Part shown: positions 1 to 35,511 of the stretch, piece after piece
Numbering within the stretch: the stretch's first letter is position 1
How the letters are laid out: every line of letters begins with the position of its first letter
Origin: Candidatus Woesearchaeota archaeon
GTDB taxonomy: Archaea > Nanobdellota > Nanobdellia > Pacearchaeales > GW2011-AR1
Length of the DNA: 35,511 nucleotides
Assembly (NCBI GenBank): GCA_964366925.1
Contig: CAYIVX010000003.1
Span: 1 to 35,511, forward strand
Reading direction: 5' to 3'
Position numbers and translations under genes: made by a program
Notes under the pieces: generated by a model
Told to the model about the DNA's origin: nothing
The model's database searches: none
Seen by the model: the letters and a program-made list of their open reading frames with translations, nothing else

Positions 1-282
1 AATGAGTATGTTTTGCATACTGCTGCTCCTGGAAGTCCTTTTTGCAATATAAAATCAAACTCAAAGGATGTTTCAAAAGAAGATTTAAAAGAAGCAGCAA
101 TATTTTGTGCTAAATATAGTCAAGCTTGGAAAAAATCTACGGTAAAAAGAGATATTGAAGTTCATGTTTTTCTCGGTAAAGATATTTTTAAGCAAAAAGA
201 TATGAAGACTGGAACTTTTGGAGTTAAGAAGTTGAAGAAGATTATTGTTAAGAAAGACGATATTGAGAAGTTTGAGAAATAA
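1..282 (+). CDS. C-terminal fragment of an NFACT/FbpA-family (Rqc2-like) protein, DUF814/NFACT-R region; 5' end lies outside the window
   Basis: The frame is open from base 1 to the TAA at 280-282. HTAAPGSPFCNIK ... EAAIFCAKYSQAWK resembles the DUF814 signature (H-x4-GS-x-[FV]-x-IK ... A-x-YS-x-AW). Confidence 0.5.
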   Translation, partial: NEYVLHTAAPGSPFCNIKSNSKDVSKEDLKEAAIFCAKYSQAWKKSTVKRDIEVHVFLGKDIFKQKDMKTGTFGVKKLKKIIVKKDDIEKFEK

Positions 283-444
283 TTATTTTATTTAGACTTC
301 GTTAGTTTTCTACGATATTATTAATGTCACTAATTCGGGAGCATAAGTTTTGAGTAGAGGTAAGTTTTGGATTTAAGTTATTATTATAAGTTTTAATAAT
401 AGGTGTAAGCCTAACTTTAAAAAGCTAAAATAATTCTATTAAAT

Positions 445-693
445 ATGATTCAACTACAAATCGGAAAGAATGGATTGACGAAGGAATTTATCGAAAGTCT
501 AAAAAGCTTTTTTAAGAATACTGAGAATATAAGAATAAGTGTTCTTCAATCAGCTACGAGAGATAGGGCTAAATTGAAAGCAATGCAAGAAGAAATAATC
601 CTTGGTCTTGGTAAGAATTATACTAGCAAAATAATTGGTTGGACGATTGTTCTAAGAAAGTGGCGAGTGGGGAAGGATATGAGTGGGGCTTAA
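445..693 (+). CDS. CRM/YhbY-family RNA-binding protein
   Basis: IQLQIGKNGLTKEFIESL ... IRISVLQS ... IIGWTIVLRKWR follows the YhbY pattern (iGknGlt..v..ei ... ikvkvl ... iG.t.vlyr). Size is about 80 aa. Confidence 0.7.
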   Translation: MIQLQIGKNGLTKEFIESLKSFFKNTENIRISVLQSATRDRAKLKAMQEEIILGLGKNYTSKIIGWTIVLRKWRVGKDMSGA

Positions 694-777
694 TGAAGTC
701 TGTTACTCCTACTTAAGAACAACAAAACGAAACATTTAAATACTACCTTTTCTTTAATATTTTAACACCTCTTTTAT

Positions 778-830
778 CCCAAGGAGAGACAAAAGGTATA
801 CTATTTTGAATATCTGCGTCTCTTTTTGGG
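778..830 (+). promoter_or_regulatory. 13-bp leader stem-loop (CCCAAGGAGAGAC / GTCTCTTTTTGGG) between the TATA box and the start codon of ORF 852
   Basis: Arms at 778-790 and 818-830 pair at 13/13 positions if two G-U pairs are allowed on the + strand. TTTAAATA lies at 736-743. Confidence 0.45.
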
Positions 831-851
831 TTTATATTCAAACAATAAAAA

Positions 852-1097
852 ATGGAAACACAAACAAACGATAAAAAATCAGATTCAATGTTAGCTTTAG
901 TAACAGCAGTTCTTGGTGAAAATCATACTCCTGAAGACTTAGATAAGGTTAGACGTGGACTTGTAGCTCCATCTGAAGATCTTACTGGAGTTCTTGATAG
1001 AGCATATATACGGGCTCAAATTAAAACAGTAATTAGACCTCGATATCAAGCTCAACTTAGATCTCAGCCTCAAGATCAATACGCTACTGCTTATTAA
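852..1097 (+). CDS. hypothetical small protein (81 aa)
   Basis: ATG ORF preceded by a TATA-like TTTAAATA (736-743) and a leader hairpin (778-830). No family recognised. Confidence 0.4.
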   Translation: METQTNDKKSDSMLALVTAVLGENHTPEDLDKVRRGLVAPSEDLTGVLDRAYIRAQIKTVIRPRYQAQLRSQPQDQYATAY

Positions 1098-1162
1098 TTT
1101 CATAATAAAAAAGTTTAAGTAAACTTTAATTCTTTACGTCAAAGATAACTAAACAAACCCCC

Positions 1163-1193
1163 AATAGGCTCCTCTTGCTCGCCTATTTTCTTT
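1163..1193 (+). terminator. hairpin plus T-rich tail downstream of ORF 852 (terminator-like)
   Basis: AATAGGC (1163-1169) and GCCTATT (1181-1187) form a 7-bp inverted repeat followed by TTTCTTT. Confidence 0.3.
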
Positions 1194-1399
1194 AGATATT
1201 ATTAATAATTAATAGTAATAACCGAACATGTGCAGGTTATTAGAAGTCAAGAGTAGCAGTTATGTTAAGTTGGATAGTTTATTCATTCAAAAAGCAAAAC
1301 TATATATACTAGTGAATGCTTACAATATTAGATAAAAAAGAAGATATATTTTTTAGCGGAATATTTAACTTTAATTTGTTCGTGTTTACGAACTTGTAG

Positions 1400-1426
1400 A
1401 TTATGGTCATCCGCTTTTTTTCACAT
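1400..1426 (+). repeat. copy 1 of the ATTATGGTC...T-run...CACAT direct repeat
   Basis: attatggtcatccgctttttttcacat. A similar copy lies at 1485-1514 and a partial third at 1604-1612. Confidence 0.5.
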
Positions 1427-1484
1427 TTAATAAATTCAGAAAAAGATAAATTCTTTTAGGGCTTATTAGCTTTAATTCAGTTGA

Positions 1485-1514
1485 ATTATGGTCGCCCTTT
1501 TTTCATATTCACAT
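1485..1514 (+). repeat. copy 2 of the ATTATGGTC...T-run...CACAT direct repeat
   Basis: attatggtcgcccttttttcatattcacat. Confidence 0.5.
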
Positions 1515-1616
1515 ATATAATTAATCTTTATTCTGGTTTCTTATTCTTATAATGCTTTATTTGATTCTGAGCGAAAAGCTTATATATGGCTAAAAGCCAT
1601 AGTATTATGGTTAAAA

Positions 1617-2189
1617 ATGGCTAATGAAACAATAGAGATATTAAAGCTTTTAATGAACAATAAGGAAGAAACCTTTAGCATAAGAAAGATTTCTCAACTT
1701 AGAGATATAAACTACAAATCTGCCTATATTGCCTTAAAATTTCTTGCAAAAGAAAAAATTGTTGATTTAAAGAAAGTCGGCAATACTATTGCTTGCACCT
1801 TTAACAATAACTTTAATGATCTTGTTTTCAAGGCAGAATACTTGAGAAGAGAAGATTTATTCAAGAGTAAAGACTTTTTAATAATTTATAAAAGATTGTC
1901 TGAACTAAAATTCCCATTTATTGCTTTGCTTTTTGGCTCGTATGCTAAAGGAACAGCAAAACAACATTCAGATATCGATATACTAACTATTGGCGGAGAT
2001 GAAGATGAAATAGAAAAGACCATATCGCTCTTACCAGATAAGATTCATTTAACTCAGGTAAACTATGAAAGTTTTAGTAGAATGATTAAAAGCAAAGATA
2101 TGAGTGTAGTAAATGAAGCAATTAAAAAGAATATTATATTAATTGGAATAGAGGAGTATTATCGATTACTGGGTAATACAAAAACTTAA
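1617..2189 (+). CDS. minimal nucleotidyltransferase (MNT-like, Pol-beta superfamily) with an N-terminal winged-helix domain
   Basis: LFGSYAKGTAKQHSDIDILTI matches the GS-x9-11-DxD NT motif. The N-terminus (FSIRKISQLRDINYKSAYIALKFLAKEKIV) looks like a wHTH. Its stop is 1 nt from the start of the HEPN gene. Confidence 0.75.
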   Translation: MANETIEILKLLMNNKEETFSIRKISQLRDINYKSAYIALKFLAKEKIVDLKKVGNTIACTFNNNFNDLVFKAEYLRREDLFKSKDFLIIYKRLSELKFPFIALLFGSYAKGTAKQHSDIDILTIGGDEDEIEKTISLLPDKIHLTQVNYESFSRMIKSKDMSVVNEAIKKNIILIGIEEYYRLLGNTKT

Positions 2190-2190
2190 C

Positions 2191-2733
2191 ATGCTAGATA
2201 AAAAGACAATAGAAGAAGCAAGAACGAATGTTAGAAGATATCTAGACAGTGGACAATTATCACAAGAAAAATTTCAAGAAATAGTATCTCGGACATTAAT
2301 TGATAACTCTAGGGAAAGTTTAGAAACTGCTGATTTTTTAGCAAAAAATAATAAATCAAAACTTTGGATAATTGTTTGTTCTTATTATTCTATGTTTTAT
2401 ATTGCTAATGCTGTTTTATACAAATTAGGATATAAGGTAGGCGATCAAACACCTCATAAGGTGACAAGTGATGCCTTGATAGTCTATGTTAAAGATAAGC
2501 TGGGGGGTAGTTTACTTGAAAATTACCAAGAAATTAAAGAAGAAGCCTTGCTTCTTGCTCAAAATAAAGCAGAAGGATTAATAGAAAATTTTGATAAGGA
2601 AAGAGAAAAAAGAGGCAGAATTCAGTATAGAACTGAAGAAGTTGAAAAAACTGCAAAAGCTAATACTTCCTTGCAAAGAGCTAAAGAATTTGTCAAAGAA
2701 ATGGAAAAGCTTTTGATTGATTTAAACAAATAA
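2191..2733 (+). CDS. HEPN-domain protein, partner of the upstream nucleotidyltransferase
   Basis: Immediately follows the NT gene. All-helical sequence with SYYSMFYIANAVLYKLGYKVGDQTPHKVT, typical of PF05168-type HEPN. Confidence 0.65.
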   Translation: MLDKKTIEEARTNVRRYLDSGQLSQEKFQEIVSRTLIDNSRESLETADFLAKNNKSKLWIIVCSYYSMFYIANAVLYKLGYKVGDQTPHKVTSDALIVYVKDKLGGSLLENYQEIKEEALLLAQNKAEGLIENFDKEREKRGRIQYRTEEVEKTAKANTSLQRAKEFVKEMEKLLIDLNK

Positions 2734-2747
2734 AGAAAATTCCAGCA

Positions 2748-2828
2748 TTTTCTGTCTTTTAAAATCGAAAACTCTTGTTCCAAGAGTGCGGAGTATTAAA
2801 CCACGATTTTAAAATAAACAACAGAAAA
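2748..2828. repeat. 81-nt long imperfect inverted repeat; candidate structured RNA or miniature element
   Basis: TTTTCTGT (2748-2755) pairs with ACAGAAAA (2821-2828). TTTTAAAATCG (2757-2767) pairs with CGATTTTAAAA (2804-2814). Inner hairpin CTCTTG ttc CAAGAG at 2771-2785. Confidence 0.5.
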
Positions 2829-3069
2829 CTATAAAAACCAACAATGCCAATAATAATCATGAAAGCACAATCAAATATACAAATCATGACAAAAACTAGT
2901 TCAAAGCGTTATTTTTGTCAAACTAAAACTAGGATTTATCGGCACTAACCGAAACGATTTTTCTAGCCTGAGCTTTAATTCTAAAAACATTTGTTTACTA
3001 TCTTTAAATTACGAAAATGGTTTAACCGCTAGTCCCAATATTTATAAATTTGAAATCTGTATTGTTATT

Positions 3070-4128
3070 ATGCAAAAAAGGGTGTTTTTTCTGAAGGGAA
3101 ATCAGAAGAGATTTATAGAATCTATTAGAACTATTTCTAATCTTAGTTGGAGAGACTTATCTAAAAAATTGAATATAAAAGATGGTACACTCAAATCATA
3201 TACATTTGAATTAGCTTCTATTCCTTATGAAACCTTCAAACTTATGATTAATTTAATCGATGAAAAAGAAGTAGATATTCTGAAAAAATATAATGCAAGA
3301 ATTGATGATGAAATAATGTTTATTGGCAGAAAAGTTATTGGAGAACAAAAAAAGAAGTTTGGAAATATAGATATAACCTTTACAAATAAAAATCTGGATA
3401 TCGATACCTCTAAAGTTAATTATAGTTTGGTTGATAAAAAGAAAAATATAATACTACCTAATAAAATAACTCCGGAATTAGCAGAAGAAATCGGTATGCA
3501 TTATGGGGATGGTTTCCTTTCGGCTGAAAGATACGATTATAGACTAAAGGGCAATCAATATGATGAAATAAAATATTATCAAGAATATATCCTGCCTTTG
3601 TTCAATAAGTTATATAATATACAAGTAAACTTAAAAGATTTTAAAACAAGTTATGGTTTTGAGATTACATCTAAAGCTCTATGGCAATTTAAAACAAAGA
3701 TTATGGGAATAAAACCGGGAAATAAAGAGTATATCGTCTTTCCAGAGACCCTTAAGGTGAATAATGTAGAGATCTTAACTTCATTTTTAAGAGGATTATT
3801 TGATACGGATGGAAGTTTATACTTTAAAACAAGATATGGTTATAAAAAATATTATCCTGAAATAAAATTGGAATTATTTTCTAAACAATTAATTAAAGAA
3901 GTTGGTGAAATTCTTAATATGCTTGGATTAAATCCTAATGTTTATATTAAAGAAAATGCTGGAATAATTACACTAAATGGCATAGGTTGCCTTAAGAGAT
4001 ATGAGAACTTAATTGGTTGGAGTAGCCAAAAGAATTTAAATAAGCTAAATGACTGGAAAAATAGATATTCAGAACTAAATAATGGCGGTTGTCGTCCAAT
4101 GGTTAAGACGCGAGACTGTGGCTCTTGA
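3070..4128 (+). CDS. free-standing double-motif LAGLIDADG homing endonuclease with an N-terminal HTH-like region
   Basis: Two LAGLIDADG/DOD motifs: AEEIGMHYGDGFL and LTSFLRGLFDTDGSLYF. The last ~44 nt, including the stop codon, overlap tRNA-His. Confidence 0.8.
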   Translation: MQKRVFFLKGNQKRFIESIRTISNLSWRDLSKKLNIKDGTLKSYTFELASIPYETFKLMINLIDEKEVDILKKYNARIDDEIMFIGRKVIGEQKKKFGNIDITFTNKNLDIDTSKVNYSLVDKKKNIILPNKITPELAEEIGMHYGDGFLSAERYDYRLKGNQYDEIKYYQEYILPLFNKLYNIQVNLKDFKTSYGFEITSKALWQFKTKIMGIKPGNKEYIVFPETLKVNNVEILTSFLRGLFDTDGSLYFKTRYGYKKYYPEIKLELFSKQLIKEVGEILNMLGLNPNVYIKENAGIITLNGIGCLKRYENLIGWSSQKNLNKLNDWKNRYSELNNGGCRPMVKTRDCGS

Positions 4129-4156
4129 AACGAGGGTTCGATTCCCTCCTTCCGCT
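4084..4156 (+). tRNA. tRNA-His (anticodon GTG) with an encoded G-1
   Basis: Manual cloverleaf: G-1 / GCGGTTG / TC / GTCC-AATGGTTA-AGAC / G / CGAGA-CTGTGGC-TCTTG / AAAC / GAGGG-TTCGATT-CCCTC / CTTCCGC / T. Anticodon GTG at 4118-4120. The acceptor stem has two U-U mismatches (5:68, 6:67). Confidence 0.7.
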
Positions 4157-4204
4157 TAAGTTCTGGAATCGAATGATTAAAAAAGGTAGAGAATATAATT
4201 GAAC

Positions 4205-5371
4205 ATGGCAAATGAAACAGTAAAAGGGTTTGGAGATTATGTTGGAATAGAAGCTGTGCGAAGACAGCGAATAAAAGGCATACTTGCAAATATATTCAAA
4301 ACCTATGGTTTTGAATTAAGTGAGACGCCAATAATCGAATTTGAAGAATTTGTTCGTGGAGATAATGCTAATGATGAAGCTGTTTCTGATGTTTTCAGAT
4401 TGGAAGATAAGGGTAAAAGAAAACTGGCCTTGCGTTATGAATTTACTTTTCAATTAAAAAGAATTGCTAGCAATAAAAAACTTCCTTTTAAAAGATATCA
4501 GATTGGGGAAGTTTTTAGAGACGAGCCTACTACTGGGAATAGGTTTAGGCAATTTACACAATGTGATGTGGATATTGTTGGGAGTACTATTAAAGAAGAA
4601 GCAGAGATTCTTGCTGTAGCTTCTGAAATAATGAAAGAATTGGGAATAAAGGCATCTATTTATGTTAACAATAGAAAACTTCTTAATGAAATTATGGAAG
4701 AACAGAAGATAGCTGAAAAACTCAGAAAAGATGTTATTCGTGAAGTCGATAAATTAGATAAACTTTCTGAATCGGATGTAAGGAATAATTTGAAAAAATA
4801 TAAAGCTGAAAAAATTCTAGAGATTTTTAGCAAACCAGAAAAATATTTTGAAAAATATAAATCTTACGGAGAAGTAAAAGAGTTAGAAGAATATTGTAAA
4901 ATGTATGGTGTTAAAATTAATTTTCAACCTAGTTTAGCTCGCGGATTGAGTTATTATAATGGCAGTGTTTTTGAAGTTAAAACAAATGAAATGAAAGAAA
5001 CAATTTGTGGTGGTGGAAGTTATATGGTTAATGGAATACAAGCTTCTGGAATTAGTTTTGGATTAGAAAGATTATATCAGCTTGCAAAAGTAACTATTGA
5101 CGATAGAAAAGTTTTAATTATTTCTATCGGCAAGGATAAAGAAACATTAAAATTTGCTAGTGATTTACGAGAAAAAGGCATTGCCTGTATTGTTCTTTAT
5201 GGAAAGGTTTCAAAAGCATTGGATTATGCTAATTCCTACGGAATACCCTATGCAGTTTTTGTTGGTGAAGATGAAGTAAAGAAAAAGAAATTTTTATTAA
5301 AAAATATGAAAACAGGAAAAGAAGATTTATTAAGTTCTGAACAAATTATAAATAAGCTCTGTCAGTCTTAA
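4205..5371 (+). CDS. hisS: histidine--tRNA ligase (class II)
   Basis: FRDEPTTGNRFRQFTQCDVDIVG (motif 2), CGGGSY and GISFGLERL (motif 3), and a C-terminal anticodon-binding domain. ATG at 4205 is preferred over the TTG at 4199. Confidence 0.9.
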   Translation: MANETVKGFGDYVGIEAVRRQRIKGILANIFKTYGFELSETPIIEFEEFVRGDNANDEAVSDVFRLEDKGKRKLALRYEFTFQLKRIASNKKLPFKRYQIGEVFRDEPTTGNRFRQFTQCDVDIVGSTIKEEAEILAVASEIMKELGIKASIYVNNRKLLNEIMEEQKIAEKLRKDVIREVDKLDKLSESDVRNNLKKYKAEKILEIFSKPEKYFEKYKSYGEVKELEEYCKMYGVKINFQPSLARGLSYYNGSVFEVKTNEMKETICGGGSYMVNGIQASGISFGLERLYQLAKVTIDDRKVLIISIGKDKETLKFASDLREKGIACIVLYGKVSKALDYANSYGIPYAVFVGEDEVKKKKFLLKNMKTGKEDLLSSEQIINKLCQS

Positions 5372-5582
5372 TTCTAGAAGTTATTGCAGAACGTAAGGCA
5401 AGATAATTTACTATATGATCTCCTTTAGAGGGATCTATTGTTCTAGTATTGGCCCAAATATCTCTAAGTGCATCTATTTTGGCAATAGAATGATTCATTC
5501 TTTCTTCAACACTTATTGCTAGTGTTGGGTGATGGGCTGCACTACAATCTGCAGTTTCAGTTAAACAAGATTTAATGGTCAT
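5346..5582 (-). CDS. hypothetical small protein (78 aa)
   Basis: ATG ORF with a TATA-like CTTTAAAAAC about 30 nt upstream on the minus strand. Overlaps the hisS 3' end by 26 nt. No family recognised. Confidence 0.35.
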   Translation of the reverse strand: MTIKSCLTETADCSAAHHPTLAISVEERMNHSIAKIDALRDIWANTRTIDPSKGDHIVNYLALRSAITSRIKTDRAYL

Positions 5583-5907
5583 AGCGATTCAGAAATAATA
5601 GGGGTTTTTAAAGATTTATGTTCTTGTTTTTATTTTGGCTTCGCTTATAACTTAATTATTAATAATTCACCAGACCCAATTCTTACCGTTAGATATTGTA
5701 AGTGGGCCATTAATTTCTAAACTAAACTTACGGAATAATATTAAAACTGCACAAGTTCGTTTTAAACTATCTTTATTTAATAATGTCTTAAATCAAATTC
5801 AATTGTTCAGTCTTTCTTAGCTAATTCAAGCTCCAAACTTTTGCTTCCGATTGGGTTTATTAATAAATTTTTAAAGAATAGTGTTTACGAAACTAAAATT
5901 AAGAAAT

Positions 5908-6408
5908 TTATCTCTTACCCGTCATCGCTAAAAATGCTTTTGCTTGAGCTACGAATTCTTCCATCTCAAGAATTAATTTCATTTCATACTGCTCTACTCT
6001 TTCACGGATAAGATACTTATCATAAAGAGTTCTTAGAAATTTAAGGAAAGGGGTTTTGGTCCAAGTTTCAGCATAGTCTTTATGTAAAACACATTCAACT
6101 TCTATATCCATTGCACCTTTATTCATTTTTTGCTTTACACCATCAACATCAACATCAACACTGGTCATGCCCATGGGGTGGAATTTTACTTTTAAGTAGA
6201 ATCTAAAGTAATCTGATACTTTTCTTACAGCTTCCCATTCAACTTCTATTTCTTTAGCTCCGCCTGCTTGAAGAACTTCTTTATAGGATTTCTCATTAAC
6301 ATCATAATTATGGTCTATAAGCCATTCAAAAAGAATTCTATAGGTTTCTTTGAAATCGTAGAAACCATTATGTTTAATCTTTGTTTTAATAAGTCTATCG
6401 TATTCCAT
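5908..6408 (-). CDS. hypothetical protein (166 aa)
   Basis: Long ATG ORF with composition typical of the window. No family recognised. Confidence 0.5.
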   Translation of the reverse strand: MEYDRLIKTKIKHNGFYDFKETYRILFEWLIDHNYDVNEKSYKEVLQAGGAKEIEVEWEAVRKVSDYFRFYLKVKFHPMGMTSVDVDVDGVKQKMNKGAMDIEVECVLHKDYAETWTKTPFLKFLRTLYDKYLIRERVEQYEMKLILEMEEFVAQAKAFLAMTGKR

Positions 6409-6475
6409 TTTGCTCTTTTTTCTATATTTTTATATGCTAATTGGCTATTTAAATATTATGCCCGTTTTTTTAGAA

Positions 6476-7039
6476 TTATTTAAGCTCTTTACGCATATCT
6501 CTAATAATCGCCTCTTCTTCGTAAGTGTTTACATAGCCTATTCTGGGAAGATATGGTTCTATTTGAACGTTTCCTAAATCTAGATTAATCCCTGAATAAT
6601 TTTCATTTGGTGCAATAACTACAGATTTTTTAGAATAGATTTCATAATGATTGGGATTGCAACAGCATAATAATAGTGCAGAATATTTGCCATCATTTTT
6701 ATCAATCCATTTTTGTACTGAATAAGATTTATCTTTAGAATGAAACATCCAGAACCCCTCGTCTTCTTCTTCTTCGCCGTGGGCATTAAGTATACAAATC
6801 CGTTCGTTTAATCTTTGTTTTTGTCTATTTAAATTAACAAGAGTTCTATAATTTGGATTTTTATCTAAAAAGGTAGATATTATATCTTGAGTTATAATCT
6901 CTAACGCATATTTTTTGCATCGGACATTAAGTTTTTCTTGAACTAGTTCATCTCCTTCAAAATTATCTTTAGAGAAAGCTGCATCGGGTGTAAAGAAAAG
7001 ATCTGCGGCTTTTGCTTTATGAAATCTTAGATTCATCAT
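6476..7039 (-). CDS. hypothetical protein (187 aa)
   Basis: Long ORF preceded (minus strand) by the leader hairpin at 7059-7110. Confidence 0.5.
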   Translation of the reverse strand: MMNLRFHKAKAADLFFTPDAAFSKDNFEGDELVQEKLNVRCKKYALEIITQDIISTFLDKNPNYRTLVNLNRQKQRLNERICILNAHGEEEEDEGFWMFHSKDKSYSVQKWIDKNDGKYSALLLCCCNPNHYEIYSKKSVVIAPNENYSGINLDLGNVQIEPYLPRIGYVNTYEEEAIIRDMRKELK

Positions 7040-7058
7040 TATTTATTCTCTAATCACT

Positions 7059-7110
7059 GAAAGAAATCTGCAATATAAATGTTGCTGTTGTTCTACTGCA
7101 AATTTCTTTC
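7059..7110 (-). promoter_or_regulatory. 14-bp stem-loop in the leader/promoter of ORF 6476-7039
   Basis: GAAAGAAATCTGCA (7059-7072) and TGCAAATTTCTTTC (7097-7110) pair at 13/14 positions. The loop holds a TATA-like TTTATATT on the minus strand. Confidence 0.4.
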
Positions 7111-7118
7111 GGAGAATC

Positions 7119-7174
7119 CAAAAAACAATGCACCACCAATTAAAGTAGGGGTCTAATTGGCATTTGTTTTTTTG
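7119..7174 (+). promoter_or_regulatory. A-tract/T-tract long imperfect hairpin upstream of the thermosome operon
   Basis: CAAAAAACA-ATGC-...-CCAATTA (7119-7142) pairs with TAATTGG-GCAT-...-TGTTTTTTTG (7154-7174) with small bulges. Confidence 0.35.
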
Positions 7175-7246
7175 ATTTTTTAAGTTAAAAACCTTTGTAT
7201 ACTCTTATATCCAAATCTTTAAAAGAGAAAAAAAGGATTATATTAT

Positions 7247-7546
7247 ATGAAAAAAAGATATACGCATATGCGAGTAACAAGATTTGGTTTTAAAGAACTT
7301 CACGAGTCATTAGTAGAGCATAGTTATAGTGAAGAATTTATTAAAGGTTATTTTAATCTAAGAGATTCACTTTCTAAATTAAGATGGGATAAAAAAGCAT
7401 CTTTAGGAGATAGACTTCTTTGTATAAATCTAAAGACTATTGCTAGTTCTAATTTTCATCCCATGAGTAAAACTATGGATGATATGATGTATGAACTAGG
7501 TTCTAGATATGCTGAGCAATTAATAAATTCAGTATCAGTAGAATAA
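7247..7546 (+). CDS. hypothetical small protein (99 aa), first gene of the thermosome operon
   Basis: ATG ORF, 6 nt from the next ORF. No family recognised. Confidence 0.45.
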   Translation: MKKRYTHMRVTRFGFKELHESLVEHSYSEEFIKGYFNLRDSLSKLRWDKKASLGDRLLCINLKTIASSNFHPMSKTMDDMMYELGSRYAEQLINSVSVE

Positions 7547-7552
7547 AATAAT

Positions 7553-7831
7553 ATGGTAAAAAAACAAAAAAGACAAACTGATGAAAGCAGACTTGTTACA
7601 ATGAGTGAAGAAGAATTTTTAATGCTCTGGGATAGAATAAGTGAAGATCGTTCTGAATTTTTGAAAAATTATCACACTGTCTTAAATGGGAGATTTGATG
7701 TTGGTGGATTTAGTAGTCTTCCTATTTATTATTCTTTATTAAAAGAAATAGCTGGGTGTTATCCTCAAGATAATATAATGCAAGCAGGAGTCGAGAGAAT
7801 AGCTAAAATGTATCCTCGACTAAAAAAATGA
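7553..7831 (+). CDS. hypothetical small protein (92 aa), translationally coupled to the thermosome gene
   Basis: Its stop TGA overlaps the thermosome ATG (ATGA at 7828-7831). Confidence 0.45.
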
Positions 7832-9456
7832 ACGATAGACAACCAGTATATATAACTCCAGAAAATGTGCAGAGAACTCTTGGACGGGATGCACAACGAA
7901 ATAATATTCTTGCTGCGAAGATAGTTGCAGAGACTGTTAAAACTACTCTAGGACCTAAGGGAATGGACAAGATGCTTGTTGATGCTACTGGAAATATTAT
8001 TATTACTAATGATGGTGTAACTATTCTTCAAGAAATGGAAATAGAACATCCTGCTGCAAAAATGCTTGTTGATATTGCAAAGACTCAAGAAAATGAAGTT
8101 GGAGATGGGACGACTACGGCGGTTATGCTTGCTGGAAAATTTCTTGAAAATGCAGAAAAACTTTTGGATATGAAAATCCATCCTACTGTAATAATTAAAG
8201 GATATAAACTGGCTGCAAAAGAAGCTGAAAGAATTATCAAAGAAGAAACTTCGGTTAATTCTGAAAATGTTAGCGATGTAGTATTACGGTATGTTGCAAT
8301 GACTGCAATGACTGGAAAGGGAGCAGAAAATGATAAAGAAAAACTTGCAGATATTGTTGTAAAAGCCGTAAGAAGAGTAATGGATGGTAAAATTATTAAT
8401 CTTGATGATATAAAAATAGAAAAAAGCAAGGGCGGGGCTATTGAAGATTCTAAATTAATTGAAGGGATTGTTTTGGACAAGGAAAGAGTTTCGATGGATA
8501 TGCCTACAAATATTAATGATGCGAGAATTGCACTTATTGATTTTTCTCTTGAATCTAGAAATCCCGAAGGTGATGCTAAAATTTCTATAAATTCTCCAGA
8601 ACAACTACAGGGTTTTATTGATAGAGAAGAAAGAGTAATTCGAGAGATGACTGAAAAAGTAGTTTCAAGTGGAGCTAATGTTTTACTTTGCCAAAAGGGA
8701 ATTGATGATGTTGCACAATATTTTTTAGCTAGAGCCGGAATTTATGCTTGCAGAAGAATAGCTAAAAGTGATATGGAAAGATTGGCTCGGGCAACAGGAG
8801 CTCATATTATCAGCAGTTTAAATGATTTAACTGCTCTTGAATTAGGAAAAGCAAAGATTGTAAAAGAAGTTATTAATGGTGAAAATGAAAAAATGACTTA
8901 TGTTGAGGGTTGTGATAATCCTAAAAGTGTTTCAATATTAATTAGGGGTGGAACGAGCCATGTTATTGATGAAATAGAACGGGCAATAAAAGATGGGCTC
9001 GGAGATATTGCTAGTGTTGTAAAAAGCGGGAGTATAGTTGCGGGTGCTGGTGCTATTGAAATCGAATTATCTAAGAAATTAAGAGAATTTGCTAATCGAC
9101 TTAATGGCAGAGAACGACTTGCTGTTGAAGAATTTGCAAGAGCTTTGGAATGCATTCCCTCTGCCTTGGCTGAAAATGCTGGACTAGATCCTATTGATAT
9201 AGTTACTGAACTTAAATCTCAACATGATAAGGTCGAGAAATATTCGGGAATAAATTTGCTAACTAATAAAATAGAGAATGTTTTAGAAGCAGGAATAATT
9301 GAGCCTGCTAAAAATAAACTTCAGGCAATAAGCTCTGCTTCAGAAGTTGCTAATATGATTTTAAGAATTGATGATGTTCTTGCTGCTAATACTAAACCTC
9401 GAAATTCTGGCGGATTGGGAAATCTTGGGGCTAAAGATTTTTCTGGTGAGATGTAA
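7828..9456 (+). CDS. ths: thermosome subunit (group II chaperonin, Cpn60/TCP-1 family)
   Basis: [36 protein letters not shown] and a C-terminal GG-rich tail. 542 aa. Confidence 0.93.
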
Positions 9457-9471
9457 AATTTTAAGATTAAA

Positions 9472-10254
9472 ATGATTGGACGATATAATATAACCACAAT
9501 TTTTAAACTGGTGCGAGAAGGAAAAACATTATTTTTAGATACTGGAGTTTTATCAGGAGAGAAAGATATTCAATATAGGAGAACAATCGATAAAGCAAGA
9601 AAATTTAAAGATTTGGATAAAAGAATCTTAAAGTTAATGCTATATTCTCTGGATAGAATTCGGCAGGTTTGTGAAGATGATTCTTTAGAAGTTTATACTA
9701 TTCCCGAAGTAATTAGGGAAACTAGATTTTTTAGGGCAAAGATTAGAAGAAAATTTAAAAATCTTAAACTTCAACTTATAGCAGAGGCAACTTCATCCTA
9801 TACGCAGGGTAAAAAAGAATTATTTAGAAGTATAATAGAATATCAAAGTGATATTGTAAACATTCTTTCTGGGCATTATTTTGATTCTCAAATTAAAGTA
9901 CGGCCAATTTTTAGTCATCTTGAAAAACTAGTGATTAATGTTGGAGAAAAGATAGGTGTGAAAGAAAAGCATGAAGATCGACGCGGTGAAGATTATATGA
10001 ATACTGACGAAAAACTAGTGGCTTCTGCAATTTATCATTCAGTAATAAATGGAAAGAGTAGTAATATACTCGCACGAGATAGGGATATCGGAAAATTACT
10101 TCATGGAAGCGTATCTTCTATGATTCTTAGCGGAAGATATAGGGGATTAGTAAACTCTTTTTTAGAAAATCCCGTAACTGTTTATTATTGTGATGATGGC
10201 GATTTCCAAAAGGAATGCGATACTGCACATACCACAAAAAGTCTAATAAAATAA
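9472..10254 (+). CDS. PIN-domain-like protein (260 aa)
   Basis: Candidate acidic quartet in PIN order: LFLDTGVL, IPEVIRE, NTDEKLVASAI, ILARDRDI. There is a large insertion between strands. Assignment from motifs only. Confidence 0.4.
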   Translation: MIGRYNITTIFKLVREGKTLFLDTGVLSGEKDIQYRRTIDKARKFKDLDKRILKLMLYSLDRIRQVCEDDSLEVYTIPEVIRETRFFRAKIRRKFKNLKLQLIAEATSSYTQGKKELFRSIIEYQSDIVNILSGHYFDSQIKVRPIFSHLEKLVINVGEKIGVKEKHEDRRGEDYMNTDEKLVASAIYHSVINGKSSNILARDRDIGKLLHGSVSSMILSGRYRGLVNSFLENPVTVYYCDDGDFQKECDTAHTTKSLIK

Positions 10255-10311
10255 AGTTTATGATAGTTCTTGTTCTTTAGATTAATTAAGAATTGTACTG
10301 AGAATATATAA

Positions 10312-11022
10312 TTAATCCATAAGCCCCAACATTTTTCTTTCTTTATCAACCATTATTTCAAGTTGCTCTGTTGTTATTCCTGGTATGATTATTACTGGAA
10401 AGGCTTTTATCCATGCTGTTTCCTTGGGAAGAAGCCAGCCGGGTTCTTTATTTCGTGGTTTTAGTTTATTATAATCTACTCTCATAAATCCAAAAAAGGG
10501 TTCTTGTTTTTTGGCTTCGGCAAGTAACAATTTTGAAATTTCTTCATCCCTAAGCATTTTCATATAAGCCAGTTCGCTGGGAAACATATGTTTTCCTTGC
10601 TTTCCAAAATAAGGTGCAACTCTTGGACCAATTCTTCTATTGAATCTTACAATTTCTGCTCGAACTTTATCTGAAAAGGGACGAGCTATGCTTCTTGAAA
10701 TATCCTCTTCTATTTTTGAAGAAATAATAACACCGCGTGGATAAATTTCTAAATCTGCTACAGGTGTGGGTCGTCTTATTTCATAGGATTGCATATATTC
10801 CTTAGGGAAATCGCAGGGTTTTTTATGTGTTGATAAAATTAATCCGCCAGATGGATTTGCTGGAATTGGTAATGAAATAAAAAAATCATAGAATTTTTTT
10901 TTGTCAAGTACGGGGCTTTGATGTTCTATTTTTTCAATTGCTAAACGATAATAAAATTGATTAACTGTCGCTTCTGCTAACTTTTCAGCAGTTTCTTTAT
11001 CCATATATTGTGGATTTTTCAT
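10312..11022 (-). CDS. hypothetical protein (236 aa)
   Basis: Long ATG ORF. No family recognised. Confidence 0.5.
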   Translation of the reverse strand: MKNPQYMDKETAEKLAEATVNQFYYRLAIEKIEHQSPVLDKKKFYDFFISLPIPANPSGGLILSTHKKPCDFPKEYMQSYEIRRPTPVADLEIYPRGVIISSKIEEDISRSIARPFSDKVRAEIVRFNRRIGPRVAPYFGKQGKHMFPSELAYMKMLRDEEISKLLLAEAKKQEPFFGFMRVDYNKLKPRNKEPGWLLPKETAWIKAFPVIIIPGITTEQLEIMVDKERKMLGLMD

Positions 11023-11123
11023 AAATAATCTTGGGAAAAATACCTTTTAAGCATTATTATAGTCCCATAAATGATTGCTAAACGCCCATAAGAGATAGCT
11101 TTAAAAGGCATATTTGAGTAATA

Positions 11124-11405
11124 ATGGAAATGGTAAATCAATCAAATATAGGCAGTAATTCTAGTATACCTAGTTGCAGCACCTATGCTCCTCCTCTTGC
11201 TAGGTCGTTTTATTGGATAATTGATAGTTGTCATAGTCTTGTAAGTTATGTAGCCCCTATATCTGAACAAGAACACAGGGAAGATTTAGATAGGTTGGCA
11301 CGAAAAGTTAAAGCACAAGAAGATAGACCAAAATCTCCTAATTTCTTAGATACTATTTTAGATGCAGTTTTAGATAAAGCTGAACAGGCTGCAAGAAGAA
11401 ATTAA
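11124..11405 (+). CDS. hypothetical small protein (93 aa)
   Basis: ATG ORF. Visibly less AT-rich and less Lys/Ile-rich than the neighbours. Confidence 0.35.
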   Translation: MEMVNQSNIGSNSSIPSCSTYAPPLARSFYWIIDSCHSLVSYVAPISEQEHREDLDRLARKVKAQEDRPKSPNFLDTILDAVLDKAEQAARRN

Positions 11406-11416
11406 ATTTTTTAGAA

Positions 11417-11779
11417 TTATAGTGTAACTATTCCTTCTTTTGTTAAAGCAGTAAATCTTACACCAACTGGAACGTTCAGGAGGGCTGAAATTAGGGCCAT
11501 ATGTTCTTTTCCATCGCCACTAGCAATGCTTAATGCAACTTCTGTGCCTTTTATTTTACCTTGAAGTTTTTCTTGTAGTTCTTGTTTTAAATCTACTAAA
11601 CGGCTAGATTTCATTTCAATAAAAATACAATCTTTTTCTTTTCCGCTTGGAATTTGAAATTTTTCAGCAAATTCATTTCCTATAAGAATTATACTTTCCC
11701 ATTCGCCATTTTTTATTATTCCTGAAACCTGTGGCCAAGTGCCTTCATCTTTGGATAATAATGCTACTAGTTCTGCCAT
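11417..11779 (-). CDS. hypothetical small alpha/beta protein (120 aa)
   Basis: ATG ORF. SIASGDGKEHMALISALL faintly resembles the (T/S)GG-x-K strand-helix motif of Rossmann-like ligand-binding domains. Not assignable by eye. Confidence 0.45.
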   Translation of the reverse strand: MAELVALLSKDEGTWPQVSGIIKNGEWESIILIGNEFAEKFQIPSGKEKDCIFIEMKSSRLVDLKQELQEKLQGKIKGTEVALSIASGDGKEHMALISALLNVPVGVRFTALTKEGIVTL

Positions 11780-11853
11780 AATAAGAGAAGCTAATTTTGG
11801 TTTTTAAGGATTTGTGTAAAGCTTTATATAGCTTTATTCTATAAAAATCAGTC

Positions 11854-12297
11854 ATGAGAAATTTAGTTTTAAATCCGAGACAAGCATTATATACAGAAGA
11901 TTTAACAGATTCAGAAACCATAGCCGGAGCATTGGAAATATCTACAGAACTTAGAAATGGCGGAACAATAAGAACTCCTGTTTATGTAATAAAATTTCCT
12001 GAATTTAGAAACTTGTTCGCCATATTTAACGGTAATAGAAGAACAAGAGCATGTGAAATGAATGGACTTTCTGTAACTGCTCTCGAAATTCAAAGCCCGC
12101 AAGATTTTCAATTAGCACAAGCAGATCAGCCTGCAAATTGGCATAAGTTAGAGGAAGAAGATTTTTTGAAATTTAATGGTGATTATTTTTATAAGGATAT
12201 GGCTTCATTGAAGCGTGAAGGATTATTAGTCCCGGCTTATCATAGAGCTAAGAAAAGAATAAAAGATGCTGTGAAAAGATTTTATCATTGGTTATAA
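11854..12297 (+). CDS. hypothetical protein, weak ParB/Srx-like N-terminal domain
   Basis: PVYVIKF...LFAIFNGNRRTRACEMNGLSVTALEI resembles the ParB-like core (y.iidG.HR..A....g...i.a.v). Weak. Confidence 0.35.
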   Translation: MRNLVLNPRQALYTEDLTDSETIAGALEISTELRNGGTIRTPVYVIKFPEFRNLFAIFNGNRRTRACEMNGLSVTALEIQSPQDFQLAQADQPANWHKLEEEDFLKFNGDYFYKDMASLKREGLLVPAYHRAKKRIKDAVKRFYHWL

Positions 12298-13104
12298 TAT
12301 TCTTTTCATAATATTTTTTCTATATCTAAAAGGGGCATTATATTTTTCAGCTAATTCATTATATTCTTTTTTTATTTCTTCTGAAGAAATTAATTTATCG
12401 CCCTTAAGAAAATTAAAGATTTGAGGATTATTAATTGCAGGTCTTCCAATCATTACTCCTTTTACCCCAAAGGATTTTAAGAGTTCTACTTTTCCTTTAG
12501 AATCAATATCTCCATTTGCAATTATTATTTTTCCAAGTTTACAGCATTCTTCAAATATACTATAATCTGGTTTTTTATCATAACCTTCTCGTCCATGTCT
12601 TGCATGAATTATAAAAAAATCTGCATCAACTTCTTTTATTAAACTAATATATACCTTTTTTTGTTTTTCATAAATATTTTTTCCAAGTCGCATTTTAATG
12701 CTGCAAGAATATCCTTTTCCCTTAATCATATTTACTAAATTTTTTACAATAGTAATTTTTTTTATCATGGCACAGCCATATCCAAGACTAACACTTTGAG
12801 GATCAGGACAGCCCAAATTAAGATTAAATCCCTTAAACCCTTCAAAAGGTTTAAACATATCCAGAAATTTTTCTAAATCTTTTTCAGAAGAACCTAATAA
12901 TTGAATAACTACGGGGGTATTATCTTTTTTCTCGATTCTAGACCAAATATTTTCAACATTATTTGCCAATGCTTCAATTCTTAAAAGTTCGGTAAAAGTT
13001 AAGTCAGCTCCGTGTCTGTAGCATAATGTTCTGAAAGCCGCATCAGTAAAATCTTCTAGCGGAGCAAGCATATATTGGAATTTTATCATAAAAATAGAGG
13101 GCAT
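12292..13104 (-). CDS. dus: tRNA-dihydrouridine synthase (Dus family, FMN TIM barrel)
   Basis: LAPLEDFTDAAFRTLC, VIQLLG, NLNLGCP, SIKMRLG, IIHARHG, IANGDI and VMIGRPAINNPQIF match the Dus motifs in order. Confidence 0.85.
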   Translation of the reverse strand: MPSIFMIKFQYMLAPLEDFTDAAFRTLCYRHGADLTFTELLRIEALANNVENIWSRIEKKDNTPVVIQLLGSSEKDLEKFLDMFKPFEGFKGFNLNLGCPDPQSVSLGYGCAMIKKITIVKNLVNMIKGKGYSCSIKMRLGKNIYEKQKKVYISLIKEVDADFFIIHARHGREGYDKKPDYSIFEECCKLGKIIIANGDIDSKGKVELLKSFGVKGVMIGRPAINNPQIFNFLKGDKLISSEEIKKEYNELAEKYNAPFRYRKNIMKRIL

Positions 13105-13185
13105 TTTTAATTTAAATAGGTTGTTAAAAATATTTTAGAAAATGGGTGCTGAGGGTGAAGGTTAGTTTTTTGCAGAAGCACATAG

Positions 13186-13569
13186 TTATTCTTCATCTAT
13201 TCTAATCTCTTCAAAAGTGTAAAGCCTTCTTTTTCCAGCTATTGGCCTGTCAGAAAGTCTTACTGAAATTTTTTCAATCTTTCTTTGCCAGTAGGAATAT
13301 GCAGTATTAGTACCATTTTGAACAATATAAATATCTTCTCTTTTTTCAACTTCAAGAGGTAAACCCAAATCTGAAAATGCTAACTCGTCTATTACTCTTT
13401 GCTCAACATCTCTTCTCAAATCAAATCTAGGGTCTCTCCATTCAGGACCCCATTTTGATTGCAGATGTTCAATCCATTGCTTTGCTTCAACAGTAGGCCT
13501 TTTAACATAGTTCTGTAAAAATCTAAGTGAATCTAGATTTATACATATTGGTTCTTGTTGTTTATCCAT
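13186..13569 (-). CDS. hypothetical protein (127 aa)
   Basis: ATG ORF. DIYIVQNGTNTAYSYWQRKIEKISVRL loosely parallels the core of ORF 11854-12297. Confidence 0.4.
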   Translation of the reverse strand: MDKQQEPICINLDSLRFLQNYVKRPTVEAKQWIEHLQSKWGPEWRDPRFDLRRDVEQRVIDELAFSDLGLPLEVEKREDIYIVQNGTNTAYSYWQRKIEKISVRLSDRPIAGKRRLYTFEEIRIDEE

Positions 13570-13647
13570 TTTCTTATTCCTAGAATTCTAAAGCGATTCT
13601 TAACTAACACATCAATATAAGAAATCGGACCTGTCCGATTCCCTGAA

Positions 13648-13718
13648 TGGGTGCTGGAGGAATCGGACCTCCGTCATCTCGGTGTAAACGAGAGGGTCTA
13701 CCATTAGCCTAAGCACCC
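13648..13718 (-). tRNA. tRNA-Val (anticodon TAC)
   Basis: Minus-strand cloverleaf: GGGTGCT/TA/GGCT-AATGGTA-GACC/C/TCTCG-TTTACAC-CGAGA/TGAC/GGAGG-TCCGATT-CCTCC/AGCACCC/A. TATA-like TTTTATAAA lies about 26 nt upstream. Oddities: C12-A23 mismatch and C at T-loop position 55. Confidence 0.7.
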
Positions 13719-13803
13719 GGTATAAAAAAACTAAAGAATGATGTTTTATAAAAGTATCTAAGCGAGAAGTTAACTTTTTAAATGATATCCACAGATAGTT
13801 TAG

Positions 13804-14226
13804 ATGGCAGTTAAAAGTATAAACGAATTATTGAATATTTCTAAATTAAATTCGGTTAAACAAGGGAAACTTATAGAGATAGCTAGGGGAACAGAAGAAA
13901 TAGAAAAGGAACTTAATGGAAGAATTAATCAAGTTACAGGACATATTTTCTATTTAGAAGATAGGGGTGGGAATCACTATCACAAAGAAAAAATAGAAGT
14001 TATGACTATTTTGGAAGGAGAAATTCTTGTTTGTTTAATGGATATAGATTCAAAGATAAAAATGACTCAAATGGTTTCAGCAGGCCATAGATTTACACTT
14101 CCATTGGGTTTTGCACATGCGTTATATAATCCTAAACCAGAAAAAGTCTATATGCTCGAATTTTCAAATCTAAGATTCAATCCAGAAAATCCAATGAATG
14201 ATGTGTATAAATATTCAGTGTTATAA
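13804..14226 (+). CDS. cupin-fold protein, WxcM/FdtA-like
   Basis: DRGGNHYHKEKIEVMTILEGEILV ... GFAHALYN resembles the RG-x-H-x-H cupin motif of WxcM-like sugar isomerase domains. Confidence 0.5.
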   Translation: MAVKSINELLNISKLNSVKQGKLIEIARGTEEIEKELNGRINQVTGHIFYLEDRGGNHYHKEKIEVMTILEGEILVCLMDIDSKIKMTQMVSAGHRFTLPLGFAHALYNPKPEKVYMLEFSNLRFNPENPMNDVYKYSVL

Positions 14227-14248
14227 TCCTCATTCTAACTCCAACAAC

Positions 14249-14256
14249 TTTAAATA
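14249..14256 (+). promoter_or_regulatory. TATA box (TTTAAATA) about 27 nt upstream of the tRNA-Gly 5' half
   Basis: Exact archaeal TATA consensus. Spacing to 14283 fits a transcription start at or just before tRNA position 1. Confidence 0.5.
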
Positions 14257-14282
14257 ATCTCAATTTCTCCTTAAAATATACT

Positions 14283-14319
14283 GCGCTGCTAGTATATCGG
14301 TTAGTACGTCTCGTTGCCA
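14283..14319 (+). tRNA. 5' half (positions 1-37) of a second tRNA-Gly(GCC); split or disrupted gene
   Basis: GCGCTGC/TA/GTAT-ATCGGTTA-GTAC/G/TCTCG/TTGCCA. The acceptor 5' strand, D-arm with GG, anticodon-stem 5' strand and U33-GCC-A37 are all present. No matching 3' strand within the next 3 kb. Confidence 0.6.
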
Positions 14320-14396
14320 AAGCGTCCCCCCACATGATGGACGCGTGGTTAACAGGATGGTCTAATCAATAAACTAGAAAAGCGCAATCATAATAT

Positions 14397-14467
14397 GCGA
14401 AGTTAGTTTATCGGTAGAACTTCTGGTTGCCAATCAGAAAAGCCGGGTTCAATTCCCGGACTTCGCA
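14397..14467 (+). tRNA. tRNA-Gly (anticodon GCC), intact
   Basis: GCGAAGT/TA/GTTT-ATCGGTA-GAAC/T/TCTGG-TTGCCAA-TCAGA/AAAG/CCGGG-TTCAATT-CCCGG/ACTTCGC/A. Followed by a T-run. Confidence 0.9.
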
Positions 14468-14480
14468 TTTTTTATTTTTT
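14468..14480 (+). terminator. oligo-T tract directly after tRNA-Gly
   Basis: TTTTTTATTTTTT. Archaeal RNA polymerase terminates at oligo-T. Confidence 0.4.
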
Positions 14481-15191
14481 AGCAGACTTCCATAAAGATT
14501 CAAAATATTTTCTATAACTTTCTGCAACAGATTTACTTTCTATTAAAATAACAGATATCTTCTCATCGAATATTTGTATTGAAACTATATTCCCAAAAAT
14601 CATAGTAGATGAGGGGGTTATTTCTCCGATATACCTTACATCAAAATTTTTTAATTTTGTGAATAATTTTTCTCTTAATTTTTCTGCAGTGATTATTTTT
14701 CCTTTTATATGTTTAATACCTGTTTCTTTAGCAATACGAGGCATCTCGTACTTTAGGACTTCGTAACTTTTTCCCGTTCCCCCATAAACGCAAATATCTT
14801 TTTCTTTATTATCGAAAAGCATTCTTATCAGAGTTCTTAGCCCTTCTTTTCCTTCTAGTACTCTAACGACAGAAGGTTCTTTTTTTACCTGTTCTAATTC
14901 AAGTAATCCTGGAAGAATATCCTTAATTATAGTTTCTTTCTTTTGCACTTGATTCAAGAGATTTTTTGGAGAGGTAGATCTAAATAACTTTTTATTATTT
15001 TCCAAGATGTGAGTAGCTAACCCTTTATTGATTAGATTGTTTAATAGATTATAAGTATGGGTTCGGTCCATATTAAGCAATTTAGCAAGTTCTCCTCCAC
15101 TAATTGGACTATTTTTTAGAAGGGCAATATAAACTTCTGATTCTTTATTACTTAATCCTATCTCGCTTAATTTTTCTTTCAATTGTTCCAT
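14472..15191 (-). CDS. TrmB-family transcriptional regulator
   Basis: The N-terminus LSEIGLSNKESEVYIALLKNSPISGGELAKLLNMDRTHTYNLLNNLINKGLA is a typical TrmB wHTH. 239 aa with a C-terminal effector-like domain. Confidence 0.75.
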   Translation of the reverse strand: MEQLKEKLSEIGLSNKESEVYIALLKNSPISGGELAKLLNMDRTHTYNLLNNLINKGLATHILENNKKLFRSTSPKNLLNQVQKKETIIKDILPGLLELEQVKKEPSVVRVLEGKEGLRTLIRMLFDNKEKDICVYGGTGKSYEVLKYEMPRIAKETGIKHIKGKIITAEKLREKLFTKLKNFDVRYIGEITPSSTMIFGNIVSIQIFDEKISVILIESKSVAESYRKYFESLWKSAKK

Positions 15192-15301
15192 AAATTTACT
15201 AATGAAATGTCCTTTATAAAGTTGTTGTTTTTAGTTACAACAAATGTTTAAAAGAGCTCTAGGACTATCGAATAGTAATTAAAAACAATGGAAATAATAA
15301 A

Positions 15302-15583
15302 ATGAAATATAAACAACTCTTTAGAAGAATGTCAGTAATAGACTTAGGAGTAATACTAACAAAAGACCAAGAAGCTTCAGAAAAAGCATTTAGGTATTAT
15401 GGTCTTGTTCAGCGATTATGCCCTCCTGAGAAAATCTGCGATATAAATTTTAGGGAAAGAACAGAAGTTCCAGCATACCTAATTGGAATAGCTAGAGAAG
15501 CTTATGATGCTTATAATGTCGCTCTTAAAAGAGAAAAGAAAAGACAGGAGACTGATTTTGATGATCCTAGGTGGAATAAATAA
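15302..15583 (+). CDS. hypothetical small protein (93 aa)
   Basis: First of three tightly packed same-strand ORFs. No family recognised. Confidence 0.4.
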   Translation: MKYKQLFRRMSVIDLGVILTKDQEASEKAFRYYGLVQRLCPPEKICDINFRERTEVPAYLIGIAREAYDAYNVALKREKKRQETDFDDPRWNK

Positions 15584-15584
15584 A

Positions 15585-15977
15585 ATGAAAACAAAACAAT
15601 TAACACAACAGAAAATTATTGGAAAAGAGATAACTTTAACCATAAGACCCACAGCCATTAATCCAAATAACTATGACATTTATATTCAAACCAGAATTCA
15701 AAAATATTGGCTACTCCAGTGCTGCAGTTCTACAACAAGAAGTCAGTATACAGAGGGTGCAACATTAGAAGAAGCAAGAATACTCTATGAGTCATTACAA
15801 ACCGAAGACGATTTGTATCGAATTATGGGACAACCTACTGATTACGAATCAGAGCTAGGAGATAGATTAGTCAAGGCAGGCGATAAAGATGGATTAGATA
15901 GATTAGCCTTAGAAGTTGAAAAATGTCAAGCTCCTTTTAAAGAAATAGGTAAAAAATTCTTTAGTGGATTTGATTGA
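15585..15977 (+). CDS. hypothetical protein (130 aa from the ATG at 15585)
   Basis: The ATG lies 1 nt after the stop of the previous ORF. The longer track ORF (15504) would overlap the upstream gene. Confidence 0.4.
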   Translation: MKTKQLTQQKIIGKEITLTIRPTAINPNNYDIYIQTRIQKYWLLQCCSSTTRSQYTEGATLEEARILYESLQTEDDLYRIMGQPTDYESELGDRLVKAGDKDGLDRLALEVEKCQAPFKEIGKKFFSGFD

Positions 15978-15988
15978 AGATTAACAAA

Positions 15989-16714
15989 ATGACAACACAA
16001 AATGTAAAAGAGCTAGTAGAAGGTAATAAACCTTCAGTTATAAAAATTGTAGATGAGTCAGTAAAAAATGAAATTGTCATATTCAAGGGTTGCTATGGTG
16101 AGGCAGAGAATTGCCTATTCTGTAATGGATGTAGAGTTGCCTATGCGGAGGAAGTTGCTAAAGCGAGAATAGAACAAGGAGAGGGTGCAGACATATCCAC
16201 ATCTCACGGATGGACACGAGAGGGACTTATTTATCTTCCAAGAGAACACGATGTTTTTTTGACAAAGAATCCTCCGAGATTGGGAAAAAGTTGGCAATGT
16301 GATGAACAGTCCGTTATGCGATATCAATTAGAAGGGTCATTAGTGAGTGCGGTAAAAGTTAGGAATACTTCCATTCCTACAAACCGATTTGGGGAAGAAG
16401 AATTAACTCGTTATCTATTTGGAAAGAATGCCCAAGAATATGGAAATTTTATAAAAGAAGCCGGAATAGGGCAGATGCATATAGACTTGATGAGACATTA
16501 TTTAAGACCCGAAAAACCTTTTGCAACCTTATTAGAATTTGGAGCAGTTTTAGATCCTAATGCCGTACCCTTATTTCAGAATCATTCCTCATGGATTTTT
16601 GGAGAAAGTAAACCGGATTATTTTTTGGAAGGCAAGACATTTGGTGTCCCATTACCAAATAGAAACTTAATTGCCCATCTTAACCAGAATTATTTAGGCT
16701 TTATAGAAGAATAA
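15989..16714 (+). CDS. hypothetical protein (about 241 aa; Cys cluster CYGEAENCLFCNGC)
   Basis: First ATG in the ORF 15974-16714. Visibly less AT-rich than housekeeping neighbours. No family recognised. Confidence 0.45.
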   Translation: MTTQNVKELVEGNKPSVIKIVDESVKNEIVIFKGCYGEAENCLFCNGCRVAYAEEVAKARIEQGEGADISTSHGWTREGLIYLPREHDVFLTKNPPRLGKSWQCDEQSVMRYQLEGSLVSAVKVRNTSIPTNRFGEEELTRYLFGKNAQEYGNFIKEAGIGQMHIDLMRHYLRPEKPFATLLEFGAVLDPNAVPLFQNHSSWIFGESKPDYFLEGKTFGVPLPNRNLIAHLNQNYLGFIEE

Positions 16715-16788
16715 TAATAACTCCCTTACTAGAATTGTATGTCTGGAGTGCTTTTGCAAAAAAGTAACTTAGGGGAGTACTCATTTAC

Positions 16789-16824
16789 ACTTACATGACT
16801 GAGGTTCGACTCCTAGTAAGTTGA
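16789..16824 (+). other. tRNA 3'-half-like fragment (T-arm plus acceptor 3' strand) with no recognisable complete cloverleaf
   Basis: TGAGG-TTCGACT-CCTAG (one G-A mismatch) followed by TAAGTTG-A. Upstream TAACTTA (16765-16771) could pair with the acceptor strand, but only 28 nt lie between and no D or anticodon arm folds. Confidence 0.35.
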
Positions 16825-16863
16825 TATCTTTTCTACTATGATTATGTTTATAAATTAAAATTA

Positions 16864-17289
16864 ATGATACTTCTTATGACAGAACAAAAAATTCCTGCAA
16901 AATTGCAGAGGCTTCTTGATTACGGAACAATGAAAGACGAAAAAGAGCCGAGAGAATACAAATTTTATGATTTTGAAGGAAAAGAAAAAACAGCACATTT
17001 AAGCGGTGATGATATCCTTGCTGAAAAATTAAGATGCCCTAGAGACGGCGTAAGAATCGCCAATTATTCAGGAGACCCCCATAGAGTTTCTGAATGTCCT
17101 AATTGTGGATATTCTCCTTCTCATAGCAACCCCTATTCAAGAGAAAAAGATTTGGCAGATCTCGCTGAAAGAATAAAAACTGCCGAAGCAGAACTTGCAA
17201 AAATTAAGGCTACAAGGCAAGTTGTTCAAAATCAAAGCCATCCAGTAGTTAGAGCTAATTTAAGAGATGACGCAATGTTTGATAGTTAA
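16864..17289 (+). CDS. hypothetical zinc-ribbon protein with a C-terminal coiled coil (141 aa)
   Basis: RCPRDG ... ECPNCG is a CPxx...CPxC pair. No family recognised. Confidence 0.4.
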   Translation: MILLMTEQKIPAKLQRLLDYGTMKDEKEPREYKFYDFEGKEKTAHLSGDDILAEKLRCPRDGVRIANYSGDPHRVSECPNCGYSPSHSNPYSREKDLADLAERIKTAEAELAKIKATRQVVQNQSHPVVRANLRDDAMFDS

Positions 17290-17538
17290 TCTCTAAAGAG
17301 CATTTGATATTCTAAAAAAACTAATTGAAGAGAATAAAAATCCCCTTTTCTTAATATACTTTTAACGAGATAGTCCCCAGTACACCTCGTAATCTCCAAG
17401 ATAATCAACTACCATCACGCCGCGAATACGAAATAGTCTATGCTGACGAGAGGTTTATCATCTACCATGGATTGCCAATAACCTTTCTTCTTTAGAAAAG
17501 AAGAAACCTTAACGGTAGAAGAAACTTAGTTAGCAAGA

Positions 17539-17573
17539 ACGAGGAGAGCCGCGTTCAATTCGCGGGCGGCGCA
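17539..17573 (+). tRNA. 3' half (positions 38-73) of the split tRNA-Gly(GCC)
   Basis: A/CGAGG/AGAG/CCGCG-TTCAATT-CGCGG/GCGGCGC/A. Canonical T-arm. The acceptor 3' strand pairs 7/7 (one G-U) with GCGCTGC at 14283. CGAGG pairs 5/5 (one G-U) with TCTCG at 14309. Confidence 0.6.
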
Positions 17574-17615
17574 TAATTGAACTTTAGCAAAGATTAAGAT
17601 AAAAATTATTCCGAA

Positions 17616-17972
17616 CTAATTATAAACCAATATGTCTGTTTTTGGCACTTTATGACCTAAATCTAAAGTTAAAGGGATAGGAATATTAACAATTTGACCT
17701 TCTCGTTTAAATGTCATCATAAGCAAAACAAGAACGTTATTTGTTTTATAATTTACGGACATTTTAATGTTCTGAACTTGGTTTAAGAATTCTTTAGCTA
17801 TTCCTAAATTTTCACTAGCATCCATTATTTCTATTCCACAAATTAGATTATCCGAACTTACATCAAGAATAAAATCGCCTACATCTAAAGAAGATTTTAC
17901 TTTTTCTCCATTTGATAAGAACAATATATCATTGTCCAAATCGTAGTCTATTGTTTTAATTGTTTTTGCCAT
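17616..17972 (-). CDS. DUF2283-family protein (putative antitoxin partner)
   Basis: IDYDLDNDILFLSNG ... DFILDVSSDNLICGIEIMDAS matches the DUF2283 pattern (yD.e.D.lyi ... G.ivGiEil.as). Confidence 0.6.
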   Translation of the reverse strand: MAKTIKTIDYDLDNDILFLSNGEKVKSSLDVGDFILDVSSDNLICGIEIMDASENLGIAKEFLNQVQNIKMSVNYKTNNVLVLLMMTFKREGQIVNIPIPLTLDLGHKVPKTDILVYN

Positions 17973-18256
17973 TTCTTATTACTATTCCAAGCACTTATTA
18001 CTTTTAAACCTTTTGAAATATCAATTTCAATTATCACAACTAAGGAGTATTTGCCACTCATTTTAAACCAAAGTTTGAATCTATTCTCTACTTTGCCTTG
18101 CTCGATTTTCTCTAATCTGCTCAATTGTGATAGAAAACTTCTTATCATTCCCTCTTTTAGGGGTCTTTCTTGACTCCTTTTATAAAAATGTGAATCAAAG
18201 ATTATACTATCTTGATTTAAATTTTCAAGAAAAATCTTAACTTCTTTTAGTTCCAT
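17948..18256 (-). CDS. DUF4258-like small protein (putative toxin partner)
   Basis: DSHFYKRSQERPLKEGMI resembles the DUF4258 H-x3-R-x2-eR motif. Overlaps the downstream DUF2283 gene by 25 nt. Confidence 0.45.
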   Translation of the reverse strand: MELKEVKIFLENLNQDSIIFDSHFYKRSQERPLKEGMIRSFLSQLSRLEKIEQGKVENRFKLWFKMSGKYSLVVIIEIDISKGLKVISAWNSNKKWQKQLKQ

Positions 18257-18360
18257 CTATCTCCCCAATTATAACTAGCTTACATGTTTAAATCTTTTTC
18301 GGATAATAAAGTAAGAAACCCAATTTGACAGTACATCTGACTTCATTATATAATCTCGGT

Positions 18361-18376
18361 TGCGGACAGTGCATAA
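18361..18376 (+). repeat. 16-nt direct repeat TGCGGACAGTGCATAA (copy 1)
   Basis: 15/16 identical to 19684-19699. The two copies bracket ORF 18421-18654 and fic. Confidence 0.5.
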
Positions 18377-18420
18377 TACTACTGAATCTTAATAAAATAT
18401 ATAAACATCAAATTTGTGAT

Positions 18421-18654
18421 ATGTTTATGGTAAATTCTATCTTAGAAAAATATGGGCATATTGGGCAGCAAGTTACTAGTCTAGAAGAATTTCGTAGAGC
18501 AAGATATATTGGTTTAAATTTAGATATAGATGATTCAAGAATAGATGAATCATCTAGAATAATATCTCCTCCAGATTTAGAAAGATTTGAAGCAGAAGAT
18601 ATGCAATTCTCAAGACAGCTAAGAGAAGCTTCAGAATTGGCTGCAGACTTATAG
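18421..18654 (+). CDS. hypothetical small protein (about 77 aa from the internal ATG)
   Basis: The track ORF starts at a TTG (18325). An ATG at 18421 follows an AT-rich TATA-like stretch. Confidence 0.35.
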   Translation: MFMVNSILEKYGHIGQQVTSLEEFRRARYIGLNLDIDDSRIDESSRIISPPDLERFEAEDMQFSRQLREASELAADL

Positions 18655-18717
18655 CTTATTATTTTAAATTATAGGTAGGCGGTGCATTTTTTATTTTTAG
18701 TAGAATTCCAAAGAAAA

Positions 18718-19620
18718 TTAGAATCTTAAATTCTGTTCCTGCAAAAGTGCAAACAAGAATTTTAACATTGGCTCAAGATTTCCTTCAATCTGGGCTTCTT
18801 GCAAGCAATCATAATATTTTGTTTTCTTTGAGTTTGGTATGTTTATCATTGGAAATCCATTTTTATGAAGTATAAAGTTCATCAATAACCTTCCAGTTCT
18901 GCCGTTTCCATCAACGAAAGGATGAATTGTTTCAAAAGCAACATGAAAATAAGAAGCCAAGATTAGTGGATGTAGACTCTTTTTATTTCTTGAATACCAA
19001 TTTAGCAAATTGCTAATTTCTGCCGGGACTTCTTCTGGTTTAGGGGGCATCCAATTAGTTCCTTTAATATAAACTTGAAGTGTTCTGTAAATGCCTGTTT
19101 GATTTGCGAGATGTGGTTTTAATGTATCCTTAACTACAAGTTCATGCAATTTCAGGATTAACTCTTTAGTTATCTCTCCCTTATAGCTGAGTATGTAATC
19201 AAATGCTTTCTTATGGTTCAATATTTCATTTATTTCTCTTAAAGATTTTGCAGAAGGTGCTCTATTTTCAAATAAAAGACTAGCAGTTTCTTGCAGGGAG
19301 ATTGTATTTCCTTCTATGGCTGTGGAATCATAAGTAAACAGAGAACAAAATGCCTCATATCTATTCTCAAATGTTTCTTTAGGTTCTTTCTTATAATCTT
19401 GTTTTATTTTGGCTAACTTTTTTATTTCTTCTTTGTCAAGAAGATAATTTAATGCGACAAGCTTCTCATCCGCTTTCTGTTCGAATTCTTTAATTTTATT
19501 TTTTTCCAAGTCTACTCCCAAGTATACTCTTTGTTTGCTTATCTTATCCTTGTTCCTTATAGATTTAACACGATAATAATACTTTCTTCCATTAATCTCT
19601 TTTATTTCAGTATATACCAT
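18718..19620 (-). CDS. fic: Fic/DOC-family protein (putative AMPylase)
   Basis: HPFVDGNGRTGRLLMN matches the Fic motif HxFx(D/E)GNGRxxR. Confidence 0.85.
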   Translation of the reverse strand: MVYTEIKEINGRKYYYRVKSIRNKDKISKQRVYLGVDLEKNKIKEFEQKADEKLVALNYLLDKEEIKKLAKIKQDYKKEPKETFENRYEAFCSLFTYDSTAIEGNTISLQETASLLFENRAPSAKSLREINEILNHKKAFDYILSYKGEITKELILKLHELVVKDTLKPHLANQTGIYRTLQVYIKGTNWMPPKPEEVPAEISNLLNWYSRNKKSLHPLILASYFHVAFETIHPFVDGNGRTGRLLMNFILHKNGFPMINIPNSKKTKYYDCLQEAQIEGNLEPMLKFLFALLQEQNLRF

Positions 19621-19627
19621 AATAATA

Positions 19628-19671
19628 TTACGGCTACATCATTTATAAATGTTTCTAAGATGTAGCCGTAA
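19628..19671 (-). promoter_or_regulatory. perfect 13-bp inverted repeat bracketing a TATA-like box directly upstream of fic
   Basis: TTACGGCTACATC (19628-19640) and GATGTAGCCGTAA (19659-19671). The 18-nt spacer reads TTTATAAAT on the minus strand. The arm ends 8 nt from the fic ATG. Confidence 0.6.
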
Positions 19672-19683
19672 GAATAGATTATG

Positions 19684-19699
19684 TGCGGACGGTGCATAA
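19684..19699 (+). repeat. 16-nt direct repeat TGCGGACGGTGCATAA (copy 2)
   Basis: See 18361-18376. A degenerate GGCGGTGCAT also occurs at 18678-18687. Confidence 0.5.
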
Positions 19700-19742
19700 A
19701 TAGTTTTAAAAGCTATTTCTTAATTATTCTGGTATGAAACAA

Positions 19743-19814
19743 TAAAAAACTTCTACGTCCCTTCGGGTTCGTGTAAAAAAGTTTTTTACATTCAGAAAAT
19801 CAAGGATTTTCTGA
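19743..19814 (+). promoter_or_regulatory. conserved two-hairpin upstream module, copy A (upstream of tfs)
   Basis: Outer stem TAAAAAACTT/AAGTTTTTTA (19743-19752 and 19779-19788) encloses CCC-ttc-GGG. Then TCAGAAAAT-caagg-ATTTTCTGA (19792-19814). A/C-rich leader to the ATG at 19842. Confidence 0.6.
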
Positions 19815-19841
19815 CTGTTCTTTTTGTTTCACAAAAACAAC

Positions 19842-20189
19842 ATGGGCATAATCTTTTGTGATAAATGCGGAAAAATAATGAAAATAGAAAAAGATGTAGT
19901 TAGTGGTAATAATGTTGCAAAATGTCTTTGTGGTTTTGAAATGCCTCTTAATAGTCATGATCATGAAGTAAGTTCTATCGAGTCTATAAAAAAACAGCCA
20001 GAGATTGGAAAAGGTGCTGTAAGCACTAAAAATAAGCTTGCTACATTTCCACATGAATGTACAAAATGTGGTCACGATGGGGCTGAAGTTATAGACCTGG
20101 GAGTCTGGTATGGTGATGAAGCGGGAGTTATACGATATAAATGCGGAAAATGCGGACATACAGATCAGGATAAAGAGAGTAATACTTAA
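19842..20189 (+). CDS. tfs: transcription factor S / RpoM-like (TFIIS-type zinc-ribbon protein)
   Basis: N-terminal zinc ribbon FCDKCGKIM...CLCG. C-terminal ribbon CTKCGHDGAEV...YGDEAGVIRYKCGKCGH with an acidic DE loop. About 115 aa from the ATG at 19842. Confidence 0.75.
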   Translation: MGIIFCDKCGKIMKIEKDVVSGNNVAKCLCGFEMPLNSHDHEVSSIESIKKQPEIGKGAVSTKNKLATFPHECTKCGHDGAEVIDLGVWYGDEAGVIRYKCGKCGHTDQDKESNT

Positions 20190-20229
20190 TCAATAGCTTT
20201 AAAACCCCTAAATTAGTGAAACAATAAAC

Positions 20230-20649
20230 ATGATGAAAAGAATAACTGCGGCAATACCTTATGAAGCTTACTGGAAAAGCAATTCTAGAGGGGGTTATAT
20301 CTATGAGATTCTTAGCACTACAAAGCAAGAAGTAAATCCAACAAAAGATTATATCTCCAGTGTTCTGGTTCTTAATATGCGAACCGGAAAAGAGAAAGTT
20401 CTTAGACCTGAAGATTTTAAAGATATGATTCGACTTCCAAGAAATGAAGCTAAGGAAATTTACTGTGCAAAATATGGCTCAAGAAGAGCATTTAGAGAGA
20501 TGACTTGCTCCTACGAAGAAAAGCAGTATATTCAAGAAAAAACTAAATTGGTACACCAATTTATAAGAGATACAAAGAAGATTGAAAATGCTGTAAATGA
20601 TGTTCTTGCAATTACTAGAAAATTCACTAAAAGATATAGGGGAATTTAG
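20230..20649 (+). CDS. hypothetical protein (139 aa)
   Basis: ATG ORF. No family recognised. Confidence 0.4.
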   Translation: MMKRITAAIPYEAYWKSNSRGGYIYEILSTTKQEVNPTKDYISSVLVLNMRTGKEKVLRPEDFKDMIRLPRNEAKEIYCAKYGSRRAFREMTCSYEEKQYIQEKTKLVHQFIRDTKKIENAVNDVLAITRKFTKRYRGI

Positions 20650-20719
20650 AGATAAAATAACATTATCAATACCTTTAAATATACTCTAAAATATTAGTTA
20701 ATATAAATCACTAAATAAA

Positions 20720-22585
20720 ATGGCTAATCCCAATTCTTCAAATTCTGAAAAATCTGAACATTCTGAAAAACCTAAGAGACCTGAAAATCTTTCTGATGAA
20801 CTTAAAAATCCTGGTATGAACTATCAACCTGGACAAAAACTTCCTGGAGAAATTACTGAAGAAGCGAAAAAAGAAATTGATAAAACAAAACAGAAGCTTG
20901 ACGAATTCAAAAAAGAAATTATAAAAAAATATCCCTTTACACTTGCTCTCGGAATAACTCCCCCTCAAGCTGCTGAAAGATTTGATGAAGAATTAGGATT
21001 GACAGAAGAAGAAAAGAAGACTAAGCCAATGCATATTGTGATGGTTATTCCTGAAGAGAATTATAAAGAAGTTGGAAAAATCAAAGCAGAGATTATTAAA
21101 ATTGTTAAAGATAATAAACCAAAGTTATGGGTTAATATTATAACTCCTGTTGATTTATGGAATTTTTGTCTTGACTCTAAGTATGATATTGTTGAAGCAC
21201 TCGGAATGAGTTATCCGTTACATGATAAGGGAATTCTTGGTGCACTTCGTGTTTCGCAAATACATAAATCTCTTTGTTTAAGAAAATTTGAAAAATATAT
21301 CTATAGTTATGTAATTGGCGGTTCGTTAGTTCGTGGAGAAGCAAAACAAACCAGTGATGTTGATATTTTTGTTATCATTGATGATACTGATGTTAAAAGA
21401 ATGTCTAGACTTGAGTTAAAAGAAAAACTTAGAGGGATTATTTACCAATATGTTGCCGAAGCTGGCGAACTGGCTGGAGTTAAGAACAAATTATCTCCTC
21501 AAGTATATTTACTTACTGAATTTTGGGAAGATGTTAAAGATGCTTCGCCCGTTATTTTTACCTTTATTAGAGATGGAATTCCTCTTTATGATCGAGGCGG
21601 ATTTTTGCCATGGAAGCTTTTATTAAAGATGGGAAAAATAAAACCTTCCCCTGAAGCTATTGATAGATTTATGGCAATGGGCGATAAAACTAAGGAAGTA
21701 ATTAAGCAAAGATTGATGGATATTGTTCTTAATGATTTATATTGGAGTATAATAACACCCACACAAGCTCTTCTTATGATGTATGGAATACCTCCGCCAA
21801 ATGTTTATGAAACTGTTAAGGAAGTAAAAAGAATTTTTGTCGAGAAAGAAAAAATGATGGAGAAAAAATATTTAGATATTCTTGAAAATATTGCTATAAC
21901 TTATTATAAGGGATATGAGCATGGAAAAGTTAAAGAGGTTTCTGGTGCAGAAGTTGATAAGCTTATGAAAGACGTTGAAGATTATACAAAAAAACTTAAG
22001 GAAATGGCTGTTGAAATAGAAAAACGTTCACAAGAAAGAACTATTGAAGAAACCTACTCGAATGTTTTCAAACTTTTAAAAAATATTTTTGGAAATAAAA
22101 ATGAACAAGAATTAGTAAAAGATTTTGAACGCGAGTTAGTCAAAAAAGGCAGAACTGACCCTAAGAATCTTCATATCATTAACCATCTTATCGACGCTAA
22201 AAAAAGATATAAGAGTAAGAAAAAACCAAGCAAATATGAAATAGAAGAAGTAAGAAAAAATGCTACTTTCTTAATAAATAATCTTATTGAGTATGGGCAA
22301 CGATGTGATTTATCAGAAATAAGAAAAATGCAGGTTAGAGTTAATTACAAAGAAAATGGGCAAGATAAACATGCAGAATTGTTTTTAACTAATCCTATTT
22401 ATGTAATCATCGATAATCAATTTAAGAAAATAATTGAAAAAGATGAAAAAGCAAGATTCGAAGAAGGAAAACAGGATGAATTCGATAATATTTTATCTAC
22501 TCAAAAAGGAAAACCCCACAATATTTCTGAGAAAGTCTTAGAGCTTTTGAAAAGAGAGCTAAAAGATTTTAATATGTCGTTTTGA
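20720..22585 (+). CDS. large nucleotidyltransferase-domain protein (621 aa) with an N-terminal low-complexity region and a C-terminal helical (HEPN/KNTase_C-like) region
   Basis: IGGSLVRGEAKQTSDVDIFVIIDD is the NT motif. KPSPEAIDRFMAMGDK...LYWSIITPTQALLMMYG parallels the C-terminal part of ORF 34354-35169. Confidence 0.7.
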   Translation: MANPNSSNSEKSEHSEKPKRPENLSDELKNPGMNYQPGQKLPGEITEEAKKEIDKTKQKLDEFKKEIIKKYPFTLALGITPPQAAERFDEELGLTEEEKKTKPMHIVMVIPEENYKEVGKIKAEIIKIVKDNKPKLWVNIITPVDLWNFCLDSKYDIVEALGMSYPLHDKGILGALRVSQIHKSLCLRKFEKYIYSYVIGGSLVRGEAKQTSDVDIFVIIDDTDVKRMSRLELKEKLRGIIYQYVAEAGELAGVKNKLSPQVYLLTEFWEDVKDASPVIFTFIRDGIPLYDRGGFLPWKLLLKMGKIKPSPEAIDRFMAMGDKTKEVIKQRLMDIVLNDLYWSIITPTQALLMMYGIPPPNVYETVKEVKRIFVEKEKMMEKKYLDILENIAITYYKGYEHGKVKEVSGAEVDKLMKDVEDYTKKLKEMAVEIEKRSQERTIEETYSNVFKLLKNIFGNKNEQELVKDFERELVKKGRTDPKNLHIINHLIDAKKRYKSKKKPSKYEIEEVRKNATFLINNLIEYGQRCDLSEIRKMQVRVNYKENGQDKHAELFLTNPIYVIIDNQFKKIIEKDEKARFEEGKQDEFDNILSTQKGKPHNISEKVLELLKRELKDFNMSF

Positions 22586-22624
22586 TATACATTTCTTTAA
22601 AAAGTATAAAAAATATAAGAAAAT

Positions 22625-22942
22625 ATGACTGGAGTTAAAGTTCAACCTTATGAAAGAAAGCGAGAAGAAAGGTTTACAATTCCGTTTGAAGATTCTGGCA
22701 GAGTTAGAGATGTCTGCGTGGAGTATCAGGCTACTGAATGTTTAGAAGATAATCAATTGATATTATGTCGTGAACGTTGCAGAATTTCTTCGGTAAATAT
22801 GAATTTTTGGTTTATATCTTATTTTGGAGATAGAAAAACATTAAGACAAGAATATCCCTCTAATATTGCATTAAACAGAAAATGTTTAGCTACTCTGAAA
22901 GAAAAACTTCCAGATTATGTTTGTAAAATTCTTCCTGAATAA
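22625..22942 (+). CDS. hypothetical small protein (105 aa)
   Basis: ATG ORF. No family recognised. Confidence 0.35.
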   Translation: MTGVKVQPYERKREERFTIPFEDSGRVRDVCVEYQATECLEDNQLILCRERCRISSVNMNFWFISYFGDRKTLRQEYPSNIALNRKCLATLKEKLPDYVCKILPE

Positions 22943-22998
22943 ACAAAATCTAAATAACACCAATAGTTTTATAAAAACAATTCTAATTCTAACTTAAA

Positions 22999-23472
22999 AT
23001 GAACAGAGCACGAATTAATCGTATGATTGGAAAATGGATTCATAATATTTCTTTTGATGATCTGAGGAATTCTAGTTTTGAAGAATATATGAAAAGCAGA
23101 ATATTGGGTAGTAGAACTATTTTTGAATTAGCCTTTAAATCTTCTAGAGCAGGAAGAATTCTTTATGAAGCAGAGTATAATTCCTACCGAGAACAGGTTT
23201 GCAAGCCATTAGGATTAAGTGAGATTGATTTAGAAGGATTTAAAAGAGACTTTCAACAAAATAAGGGTATGAATACTTTAACTGAAACTATAAAAAAAGT
23301 TGAATTAACTGAAGGTCATGGAAAAGAAGAATCCTTAGCTGAGAAAGCAAATAGATATATTTCTGATTGCCATAGCTATTGCACCGCGATGGTTGGAGCT
23401 CATTCTGATGAAGGTAATCTTATAAGATATTTACTGTGGTCCATATCTGAAGTTTGCACAAGAAGAAGCTGA
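22999..23472 (+). CDS. hypothetical protein (157 aa)
   Basis: ATG ORF. No family recognised. Confidence 0.4.
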   Translation: MNRARINRMIGKWIHNISFDDLRNSSFEEYMKSRILGSRTIFELAFKSSRAGRILYEAEYNSYREQVCKPLGLSEIDLEGFKRDFQQNKGMNTLTETIKKVELTEGHGKEESLAEKANRYISDCHSYCTAMVGAHSDEGNLIRYLLWSISEVCTRRS

Positions 23473-23542
23473 AATTCTATAGTTCCTTCTTTTAGATAAG
23501 CTTTTTAAACCCAATTTTGTATTCTATCTTAAGTAAAACAAG

Positions 23543-23614
23543 TAAAAAACTTACGGTTCCCTTCGGGTTCGTGTAAAAAAGTTTTTTATATTCAGAAATT
23601 TAAGAAATTTCTGA
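23543..23614 (+). promoter_or_regulatory. conserved two-hairpin upstream module, copy B (upstream of rpl35ae)
   Basis: Near-identical to copy A over about 50 nt: TAAAAAACTT...CCCTTCGGGTTCGTGTAAAAAAGTTTTTTA. Then TCAGAAATTT-aag-AAATTTCTGA (23592-23614). Confidence 0.6.
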
Positions 23615-23653
23615 CTTTTTGTTTTGCTTAAATAAAGTAAAAACAAAACAAAT

Positions 23654-23911
23654 ATGATCAAGGGCAAAGTTATTCAATTTAGAAGAAGTTTAAAGCACGT
23701 ACACGAAAGACATTTTATTCTAGACTTTGGCACAAAAAATAAACTTGAAGCTACTAAATTAATTGGAAAAGAAGTTATATGGAAAAGTGAAGCAGGAAAA
23801 ATTATCTCTGGAAAAATTTCTGGTTCTCATGGAAGTAAAGGATTAGTTCGAGCTATTTTTGAGAGAGGATTACCTGGTCAAGCATTAAATACGGAAGTAG
23901 AGGTTAAATAA
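23654..23911 (+). CDS. rpl35ae: 50S ribosomal protein L35Ae (eL33)
   Basis: GKVIQFRRS ... GKEVIWKSEAGKIISGKISGSHGSKGLVRAIFERGLPGQALNTEVEV matches the archaeal L35Ae pattern closely. Confidence 0.93.
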   Translation: MIKGKVIQFRRSLKHVHERHFILDFGTKNKLEATKLIGKEVIWKSEAGKIISGKISGSHGSKGLVRAIFERGLPGQALNTEVEVK

Positions 23912-23918
23912 CTTGAAT

Positions 23919-23991
23919 ATGAAAAATCAACTAAAAGCTTCGCTTTGGCAATACAAGATTTTTCATACTCAGAAAATCAAAGATTTTCTGA
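23919..23991 (+). promoter_or_regulatory. conserved two-hairpin upstream module, copy C (upstream of rpl10e)
   Basis: Outer stem ATGAAAAATC/GATTTTTCAT (23919-23928 and 23957-23966). Inner AAAGC-ttc-GCTTT (23934-23946). TCAGAAAAT-caaag-ATTTTCTGA (23969-23991). Confidence 0.6.
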
Positions 23992-24019
23992 TTCTTCGCT
24001 ACAAGAGGTGTAGCTTCAG

Positions 24020-24574
24020 ATGGGAATAAGAAAAGCATTATCTTATACAAAAAGACAGGTAACTTCATACACTCGAAAGTCTATGAAGATTAAAAATAAA
24101 AATTATATTAAAGCTGTTCCTCTTCAGAAAGTTACAAAATTTAATATGGGCGATGTTAGAAAATTGCTTAAAGGCGGATTTACTAATTATATAGTTATTT
24201 ATTCTATGATGAATGTTCAAATAAGAGATTTGGCTCTTGAAGCAACAAGACAGATGTTGAATAATAGACTTACAAAAATGTTAATGAATAACTACTCTTT
24301 ACTTTGTAAACCCTATCCTCATCAAGTTATAAGAGAAAATAAAACTTTCTCTGGCGGTTCGAAAGGAGAAAGAGTTCAGTCGGGTATGGCTCACTCGTTT
24401 GGAACAACCATGGCAAGAAGTGCTGTTGTTAAAGTTGGAGACCCTATTTTTATTATTGCTTATCAAGATAAGAAAAATACAGAAGCAATAAGAACACTTG
24501 TAAAAAGTGCTGTTCCTAAATTACCTTGCCAGTGTAAAATAATCTATGAAGAAAATAGAGTAATACCTCAATAA
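24020..24574 (+). CDS. rpl10e: 50S ribosomal protein L10e (uL16)
   Basis: N-terminal Y-x-R/K-rich segment, PLQKVTKFNMGD, EA-x-R, and GMAHSFGTTMARSAVVKVGDPIF. Length about 184 aa. Confidence 0.88.
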   Translation: MGIRKALSYTKRQVTSYTRKSMKIKNKNYIKAVPLQKVTKFNMGDVRKLLKGGFTNYIVIYSMMNVQIRDLALEATRQMLNNRLTKMLMNNYSLLCKPYPHQVIRENKTFSGGSKGERVQSGMAHSFGTTMARSAVVKVGDPIFIIAYQDKKNTEAIRTLVKSAVPKLPCQCKIIYEENRVIPQ

Positions 24575-24612
24575 TTCTATATTTAATTTAAAATATAAAT
24601 AATAAAAAATTT

Positions 24613-24888
24613 ATGGACATGAAACTTGAACAAAAAGTAAGCAATTTTGTTAGTAAATATCCAGTAATTTCTGGTGCAGTATTAATTAAAACAATTGAAA
24701 CTGGATTAATCTTAACCTATGTTGCTTGGCCTGAAGAAACAGCAAGAACAATTTCAGATATTTATTCTATAGCTAAACAAGGTTTTCCATTTGTATCTCT
24801 GGGAATTTTAAGTTGGCCTAGAGAAATACACGCATCTTATAAACTTCTTTCAGATAAATATCTAGGTCCAAGATTTAAAATTAGATAA
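24613..24888 (+). CDS. hypothetical small protein (91 aa)
   Basis: ATG ORF. ISGAVLIKTIETGLILTYVAW gives only a very weak Roadblock/LC7-like impression. Confidence 0.35.
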   Translation: MDMKLEQKVSNFVSKYPVISGAVLIKTIETGLILTYVAWPEETARTISDIYSIAKQGFPFVSLGILSWPREIHASYKLLSDKYLGPRFKIR

Positions 24889-25110
24889 ATGTCTATCTTA
24901 AGAAATTATAATCGTTCTGAAAATATGATGGACGTTGTAGCTTGGAGAGGATATGTTTATTCTGGTTTAAGGATGCCAACTAAAGGTTTAAGTGAAAAAA
25001 GAATTGAAGATTTGAAATTCAAGGTTCAAGAAATAACTTATTCTAATGGTTATAGTGTTATTTGGATTAATTCCAGCAGTAGTTCTGAAGCATTTATTAG
25101 AGTTAAATAG
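24889..25110 (+). CDS. hypothetical small protein (73 aa)
   Basis: The ATG directly abuts the stop of the previous ORF (TAAATG). Confidence 0.35.
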   Translation: MSILRNYNRSENMMDVVAWRGYVYSGLRMPTKGLSEKRIEDLKFKVQEITYSNGYSVIWINSSSSSEAFIRVK

Positions 25111-25167
25111 CAATAGAGAATATTTATAAAATAGATATTACTTGATAAAATAAGAAGAGGTAAAAAA

Positions 25168-28100
25168 GTGGTTATTAAAAAGAGAATGGACGAGATTAGT
25201 GCATCTGGCAAATATGTTAAATGGCTTTCTGAATTATCCAAGGATAGCGGAAGTGTTGCTGGTGGAAAGGGTGCGAATCTTGCAGAAATGTATAATTCTG
25301 GTTTTCCTGTGCCTCCTGCATTTTGCATAACTGCTCAGGCTTTTGATGCCTATCTCGTGGCTGCTGGATTAAAAGCAGAAATTAATAGAATAATAAAAGA
25401 TACAGACATAGATAATACTAAAGAGTTAGATGTTAATGCTAAAAAAATTCGTGAGATAATAACTAAGTCTGAAATGCCTGAAGAAATGAGTGAAGAGATT
25501 ATAGAAGCTTATGAAATACTTAGTACAGACCAAGAAGTTAAAAAAGCAGAATCTAGATTTGTTGTTTCCAAGAGTGCATTAGATATTTTAAAGAATAGTC
25601 ATGAGTCGGTTTTTGTTGCAGTTCGTTCATCTGCTACTACTGAAGATTTGGCTACTGCAAGTTTTGCAGGACAGCAAGATACTTATACAAATATTAAGGG
25701 AAATAAAGAATTAATTCTTGCTGTAAAAAAATGTTTTGCTTCACTTTATACTGCTAGGGCCGTTTACTATAGAAAGAAAAAAGGATTCAAGGAAGGCGAA
25801 GCTTTACTTTCAGTAACTGTTCAAAAAATGGTTAATTCTGATAAGTCAGGGGTTGTTTTTACTAAAAATCCTGTAAGTGGTGCTAATGAGATTATTATGG
25901 AAGCTGTTTTTGGACTTGGTGAGGGAATTGTTTCTGGAAAAATAAAACCAGACCATTATGTTATTAATCCTGATTTAGATATTGTAGAAAAAAAGATAGC
26001 TGATAAAAAAGTAGCAATAGTAAGACAAGCAGATGGTGAAGAAAAAACCGTGACTCTTACTCCTGAGAAGAGTAAGCAACAGGTTATGAGTGATGCTGAA
26101 ATAAAAAGTTTAGCTTATACTGTTCAGAAAATAGAAGAGCATTATAAGAAACCCCAAGATATTGAATTTGCAGTAGAGACAGGAAGAATTTTTATTGTTC
26201 AATCAAGGCCAGTAACTACGATTGAAAAAAGCAGTGCTATTAAGAAACAAATACTTTCTGGAAATGTTTTATTATCGGGAATGCCTGCTTCGCCTGGAGT
26301 TGCTTTTGGACCTGTTAAATTAGTTCATACTTTGGATGACCTTGAAAAGATTATGAAGGGAGACATTCTTGTTACTAAAATGACTAATCCAGATATGGTC
26401 GTGGCTATGCAAAGATGTTCTGCGATAATTACTGACGAAGGCGGGGCTACTGCTCATGCTGCGATAGTTTCTAGGGAAATGGGAATTCCGTGTTTTTCTG
26501 GAGATACAATAATAATGACTGACAAAGGATTTATTAATTTGGCTGATGCAAATAATAGAATTTTAAACGGAGAAATAATACACACGCTTAGTTTTGATAT
26601 TCAAAAATTGAAAACTGAATGGAAACAAATATTAAATACAAGCAAAAGACAATCGCCTACAATAACTATTTCAGCATCTAAAAATGGGCAAGTAGAATGG
26701 AATACCCTAACGACTACTCCTGAACATAAATTTTTCAGCTTTGAAAGTCGTGTGCCCTGTTATAAAAAAATAAACGAAATACTTGCAAATGAGAGCATAA
26801 TTTATTCTGCTAATAAAATGCCTATCTTGCCTCAAATTTTAACAATTAATCCGCAAAAAGCATATACTTGTGGAGCTATTTTTTCAGATGGTTATTTAAG
26901 AATAAAAAAGGGTGGTGGAGGTTCTACAGTATTTGCACAGAAATCAACACCACAAAAAATGGAATTTATTAATGAAGTATGCAAAAATTTTGAAAATGTT
27001 TATGATTATAAGCTAAGATGGGTTAGACCTTCTTATTACTATTGTTATAGCAAAAAAATAACTGAAGACTTGTTAAACATTTATGACAATATTAATAAAA
27101 TTATTTTGGGATTGGATGAATATTCTATCATCAAATATCTTGCTTCTATTATTGATGGCGATGGAAATTTTATAGAAAGAGGCAAGGTAATCAAAATAAG
27201 CATTGATGCTAAAGATGTAAATCTCCTTCAATCTTTGGTTTTAAGTTGCATGAGACTTGGATTAAATTATAGAATTCGAAAAGAAGATAATCAATTTAGA
27301 TTCTATATAACTTCTGGAATAGAAAAATTAAAACCCTATCTAAAAAGAGTTATCGTGACTAATTATGAAAAAACAACGGGAGATACTTATTTTTCAGCTA
27401 AACATCTTTTTTTAGATATACCTATATGTGGCAGAAAAGGTATAAAATCTTTTGTTAAGAATAATTGTTTATTATCTGAAAGAGAAATTGCTGAAAAAAT
27501 AATACCATTCGTAAAAGACAATAGTTTAAGAGAAACTCTTTCAAAATTTGTAAATTCAAATATCGGGGCATTGAGGGTTAAAAAAATATCAGATAATGCT
27601 GTTGAAGATGTTTATAACATTGAAGTAGCAGATAATAATAATTATATTGTTTTTACTAAACTATTAACACCTTTAATAGTAAAGAATTGTGTTGTCGCAA
27701 CAGAAACTGCTACGCAAACACTCAAAGATGGACAAATAGTTACTGTTGATGGAAGTGGGGGGAAAGTTTATGATGGAAAGGTTGAAGAAAAAATTGCAGA
27801 GGGAGTAAAAGAAATATTGCCTATTGTTAGAGGTACTAAAACTAAGATTAAAGTGATGGTTGATTTGCCTTCTTTTGCTGAAAGGGCTGCTAAATCTCAA
27901 GCAGATGCAGTAGGATTAATGCGACTTGAGGGTATTATCGCTGAAAGTGGAAAGCATCCATTGTATTATGTTAAAAATGGCAATCCCCATGAATATAGAG
28001 ATGTTATTGAAGATGGTGTTTCAAAAATATCTAAACACTTTAAAGAAATTTGGGTAAGAACTTCAGATATTCGAACTGATGAATTTAGGCATTTAAAGGG

Positions 28101-28953
28101 TGCTCCTGCTGAAGTTGAAGTTAATCCCATGCTTGGATTTCACGGTATAAGATTTAGTTTGAAAAATATTCCTATTATGGAAGCAGAAATTGAAGCTGTA
28201 AGTAGGGTAGCTGAAAAAAATCCAACTAAAAAGTTTGGACTTATGTTTCCCCAAGTAATAAGTGAAGAAGAAATGGCTGAAGCATATAAAATTTATAAAA
28301 AATTCCAAAAACCAAATCTTATTATTGGAACAATGATTGAAACTCCTGCGGCTGTTCAAGTTATTCGTGGAATATGTAAGTATGCTAAATTTATTAGTTT
28401 TGGAACAAATGATTTAACTCAATTTACACTTGCTATTGATAGAGGCAATGCAGAATGCCAGTATATGTATAATGAGATGCATCCTGCAATTTTATCACAA
28501 CTTCGCCGAGTTATTGATGTTTGCAAAGAATATAAAGTTGAAACTTCGATTTGCGGACAGGCTGGCTCAAAAAAAGAAATGGTTGAATTTCTCGTTCGTC
28601 AGGGTATTGATTCTATTAGTGTTAATGCTGATATGGCACATGATATTAGCCAATATGTGTTAGAGTTAGAAACTAAATTAAAAAGTCAGGGGAATAAGAA
28701 TAATAATCCCTCAAAAAAACCTAGTGTTCTTCCTGTTGATGACATGTCTGAAATAGAAGAAAAAGAAAATGAGAAAGTAGCAGATGTTGAAAAGAGAAAG
28801 ATGGTGCATCTTCATCGCAAGGATTCAAAAACAGAAGTTGTGGAAGAAAAAGAAAGTGCTGAAGAAGAGAAGGAAGATAACGATAATAAAAAAGAAGCCG
28901 AAGAATATCCTGTTTTTGAGATAGGCTTTGACCCGTTTAAAGAAGTTAGGTGA
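25168..28953 (+). CDS. ppsA: phosphoenolpyruvate synthase (pyruvate, water dikinase) interrupted by an in-frame intein; acidic/Lys-rich C-terminal extension
   Basis: GGKGANLAEM; the ATP-grasp N-domain; phospho-His region ITDEGGATAHAAIVSREMGIP; and the C-terminal PEP-utilising TIM barrel (GLMRLEG, MIETPAA, FGTNDLTQ). The start is a GTG at 25168, with an alternative ATG at 25186. Confidence 0.92.
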   Translation: MVIKKRMDEISASGKYVKWLSELSKDSGSVAGGKGANLAEMYNSGFPVPPAFCITAQAFDAYLVAAGLKAEINRIIKDTDIDNTKELDVNAKKIREIITKSEMPEEMSEEIIEAYEILSTDQEVKKAESRFVVSKSALDILKNSHESVFVAVRSSATTEDLATASFAGQQDTYTNIKGNKELILAVKKCFASLYTARAVYYRKKKGFKEGEALLSVTVQKMVNSDKSGVVFTKNPVSGANEIIMEAVFGLGEGIVSGKIKPDHYVINPDLDIVEKKIADKKVAIVRQADGEEKTVTLTPEKSKQQVMSDAEIKSLAYTVQKIEEHYKKPQDIEFAVETGRIFIVQSRPVTTIEKSSAIKKQILSGNVLLSGMPASPGVAFGPVKLVHTLDDLEKIMKGDILVTKMTNPDMVVAMQRCSAIITDEGGATAHAAIVSREMGIPCFSGDTIIMTDKGFINLADANNRILNGEIIHTLSFDIQKLKTEWKQILNTSKRQSPTITISASKNGQVEWNTLTTTPEHKFFSFESRVPCYKKINEILANESIIYSANKMPILPQILTINPQKAYTCGAIFSDGYLRIKKGGGGSTVFAQKSTPQKMEFINEVCKNFENVYDYKLRWVRPSYYYCYSKKITEDLLNIYDNINKIILGLDEYSIIKYLASIIDGDGNFIERGKVIKISIDAKDVNLLQSLVLSCMRLGLNYRIRKEDNQFRFYITSGIEKLKPYLKRVIVTNYEKTTGDTYFSAKHLFLDIPICGRKGIKSFVKNNCLLSEREIAEKIIPFVKDNSLRETLSKFVNSNIGALRVKKISDNAVEDVYNIEVADNNNYIVFTKLLTPLIVKNCVVATETATQTLKDGQIVTVDGSGGKVYDGKVEEKIAEGVKEILPIVRGTKTKIKVMVDLPSFAERAAKSQADAVGLMRLEGIIAESGKHPLYYVKNGNPHEYRDVIEDGVSKISKHFKEIWVRTSDIRTDEFRHLKGAPAEVEVNPMLGFHGIRFSLKNIPIMEAEIEAVSRVAEKNPTKKFGLMFPQVISEEEMAEAYKIYKKFQKPNLIIGTMIETPAAVQVIRGICKYAKFISFGTNDLTQFTLAIDRGNAECQYMYNEMHPAILSQLRRVIDVCKEYKVETSICGQAGSKKEMVEFLVRQGIDSISVNADMAHDISQYVLELETKLKSQGNKNNNPSKKPSVLPVDDMSEIEEKENEKVADVEKRKMVHLHRKDSKTEVVEEKESAEEEKEDNDNKKEAEEYPVFEIGFDPFKEVR
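26491..27687 (+). mobile_element. 399-aa intein with a LAGLIDADG homing-endonuclease domain inside ppsA
   Basis: Starts CFSGDTIIM directly after REMGIP. Has TTPEHKF (block B), GAIFSDGYL and LASIIDGDGNF (DOD motifs), and VYNIEVADNNNYIV (block F). Ends IVKN, followed by the +1 Cys (CVVATE). Confidence 0.88.
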
Positions 28954-28965
28954 TTAAGATAGGGA
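28918..28965 (+). repeat. junction repeat copy A (the real ppsA 3' end plus the HepT-1 stop region)
   Basis: gagataggctttgacccgtttaaagaagttaggtgattaagataggga. Confidence 0.7.
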
Positions 28966-29367
28966 CTTATTTATTTGAGCTATGAATTCTTCGATATCTG
29001 CTCTAAATTCTTCTTTAAGTGCATAGAAAACTTTAGCATTGTCTATTTCACCATATCTATGTGCAATAAAGTTTCGCATGCCTCTAAGATCTATCATCTT
29101 TTGACATAAATCATAAGAAATTATCTTATTTTCTGCTAATATTTTAAAAGTGCTCTCGTCATTATTTGGAATTCTGAATTTTTTAAATCTGATAAAATAT
29201 AGTGCAATTTCAACTACATATTCACTTATTACTTCAAAATTATTCTGACAAGCGGCTCTTGTTTTTCCATCGGCTTCATAATCGTCATATTCTTCAGGAA
29301 GCCAACTATAAATCTCTTCTAACAGATTTTCAATATCTTTTATTTTCTCTTTTATTCTTTTTTCCAT
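28954..29367 (-). CDS. hepT: HepT-like HEPN/DUF86 toxin (cassette 1)
   Basis: GMRNFIAHRYGEID carries the R-x4-H HEPN motif of DUF86. Overlaps the upstream MNT gene by 16 nt. Confidence 0.8.
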   Translation of the reverse strand: MEKRIKEKIKDIENLLEEIYSWLPEEYDDYEADGKTRAACQNNFEVISEYVVEIALYFIRFKKFRIPNNDESTFKILAENKIISYDLCQKMIDLRGMRNFIAHRYGEIDNAKVFYALKEEFRADIEEFIAQINKSLS

Positions 29368-29855
29368 ATTGTTTTGCCTTTGCTGTCTATCTCTTTTTTA
29401 ATTTTATTTGGGAGAATATTATAAACTTGTATATCTATTTTGTCTGGAAGTTTTCCTAAACAATTAATGCGAAATTCTGTAACTTCTTTTTGTGATATTT
29501 CCGAAAATGTAACTGCAAGATCTATATCGGATTTGTATGTCAATGTATTTTCAGCAGCAGAACCATATAAGATAATTCTTTTTATTTTTGAAAAATATTT
29601 GCTTTCTAAAATAATTTCTTTTGCATTTTCTATTCTTTCTTTCAGAAATTTTCCCCTTTTTAATTCAAAATCGTCTTTAAAATTGGCAAGTATCCCTATA
29701 ATTTCAAATTTTTTTCTTATATCTCTTGAGAGACGGGTTTGCTCGGAAGCTGTTAACTTTATTCCATTTAGCTGTTTGTCAATTATTTCTATTTCTTTTT
29801 TTCCAAATATCTTTCGTGCATCTTTATTGGTTTTCAGGGCATTTAATAAGTTCAT
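29352..29855 (-). CDS. mntA: MntA-like nucleotidyltransferase antitoxin with an extra N-terminal ~60-aa domain (cassette 1)
   Basis: LYGSAAENTLTYKSDIDLAV is the NT motif. The N-terminal segment ...LTASEQTRLSRDIRKKFE is conserved with cassette 2. Confidence 0.8.
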   Translation of the reverse strand: MNLLNALKTNKDARKIFGKKEIEIIDKQLNGIKLTASEQTRLSRDIRKKFEIIGILANFKDDFELKRGKFLKERIENAKEIILESKYFSKIKRIILYGSAAENTLTYKSDIDLAVTFSEISQKEVTEFRINCLGKLPDKIDIQVYNILPNKIKKEIDSKGKTIWKKE

Positions 29856-29883
29856 TTTTCAGTTTATCTCCATAAGTTTTTCT

Positions 29884-29920
29884 TATCACTATTATGATAA
29901 AATATATCACTATTATGATA
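29884..29920 (-). promoter_or_regulatory. two phased TATCA-N6-TGATA palindromes (operator-like) between the TATA box and the MNT-1 start
   Basis: TATCACTATTATGATA at 29884-29899 and again at 29905-29920, 21-bp phasing. Minus-strand TATA TTTAAATA at 29930-29937. Confidence 0.55.
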
Positions 29921-29944
29921 TATTTTAACTATTTAAAGCTTTCT

Positions 29945-29992
29945 GAGATAGCTTTTGATCCTTTTCAAGAAGTTAGGTGATTAAGATAGAGA
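29945..29992 (+). repeat. junction repeat copy B (non-coding copy of the ppsA 3' end)
   Basis: gagatagcttttgatccttttcaagaagttaggtgattaagatagaga. 42/48 positions identical to copy A in my manual alignment. Confidence 0.7.
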
Positions 29993-30421
29993 TTTCTTTA
30001 TTTTTTCTAAAAATTCTTCAGAGTCTTTAACTATTTCTTCTGAAAATGCGTGCAAAACAATAGAATCATCAACAGTAATATAATTATGGACTATTCTATT
30101 TCGCATATCTTTTGCATCTTTTAATCTTTTGGCGAATTCTTCAGAGATAACTCCGTTCTTGAAAAGAATAAAGAATGCATGCTCTTCATCCTCTGGCTGT
30201 TTAAGATTCTTATATCTTATTAAAAGAAGAGTTAGACTTATTATGGTTTCAATAATCTTCTCAAAATATCTTTCACATGCAGCCTTTAGCTGAATATCTT
30301 GTCTATATTGTTCTAGCTCGGGAATTTCAAACCTTTCGAATTCTTCTAAGTATTTTTCTAACTCTGCTATCTTTTCATCTATTCTGTTCTTGATAGTTAA
30401 TCTTTTTTGTTGTTCATTCAT
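29981..30421 (-). CDS. hepT: HepT-like HEPN/DUF86 toxin (cassette 2)
   Basis: DMRNRIVHNYITVD carries the R-x4-H motif. 4-nt overlap with the upstream MNT gene. Confidence 0.8.
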   Translation of the reverse strand: MNEQQKRLTIKNRIDEKIAELEKYLEEFERFEIPELEQYRQDIQLKAACERYFEKIIETIISLTLLLIRYKNLKQPEDEEHAFFILFKNGVISEEFAKRLKDAKDMRNRIVHNYITVDDSIVLHAFSEEIVKDSEEFLEKIKKSLS

Positions 30422-30921
30422 TTTCTTTCGTATAATAACTTGCCATTCTTATCAATCTGTTTTTTTATCTTTTCTGGAAGTATATTATATACCTGAAGGT
30501 CTAACTTTCCCGAGAATATTCCACCAATTCGTGAACAAAAGGTTAGAGCAGTTTTTTCATCAATCTTGTCAAAATCTACAGCAATATCAATATCTGACAT
30601 TAATGTTTGTTCATTTTCAGCTGTTGAGCCAAATAATAGGATTCTCCTAATGCTTGGAAAAAGTTCAGTTTGCTTTATTCTTTCCAAGGTTTCATTTATA
30701 ATGCGCTTTTTCTCTTCACTTCGTTTTAGTCCAAATTCCTCCTTGTATTCAGAAAGTTCTTTGATTGCTTCAAATTTCTTTCTTATATCTCTGGAAAGTC
30801 TTACTCTCTCGGAAGGCTCGAGTCTAACTCCTCTAAGTTGTTTTTCAATTATCTTTAGCTCTCGCTTTCCAAATAATCTTCTTATATTTTCATTATTTTT
30901 AATTGAGTTTAGTAAGCTCAT
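30418..30921 (-). CDS. mntA: MntA-like nucleotidyltransferase antitoxin with an N-terminal extra domain (cassette 2)
   Basis: LFGSTAENEQTLMSDIDIAV. The start is set at MSLLNS (30921) by alignment with cassette 1; the track ORF extends to 30954. Confidence 0.78.
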   Translation of the reverse strand: MSLLNSIKNNENIRRLFGKRELKIIEKQLRGVRLEPSERVRLSRDIRKKFEAIKELSEYKEEFGLKRSEEKKRIINETLERIKQTELFPSIRRILLFGSTAENEQTLMSDIDIAVDFDKIDEKTALTFCSRIGGIFSGKLDLQVYNILPEKIKKQIDKNGKLLYERK

Positions 30922-30945
30922 ATTCAGTATCTTATTATAAATTGT

Positions 30946-30982
30946 TATCATCATAGTGATAACAATTATCCTAATTATGATA
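30946..30982 (-). promoter_or_regulatory. two phased TATCA-N6-TGATA palindromes upstream of MNT-2
   Basis: TATCATCATAGTGATA (30946-30961) and TATCCTAATTATGATA (30967-30982). Same 21-bp phasing as cassette 1. Minus-strand TATA at 30992-30999. Confidence 0.55.
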
Positions 30983-31006
30983 ATAAAGAACTATTTAAAG
31001 GTTTTG

Positions 31007-31043
31007 GAGGGGTAGAATCTGTTTTGAAGGAGTTAAGTGATTT
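31007..31043 (+). repeat. junction repeat copy C (degenerate)
   Basis: gaggggtagaatctgttttgaaggagttaagtgatt aligns with the 3' two-thirds of copies A and B, with a 1-nt indel. Confidence 0.5.
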
Positions 31044-31057
31044 TACTAAATATTTAT

Positions 31058-32527
31058 CTAAAAATCTCTTTCTTTATTTCCGTACCAATCATATCTATTT
31101 CCTATTTTATCTAAACCAGCACCAACTAATCCACCTGCAACTGCTCCAAATAATCCCCATAAAAATAATCTATGCCATCGAAACATATCCATATTAAATC
31201 CTTCTTTAATATTAGCTGAATACCAAGATTCTACTGTTTTAATTATTGCTTTTTGAGCTTCTTTTGGATTAATGCTTGTTCCTGTTGCTTTAATTTCAGT
31301 TAGAGAATGAACATAATCATCTAAGGATTTTTTTAAACCAGGTACTTGTGAACTAACTTGATTTATTCCACCCATAATTTCAGATATTCCGCTTTCTAGA
31401 TTTTTTGTTTGAGATTTAATTTCATTAATTCTTTGATATTCACTTGGTCCAGAATCTGAACGAGAATTTGTATCATATTGAACACTTTTAGCTGTTGCTT
31501 TTGCAGACTGCCAAGTTGCATTCATAGTAGGAATATTTTCAACAGCAGAAGTTATTCTATCTTTATTTTGGTTATAAGTTGATCCGTGATTCCAAGTATT
31601 AACTAAATCTGATATTTCTCCTTTGCTTAACTTTGGAACTTTCTCTCCTTTTGTTCTACTTATTACAATTGCATCCTGATTAGGCTGATTAATTTTCTTT
31701 ACTCTAGATAAAACTTGTGGCCAGGCTAAATATTCTTTATTATTTTTTAATTCTCCAAGTAAAGCAGAAGTCTTTTCTCCATTTTCTGGATGATAGTTAT
31801 AAGTATGGGTTGTATGATCGTAAACTGATCTTGTTTTCAAAACTTGCCTCGAGTGACTAACTGTATGTCTATTATCTCCAGATCCGTCTGTAGTGGTATA
31901 ATTTTCCGTATCCCAATAAGTTTCTGTTCTATAATGATCTTGATGCTCTGTCGTCCATGTCGCATCTAATTCTCGATTAAGAGTTTGAATTAATGAAATA
32001 TTTTTAGTATATCCTTCCATTGTTTTTGAAGCATTTTCAGCTAACATTGGCATTTGTTCTAAAAGGTCGGTAATGGTGTAGGTGTGTTGTGAACCATAAT
32101 TAGAATCCTTAACCATTCTTTCCCCGAGTTGTTTAGCAAATTCACGTGAATTATCTTTAGTTTCATTTGCCCAAGAATTATTCCAAGCTTCAAGAGTTTT
32201 CATAGTAACATCATTAACTTTAGCATAATACTGCGTCATGGCTCCAACTTCTTTTCCTTCGGCTTTTGCTTGTTTTTCAAGTTGACTAATCTCAGAAAAT
32301 GCTAATGGAATTTTATGGCTTCTTTGCACTTCGTTACTGTAAGCAAGCATTGTTGCACAAACTGCTCCTGCAGTTCCTATTAAGAAAGCTTCGATTGGAG
32401 TATCTCTTAAAAGGGTTTTAACTTTACGACCACATTTACTTAGAATTGATTCGGGAGAGGGATATCTAATATTTCCACTATCGCTGTATCTTTGTGTAGC
32501 TTTTGTTTCATTATTCATAAAAATCAT
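31058..32527 (-). CDS. hypothetical membrane-anchored protein (489 aa; TM segments near both termini)
   Basis: Hydrophobic segments IEAFLIGTAGAVCATMLAY and LFLWGLFGAVAGGLVGAGL. The Thr/Asn/His/Trp-rich central region is unlike the neighbours. Confidence 0.55.
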   Translation of the reverse strand: MIFMNNETKATQRYSDSGNIRYPSPESILSKCGRKVKTLLRDTPIEAFLIGTAGAVCATMLAYSNEVQRSHKIPLAFSEISQLEKQAKAEGKEVGAMTQYYAKVNDVTMKTLEAWNNSWANETKDNSREFAKQLGERMVKDSNYGSQHTYTITDLLEQMPMLAENASKTMEGYTKNISLIQTLNRELDATWTTEHQDHYRTETYWDTENYTTTDGSGDNRHTVSHSRQVLKTRSVYDHTTHTYNYHPENGEKTSALLGELKNNKEYLAWPQVLSRVKKINQPNQDAIVISRTKGEKVPKLSKGEISDLVNTWNHGSTYNQNKDRITSAVENIPTMNATWQSAKATAKSVQYDTNSRSDSGPSEYQRINEIKSQTKNLESGISEIMGGINQVSSQVPGLKKSLDDYVHSLTEIKATGTSINPKEAQKAIIKTVESWYSANIKEGFNMDMFRWHRLFLWGLFGAVAGGLVGAGLDKIGNRYDWYGNKERDF

Positions 32528-32628
32528 ACAAGTATCTTGTTTTTAAATCTTCCTATTTTGTTACTACCCCCTAGATACACCAAAACGTAAGGTTTAAATA
32601 GTAGTTTTGCTTGTATAAATTACTAAAA

Positions 32629-32646
32629 ACAGGCTCAAAAGCTTGT
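32629..32646 (+). promoter_or_regulatory. leader stem-loop ACAGGCT-caaa-AGCTTGT upstream of ORF 32660
   Basis: 7-bp stem (one G-U) about 30 nt downstream of TTTAAATA (32593-32600), followed by AAACAAAAACAAC-ATG. Confidence 0.4.
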
Positions 32647-32659
32647 AAACAAAAACAAC

Positions 32660-33391
32660 ATGGCACTGGATGATGTAATAAAGGCAAGAAACAATTTTGG
32701 AAATATTTCTAATTTAGCGAATGCTATCCAAGAAAAACCTACTGATCCTAATAATCATATGAATCTCTTAGCACATTATGTAAGTAATTATGGTCTTGCT
32801 GAACCTGATGCTAGAACAATGCTTGATTTTGCCCCTGGAAAAGATTATGCTCGACCTGAAGCTATTCAGTATTATGCTGGTCAAGCTTATGGGGCTGATA
32901 GAAATACTCTTAAAAATGCTGTAAAGGGAAAACTTGAAGAAATCATTAATAATGCGGATGAAAAGAAACTTGTAGATTTCGCTTCGATAATGCCTGATGA
33001 AACTAAAAAATACTTAAACATTGCTAAGGCTGCTAAAGAAGGTAATTTTGGAGCTGTTGCAGAAGCACTAATAAAAAAATATGATAATCCTATATGGCAA
33101 GATTATATTAGGGGATTACATAATGCTCTATCTATCTCGGGCCATGAAGAACATGTTGGAAGACAATTGTCCAATTTAGCTAATAATTATGTAGCTGAAA
33201 AAAGAGTTGAATTTATTAATCAAAAATTATCAGATAAAGTTGAAGAAGAGAAAGACGGAAAGAAAAAGATAAAATATGTTCCCAATATAGGTAAGATAAG
33301 AGATTATGTTAAAAAAACATTCGGAAGTTATAAAGACAGTGATCCAATAAAAGAAGAACTTTATTTTCATTTAGCTGGAACTTTAAAATAA
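32660..33391 (+). CDS. hypothetical protein (243 aa)
   Basis: ATG ORF with its own TATA and leader. No family recognised. Confidence 0.5.
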   Translation: MALDDVIKARNNFGNISNLANAIQEKPTDPNNHMNLLAHYVSNYGLAEPDARTMLDFAPGKDYARPEAIQYYAGQAYGADRNTLKNAVKGKLEEIINNADEKKLVDFASIMPDETKKYLNIAKAAKEGNFGAVAEALIKKYDNPIWQDYIRGLHNALSISGHEEHVGRQLSNLANNYVAEKRVEFINQKLSDKVEEEKDGKKKIKYVPNIGKIRDYVKKTFGSYKDSDPIKEELYFHLAGTLK

Positions 33392-33394
33392 CTA

Positions 33395-33534
33395 ATCAAA
33401 AAGCAACGAAACCCTTCGGGTTGAGTAAATGACCTTTTTGATATTCAGAAAATTAAGAATTCAGGAAATAAAATTTCCTGACTCTCCAACTTTCACAAGT
33501 TGAAGATTTTCTGACTGTTCGTTTTGTAACGAAC
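33395..33534 (+). promoter_or_regulatory. conserved upstream module, copy D; expanded version with nested hairpins
   Basis: Outer stem ATCAAAAAG/CTTTTTGAT (33395-33403 and 33434-33442) around CCC-ttc-GGG. TCAGAAAAT (33445-33453) pairs with ATTTTCTGA (33506-33514) across two inserted hairpins (33461-33481 and 33487-33502). Extra hairpin GTTCGTT/AACGAAC at 33517-33534. Confidence 0.6.
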
Positions 33535-33555
33535 ATAAAACACAAAACAAACAAC

Positions 33556-33738
33556 ATGGTAAAATCAACACAAGAACAATTAGAATCTAGACTAAATAGT
33601 TCTAGAGCTAGATTTATATTTGCTGTAGCTAATGGTGCTCCACAAAATGTTCGTGAAATTGTTTTAAAAGAGTATAGTCAAGCTAGCGATGACTGTTCTC
33701 AAGAAAAATATAAAGGGTTTTATGCCGAGTTAAAATAA
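33556..33738 (+). CDS. hypothetical small protein (60 aa)
   Basis: ATG ORF directly downstream of module copy D. The stop is 1 nt before the next ATG. Confidence 0.4.
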   Translation: MVKSTQEQLESRLNSSRARFIFAVANGAPQNVREIVLKEYSQASDDCSQEKYKGFYAELK

Positions 33739-33739
33739 A

Positions 33740-34180
33740 ATGGCTTCAAAAATATCCGTTCAACTTGCTGAAAAGATGATTAGACTTGAACAGACTAATG
33801 CTATTTCTTTTAGCAATAAAAGAATGTCCTATAGTCAAACTGATTATTTTAAGAGAATGAGTTCGGAAGATAAAGCAAGATTTGAAGGACATTTAAACAG
33901 ACAAGAAAGACTTCCTTTTGCTTTCGGGGTTTCCATTATATTGCCTTTGCTATTGTTTTCCCTTACAAAAATAACTTTTACTGGAAATGCTATAGCTGAA
34001 AATTTAGATTCTGGAACACTTGGTGCTCTAGGCATATTTTTTATTTCAATGTTTTTTGGAGCTTTTGCATTATTTATTTATCATTTTATAGCAAGAAAAA
34101 GATTAGAAAGAAATTTTTTAAAAAGTTCAGGCATAATGGATAATATGATTATTAATAAATCAGTTGTAAGAAGATACTAA
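33740..34180 (+). CDS. hypothetical membrane protein (146 aa, two predicted TM helices)
   Basis: LPFAFGVSIILPLLLFSL and LGALGIFFISMFFGAFALFIYHFIA. Confidence 0.5.
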   Translation: MASKISVQLAEKMIRLEQTNAISFSNKRMSYSQTDYFKRMSSEDKARFEGHLNRQERLPFAFGVSIILPLLLFSLTKITFTGNAIAENLDSGTLGALGIFFISMFFGAFALFIYHFIARKRLERNFLKSSGIMDNMIINKSVVRRY

Positions 34181-34353
34181 AGCTCGGCTTTGCCTCGCTT
34201 ATTTTTAGAAACTGCTTCGCATAAATTCTATTAAAATAAAACTAATAATTCTACAAACCAAAAACTTACCTCATCTCAAAACTTCTGCTTCAGAAAATTG
34301 TTGCATTACTAATAAAAAATTATGCGAAAGCACTATATAAAAAACTAATAAAT

Positions 34354-35169
34354 TTATTCAATAAATTTCTTTATGGTTTCAGCCATTACTCGAATAAATT
34401 CATCTGCACGGGCTTGAAGAATATCTATATTAGCTCCCCGAACATCTGTTGTTTGTCCATGCATTATGGATTTGTAAAGCATAAATGTTTCATTATACCA
34501 CGCCGCATATTTATCATTCAAAAGTTTTTTATTTACGAACTCTTCTCTTAAAATGTTGGTAATTTGTTCAGGGCTTGCTGGCCTTAATTTTGCAGACATT
34601 AAAAGTGCATGGGCAGAATCAACCATTGCCCAATAAACACCCTCTACTGCACCCATTGCTGCCCTTTTACTAGCGGCTAGATGAAGTGGAGCTCGTTGCA
34701 ATGCAGTATAAATCGCTTCAGGGCTAGAAGTTATTTTTCCCTCTTGAAGCAGAATTTTAAGAGGTCTAAAAAATCCACCAAAATCAACAAGGTCTTCACC
34801 ATACCTAATTATATTAAGAACTACGGGGTCGCCTTTAATTAAATCATGCCACCAGGTAGTAAGCTTTACAGTATTGATATGAAGTTCACTTTTATAGGGA
34901 TTTATGGAAATTAATTTTCCTAATTCTTCCCTATACCAGGCGGTAAGCTCTTCATCAAATCTTACAGAAGCATCATCAACAATAAGAATGATATCAATAT
35001 CCGAGCCAGCAGTTTTTGTTTGTTTTGCAGTAGATCCAAATAGAATAACGGACTTAATCATCTTATCAAACTTTTGATAAACTTTATTTGCAAAATCTGC
35101 AGCAATATCTCTCTCACTAATTAAATTAAGAGTAGGATAATCTTTTATATTAAGTTTTTTACTAACCAT
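34354..35169 (-). CDS. nucleotidyltransferase-domain protein with a fused C-terminal helical (HEPN/KNTase_C-like) domain (271 aa)
   Basis: ILFGSTAKQTKTAGSDIDIILIVDD is the NT motif. SSPEAIYTALQRAPLHL...VYWAMVDSAHALLMSAKL parallels ORF 20720-22585. Confidence 0.75.
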   Translation of the reverse strand: MVSKKLNIKDYPTLNLISERDIAADFANKVYQKFDKMIKSVILFGSTAKQTKTAGSDIDIILIVDDASVRFDEELTAWYREELGKLISINPYKSELHINTVKLTTWWHDLIKGDPVVLNIIRYGEDLVDFGGFFRPLKILLQEGKITSSPEAIYTALQRAPLHLAASKRAAMGAVEGVYWAMVDSAHALLMSAKLRPASPEQITNILREEFVNKKLLNDKYAAWYNETFMLYKSIMHGQTTDVRGANIDILQARADEFIRVMAETIKKFIE

Positions 35170-35209
35170 GTTGTTTTTGCTCTTGTTATTTTAGAAGCAA
35201 AAATAACAG

Positions 35210-35280
35210 TCAGAAATTTTCAATTTCTGAATTTCAAAAAGCTTGTAAGCCTAAAGCGAAGCTTTTATCTGCTTTTTGAA
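35210..35280 (-). promoter_or_regulatory. conserved two-hairpin upstream module, copy E (minus strand, upstream of NT gene 34354-35169)
   Basis: Read on the minus strand: TTCAAAAAGC ... AAAGC-ttc-GCTTT ... GCTTTTTGAA, then TCAGAAATT-gaa-AATTTCTGA, then an A/C-rich leader to the ATG at 35169. Confidence 0.6.
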
Positions 35281-35440
35281 TATTGTTTGCCTCTTTTTAT
35301 CTATTTAGGAATAGTTTTTCTAGGTTTTAAAGCTTTCCAAATATAGGGCAGATAAAACACAGCTTTTTTAAACAGCATTCACCTCTATAAAATATATTAA
35401 AAAGAGATAAAACAAACAAGGTAAAAAACTCACTAAGCCT

Positions 35441-35461
35441 CCAGAGAATAAAATTCTCTGG
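35441..35461 (+). promoter_or_regulatory. leader palindrome CCAGAGAAT-aaa-ATTCTCTGG upstream of the last (partial) ORF
   Basis: Same architecture as the TCAGAAAAT palindromes, followed by CTCTTCAAAACAAG...ATG at 35488. Confidence 0.4.
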
Positions 35462-35487
35462 CTCTTCAAAACAAGTATACGTCCAAA

Positions 35488-35511
35488 ATGGATATTTTGG
35501 AACGCCCCGAA
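35488..35511 (+). CDS. 5' end of an unidentified ORF running off the window (MDILERPE...)
   Basis: An ATG preceded by the palindrome plus an A/C-rich leader, as at other gene starts here. Only 8 codons are visible. Confidence 0.3.

Follow-up and report, generated by a model that had tools for sequence, protein, structure and literature searches.

An archaeal DNA stretch of 35,511 nucleotides (hereafter, the window) contains a tRNA-Gly(GCC) gene as two pieces, which raises the question of whether this gene is naturally split, its transcripts being joined in trans, or has been broken by foreign DNA. The preliminary description of the locus gave the former as its headline and listed as a second interpretation that about 3.2 kb of DNA with a tRNA-Gly(GCC) of its own had invaded an intron-containing tRNA-Gly gene. 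The second interpretation is essentially right. The invasion stands and is refined here by its site in the anticodon loop, by a flanking 7-bp repeat that had been missed and by six recurrent loci associated with an integrase. With a probability of about 0.82, the halves represent attL and attR, left by an integration that did not restore the gene and was offset by an element-borne tRNA. The features of the locus are listed in Table 1.

Table 1. Features of the disrupted tRNA-Gly(GCC) locus and its surroundings (window coordinates).
Feature	Position	Strand	Evidence or remark
TATA box TTTAAATA of the disrupted host tRNA-Gly(GCC) gene	14249–14256	+	26 nt before position 1; also in L001
5' exon (positions 1–37) of host tRNA-Gly(GCC); host side of attL	14283–14319	+	sequence identity
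Left copy of the 7-bp core TTGCCAA (anticodon loop)	14314–14320	+	L001 alignment stops here
Inverted, degenerate tRNA-Gly-like sequence abutting the left core	14321–14385	-	reverse-complement alignment
Intact insert-borne tRNA-Gly(GCC), presumed replacement	14397–14467	+	ARAGORN; Rfam 63.4 bits
Secondary junction, 3' end of the insert-borne tRNA	14462–14510	+	L028 diverges; flank homologous to 18684–18728
TrmB-family HTH regulator, 239 aa, cargo	14472–15191	-	PF01978, E = 1.7e-13; NCBIfam TrmB and Lrs14-like matches
Four cargo ORFs (15302–15583, 15504–15977, 15974–16714, 16864–17289)	15302–17289	+	unknown function
Element arm beside the right core, CATCTACCATGGA	17459–17471	+	10/13 identical to L006/L031 arm CGTCTATCGTGGA
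Right copy of the 7-bp core TTGCCAA	17472–17478	+	contiguous with intron and 3' exon, as in L010
Native 61-nt intron of host tRNA-Gly	17478–17538	+	canonical hBHBh' at 37/38
3' exon (positions 38–73) of host tRNA-Gly(GCC)	17539–17573	+	joined tRNA, L001 alignment
Downstream island 1: DUF2283 protein and two ORFs	17574–18686		Pfam; not in L001
Downstream island 2: Fic-domain protein	18687–19696		PF02661, 83.5 bits

As described previously, the two exons join to a full tRNA. The 72-nt sequence is called tRNA-Gly(gcc) by ARAGORN, the acceptor stem pairs 7/7 and the anticodon stem 5/5 (one U-G in each), and the GC-content is 59.7%, compared with about 31% for the window. The upstream TATA box is real, and a box of this type lies 22–31 nt upstream of almost all tRNA genes of these genomes. 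The related Nanoarchaeota MAG L001 carries an uninterrupted gene, 72/72 identical to the joined tRNA, at the syntenic locus (Dus, tRNA-Val, cupin, promoter, tRNA-Gly, Zn-ribbon gene), with flanks of 76–88% nucleotide identity to the window. Scoring with RF00005, proposed earlier as a check, gave 52.9 bits for the 72/72-identical uninterrupted gene of a relative (gathering score 29). Intact genes in L001, L011, L013, L018 and L032 begin with the same sequence as the 5' exon. The relatives' copies of the host gene are either intronless or contain introns of 14–111 nt at 37/38, all of which end in GCA(A/G)NN. IS transposases are found near the locus in relatives such as L010, and in one relative a LAGLIDADG-type ORF adjoins a tRNA gene.

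The 3' half had been taken to begin at 17539, after a break exactly at 37/38. The right piece begins at 17472: the anticodon loop (TTGCCA) is repeated there, and the native intron and the 3' exon come after it. All of this matches L010 at 102/102 aligned positions, the two introns being identical apart from one 50-nt indel. Given this composition of the right piece, TTGCCAA (tRNA positions 32–37 and the first intron base) is a 7-bp direct repeat around a 3151-nt insert. Since it is present on both sides, the break can be placed only within the anticodon loop, and a break at 37/38 is not demonstrable. The reconstructed pre-insertion allele is called an intron-containing tRNA-Gly by ARAGORN. The ancestral locus was one ordinary tRNA-Gly(GCC) gene with a 61-nt bulge-helix-bulge (BHB) intron at 37/38, and a mobile element entered its anticodon-loop DNA at the exon-1/intron boundary, leaving TTGCCAA on both sides. 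Element and target have only these 7 bp in common; hence, no tRNA is restored at either junction, which leaves the host gene inactive.

The insert holds a complete tRNA-Gly(GCC) of another sequence with the same identity elements, and the earlier report of this second intact gene was borne out. Like the host tRNA, it has G1-C72, C2-G71, G3-C70 and A73. No TATA match of this gene exceeds 5/8, and the stretch from the host promoter to it is free of T-runs. It may be transcribed, at least in part, from the captured host promoter by read-through, and the decoding of GGC and GGU would pass to it. The reverse complement of the spacer abutting the left core aligns end to end with tRNA-Gly (score 31 versus 16 ± 3.2 for shuffles, 0/500), and in RNA 14283–14396 the spacer and the orphan 5' exon fold into a long hairpin (−45.9 kcal/mol, z = −6.4). 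No such inverted spacer was seen in L006 or L033, two of the loci described below.

The insert now looks like a mosaic. The co-occurring haplotype L028 is identical to the window up to 14461 and then diverges, and the homology of the flank at this secondary junction to 18684–18728 reaches a score of 41 (shuffles, 16.5 ± 2.6). The TrmB-side part probably came with a second integration, of the classical type, into the 3' end of the insert-borne tRNA. Behind the host 3' exon lie two more islands, which end with degenerate copies of the tRNA 3' end (GGCGGTGCA, 18678–18686, and GACGGTGCA, 19688–19696); similar remnants are present in L010. The four cargo ORFs had no match in Pfam, PHROGs or NCBIfam. 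The 246-aa ORF among them has only three distant homologues among 5.8 billion proteins, and its AlphaFold model (pLDDT 33) is unusable. No integrase was found in the window.

The same break was found at six other metagenomic loci (L006, L031, L033, L038, L039 and L040), in which tRNA-Gly(GCC) is broken at TTGCCAA beside one family of tyrosine integrases. Only L006 is delimited at both ends. Its two halves, the same as in the window, are separated by 7.4 kb, and each end has TTGCCAA; a PF00589 integrase (51 bits) adjoins the right end, and the element encloses an intact tRNA-Gly(GCC). L006 comes from a different project than the window. Each of the other five loci has a tRNA-Gly(GCC) half broken at TTGCCAA with an adjoining integrase 58–82% identical to that of L006, and L040 additionally holds an attP-like site, x/TTGCCAA/y. 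An intact second tRNA-Gly(GCC) of different sequence is present in the window, L006, L033 and L038, which are all the loci with 8 kb or more of element sequence or with both ends; in three of these four (all but L033) it is placed inside the element. Related integrases with long-core, restoring sites are found in L035 and, by gene order, in L034.

The arm beside the core ends in ..GGTGGA in L040 and ..CGTTGA in L039. Beyond 13 nt, the similarity of the window arms to those of the integrase-bearing elements is not significant. Identical target, identical core and the short arm match suggest that the window belongs to the L006-type integrase family of elements; the assignment therefore rests on these three sequence features. 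The recombinase would have been a tyrosine integrase of the family adjoining the same type of junction in the six other DPANN loci, and the integrase of the window copy may have been lost or may act in trans.

It is unlikely that the insert is a transposon, or arrived by another integrase-independent route, with TTGCCAA as target-site duplication, or that foreign DNA was captured during repair of a break in the anticodon-loop DNA. Staggered-cut transposition also leaves a 7-bp direct repeat, the insert lacks an integrase and the IS transposases mentioned above lie near the locus in relatives. However, neither terminal inverted repeats nor a transposase were found in the insert, the same TTGCCAA of the same tRNA species is used at seven loci with a tyrosine integrase adjacent in six, and the core-proximal arm of the insert recurs in the integrase-bearing elements.

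Still less probable is a functional split tRNA, with pieces transcribed separately, annealed through the acceptor and anticodon stems and spliced at a trans BHB. In its favor, the exons are undamaged, with 72/72 identity to functional orthologues, the promoter of the 5' piece remains in place and the 3' piece may have a transcript start of its own. The identity is uninformative on function, however: the L010 tRNA fragment, which must be dead because nucleotides 1–10 are missing, is equally identical. No promoter-like box above background precedes the 3' piece. The pairing of TTGC (14314–14317) with GCAA (17533–17536), the 3-nt bulges allowing cleavage at 37/38 and the hairpin on each piece are all present as described. 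The better partner of GCAA is in cis, though: TTGC at 17472–17475, which together with the adjacent h' helix (TAAC 17479–17482/GTTA 17529–17532) makes a canonical hBHBh', whereas the left TTGC copy has no h' partner. The supposed trans site is the normal 3' end of a cis intron. The lack of long trailer/leader complementarity was confirmed (duplex −26.4 kcal/mol, shuffles −26.5 ± 4.0), cofolding gains only −1.6 kcal/mol and the 5' exon is locked in its hairpin. An intact tRNA-Gly(GCC) makes a split gene unnecessary.

The split tRNA genes of Nanoarchaeum equitans and Caldivirga maquilingensis have a break beside the anticodon, intact exons and a BHB at the junction. The window is alike in the position of the break, in its intact exons and in a BHB that can be drawn, but it has no complementary leader/trailer helix, an intact isoacceptor gene lies between the pieces, and these are 3.2 kb apart on one strand, flanked by the 7-bp repeat. 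The split state is not conserved, because relatives have continuous genes. Uninterrupted orthologues, named beforehand as evidence against a functional split tRNA, exist in close relatives at this very locus and leave that reading unsupported.

A giant (3.2-kb) cis-spliced intron, or a mobile intron with a homing endonuclease, removed at the BHB, is extremely improbable: the position is the canonical intron site, a BHB can be drawn and a LAGLIDADG-type ORF neighbors a tRNA gene in a relative, but the halves are separated by 17 sense-strand oligo-T runs of at least 5 (including TTTTTTATTTTTT directly after the internal tRNA), the insert encloses an antisense gene and an intact tRNA and has no endonuclease domain (Pfam, PHROGs, NCBIfam), the 7-bp duplication and a separate 61-nt native intron are unexpected, and ARAGORN made no call with long introns allowed. 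An assembly chimera, joining reads of two strains at the repeated tRNA sequence, can practically be dismissed: strains do co-occur (L028 diverges at 14462) and an intact-gene relative comes from the same well, but both junctions recur at the same site at 99.75–100% identity in independent assemblies (the right one identical in three, the left one in a fourth) and L006 has the same architecture in another project, and the locus is therefore not a chimera.

The 7-bp anticodon loop flanked by its stem matches the layout of overlap region and core sites of tyrosine recombinases (PMC8371274). Archaeal elements integrating into tRNA genes (SSV1, pNOB8-type, pTN3, pT26-2, SNJ2) likewise use a tyrosine recombinase with a tRNA gene as attB, the overlap region of SSV1 being the anticodon loop, and show direct repeats at their borders and serial integrations at one tRNA (review PMC8371274). 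The islands behind the window's 3' exon follow this classical pattern. Classical elements have tens of bp in common with the tRNA and restore an uninterrupted gene (PMC8371274), whereas here only 7 bp are in common and the gene is destroyed. At the tRNA-Thr(GGU) locus of Caldiarchaeum subterraneum, from which a path to introns and split genes was proposed (Sugahara et al. 2012, PMC3293823), an orphan tRNA 5' fragment, an insert and an intact tRNA of the same anticodon likewise follow one another in a heterogeneous population. That fragment, however, is a long direct repeat, and a pNOB8-like element reconstitutes the tRNA (PMC3293823); in the window, no tRNA is rebuilt and the element brings a complete one of its own.

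The closest parallel is the tRNA-dependent lysogeny of actinobacteriophages (Fionnbharth/subcluster K4, cluster L, Gaia), which is experimentally established (Guerrero-Bustamante & Hatfull 2024, PMC10865867). In both cases, entry into a tRNA gene is of the tyrosine-integrase type with a short common core (8–10 bp there, 7 bp here), neither junction rebuilds a functional tRNA and the element supplies a complete tRNA matching in isotype and anticodon (PMC10865867). Both also have related long-core, restoring integrases: Boilgate versus Fionnbharth (PMC10865867), and L035 and L034 versus L006. The differences are a DPANN host, a core that is exactly the anticodon loop and a target that can carry a BHB intron, so that one scar keeps a complete splice motif. 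Moreover, the window copy is a mosaic without integrase, the element is not necessarily a virus, and the need for its tRNA is presumed. Disruption and replacement of a tRNA is a strategy known in some bacterial viruses and was not found for archaea in the literature searched. The locus is best read as an archaeal analogue of tRNA-dependent lysogeny, and the host of the disrupted tRNA gene is a tiny groundwater archaeon.

The two pieces of the host tRNA-Gly(GCC) were confirmed as initially described: the 5′ and 3′ exons join to 72 nt, which ARAGORN identifies as tRNA-Gly(gcc) with all stems intact. The GC-content of the joined sequence is 59.7%, against about 31% for the window on average. In the raw window, ARAGORN and Rfam find three tRNAs: tRNA-His, tRNA-Val and an intact tRNA-Gly(GCC), which differs from the joined halves and scores 63.4 bits (Rfam). 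The 5′ half has a promoter, TTTAAATA, at −34 to −27. Because AA occurs at both break points, the junction can be placed only to within this dinucleotide. An assembly chimera was rejected, as both junctions are seen in independent assemblies: three of them match window positions 14768-18461, including the right junction, at 100% identity, and assembly L028 confirms the left one.

Coordinates of the features of the window and of related loci (L-numbers; contigs or loci from other genomes or metagenomes)
Feature	Sequence	Position (strand)	Remarks
5′ exon of host tRNA-Gly(GCC)	window	14283-14319
Left core TTGCCAA	window	14314-14320
Replacement tRNA-Gly(GCC)	window	14397-14467	inside insert, 77 nt from left core
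Right core TTGCCAA	window	17472-17478
Native intron, 61 nt	window	17478-17538
3′ exon of host tRNA-Gly(GCC)	window	17539-17573
Island with DUF2283 protein and small upstream partner ORF	window	behind host 3′ exon	ends GGCGGTGCA 18678-86
Island with Fic-domain protein	window	behind host 3′ exon, to 19696	ends GACGGTGCA 19688-96
R/Q/E/W-rich ORF	window	10312-11022 (−)	no Pfam match
R/Q/E/W-rich ORF	window	11124-11405 (+)
R/Q/E/W-rich ORF	window	13186-13569 (−)
R/Q/E/W-rich ORF	window	18325-18654 (+)	no Pfam match
R/Q/E/W-rich ORF	window	20230-20649 (+)	no Pfam match
tRNA-Val(TAC)	window	13648-13718 (−)	56% GC
tRNA-Val(TAC)	L001	2302-2374 (+)	47% GC
322-aa ORF, two LAGLIDADG-like motifs (PF14528, E = 3.7e-6)	L001	1330-2298 (+)	between tRNA-Val and cupin gene
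Replacement tRNA-Gly(GCC)	L006		inside insert
Replacement tRNA-Gly(GCC)	L038		inside insert, among TrbC and T4SS-pilin genes
Intact tRNA-Gly(GCC)	L033		nearby; placement relative to element end not fixed

A genome-collection scan with the 3′ half matched one contig, L001, a Nanoarchaeota MAG from Hainich groundwater well H43. Its tRNA-Gly gene is uninterrupted, identical to the joined halves at 72/72 positions, and scores 52.9 bits on RF00005. The synteny is that of the window (Dus, tRNA-Val, cupin gene, TTTAAATA promoter, tRNA-Gly, Zn-ribbon gene), and the nucleotide identity of the flanks is only 76-88%. L001 thus speaks against the split state, for which the preliminary description had named an uninterrupted gene in relatives as contrary evidence. 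A metagenome scan with nucleotides 11-37 as query gave 19 loci. Intron-less, continuous orthologues occur in eight distinct loci (L001, L007, L008, L011, L014-L016 and L019), nine loci carry an ordinary 37/38 intron of 14, 15, 23, 24, 54, 55 or 63 nt, and a tenth intron-bearing copy, L010, is 5′-truncated and has a 111-nt intron. GCA(A/G)NN forms the 3′ end of all ten related introns. The acceptor stems covary across these genes (GCGCTGC/GCGGCGC, GCGACCA/TGGTCGC and GCGGCCA/TGGCCGC).

Several further observations concern the neighborhood of these genes. A conserved motif, GAATTTTCAATTCCGGA(A/G)..., which may be a small RNA or regulatory element, lies 3′ of tRNA-Gly in three otherwise divergent loci (L011, L019 and L032 (rc)). 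At the syntenic position, the window and L001 carry tRNA-Val(TAC) genes of wholly different sequence. Directly beyond the L001 gene (L001rc 1396-1360) is a fragment similar to the window-type tRNA-Val in its D-loop and 3′ end (...CTAATGGTTAGAAGCGAATCCAGCACCCA), a finding that points to replacement of tRNA-Val, too, by mobile DNA in some lineages. The 322-aa ORF of L001, without a counterpart in the window, may be a free-standing homing endonuclease beside the replaced tRNA gene.

In L010, the anticodon loop runs straight into the intron and then into the 3′ exon (TTGCCA-ATAACCTTTCTTCTTTAGA...GTTAGCAAGA-ACGAGG), i.e., loop and intron are contiguous. Window positions 17472-17573 match L010 at 102/102 aligned positions, with one 50-nt indel within the intron. 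Therefore, position 17472 is the start of the 3′ piece of the window, which opens with a TTGCCA of its own ahead of the native intron; thus, TTGCCAA is a 7-bp direct repeat around a 3151-nt insert. By direct inspection, GCAA (17533-36) pairs in cis with TTGC (17472-75), leaving bulges CAA and GAA, and TAAC (17479-82) pairs with GTTA (17529-32) as the h′ helix, giving a canonical hBHBh′ motif; the left TTGCCAA copy lacks an h′ partner. In the MFE fold, h and h′ are recovered but the 4-bp H helix is missing. ARAGORN calls the allele reconstructed for the state before insertion an intron-containing tRNA-Gly; this allele has a 37/38 intron with the helix, 3-nt bulge, 4-bp helix, 3-nt bulge and helix of a bulge-helix-bulge (BHB) intron. 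The pairing of GCAA with the left TTGC, on which the proposed splicing of the two halves had relied, can be drawn, but GCAA is the normal 3′ end of the cis intron. The other reading offered initially, a tRNA-Gly invaded by about 3.2 kb of DNA with its own tRNA-Gly(GCC), came close: the gene does contain an intron, and the inserted DNA is flanked by the 7-bp repeat. The L010 fragment lacks nucleotides 1-10 and hence cannot function, and it is still equally identical to functional copies; therefore, the perfect exons of the window are uninformative on function.

The window thus has the features of att sites: both borders carry the same core as a direct repeat, and the relative L001 has the empty site. 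Neither junction encodes a tRNA, so the target is not regenerated, unlike in classical tRNA-gene integration; the Caldiarchaeum tRNA-Thr case, a restoring integration, differs from the window in the same way. The empty-site junction would read ...GTCTCG-TTGCCAA-TAACCTTTC, and the circular or attP junction would read ...CTACCATGGA-TTGCCAA-AGCGTCCCC.

The same two exons, intron-less and 7.4 kb apart on one strand, were found in locus L006 from a different project. Both borders carry TTGCCAA, the insert holds an intact, intron-bearing tRNA-Gly(GCC), and a tyrosine recombinase of 412 aa (PF00589, 51 bits) is encoded just inside the right border. The integrase has 68 homologues at E ≤ 1e-10, and all the named ones are labelled Nanoarchaeota. 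The genomic contexts of ten homologues were examined. Five more loci (L031, L033, L038, L039 and L040) contain a 5′ or 3′ part of tRNA-Gly(GCC) broken exactly at TTGCCAA, with an adjoining integrase that is element-encoded, as in L006; their partner halves were searched for in the examined contexts and not found. The L031 arm is nearly identical to that of L006 (GTCCTCGTCTATCGTGGA-TTGCCAA), and L040 features an attP-like x-TTGCCAA-y site with no tRNA sequence on either side. The 8.7-kb contig of L040 has cores at 1674, 2726 and 6682, with two different broken tRNA-Gly(GCC) 5′ halves in addition to the attP-like site, whose y arm shows 1 mismatch in 40 nt to the arm after the first half. The arrangement resembles tandem or nested elements, with a replacement tRNA possibly disrupted in its turn by a later element.

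More distant relatives of the integrase sit behind intact tRNA-Gly(GCC) genes (L034 and L035). In L035, 12 nt of the tRNA 3′ end recur at a distance of 10.5 kb, a marginal match (blast E = 0.15); no displaced tRNA fragment was found in L034, where the restoring arrangement is read from gene order alone. With this arrangement in distant members and non-restoring integration in close ones, the integrase family therefore seems to be mixed. Another distant integrase (46% identity), at 8756 in L036, lies just downstream of a broken tRNA-Val(TAC) 3′ part at about 8620-8755 (...CTCG-TTTACAC-CGAGC...GGGCCA), which is not called by ARAGORN; the family may also target tRNA-Val(TAC). Extended arm alignments of the window with the integrase-bearing elements were not significant, and the arm comparison uses the 13 nt beside the core, of which 10 match at a fixed position (about 6e-4 by our own binomial estimate).

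A different-sequence intact tRNA-Gly(GCC) is present in all four of the non-restoring loci that cover the element at both ends or over 8 kb or more. tRNA isoacceptors are normally single-copy in genomes of such a kind, and therefore this co-occurrence is very unlikely by chance. The presumed replacement tRNA of the window has G1-C72, C2-G71, G3-C70 and A73 as in the host tRNA, and TTTTTTATTTTTT is located directly 3′ of it. Its best TATA-box match is 5/8, compared with 6-8/8 at 22-31 nt upstream for nearly all other tRNA genes, and the 140 nt between it and the host promoter are free of oligo-T runs; the replacement tRNA would be expressed via read-through from this captured promoter. The L006 element-borne tRNA has a T-starting intron and hence the core TTGCCAT, which, judging from the sequence, could shield it from the element's own integrase. 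Introns beginning with T instead of A, with the same change of the core, are seen in some tRNA-Gly copies (L006 5097-5232 (−), L005 and L009).

No integrase homologue was found in the window with tblastn, and no insert ORF matched PF00589. The element of the window appears to be a remnant of mosaic make-up. The cargo comprises a TrmB-family regulator and four ORFs without family assignment, which are located on the + strand and have no match in Pfam, PHROGs or NCBIfam; viral hallmark genes are absent according to profile searches of the insert ORFs. For the largest ORF (246 aa), three distant homologues are all that the search gave, and AlphaFold, run on an alignment of four sequences, yields an unusable model with a pLDDT of 33. 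Among viral contigs, the arm and core motif gave three chance matches in contigs of 40-50% GC with no tRNA or integrase nearby, and the insert-borne tRNA as query gave none.

Between the cupin gene and position 14461, a stretch that takes in the left junction and runs into the insert-borne tRNA, assembly L028 and the window do not differ. Beyond it, inside the 3′ acceptor strand, L028 diverges completely, with a resulting A5.C68 mismatch in the insert-borne tRNA. Positions 14465-14510 are homologous to the flank after the degenerate tRNA 3′-end repeat 18678-86 (score 41 vs. 16.5 ± 2.6 for shuffles). Together, the divergence and the flank homology indicate that the 3′ end of the insert-borne tRNA was the site of a putative second integration of the classical kind. 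A repeat of this 3′ end delimiting the presumed second element was sought inside the insert, and none was found. In L028, a co-occurring strain, the sequence at 1203-1702 (corresponding to window 14462 onward) encodes a 113-aa ORF without a match, and the arrangement suggests nesting of another element in the replacement tRNA. Both islands behind the host 3′ exon (within 17574-19696) terminate in degenerate tRNA-Gly 3′-end copies, and L001 has neither of them; with these ends, they represent serial classical integrations at the same tRNA. Degenerate copies, CGGGCGGCGCA and CTGGCGGCGCA, are also found at about 620-720 of L010. Judged by eye, several ORFs of the window have more R, Q, E and W than the K/I/N-rich ORFs around them and resemble the + strand ORFs of the insert; the region around them may hold further foreign DNA.

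In split tRNAs of the Nanoarchaeum type, a GC-rich 5′-half trailer and a complementary 3′-half leader bring the halves together, each half has its own promoter, the split state is normal and conserved and there is no continuous isoacceptor gene. In the window, the lack of trailer/leader complementarity reported in the preliminary description was borne out: the duplex of 14320-14396 with 17380-17538 amounts to −26.4 kcal/mol (−26.5 ± 4.0 for shuffles, 47% of which equal it), and the cofold gain is only −1.6 kcal/mol. The only TATA-like 8-mer before the 3′ piece matches at 7/8 and lies 114 nt upstream, with a background of 4.5 per kb. The split state is not conserved, given the continuous and intron-bearing orthologues in relatives and the intact tRNA-Gly(GCC) in the insert. 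When introns of up to 4 kb were allowed, ARAGORN still gave no call for the split gene. RNA 14283-14396 adopts a single long hairpin of ~100 nt (−45.9 kcal/mol, z = −6.4), which in the model would sequester the 5′ exon. The 76-nt spacer after this exon is an inverted, degenerate tRNA-Gly-like sequence (score 31 vs. 16 ± 3.2 for shuffles); it may be left over from an inversion by the integrase, or serve at the RNA level as a sequestration or processing signal. The hairpin is not shared by L006 or L033 and is specific to the window element, not a feature of the family.

It is highly improbable that a split tRNA gene is seen here in its earliest stage, with halves that still pair, are cut by the splicing endonuclease and are ligated. 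Integration would have left a promoter-bearing 5′ exon and, 3.2 kb off, a 3′ piece with a complete splice motif, and the element-borne tRNA would relax selection meanwhile; if true, this would be the long-proposed step from mobile-element integration to a trans-spliced split gene. As for an established, functional split tRNA, the halves may be able to anneal via their stems, and nothing in the sequence supports their trans-splicing: relatives have the gene uninterrupted, the BHB belongs to the end of a cis intron and an intact tRNA-Gly(GCC) is at hand. A giant intron or homing endonuclease was rejected, as the 17 oligo-T runs of ≥ 5 on the sense strand between the pieces argue against a cis precursor, and a transposon target-site duplication was likewise considered and rejected.

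That mobile elements integrate into tRNA genes is textbook knowledge. In tRNA-dependent lysogeny, non-restoring integration is combined with an element-borne tRNA; it was experimentally defined in 2024 in actinobacteriophages, the only ones in which this strategy has been shown experimentally, and related restoring and non-restoring integrases are known from mycobacteriophages Boilgate and Fionnbharth (PMC10865867). The loci studied here are similar in having a core too short to rebuild the tRNA (7 bp in the window and L006), the attP-like site of L040 and an intact tRNA-Gly(GCC) in or near the element, and the L006 family, like the mycobacteriophage pair, appears to mix both integration modes. 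In tRNA-dependent lysogeny, the element is a temperate virus whose tRNA the integrant needs to survive; the window cargo lacks viral hallmark genes. In the classical tyrosine-recombinase layout, the overlap region is a 7-bp core with a palindromic stem on either side; here, likewise, the core is the anticodon loop, flanked by its stem (PMC8371274). According to a 2021 review, archaeal integrations restore the tRNA gene, and DPANN archaea are unmentioned (PMC8371274). The literature on tRNA-dependent lysogeny holds, by title and abstract, no archaeal case among the matches listed, which cover it incompletely. Hence, integration into tRNA genes and compensation by element-borne tRNAs in actinobacteriophages are known, and such a variant in archaea is new within this incomplete literature.

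As a split tRNA, the locus is a false alarm, and a false positive is removed: an apparent split tRNA with a textbook BHB can be two att scars in an intron-containing gene. Its value lies in the evidence for tRNA-replacing elements in DPANN and in natural "incipient split genes". The seven loci provide natural material for the ideas that mobile elements generate tRNA fragments and split genes, and that 37/38 introns alter the integrase target, TTGCCAT in L006 being one possible example. The results suggest a family of integrative elements in DPANN archaea whose insertion destroys the target tRNA and which bring a replacement with them. With genomes of about 1 Mb and single-copy tRNAs, such elements would be addictive, as the loss of the element would mean the loss of the only tRNA-Gly(GCC).

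Follow-up and report, generated by a model that had tools for sequence, protein, structure and literature searches.

REPs and MITEs are the described repeats closest to the module considered here. REPs are found mainly downstream of genes, facing either way, and are associated with RAYT transposases; MITEs are flanked by target-site duplications and can insert in both orientations. In sequence, REPs are G+C-rich and MITEs carry terminal inverted repeats (PMC3184786, PMC10969869 for MITEs; PMC3184786 for REPs), and a further point of comparison is provided by the putative mobile promoters, or promoter reuse (PMC3575422). The window, a 35,511-nucleotide stretch of DNA from a Candidatus Woesearchaeota archaeon, contains five copies of a module that is ~100 nt long (~160 nt in copy D) and stands in front of tfs (copy A), rpl35ae (B), rpl10e (C), a 60-aa ORF (D), and a nucleotidyltransferase gene (E). 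The module looks like an undescribed RNA leader rather than a promoter switch. The reading favored here, held with about as much confidence as doubt, is that of a repeated ~100-nt, RNA-level leader cassette of REP/MITE-like character that is gained and lost among relatives and that would present or gate the start codon.

All five copies that a first-pass annotation had reported are found at their positions in the window (Table 1). The annotation described two hairpins, but the module has three, H1, H2, and H3, which directly adjoin one another and are preceded by a short A/C-rich single strand, S1. The outer stems of H1 read as first described, TAAAAAACTT/AAGTTTTTTA in copies A and B, ATGAAAAATC/GATTTTTCAT in copy C, ATCAAAAAG/CTTTTTGAT in copy D, and TTCAAAAAGC/GCTTTTTGAA in copy E, as do the inner hairpins, CCC-TTC-GGG or AAAGC-TTC-GCTTT. 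Copies A and B, 3.8 kb apart and noted as nearly identical over ~50 nt, share 82% identity across 94 nt. The palindrome of H2, TCAGAAAWT-N3-5-AWTTTCTGA, searched as TCAGAAAWW-N3-7-WWTTTCTGA, gives four exact matches in the window as compared with 0.01 expected from shuffles; the annotated gap of 3–5 nt does not extend to copy D, where the halves are 52 nt apart, and the CTG said to follow the palindrome is present in copies A, D, and E and is replaced by CTT in B and TTC in C. What had been taken for a plain A/C-rich stretch before the ATG is the 3′ arm of H3, the 5′ arm of which is the T/G-rich run after this CTG. The first pass had missed H3, the base pair formed by the A of the ATG, and the presence or absence of the module among related genomes. 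Every window copy folds far better than its shuffles (z of −4.1 to −6.6), and a covariance model of H1 and H2 scores the window copies at 71–92 bits, the next matches, mostly the same palindromes on the reverse strand, reaching at most 27 bits. Among the looser relatives that had been proposed, one is weakly recovered at 35438–35504 on the minus strand (22.9 bits, E ~0.01), and those at 778–830 and 32629–46 go undetected by the covariance model. The 52-nt insert of copy D contains an H2-like stem, TCAGGAAAT (33461–69) with ATTTCCTGA (33473–81), plus a small hairpin, 33488–93 with 33498–503.

Table 1. Positions of the five module copies, their hairpins, and the associated promoter elements in the window
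Feature	Position	Strand	Description
Copy A	19743-19841	+	Upstream of tfs
TATA box upstream of copy A	19704..19711	+	Canonical TTTTAAAA; common to module-free tfs orthologues
Copy A S1	19734..19742	+	Single-stranded 5′ segment ATGAAACAA; holds putative relic ATG
Copy A H1	19743..19788	+	Outer stem 19743-52 / 19779-88; inner hairpin 19759-67 (CCC TTC GGG)
Copy A H2	19792..19814	+	TCAGAAAAT caagg ATTTTCTGA
Copy A H3	19816..19842	+	TGTTcTTTTTG ... CAAAAAcAACA; last paired base is A of tfs ATG (19842)
Copy B	23543-23653	+	Upstream of rpl35ae
TATA box upstream of copy B	23501..23509	+	Canonical CTTTTTAAA
Copy B S1 and H1	23533..23588	+	S1 TAAAACAAG 23533-41; outer stem 23543-52 / 23579-88
Copy B H2	23592..23614	+	From palindrome search and fold
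Copy B H3	23617..23648	+	From fold; rpl35ae ATG at 23654
Copy C	23919-24019	+	Upstream of rpl10e
Copy C H1	23919..23966	+	Begins 8 nt past rpl35ae stop codon (23909-11)
Copy C H2	23969..23991	+	From palindrome search and fold
Copy C H3	23993..24020	+	Loop holds Shine-Dalgarno-like AGAGGTG (24004-10); rpl10e ATG at 24020
Copy D	33395-33555	+	Upstream of 60-aa ORF
Copy D H1	33395..33442	+	Begins 4 nt past stop codon of upstream gene (33389-91)
Copy D H2	33445..33514	+	Halves 33445-53 and 33506-14; 52-nt insert between
Copy D nested insert	33454..33505	+	Inside H2 loop; forms two hairpins
Copy D H3 region	33516..33556	+	ATG of 60-aa ORF at 33556
Copy E	35280-35170	-	Upstream of nucleotidyltransferase gene
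TATA box upstream of copy E	35324..35331	-	Canonical TTTAAAAC; kept in L114 (module absent) and L057 (module present)
Copy E S1 and H1	35233..35291	-	S1 GGCAAACAAT 35291-82; outer stem 35280-71 / 35242-33
Copy E H2	35210..35230	-	From palindrome search and fold
Copy E H3	35169..35208	-	Last paired base is A of nucleotidyltransferase ATG (35169)

The search beyond the window that the first pass had suggested added over 100 copies from genomes and metagenomes of Woesearchaeota/Nanoarchaeota (DPANN), the gathered set amounting to at least 103 unique copies. About 1 gene in 10 has the module in front of it in this small archaeon from groundwater and in related genomes. A same-orientation ORF begins within 150 nt downstream in 92 of the 103 copies listed. 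The downstream genes are mutually unrelated, with 85 Pfam families among 88 genes for the copies listed, and a gene-specific cis-regulatory leader (a riboswitch or r-protein leader) was rejected on this count. They include genes for ribosomal proteins, RNA polymerase subunits, EF-2, and RadA, and recurring gene families bear the module in different genomes. No two separate loci among the copies listed carry near-identical modules, the top identity being 92%. A Shine-Dalgarno-like tetramer separates H2 from the ATG in just 11 of 87 copies. Matches from Pelagibacter, Bacteroidota, and other bacteria in the first genome scan are without H1 and were set aside as chance or unrelated, and the viral contigs searched gave one chance match and no true copy. 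In Pacearchaeota, a related hairpin family is located between convergent genes and at the ends of contigs. As to described RNAs, the only window matches to Rfam 15 at the gathering threshold are three tRNAs, and nothing convincing is found for the module at E values up to 10; below the threshold, copies B and C are best matched by Yfr10, on the reverse strand and with 26 bits where the gathering score is 43. Literature searches turned up nothing, so that the initial impression of an element without a described counterpart holds as far as tested. Guide RNAs were also rejected: for C/D-box RNAs, CUGA is present without a UGAUGA box; for H/ACA RNAs, an ACA follows H1 only in some subtypes, and K-turns and tandem G-A pairs are missing; and none of the snoRNA models reaches threshold on the module.

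H1 is a 10-bp A-run/U-run stem bearing a small C-UUC-G hairpin. H2 is a 9–10-bp stem of strongly conserved sequence, UCAGAAAWU/AWUUUCUGA, although the seeming invariance of its bases and of those in the H1 3′ arm is partly built in, since the copies were gathered by patterns that fixed part of each. Variants of H2 found without requiring its sequence stay paired (TCTGGAAATT/AATTTCCAGA and TCTGAAAATC/GATTTTCAGA), and the halves of copy D remain complementary across the 52-nt insert. The loop of H2 measures 5 nt in 68 copies, 3 nt in 23, 6 nt in two, and 8 and 52 nt in one copy each. H3 consists of 4 bp, a conserved 1 × 1 mismatch, and 6 bp, and is AU-rich and weak, with a mean of −5.8 kcal/mol. 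It begins 1 nt past H2 in 72 of 86 copies, has its mismatch at position 5 in 71, and in 85 pairs a U with the A of the ATG, so that for any H3 loop length the start codon sits at the foot of H3, adjoining the base of H2. In the predicted fold, H3 has the makeup of a hairpin that masks a start site: weak, mismatched, and covering the initiation region. Old copies retain both the sequence of H2 and the mismatch of H3.

The first-pass annotation had argued from compensatory changes for an RNA or cruciform structure and had proposed a covariation test. Such changes are abundant in all three hairpins across ~90 independent copies, with 92–97% of cells paired and covariation of 0.31 against 0.08–0.10 in shuffles. 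For H1 and H2 in 91 copies, 92.5% of cells are paired, 13 pairs are changed on both sides, and the covariation of 0.307 compares with 0.097 in shuffles (none of 500 reaches it) and with at most 0.078 in slid controls; a single pair reads AU in 21 copies, UA in 20, GC in 19, and CG in 13. In 39 full-length copies that include H3, 97.5% of cells are paired and covariation is 0.316 against 0.081 in shuffles. RNAalifold recovers H1 and H2 unaided. Three further proposals for the leader did not hold up: pairing of S1 with the T/G-rich arm as a switch alternative to H3 (S1 does not covary with the arm, whereas S3, the A/C-rich segment at the 3′ end of the module, does), a conserved small ORF through H1 and H2 (there is no common reading frame), and a relic ATG in S1 as a general feature (29 ATG in 98 copies against ~30 expected, no enrichment).

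The same pairing could in principle act in DNA. The inner hairpin reads GCGAAGC or CCGAAGG on the reverse strand, and GCGAAGC, with its C-GAA-G triloop, forms very stable DNA mini-hairpins. Insertion without target duplication and strict orientation, both traits of IS200/IS605 elements, fit the module, and a test of strand, and of RNA versus single-stranded DNA, from mismatches in well-supported pairs favors neither strand (7 G-U versus 7 A-C). A single-stranded DNA signal, either a priming site or a hairpin for an IS200/IS605-type enzyme, is nevertheless very improbable. Orientation tracks the downstream gene and not any visible replication direction; a Pfam scan of 49 window proteins contains no transposase domain, and no TnpA, TnpB, or RAYT gene is seen in the window; and H3 is unlike H1 or H2, whereas the left-end and right-end hairpins of IS200/IS605 elements resemble each other. 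In 71 of 86 copies, moreover, the H3 mismatch is one of the sense strand; for 34 of these, the opposite strand would have a wobble pair.

The placement of the module with respect to promoters bears on whether it is transcribed. In ordinary window genes, the TATA box begins −27 to −32 from the ATG, which makes these genes leaderless, and genuine promoters of the window read TTTAAAA or the copy B form given in Table 1. Around the module, TATA-like hexamers are concentrated between −55 and −36 from H1, where four bins contain 49 of them (versus ~3–4 per bin elsewhere), and 34 of 55 copies without an upstream same-strand ORF have one at −58 to −34. About 40% of copies (39 of 94) have a same-strand stop codon within 45 nt upstream. 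Together, the TATA peak upstream of H1 and the copies directly after stop codons make it most likely that transcription includes the module, either as a 5′ leader or as an intercistronic spacer, with a start predicted from TATA spacing ~10–20 nt before H1. The ancestral TATA box is retained upstream of copies A, B, and E, and the ggTTTAAAAgc motif of copy A recurs ~25–31 nt before the ATG of the tfs orthologues of L240, L241, and L242. The ATG within S1 of copy A is probably a relic at the ancestral leaderless start position of tfs. A scan for bacterial promoters and terminators was uninformative.

The first-pass annotation had also considered a promoter inside the module. In this DNA-level reading, the T-run arm of H1 plus the following ANAY would be the TATA box, a dimeric repressor would use the palindrome between TATA and start site as its operator, and H1 would be a by-product or a cruciform. 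In line with this, A-N-A-Y follows the T-run in every copy seen, the preceding purine-rich bases resemble the BRE of this genome, no other promoter is obvious for copies directly after a stop codon, and a start site 23–26 nt downstream would fall on the conserved CTGACTG. A TATA-like hexamer is formed by the T-run arm, however, in only 19 of 103 copies; the arm commonly reads TTTTTGAAAT or TTTTTGAGAC, and its variable positions hold G or C in covariation with the 5′ arm. The canonical TATA boxes are instead enriched upstream of the whole module, 36–55 nt from H1, and are conserved with module-free orthologues. An operator is disfavored by a half-site gap of 3, 5, 6, 8, or 52 nt, by the compensatory nature of the changes in the palindrome, and by downstream genes that share no function and form no regulon. 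A start inside H2 would also leave its 5′ half untranscribed, yet the two halves in copy D have stayed complementary across the insert. The DNA-level reading is thus considered quite improbable.

It is also very doubtful that the A-run and T-run of H1 make up a bidirectional transcription terminator that isolates, or insulates, the downstream gene. Runs of five to six T are archaeal termination signals, the symmetry of A-run and T-run would serve both strands, and a stop codon precedes many copies. In copies A, B, and E, however, the module sits between a conserved promoter and the ATG, where an efficient terminator would silence the gene; sense-strand runs of at least five T occur often within genes (70 such runs in 30 kb, spread over 30 of 48 genes); and H2, H3, and the pairing of the AUG would be left unexplained.

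Structural conservation of the module is accompanied by considerable variability in its presence. For each of the five window sites, orthologous loci without the module exist in related genomes, and tfs, rpl35ae, the 60-aa ORF, and the nucleotidyltransferase gene lack it in close relatives. Module-free tfs and rpl35ae in relatives are leaderless; in L114, L116, L118, and L119, a TATA motif at the position of the copy B TATA box drives, as judged by position, a leaderless rpl35ae. Among syntenic relatives, copy density ranges from five in the 35.5-kb window to one in 19.5 kb of L114 and none in ~52 kb of L116, L118, and L119. The rpl35ae-rpl10e spacer is a module in L114, with a stem sequence that differs from that of the orthologous copy C and with the Shine-Dalgarno motif again in the H3 loop, and contains no module in L116. 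Gene callers are misled in this spacer, where ORFs of 37 aa (L114), 59 aa (L116), and 53 aa (L117) are called, and the start of tfs is annotated 12 codons too far downstream.

Such a distribution would suit a REP/MITE-like repeat that is entirely selfish, serves no purpose for the host, and is tolerated only at sites where its hairpins, by folding on themselves, loop out of the 5′ leader. Retention of the hairpins would then reflect either the harm that unfolding does to the gene or the needs of a mobilizing enzyme. Besides presence and absence at orthologous sites and very unequal copy density in syntenic relatives, several observations agree with this explanation. At the rpl35ae site, the window and L207 bear different H1 subtypes. 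The nucleotidyltransferase gene lacks the module in the closest relative and has it in more distant ones, and an old Shine-Dalgarno-like motif is retained upstream of the module at this gene. The nested insert of copy D, also present in L211 and L222, is placed within H3 in L192, and the Pacearchaeota hairpins at contig ends and between convergent genes would be related repeats. The strict orientation and position, with the A of the ATG almost always paired, speak against a purely selfish repeat, as do the gene families that bear the module in different genomes, the conservation of the H2 sequence and H3 mismatch in old copies, and the absence of near-identical copies across loci (maximum 92%). 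The module ends have no terminal inverted repeats, the inverted repeats being three separate internal hairpins, and filled and empty sites at A, B, D, and E show an ambiguous repeat of AAC (E) or ATG (A), none in B or D, and so no consistent target-site duplication; with no transposase in the window, these features likewise argue against it. Selfishness without host function is possible, though fairly unlikely.

From the repeat family, its three covarying structures, its position relative to TATA box, stop codon, and ATG, and its presence or absence at orthologous sites, all directly seen, we infer how the favored leader cassette could be transcribed, act in translation, and spread. Transcription would proceed from the ordinary upstream TATA box or through the module as the spacer between two operon genes. 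The module would serve as a portable leader that lets translation initiate in the absence of a Shine-Dalgarno sequence: a host factor or the small ribosomal subunit may recognize H2, the AUG would be presented or gated by H3, and H1 would act as an arm with a structural or insulating role. The family would colonize the position directly before start codons, each insertion turning a leaderless gene leadered or separating cistrons, and the module might later be lost again or replaced. The junction ACAAAC-ATG in L114 suggests that losses may run between the direct repeats S1 and S3. Counting against the leader cassette, no candidate binding protein has emerged, S1, S3, and H2 have no complementarity to the one related Nanoarchaeia 16S rRNA compared (L026), and landing at start codons is precise despite the lack of terminal inverted repeats, consistent target duplication, or a window transposase. 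Close relatives do without the module at the corresponding genes, so any benefit must be dispensable. A bolder version, which is unlikely, is a portable IRES-like leader of Woesearchaeota/Nanoarchaeota DPANN, in which H2 would recruit the small ribosomal subunit or an initiation factor and a mismatch-tuned H3 would hand over the AUG at its foot, allowing initiation on leadered mRNAs without Shine-Dalgarno sequences, and which would copy itself before start codons with neither inverted ends nor target duplication. If the leader cassette is real, ~1/10 of the genes in these reduced, uncultured archaea bear one standard structured leader, and a single insertion can convert a leaderless gene to a leadered one. 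The module would then bear on the open question of how archaea translate leadered mRNAs without Shine-Dalgarno sequences, for which it offers a defined ~100-nt RNA for testing.

Compared with known systems, the module has partial counterparts at both the DNA and the RNA level. It shares the half-site letters ATTTTC and GAAAAT with the CodY box of Firmicutes (AATTTTCWGAAAATT), which explains some of the literature-search matches; the halves are arranged oppositely, CodY is a bacterial protein for which we know of no archaeal counterpart, and the likeness is treated as coincidence. Similar to an archaeal BRE/TATA with an operator, it has a purine-preceded T-rich element and a palindrome ~25 nt before a possible start site, but the real TATA of this genome (TTTAAAA type) is further upstream, the half-site gap is variable, and there is no common regulon. 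H3 is reminiscent of RNA thermometers (fourU and ROSE) and translational operators in that it is weak and AU-rich, conserves an internal mismatch, and takes in part of the start codon; the known examples, in contrast, mask a Shine-Dalgarno sequence and are gene- or regulon-specific, and they are not repeated cassettes.

Among repeated elements, the putative mobile promoters (PMC3575422) resemble the module in placing highly similar 5′ regions before unrelated genes, within and between genomes. The main difference is that the repeated unit here is a transcribed leader, by the reading favored above, with a TATA box that lies outside it and is the gene's own. Like the MITEs Correia/NEMIS, ERIC, RUP, and BOX, which are non-coding repeats of ~100–150 nt inserted next to genes, the module gives predicted mRNA hairpins and differs in presence between close relatives. 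Its ends, however, are the direct A/C-rich repeats S1 and S3, its orientation is fixed, and sites A, B, D, and E, where a junction can be read, show no consistent duplication. With REPs and BIMEs it has in common short imperfect palindromes, many extragenic repeats apparently co-transcribed with genes, a structure kept while stems vary, and a copy number that differs by lineage. It departs from them in being AT-rich and archaeal, with no RAYT gene seen in the window, and in being always upstream and co-oriented, with three different hairpins that end on the start codon. If the leader-cassette reading is correct, the module adds an archaeal, start-codon-anchored type to the repeated palindromes of the REP/MITE kind.

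All five copies (A to E) that the first-pass annotation proposed for the ~100-nt module preceding start codons are confirmed in place (see the table), and each folds far better than shuffled sequence (z of -4.1 to -6.6). The folds contain both hairpins described there, H1 and H2, and a third that had been overlooked: H3, which ends at the ATG, is formed by a T/G-rich run 3' of H2 pairing with the presumed "A/C-rich leader", its 3' arm (S3). The H2 palindrome, TCAGAAAWW-N3-7-WWTTTCTGA, has four matches in the window versus 0.01 expected; the short spacing claimed for every copy does not hold for copy D, whose palindrome halves are separated by 52 nt that form two hairpins by themselves. Such a nested unit of ~48-52 nt occurs at two module positions, the H2 loop (in the window and on the related contigs L211 and L222) and inside H3 (L192), as if it were an insertable mini-element derived from H2 and H3. 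With a covariance model of H1 and H2, the five copies reach 71-92 bits; no other match in the window exceeds 27 bits, and most of these are the same palindromes read on the reverse strand. Of the "looser relatives" pointed out earlier (778-830, 32629-46 and 35441-61), only the last is recovered, weakly (22.9 bits), as part of a degenerate minus-strand relative.

The search patterns fixed TCAGAAA, TTTTTNANAY and CTTCG, and retained copies had at least 9/10 outer-stem pairs and an exact complement in H2, so selection accounts in part for the invariance of these bases and for how often helices 1 and 3 pair; it did not act on the inner stem, on H3 or on which bases make up the covarying pairs. In a MAFFT alignment of H1 and H2 from 91 copies, 92.5% of cells are paired (in part through this selection), both sides change in thirteen pairs (327 cells), and covariation is 0.307, a value that none of 500 column shuffles (0.097) attains; slid partners give no more than 0.078. 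One outer-stem pair is AU in 21 copies, UA in 20, GC in 19 and CG in 13, and further pairs are AU (44) or CG (41), and UA (36), CG (32) or GC (20). RNAalifold predicts the outer and inner stems of H1 and also H2 unaided from 39 full-length copies; with H3 added explicitly, 97.5% of cells are paired (again partly built in), covariation is 0.316 versus 0.081, and both sides change in four H3 pairs. The compensatory changes noted at first reading are thus borne out. Across 86 copies, the geometry of H3 is fixed: a start 1 nt past H2 (72 copies), a U as first base that is paired with the ATG's A (85) and a mismatch, of whatever kind, at position 5 (71); position 6 alternates between UA (33) and GC (27). 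Between H2 and the ATG, 26 nt is the commonest distance; copies with longer loops form a second group at 36-45 nt. Searching with H1 only yielded two H2 variants, TCTGGAAATT/AATTTCCAGA and TCTGAAAATC/GATTTTCAGA, in which pairing is kept.

In most window genes, a TATA-like hexamer starts 27-32 nt 5' of the ATG, and by the known archaeal TATA-to-start distance their mRNAs would be leaderless. Measured from the H1 start, such hexamers are most frequent at -55 to -36, where four 5-nt bins hold 49, versus ~3-4 per bin elsewhere; 34 of the 55 copies without a same-strand ORF ending just upstream have one at -58 to -34. Judged by how far TATA and ATG lie apart in this genome's leaderless genes, transcription most likely starts 10-20 nt 5' of H1, at an A/C-rich single strand (S1) that often reads AAAACAAACA. 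A same-strand stop codon lies at most 45 nt upstream in 39 of 94 copies, which are therefore intercistronic. The earlier suggestion that the T-run arm of H1 doubles as the TATA box is not upheld: no more than 19 of 103 copies hold a TATA-like hexamer in this arm, G or C is frequent at its variable positions, which covary with the 5' arm, and the TATA peak lies upstream of H1. A TATA/operator reading is less likely, as are a single-stranded-DNA signal and a terminator; since genes often contain T runs of at least five, efficient termination at the T5-6 of H1 is improbable.

A search for further copies, as the first-pass annotation had suggested, gave at least 103 different copies in genomes and metagenomes. 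Among the matches listed from a first pattern scan of one genome per species, true three-hairpin copies lie on L010 (Woesearchaeota MAG; two copies), on L022 (two copies) and L049 (Nanoarchaeota MAG from the Hainich H43 well) and on L057 (sediment archaeon); many bacterial matches are unrelated and have no H1. A more specific pattern (CTTCG, 15-17 nt, TTTTTNANAY, TCAGAAA) applied to metagenome contigs gave at least 119 loci, mostly true copies, and IMG/VR viral contigs a single chance match. Related contigs carry the labels Nanoarchaeota, Woesearchaeota or Pacearchaeota (DPANN archaea). The 88 downstream proteins match 85 Pfam families, including EF-2, Rad51/RadA, S19e, L35Ae, Spt4, cyclophilin, MacB-type permeases, MinD/ParA and nucleotidyltransferases (NT), which excludes a regulon-specific switch; several of these families turn up downstream of the module in more than one genome. 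No more than 11 of 87 copies have a Shine-Dalgarno-like tetramer between H2 and the ATG, located within the H3 loop or past H3. A second, related hairpin family is observed in Pacearchaeota/Nanoarchaeota, with an A-run/T-run hairpin (TCAAAAACC..GGTTTTTGA), GCACA and then the module's TCAGAAATT palindrome. It often stands in arrays of other hairpins with TCAG or CTGA loops, one array lying between convergent genes; the near-identity of some copies and their location at contig ends suggest a high copy number.

Orthologous sites differ in module content. The syntenic contig L114 (L10e 87% identical to the window) has copy C only: the same CTTTTTAAA box serves a leaderless rpl35ae, the 60-aa ORF begins 1 nt past the upstream stop codon, and at the NT gene the order is TATA, 39 nt, GGGG motif, ATG. 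Copies B and C are absent from L116, L118 and L119. Between L114 and the window, H1 and H2 of copy C are identical and the H3 stems wholly different, and despite this both H3 loops contain a GAGGTG motif. At the rpl35ae site, the window and L207 have different H1 subtypes. Three module-free TFS orthologues read TTTAAAA, ~25-31 nt, ATG; the window has this box too, then 22 nt, a relic ATG (19734), the module and the real ATG, and the relic would mark the ancestral leaderless start of tfs. The module precedes the NT gene in the window, in L218 (71% protein identity) and in L057 (66%) and is absent there in L114 (89%) and L119 (63%), a distribution that implies precise loss in L114 or repeated gain at the same site; under loss, the L114 junction ACAAAC-ATG could reflect S1 having recombined with S3. 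Identity between copies that precede unrelated genes reaches 92%, as high as among orthologous copies. Comparison of filled with empty sites, and the window proteins, revealed no consistent target duplication, terminal inverted repeats or transposase. A serious rival, compatible with a leader role, is a repeat that is purely selfish, with hairpins that do no more than loop out of the leader.

The window has ~30% G+C and encodes archaeal proteins (TFS, L35Ae, L10e, thermosome, PPDK); its L10e is matched on contigs from Hainich H43 groundwater (0.1 um fraction).

Positions of module copies and other features (window unless a contig is named)
Feature	Position	Strand	Remarks
Copy A	19743-19841	+	Before tfs
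Copy B	23543-23653	+	Before rpl35ae
Copy C	23919-24019	+	Before rpl10e
Copy D	33395-33555	+	Before 60-aa ORF
Copy E	35280-35170	-	Before NT gene
Degenerate module relative	35438-35504	-	Upstream of copy E promoter, truncated by window end; simple hairpin TCCAAAAT/ATTTTGGA, CCAGAGAAT-ttt-ATTCTCTGG (H2 with two compensatory changes), TTGTTTGTTTT run
Nested unit	33454-33505		Two hairpins: TYAGGAAAT-aaa-ATTTCCTRA, CTCTCC, small hairpin
Mini-ORF at relic ATG	19734-19745	+	Possible, leaderless, three codons (ATG AAA CAA TAA); stop codon is first bases of H1
tfs gene	19842-20189	+	Stored product begins 12 codons late (103 vs 115 aa), losing N-terminal zinc ribbon
Two hairpins	7054-7177	+	Between divergent genes, upstream of TATA box of gene at 7247; one with 25-nt arms (7054-78/7091-115), one H1-like (AATCCAAAAAACAA/TTGTTTTTTTGATT A-run/T-run stem, inner hairpin) without H2 or H3
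Inverted repeat	19623-19676		18-nt arms (TAATATTACGGCTACATC/GATGTAGCCGTAAGAATA) around TATA-like CATTTATAAATG of divergent Fic gene; similar 'ggctaca...tgtagcc' hairpin around a TATA-like motif in L182
Leader-like hairpin	2750-2845	+	TTTTAAAATCG/CGATTTTAAAA with inner hairpin, A/C-rich run, ATG (2845) of putative short ORF; yet not a family member by covariance model (24 bits, opposite strand)
Short ORF	35301-35378	-	25 codons (16 in L114 counterpart upstream of its NT gene); conserved start M(L/M)FKKAVFY, GAGGTG ahead, overlaps NT promoter; may be a real micro-protein or merely conserved promoter DNA
Pyruvate phosphate dikinase gene	25168-28953	+	1261 codons vs 864 in L114; Intein_splicing and LAGLIDADG_3 domains, hence intein inserted in window lineage
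Toxin-antitoxin pairs	28954-30954	-	Two NT/HepT-like pairs in tandem; duplicated flanks (repeat families D3, D7, D15; spacing ~1030-1066 nt)
tRNA 3'-half-like	17542-17585	+	T arm GCCGCG-TTCAATT-CGCGGG, acceptor strand CGGCGCA; 73% identical to 3' end of tRNA-Gly (14436-79); no 5' half nearby, no ARAGORN or Rfam detection; could be split-tRNA half, remnant or old integration site
37-aa ORF	L114 9885-9998		Called inside module, rpl35ae-rpl10e spacer; annotation artefact
59-aa ORF	L116 9813-9992		Called in rpl35ae-rpl10e spacer, yet no module detected there; annotation artefact
Second hairpin family	L014 6500-6800		Also L021, L028, L036, L042, L055, L063, L076, L087, L102

As read from sequence, the module is consistent with a structured cassette, transcribed as a leader or between cistrons, that would have been gained, lost and replaced over time. 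The AUG would lie at the foot of a weak, mismatch-tuned H3, directly beside the sequence-conserved H2, and the most economical idea of its role is accordingly that it may present or gate the start codon. The nearest known kinds are REP/BIME elements, co-transcribed MITEs (PMC3184786, PMC10969869) and "mobile promoters" (PMC3575422). Unlike MITEs, the module has no terminal inverted repeats. As possible target duplications, an ambiguous AAC (copy E) and ATG (copy A) are repeated, and nothing in B or D. The module does not match the positional pattern of REPs, and in contrast to mobile promoters its repeated unit leaves the promoter out. In agreement with the earlier remark that no described element has this layout, none was found in Rfam 15 or in the literature. 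On this comparison, the module is classed with repeated structured extragenic elements, its function and means of spread being putative.

Follow-up and report, generated by a model that had tools for sequence, protein, structure and literature searches.

How did the end of one gene come to stand three times around two toxin-antitoxin operons? The locus lies in a window of 35,511 nt (the whole stretch analysed, from a Candidatus Woesearchaeota archaeon, GCA_964366925.1 CAYIVX010000003.1:1-35511). The gene is ppsA (25168..28953, plus strand), which encodes a PEP synthase of 1261 aa with the Pfam domains PPDK_N, PEP-utilizers and PEP-utilizers_C. It contains a LAGLIDADG intein (nt 26491-27687; Intein_splicing, LAGLIDADG_3) whose borders were placed by comparison with the intein-less ppsA of a relative, L005. 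The PEP-utilizers_C domain stops at residue 1164, beyond which a K/E-rich extension of ~97 aa runs to the terminus ...EYPVFEIGFDPFKEVR*. This tail motif is conserved in relatives (P0001-P0004, L002 and L005).

Two cassettes on the minus strand follow ppsA, and they encode only MNT and HepT. Cassette 1 comprises HepT1 (28954..29367), a HEPN-family RNase toxin of 137 aa with the motif RNFIAH (PF01934 E=7e-21; NF047751 78 bits), and MNT1 (29352..29855), a nucleotidyltransferase antitoxin of 167 aa with GSx10DID (PF18765/PF01909). Cassette 2 comprises HepT2 (29981..30421; 146 aa, RNRIVH; PF01934 E=1e-23; NF047751 84 bits) and MNT2 (30418..30921; 167 aa from the second ATG, GSx10DID; PF18765/PF01909). 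The order is MNT then HepT, with gene overlaps of 16 nt (MNT1/HepT1) and 4 nt (MNT2/HepT2).

The promoter of cassette 1 (29884..29937, minus strand), as read from the sequence, has two putative operators, TATCACTATTATGATA palindromes at 29884-29899 and 29905-29920, and a TTTAAATA box on the minus strand at 29930-29937. That of cassette 2 (30945..30999, minus strand) has putative operators TTATCATCATAGTGATAA (30945-30962) and TTATCCTAATTATGATAA (30966-30983) and the same box at 30992-30999; the 68-nt repeat D2 matches the promoter of cassette 1 at 71% identity. The operator/TATA layout recurs in homologous form across the cassette family. The first-pass annotation had ascribed HepT, MNT, operators and a TATA box to each unit, and the domain and motif matches, operator pairs and boxes bear this out.

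In type VII HepT/MntA systems the toxin is a HEPN RNase that is adenylylated by an MNT nucleotidyltransferase antitoxin. The cassettes resemble these in passing the HepT_toxin cut-off, in the Rx4H and GSx10DxD motifs, in the Polbeta/NTP_transf_2 domains and in the overlapping MNT-then-HepT order: both HepTs carry Rx4H and exceed the cut-offs of NF047751 and PF01934, and both MNTs exceed those of PF18765/PF01909. They differ in that the MNTs, at 43.3 (MNT1) and 49.1 bits (MNT2), fall below the 60-bit NCBIfam cut-off (used for both type VII HepT, NF047751, and MntA, NF047752) of the MntA equivalog NF047752, and in an extra N-terminal domain of ~85 aa, which is conserved across about 800 DPANN proteins. 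By sequence MNT1 and MNT2 thus belong to a divergent MNT subfamily marked by this additional domain, and the cassettes are predicted type VII (MNT-HepT) toxin-antitoxin modules.

A 48-nt repeat at the ppsA end had been noted at the outset, and alignment of 28918-28965 with 29945-29992 reproduces its 42/48 identical positions exactly. Its content, the ppsA tail and the HepT stop, was correctly described, but its extent was not: a repeat search of the window gives a direct repeat of 80 nt (28913-28992 versus 29940-30019, 83% identical, spacing 1027), made of the last 41 nt of ppsA and the last 39 nt of HepT, and so reaching into the HepT coding sequence at its 3' end. In the window the 21-mer GAAGTTAGGTGATTAAGATAG is present at exactly two places, against an expectation of 0.01, and the first two junction copies share a 23-nt stretch without mismatch, AAGAAGTTAGGTGATTAAGATAG.

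Copy A (28913..28992), the functional copy, consists of the last 41 nt of ppsA with its TGA (28913-28953) and the last 39 nt of HepT1 with its TAA (28954-28992). Copy B (29940..30019) joins a ppsA pseudo-tail (...EIAFDPFQEVR*) to the true HepT2 3' end. When changes are polarised with L005 and L002 as outgroups, copy B is the carrier of the non-synonymous ones (GGC>GCT, AAA>CAA), and the change in copy A (CCT>CCG) is synonymous. Copy C (31007..31045), apparently the earliest of the ppsA tails and the one furthest decayed, is still joined to native downstream DNA and occupies the homologous position, just past the TATA end of cassette 2. It contains GGAGTTAAGTGATT at 31029-31042 with 2/14 mismatches, and its core (31021-31042) is 18/21 identical to copy B, a score equalled by none of 1000 shuffles. 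Copy C, which the first-pass annotation had listed as a third, degraded copy, is on this evidence a real but weak repeat. It ends in AAG-TGA, the K-type of the relatives L005 and L002; A and B share AGG (R).

The same arrangement is present in two independent assemblies (L001 and L075) and in Logan contigs from two runs; it is no assembly artefact.

Global alignment of the two cassette units gives 57% identity overall. Per 48-nt window, identity is 0.88 at the junction and 0.81 in the next window, and ranges from 0.40 to 0.73 in the remainder. Because of this profile the junction must be regarded as far better conserved than the cassette genes, as first proposed (83-88% versus 57%), and the divergence as non-uniform.

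One reading offered for this pattern was that tail and cassette were duplicated in tandem once, long ago, and that gene conversion or selection has since kept the junction similar. The units are indeed homologous over their full length and in the same order, and the L078 lineage has a tandem pair, 69% identical, which may be a true duplication. The proteins of the window speak otherwise. Identity is 39% between the HepTs and 49% between the MNTs, each MNT finds relatives at 60-61% among other DPANN groups of phylum level, and the mutual similarity of MNT1 and MNT2 ranks only 58-59th of 63 in the family. The two cassettes, MNTs and HepTs alike, are by these comparisons not sister copies. Three tail copies surround two units, C is of the K-type and A and B of the R-type, and in L002 a single Fic gene is enclosed by the same tail duplication. 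We reject this reading, the non-sister cassettes and the Fic cassette both telling against it, and rate it very improbable.

The HepT 3' ends depart from the rest of the genes: over their last 42 nt HepT1 and HepT2 share 74% identity, ranking 5th of 1596 family pairs, and the C-terminus KSLS* is found only in these two within the family. Such sharing fits a duplicated block that included the HepT 3' end.

In the relatives compared, the ppsA 3' flank holds 0, 1 or 2 cassettes, and these differ in kind. In L005 the site is empty and only one ppsA tail is present. L002 has the Fic cassette, non-homologous to MNT-HepT, with a tail copy on either side, the two matching at 93% over 45 nt; the duplicated tail is at least 54 nt there and about 41 nt in the window. 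Other, unrelated genes follow ppsA in L007-L010, and in a distant Pacearchaeote, L071, the same cassette family overlaps or abuts the ppsA stop codon. A 489-aa ORF of unassigned function (31058..32527, minus strand) also belongs to the variable region; it has no homologue at the ppsA site in any relative compared, and no repeat was detected flanking it. After each insertion an intact PpsA C-terminus is retained, as had been claimed, with its clade-conserved motif. Because the cassettes are non-sister and the site varies among relatives, the sequence comparison bears out the suggested hot spot, a ppsA 3' flank of variable content, and supports serial, independent insertions, the newest adjoining ppsA.

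Of the original proposal of serial site-specific insertion, the serial part stands and the defined att-like site does not. Such a site in the ppsA tail would call for an enzyme whose gene lies elsewhere in the genome, whether a tyrosine recombinase, a serine recombinase or one of Xer-like type. Its reuse in the window, L002 and L071 would be natural, as would the perfect 23-nt stretch in A and B, and the tail contains GTTAGGT/GTTAAGT, a match by eye to the integron core consensus GTTRRRY. However, no recombinase or transposase domain was found among ORFs of at least 90 aa or end fragments in the 35-kb window, so the nearby tyrosine or serine recombinase that had been suggested is missing from the ORFs searched. 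The junctions form no hairpin (single-stranded fold z-scores of -0.7 to +0.9 versus shuffles, with junctions A and B folded on either strand and the L002 junctions on one), and the repeat search of the window gave no inverted repeat pairing the cassette termini. The extents of the repeats also differ between HepT/MNT and Fic cassettes.

Other members of the family weigh further against an att-like site. Significant flanking direct repeats (z 6-31) occur at 8-9 of 56 cassettes versus 1 of 160 geometry-matched controls. Elsewhere in DPANN these repeats are 20-72 nt long and copied from the local gene end: the 5' end of the CCA-adding enzyme, AP_endonuc_2 or transketolase gene, the 3' end of the aEF-1beta gene or a TrmB-family gene, or the sequence 3' of a PALP enzyme gene. 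They are wholly different between loci and share no motif. The duplications have no fixed length (20, about 30-34, 41-43, 54, 72 and 80 nt). Cassette ends are imprecise: on the promoter side they lie 0-47 nt upstream of the TATA box, on the toxin side between -38 and +41 nt relative to the HepT stop, so that HepT is sometimes truncated; in L062 and L015 its C-terminus and stop codon are supplied by the duplicated target sequence. Stacks with repeated junctions recur in L030, L045/L051 and L078, and comparison of L078 with L084 places the extra cassette again beside a housekeeping gene. Because the family repeats are unrelated and locally derived, the repeat is better read as a target duplication than as a conserved recombination site, and we give an att-like site in ppsA little credence. 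The gene-end duplication scar is, by the same comparisons, a general feature of this family in DPANN genomes and is shared by some other cassettes there, which favours a process making a long, variable duplication over a dedicated att site.

The duplication need not have been made on insertion. In a Campbell-type pop-in, a circular cassette carrying an orthologous gene end, acquired on looping out of another lineage, would enter by a single crossover within the 40-80-nt tail; the same tail-cassette-tail layout of direct repeats would result, a dedicated recombinase would be needless, and the use of one site in three genomes would be accounted for. Differences between repeat copies point the same way: 23/31 fall at third codon positions (P = 6e-4; we would expect a share of 0.44 if a single copy were decaying), 18/27 codon changes are synonymous, and in-frame indels occur in L039 (9 nt) and L002. 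This suggests that some pseudo-copies diverged under coding constraint, and the third-position bias and the L039 indel are expected if the cassette brought a gene-end copy from another lineage. The Q of copy B (EIAFDPFQEVR) occurs in real PpsA tails, those of P0003 and P0004, but its A does not, these tails having S there. Where outgroups exist (the window and L002), the polarised changes fit simple decay of a pseudo-copy. Pop-in also leaves unexplained the HepT2-like 3' end of HepT1 and the derived AGG shared by A and B while C keeps AAG. No population variant, excision product or circular form was seen in the contigs, a search of low power at a depth of only 3-6x. Above all, pop-in needs a prior event creating tail-cassette-tail at each of many genes, so that a target-duplicating insertion is required anyway. 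We consider it unlikely, though the coding signal lends it some weight.

Our preferred reading, which we hold to be probable on balance, is that imprecise toxin-antitoxin fragments of ~1 kb insert at gene ends and duplicate 20-80 nt of the target. The ppsA 3' end of this very small DPANN (Nanoarchaeota-type) archaeon from groundwater would have been entered twice, independently, by fragments of about 1 kb, each a predicted self-regulated MNT-HepT (type VII) operon. The ancestor would have resembled L005, with ppsA ending in ...FDPFKEVK* and followed by spacer DNA. Cassette 2 would then have entered directly after the ppsA stop, duplicating at least 38 nt of the tail, and the distal copy, C, would have lost function and decayed. 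After a shift of the working tail from K to R, cassette 1 would have entered at the same point, duplicating 80 nt (41 nt of ppsA and 39 nt of HepT2); this would leave B as a pseudo-copy, A as the working tail and HepT1 ending in HepT2-derived codons. We infer both the order of events and the enzymology from sequence. The duplication might arise, for example, where a widely staggered break receives an imprecisely ended fragment and the gaps are filled in. Against this reading, we know of no enzyme in archaea that makes target duplications of 20-80 nt, and for ~85% of the 56 cassettes no flanking repeat is detectable. Because one tail copy stays on the gene body, the conserved PpsA C-terminal peptide would survive, and the cassettes may persist because a toxin-antitoxin pair resists loss.

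Extended to other genes, this would mean that DPANN archaea gain genes when short DNA fragments insert at either end, 5' or 3', of a housekeeping gene and duplicate 20-80 nt of the target, with no known recombinase or with an enzyme yet to be described, a generalization that we put forward only tentatively. If true, the host gene stays whole, repeated insertions pile toxin-antitoxin and defence cassettes into integron-like stacks, and duplicated gene ends can donate start or stop codons to incoming genes. The scar suggests an undescribed, recombinase-less addition of genes that does not break the neighbouring gene.

Several known systems share part of this layout. Integron cassette arrays are rich in toxin-antitoxin genes, and like the stack at ppsA they have cassettes of about 1 kb, a recurring short separator and one fixed entry end, so that the newest cassette is proximal. 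Unlike them, the window has no IntI among its ORFs, its junctions do not fold, its separator is a copy of a host gene end and no attC, and its cassettes have their own promoters and operators. Chromosomal integron cassette arrays are known, archaeal integrons included (PMC9668308). Transposons and casposons duplicate target sequence directly on both sides of the insert, but those of casposons measure 13-14 bp and go together with terminal inverted repeats and a casposase (PMC8464041), whereas those described here are 20-80 nt and variable, with neither inverted termini nor a transposase.

IMEX, integrase-less elements that exploit Xer/dif, are likewise small, lack their own recombinase and stack at one chromosomal site; the site here is the 3' end of a coding sequence and lacks a dif-like palindrome, and the repeats vary by locus. 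Similar in outline are the archaeal SSV/pTN3-type elements and the Prochlorococcus tycheposons, which target the 3' end of tRNA or protein genes, rebuild the gene and accrete in tandem. As at ppsA, gene-end direct repeats flank the insert, the gene stays intact, and entry is serial, the newest element nearest the gene and the older repeats decaying. They differ from the cassettes described here, which have 1-kb cargo, no integrase in or near them, imprecise ends and repeats of 20-80 nt at many unrelated sites, each with its local repeat. The classic tRNA 3'-end version of the gene-end repeat is found in L018.

The first-pass annotation had described two MNT-HepT cassettes behind ppsA whose junctions repeat the last 48 nt or so of that gene. 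Comparison of 28918-28965 with 29945-29992 gives the same 42 of 48 identical positions, and the repeat was refined to 80 nt at 83% identity between copies A (28913-28992) and B (29940-30019). A 21-mer across both stop codons occurs exactly twice in the window (0.01 expected) and has zero exact matches among GTDB species genomes; a degenerate tail pattern matched only the H43-bin036_1 contig, a related metagenome contig (L005) and, by chance, a high-GC contig (L004). The two units are 57% identical overall in global alignment, and the identity in 48-nt windows reaches 0.88 and 0.81 at the junction versus 0.40-0.73 elsewhere, so that the junction is better conserved than the cassette genes, as had been claimed. 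The degraded third copy, C (31007-31045), is weak but significant for its position: its core (31021-31042) is identical to B at 18 of 21 positions, and 0 of 1000 shuffles score as well. A similar stretch at ~32530, past the 489-aa gene, was rejected as a fourth copy, being native flank that is present at the empty site of L005. The arrangement is reproduced in two independent assemblies (L001 and L075) and in Logan contigs, and exact-protein look-ups with HepT1, HepT2 and MNT1 returned the same arrangement only.

The window is a whole 35.5-kb contig (31% G+C) from Hainich groundwater well H43, 0.1-µm fraction; its nearest GTDB genome, labelled Nanoarchaeota archaeon H43-bin036_1, has a ppsA 85% identical in nucleotides. 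The window ppsA (25168-28953) encodes a complete PEP synthase split by a LAGLIDADG intein (nt 26491-27687), whose 399 aa carry homing-endonuclease domains and interrupt the protein at GIP|C. The intein is missing from the closely related L005 ppsA (864 aa) and from that of the Pacearchaeote L071, and is therefore polymorphic in the clade. The PpsA catalytic domain ends at residue 1164 (Pfam) and is followed by a K/E-rich linker of ~97 aa closing in EYPVFEIGFDPFKEVR before the stop; residues ~1165-1261 (28663-28953) thus comprise a linker and a short peptide, FEI(G/S)FDPF in close and LDIF in distant DPANN relatives. Since C-termini of relatives at 58-89% identity read (E/Y)(F)PxFEI(G/S)FDPF and those of more distant relatives end in LDIF, the tail is a conserved C-terminal peptide in the clade and not junk read-through; the terminal peptide resembles a docking motif (putative). 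The 117-aa low-complexity tail alone gave no matches as a protein query, and the search was redone with the last 400 aa.

Judged from their sequence, both units are type VII toxin-antitoxin operons of the minus strand, each complete in itself (HepT1 28954-29367 and MNT1 29352-29855; HepT2 29981-30421 and MNT2 30418-30921) and with a putative promoter made of a TTTAAATA box and two palindromic operators (TATCAnnAnTATGATA). The MNTs are 167 aa long, with the motif GSx10DID and an N-terminal extension of ~85 aa, and are overlapped by the HepTs, with the motif Rx4H. Both HepTs exceed the NCBIfam equivalog cut-off, and the MNTs fall under theirs (43-49 versus 60 bits). At E<=1e-40 the MNT subfamily numbers 794 proteins, with members in Woese-, Pace-, Nano-, Aenigm- and Micrarchaeota; no relative was found in IMG/VR viral contigs, and hence nothing points to a virus or plasmid as vector. 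Identity is 39% between HepT1 and HepT2 and 49% between MNT1 and MNT2; MNT2 ranks only 58-59 in similarity to MNT1 among 63 other family members, and other DPANN genomes encode relatives 60-61% identical to each MNT, the HepTs behaving likewise. Because the two cassettes are as distant as copies from different phyla-level groups, they arrived separately. Tandem duplication of one cassette, which had been offered as an alternative, was rejected on these ranks and on the closer relatives elsewhere in DPANN.

Comparison with relatives indicates that the ppsA 3′ flank is an insertion hot spot, as had been proposed. The left flank (L35Ae, L16, ppsA) is conserved, and so is the right, which comprises the ‘MALDD’ gene and genes for a 146-aa membrane protein, a 271-aa NTase and AP_endonuc_2; the interval between them varies. 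In L005 it is empty, with a 254-nt spacer and a single tail; in the related locus L002 ppsA is followed by a Fic gene, a second ppsA tail (93% over 45 nt, translation EKYPVFEIGFDPFKEVK, stop lost) and a 172-aa gene; and four further relatives (L009, L008, L007 and L010) carry four different unrelated genes. L071, with a ppsA 59% identical and a tail ending in EVLDIF, has an MNT-HepT of the same family whose stop codon overlaps the ppsA stop. As a same-site insertion this is counted as suggestive only, because one such coincidence would be expected by chance at roughly 5% (a rough estimate) given the 55 loci examined. Serial capture with a regenerated ppsA tail, as first described, holds. Around the start of the Fic cassette in L002 (2334-2450) lie three copies of TTACCTTTTTGGCAG(G/T)AAA, probably the operators of an autoregulated Fic gene.

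The dedicated att-like site that had been suggested is not borne out. Integrase, transposase and Cas1 were all missing from Pfam scans of window ORFs of at least 90 aa and of end fragments, as was the nearby tyrosine or serine recombinase for which a search had been suggested; the junctions have no hairpin potential on folding (z -0.7 to +0.9), and an Rfam scan of the window gave three tRNAs and nothing else. The repeat has no constant extent, the duplicated stretch of ppsA being about 41 nt for the HepT/MNT cassettes and 54 nt or longer for the Fic cassette, and no shared motif or inverted termini were seen at cassette ends when junctions aligned across loci were read by eye. Casposon duplications are 13-14 bp and accompany inverted termini (PMC8464041), and archaeal integrons need attC hairpins and IntI (PMC9668308). 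In its entry at one end, its newest cassette proximal and its recurring separator, the window locus resembles an integron array or the tandem accretion of elements at att sites, but it departs from both in what defines them, having neither recombinase nor attC fold and separators that are locus-specific. The junction does not look like a fixed att site.

A similar scar recurs elsewhere. The comparison that decided against a fixed site took all family members in GTDB genomes and set the 450 nt preceding MNT against 260 nt around the HepT stop. Of 56 cassettes, 8-9 are flanked by direct repeats (z = 6-31); among 160 geometry-matched random positions only 1 is. These repeats, 20-72 nt long, differ at every locus and are the ends of an adjoining gene. 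Gene starts supply them in L011 (14 codons of a CCA-adding enzyme), in L039 (an AP_endonuc_2 gene) and in L051 and L045 (transketolase). Gene 3′ ends do so in L015 (17 codons of aEF-1beta, with the stop of the neighbour), in L062 (a TrmB-family gene) and in L012 (a lipoyl synthase-like gene without Pfam match, named from its C-terminal sequence only), and in L030 the source is the 3′ flank of a PALP enzyme gene. The cassettes end imprecisely, from 0 to 47 nt upstream of the TATA box and from -38 to +41 nt around the HepT stop, and in L062 and L015 the final HepT codons and stop are supplied by the duplicated target. The insertion scar, a duplicated gene end, is thus recurrent in DPANN genomes, where it surrounds cassettes without an integrase at many housekeeping genes; full-text literature searches found no description of such cassettes with 20-80-nt gene-end duplications in DPANN.

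Stacks recur as well. L030, a second array of the window's kind, has a VapBC-like pair, an MNT-HepT and another two-gene pair, separated by three copies of its 43-nt repeat (4889-4931, 5909-5951, 6620-6662). Several cassettes lie between copies of the transketolase 5′ end (KSTREGYG) in L045 (7247-7276, 8952-9019, 10301-10380) and L051 (1611-1650, 2623-2662). One lineage seen in several metagenomes (L078-L083) has two MNT-HepT cassettes before a NUDIX gene (5001-6927); its relative L084 (340-1238) has the distal one only, the extra cassette adjoining the housekeeping gene, as in the window. Other repeats were met on the way. A 450-aa ORF of L045 begins with the duplicated transketolase start codon and ends in a copy of the last 13 codons of the adjoining AlbA_2-like gene. 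In L018 a 52-nt repeat (589-640 and 3427-3476, 96%), a tRNA 3′ end plus a GC-rich hairpin, surrounds an MNT-HepT and three more genes, with no integrase-sized ORF between the copies. The only strong match in the random-position control, a 104-nt direct repeat in L042 (6463-6566 and 7404-7507, 85%) around ~840 nt, may mark another cassette of this kind.

Copy C ends AAG-TGA-TT, matching L005 and L002; in A and B alike a derived AGG-TGA runs into the HepT end. Over their last 42 nt HepT1 and HepT2 are 74% identical, fifth among 1596 family pairs (all higher pairs are close orthologues), and the two alone in the family end in KSLS. The simplest history would have cassette 2 enter directly after the ppsA stop, duplicating at least 38 nt, of which the leftover, C, decayed; the working ppsA tail would then have changed K to R; and cassette 1 would have entered at the same point, duplicating 80 nt (ppsA tail plus HepT2 3′ end), so that A works, B is a pseudo-tail and the HepT1 C-terminus was copied from HepT2. 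Polarised by outgroups, A has one synonymous change and B the non-synonymous GGC>GCT and AAA>CAA, which fits decay of a pseudo-copy.

These polarised changes, in the window and in L002, the derived AGG common to A and B and the HepT2-like end of HepT1 lead us to lean towards an insertion process that creates the target duplication, for example when a widely staggered break is filled in around an imprecisely ended fragment. A circular cassette already bearing a gene-end copy might instead integrate by a single homologous crossover. Differences between copies fall at third codon positions in 23 of 31 cases (P = 6e-4 versus the 0.44 expected under free decay of one copy), and indels in L039 and L002 are in frame, both of which speak for this route, but ordinary recombination importing diverged alleles into the working gene could also be the source of the third-position bias. 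Neither deletion joints (A-B or A-C) nor circular junctions turned up in Logan contigs from three groundwater runs, with little power to detect them at a depth of 3-6x and in contigs, which drop rare variants. The crossover requires an earlier target-duplicating event at every new gene anyway, which further favours duplication by insertion, and we consider the crossover route the less likely of the two.

DPANN archaea have tiny, tightly packed genomes, and to our knowledge their uptake of accessory genes without wrecking essential ones is poorly understood. Where there is almost no spacer, presumably only insertions that spare their neighbours survive, as a long target duplication at a gene end would do, and an addictive toxin-antitoxin pair would resist later deletion. 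The ppsA locus offers a clean, datable series from empty site to one cassette to two. If insertion makes the duplication, it would be an undescribed type of long target-site duplication; if cassettes bring the copy, lineages would naturally exchange toxin-antitoxin modules by pop-in and pop-out. Under either mechanism the scar is a signature by which recent gene gain can be searched for in uncultured archaea, and it accounts for toxin-antitoxin modules piling up beside conserved genes.

Other accessory-type genes of the window (1617-2733, 3070-4128, 17616-18256, 18718-19620) include a second MNT/HEPN pair, a free-standing LAGLIDADG ORF that runs into tRNA-His (4084-4157), a DUF2283 two-gene pair and a Fic protein; no gene-end repeats were detected flanking them. 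Upstream of the ‘MALDD’ gene, a ~60-nt intergenic segment (32542-32601) lies between inverted CTATTTAAA/TTTAAATAG boxes; it is 90% identical but inverted in L002 (3065-3124), keeps the window's orientation in L005 and L009, and might act as a promoter segment that can invert or encode a small RNA. An element of ~94 nt with two hairpins (GTGTAAAAAAGTTTTTTAC, CAGAAAATCAAGGATTTTCTG) and no Rfam match occurs three times (19743-19836, 23543-23636, 23938-23997), each just upstream of a gene (for a TFIIS-type Zn-ribbon protein, L35Ae and L16/L10e); with a similar pair in L008 (130-236 and 5945-6048), it may be a common leader or regulatory element.
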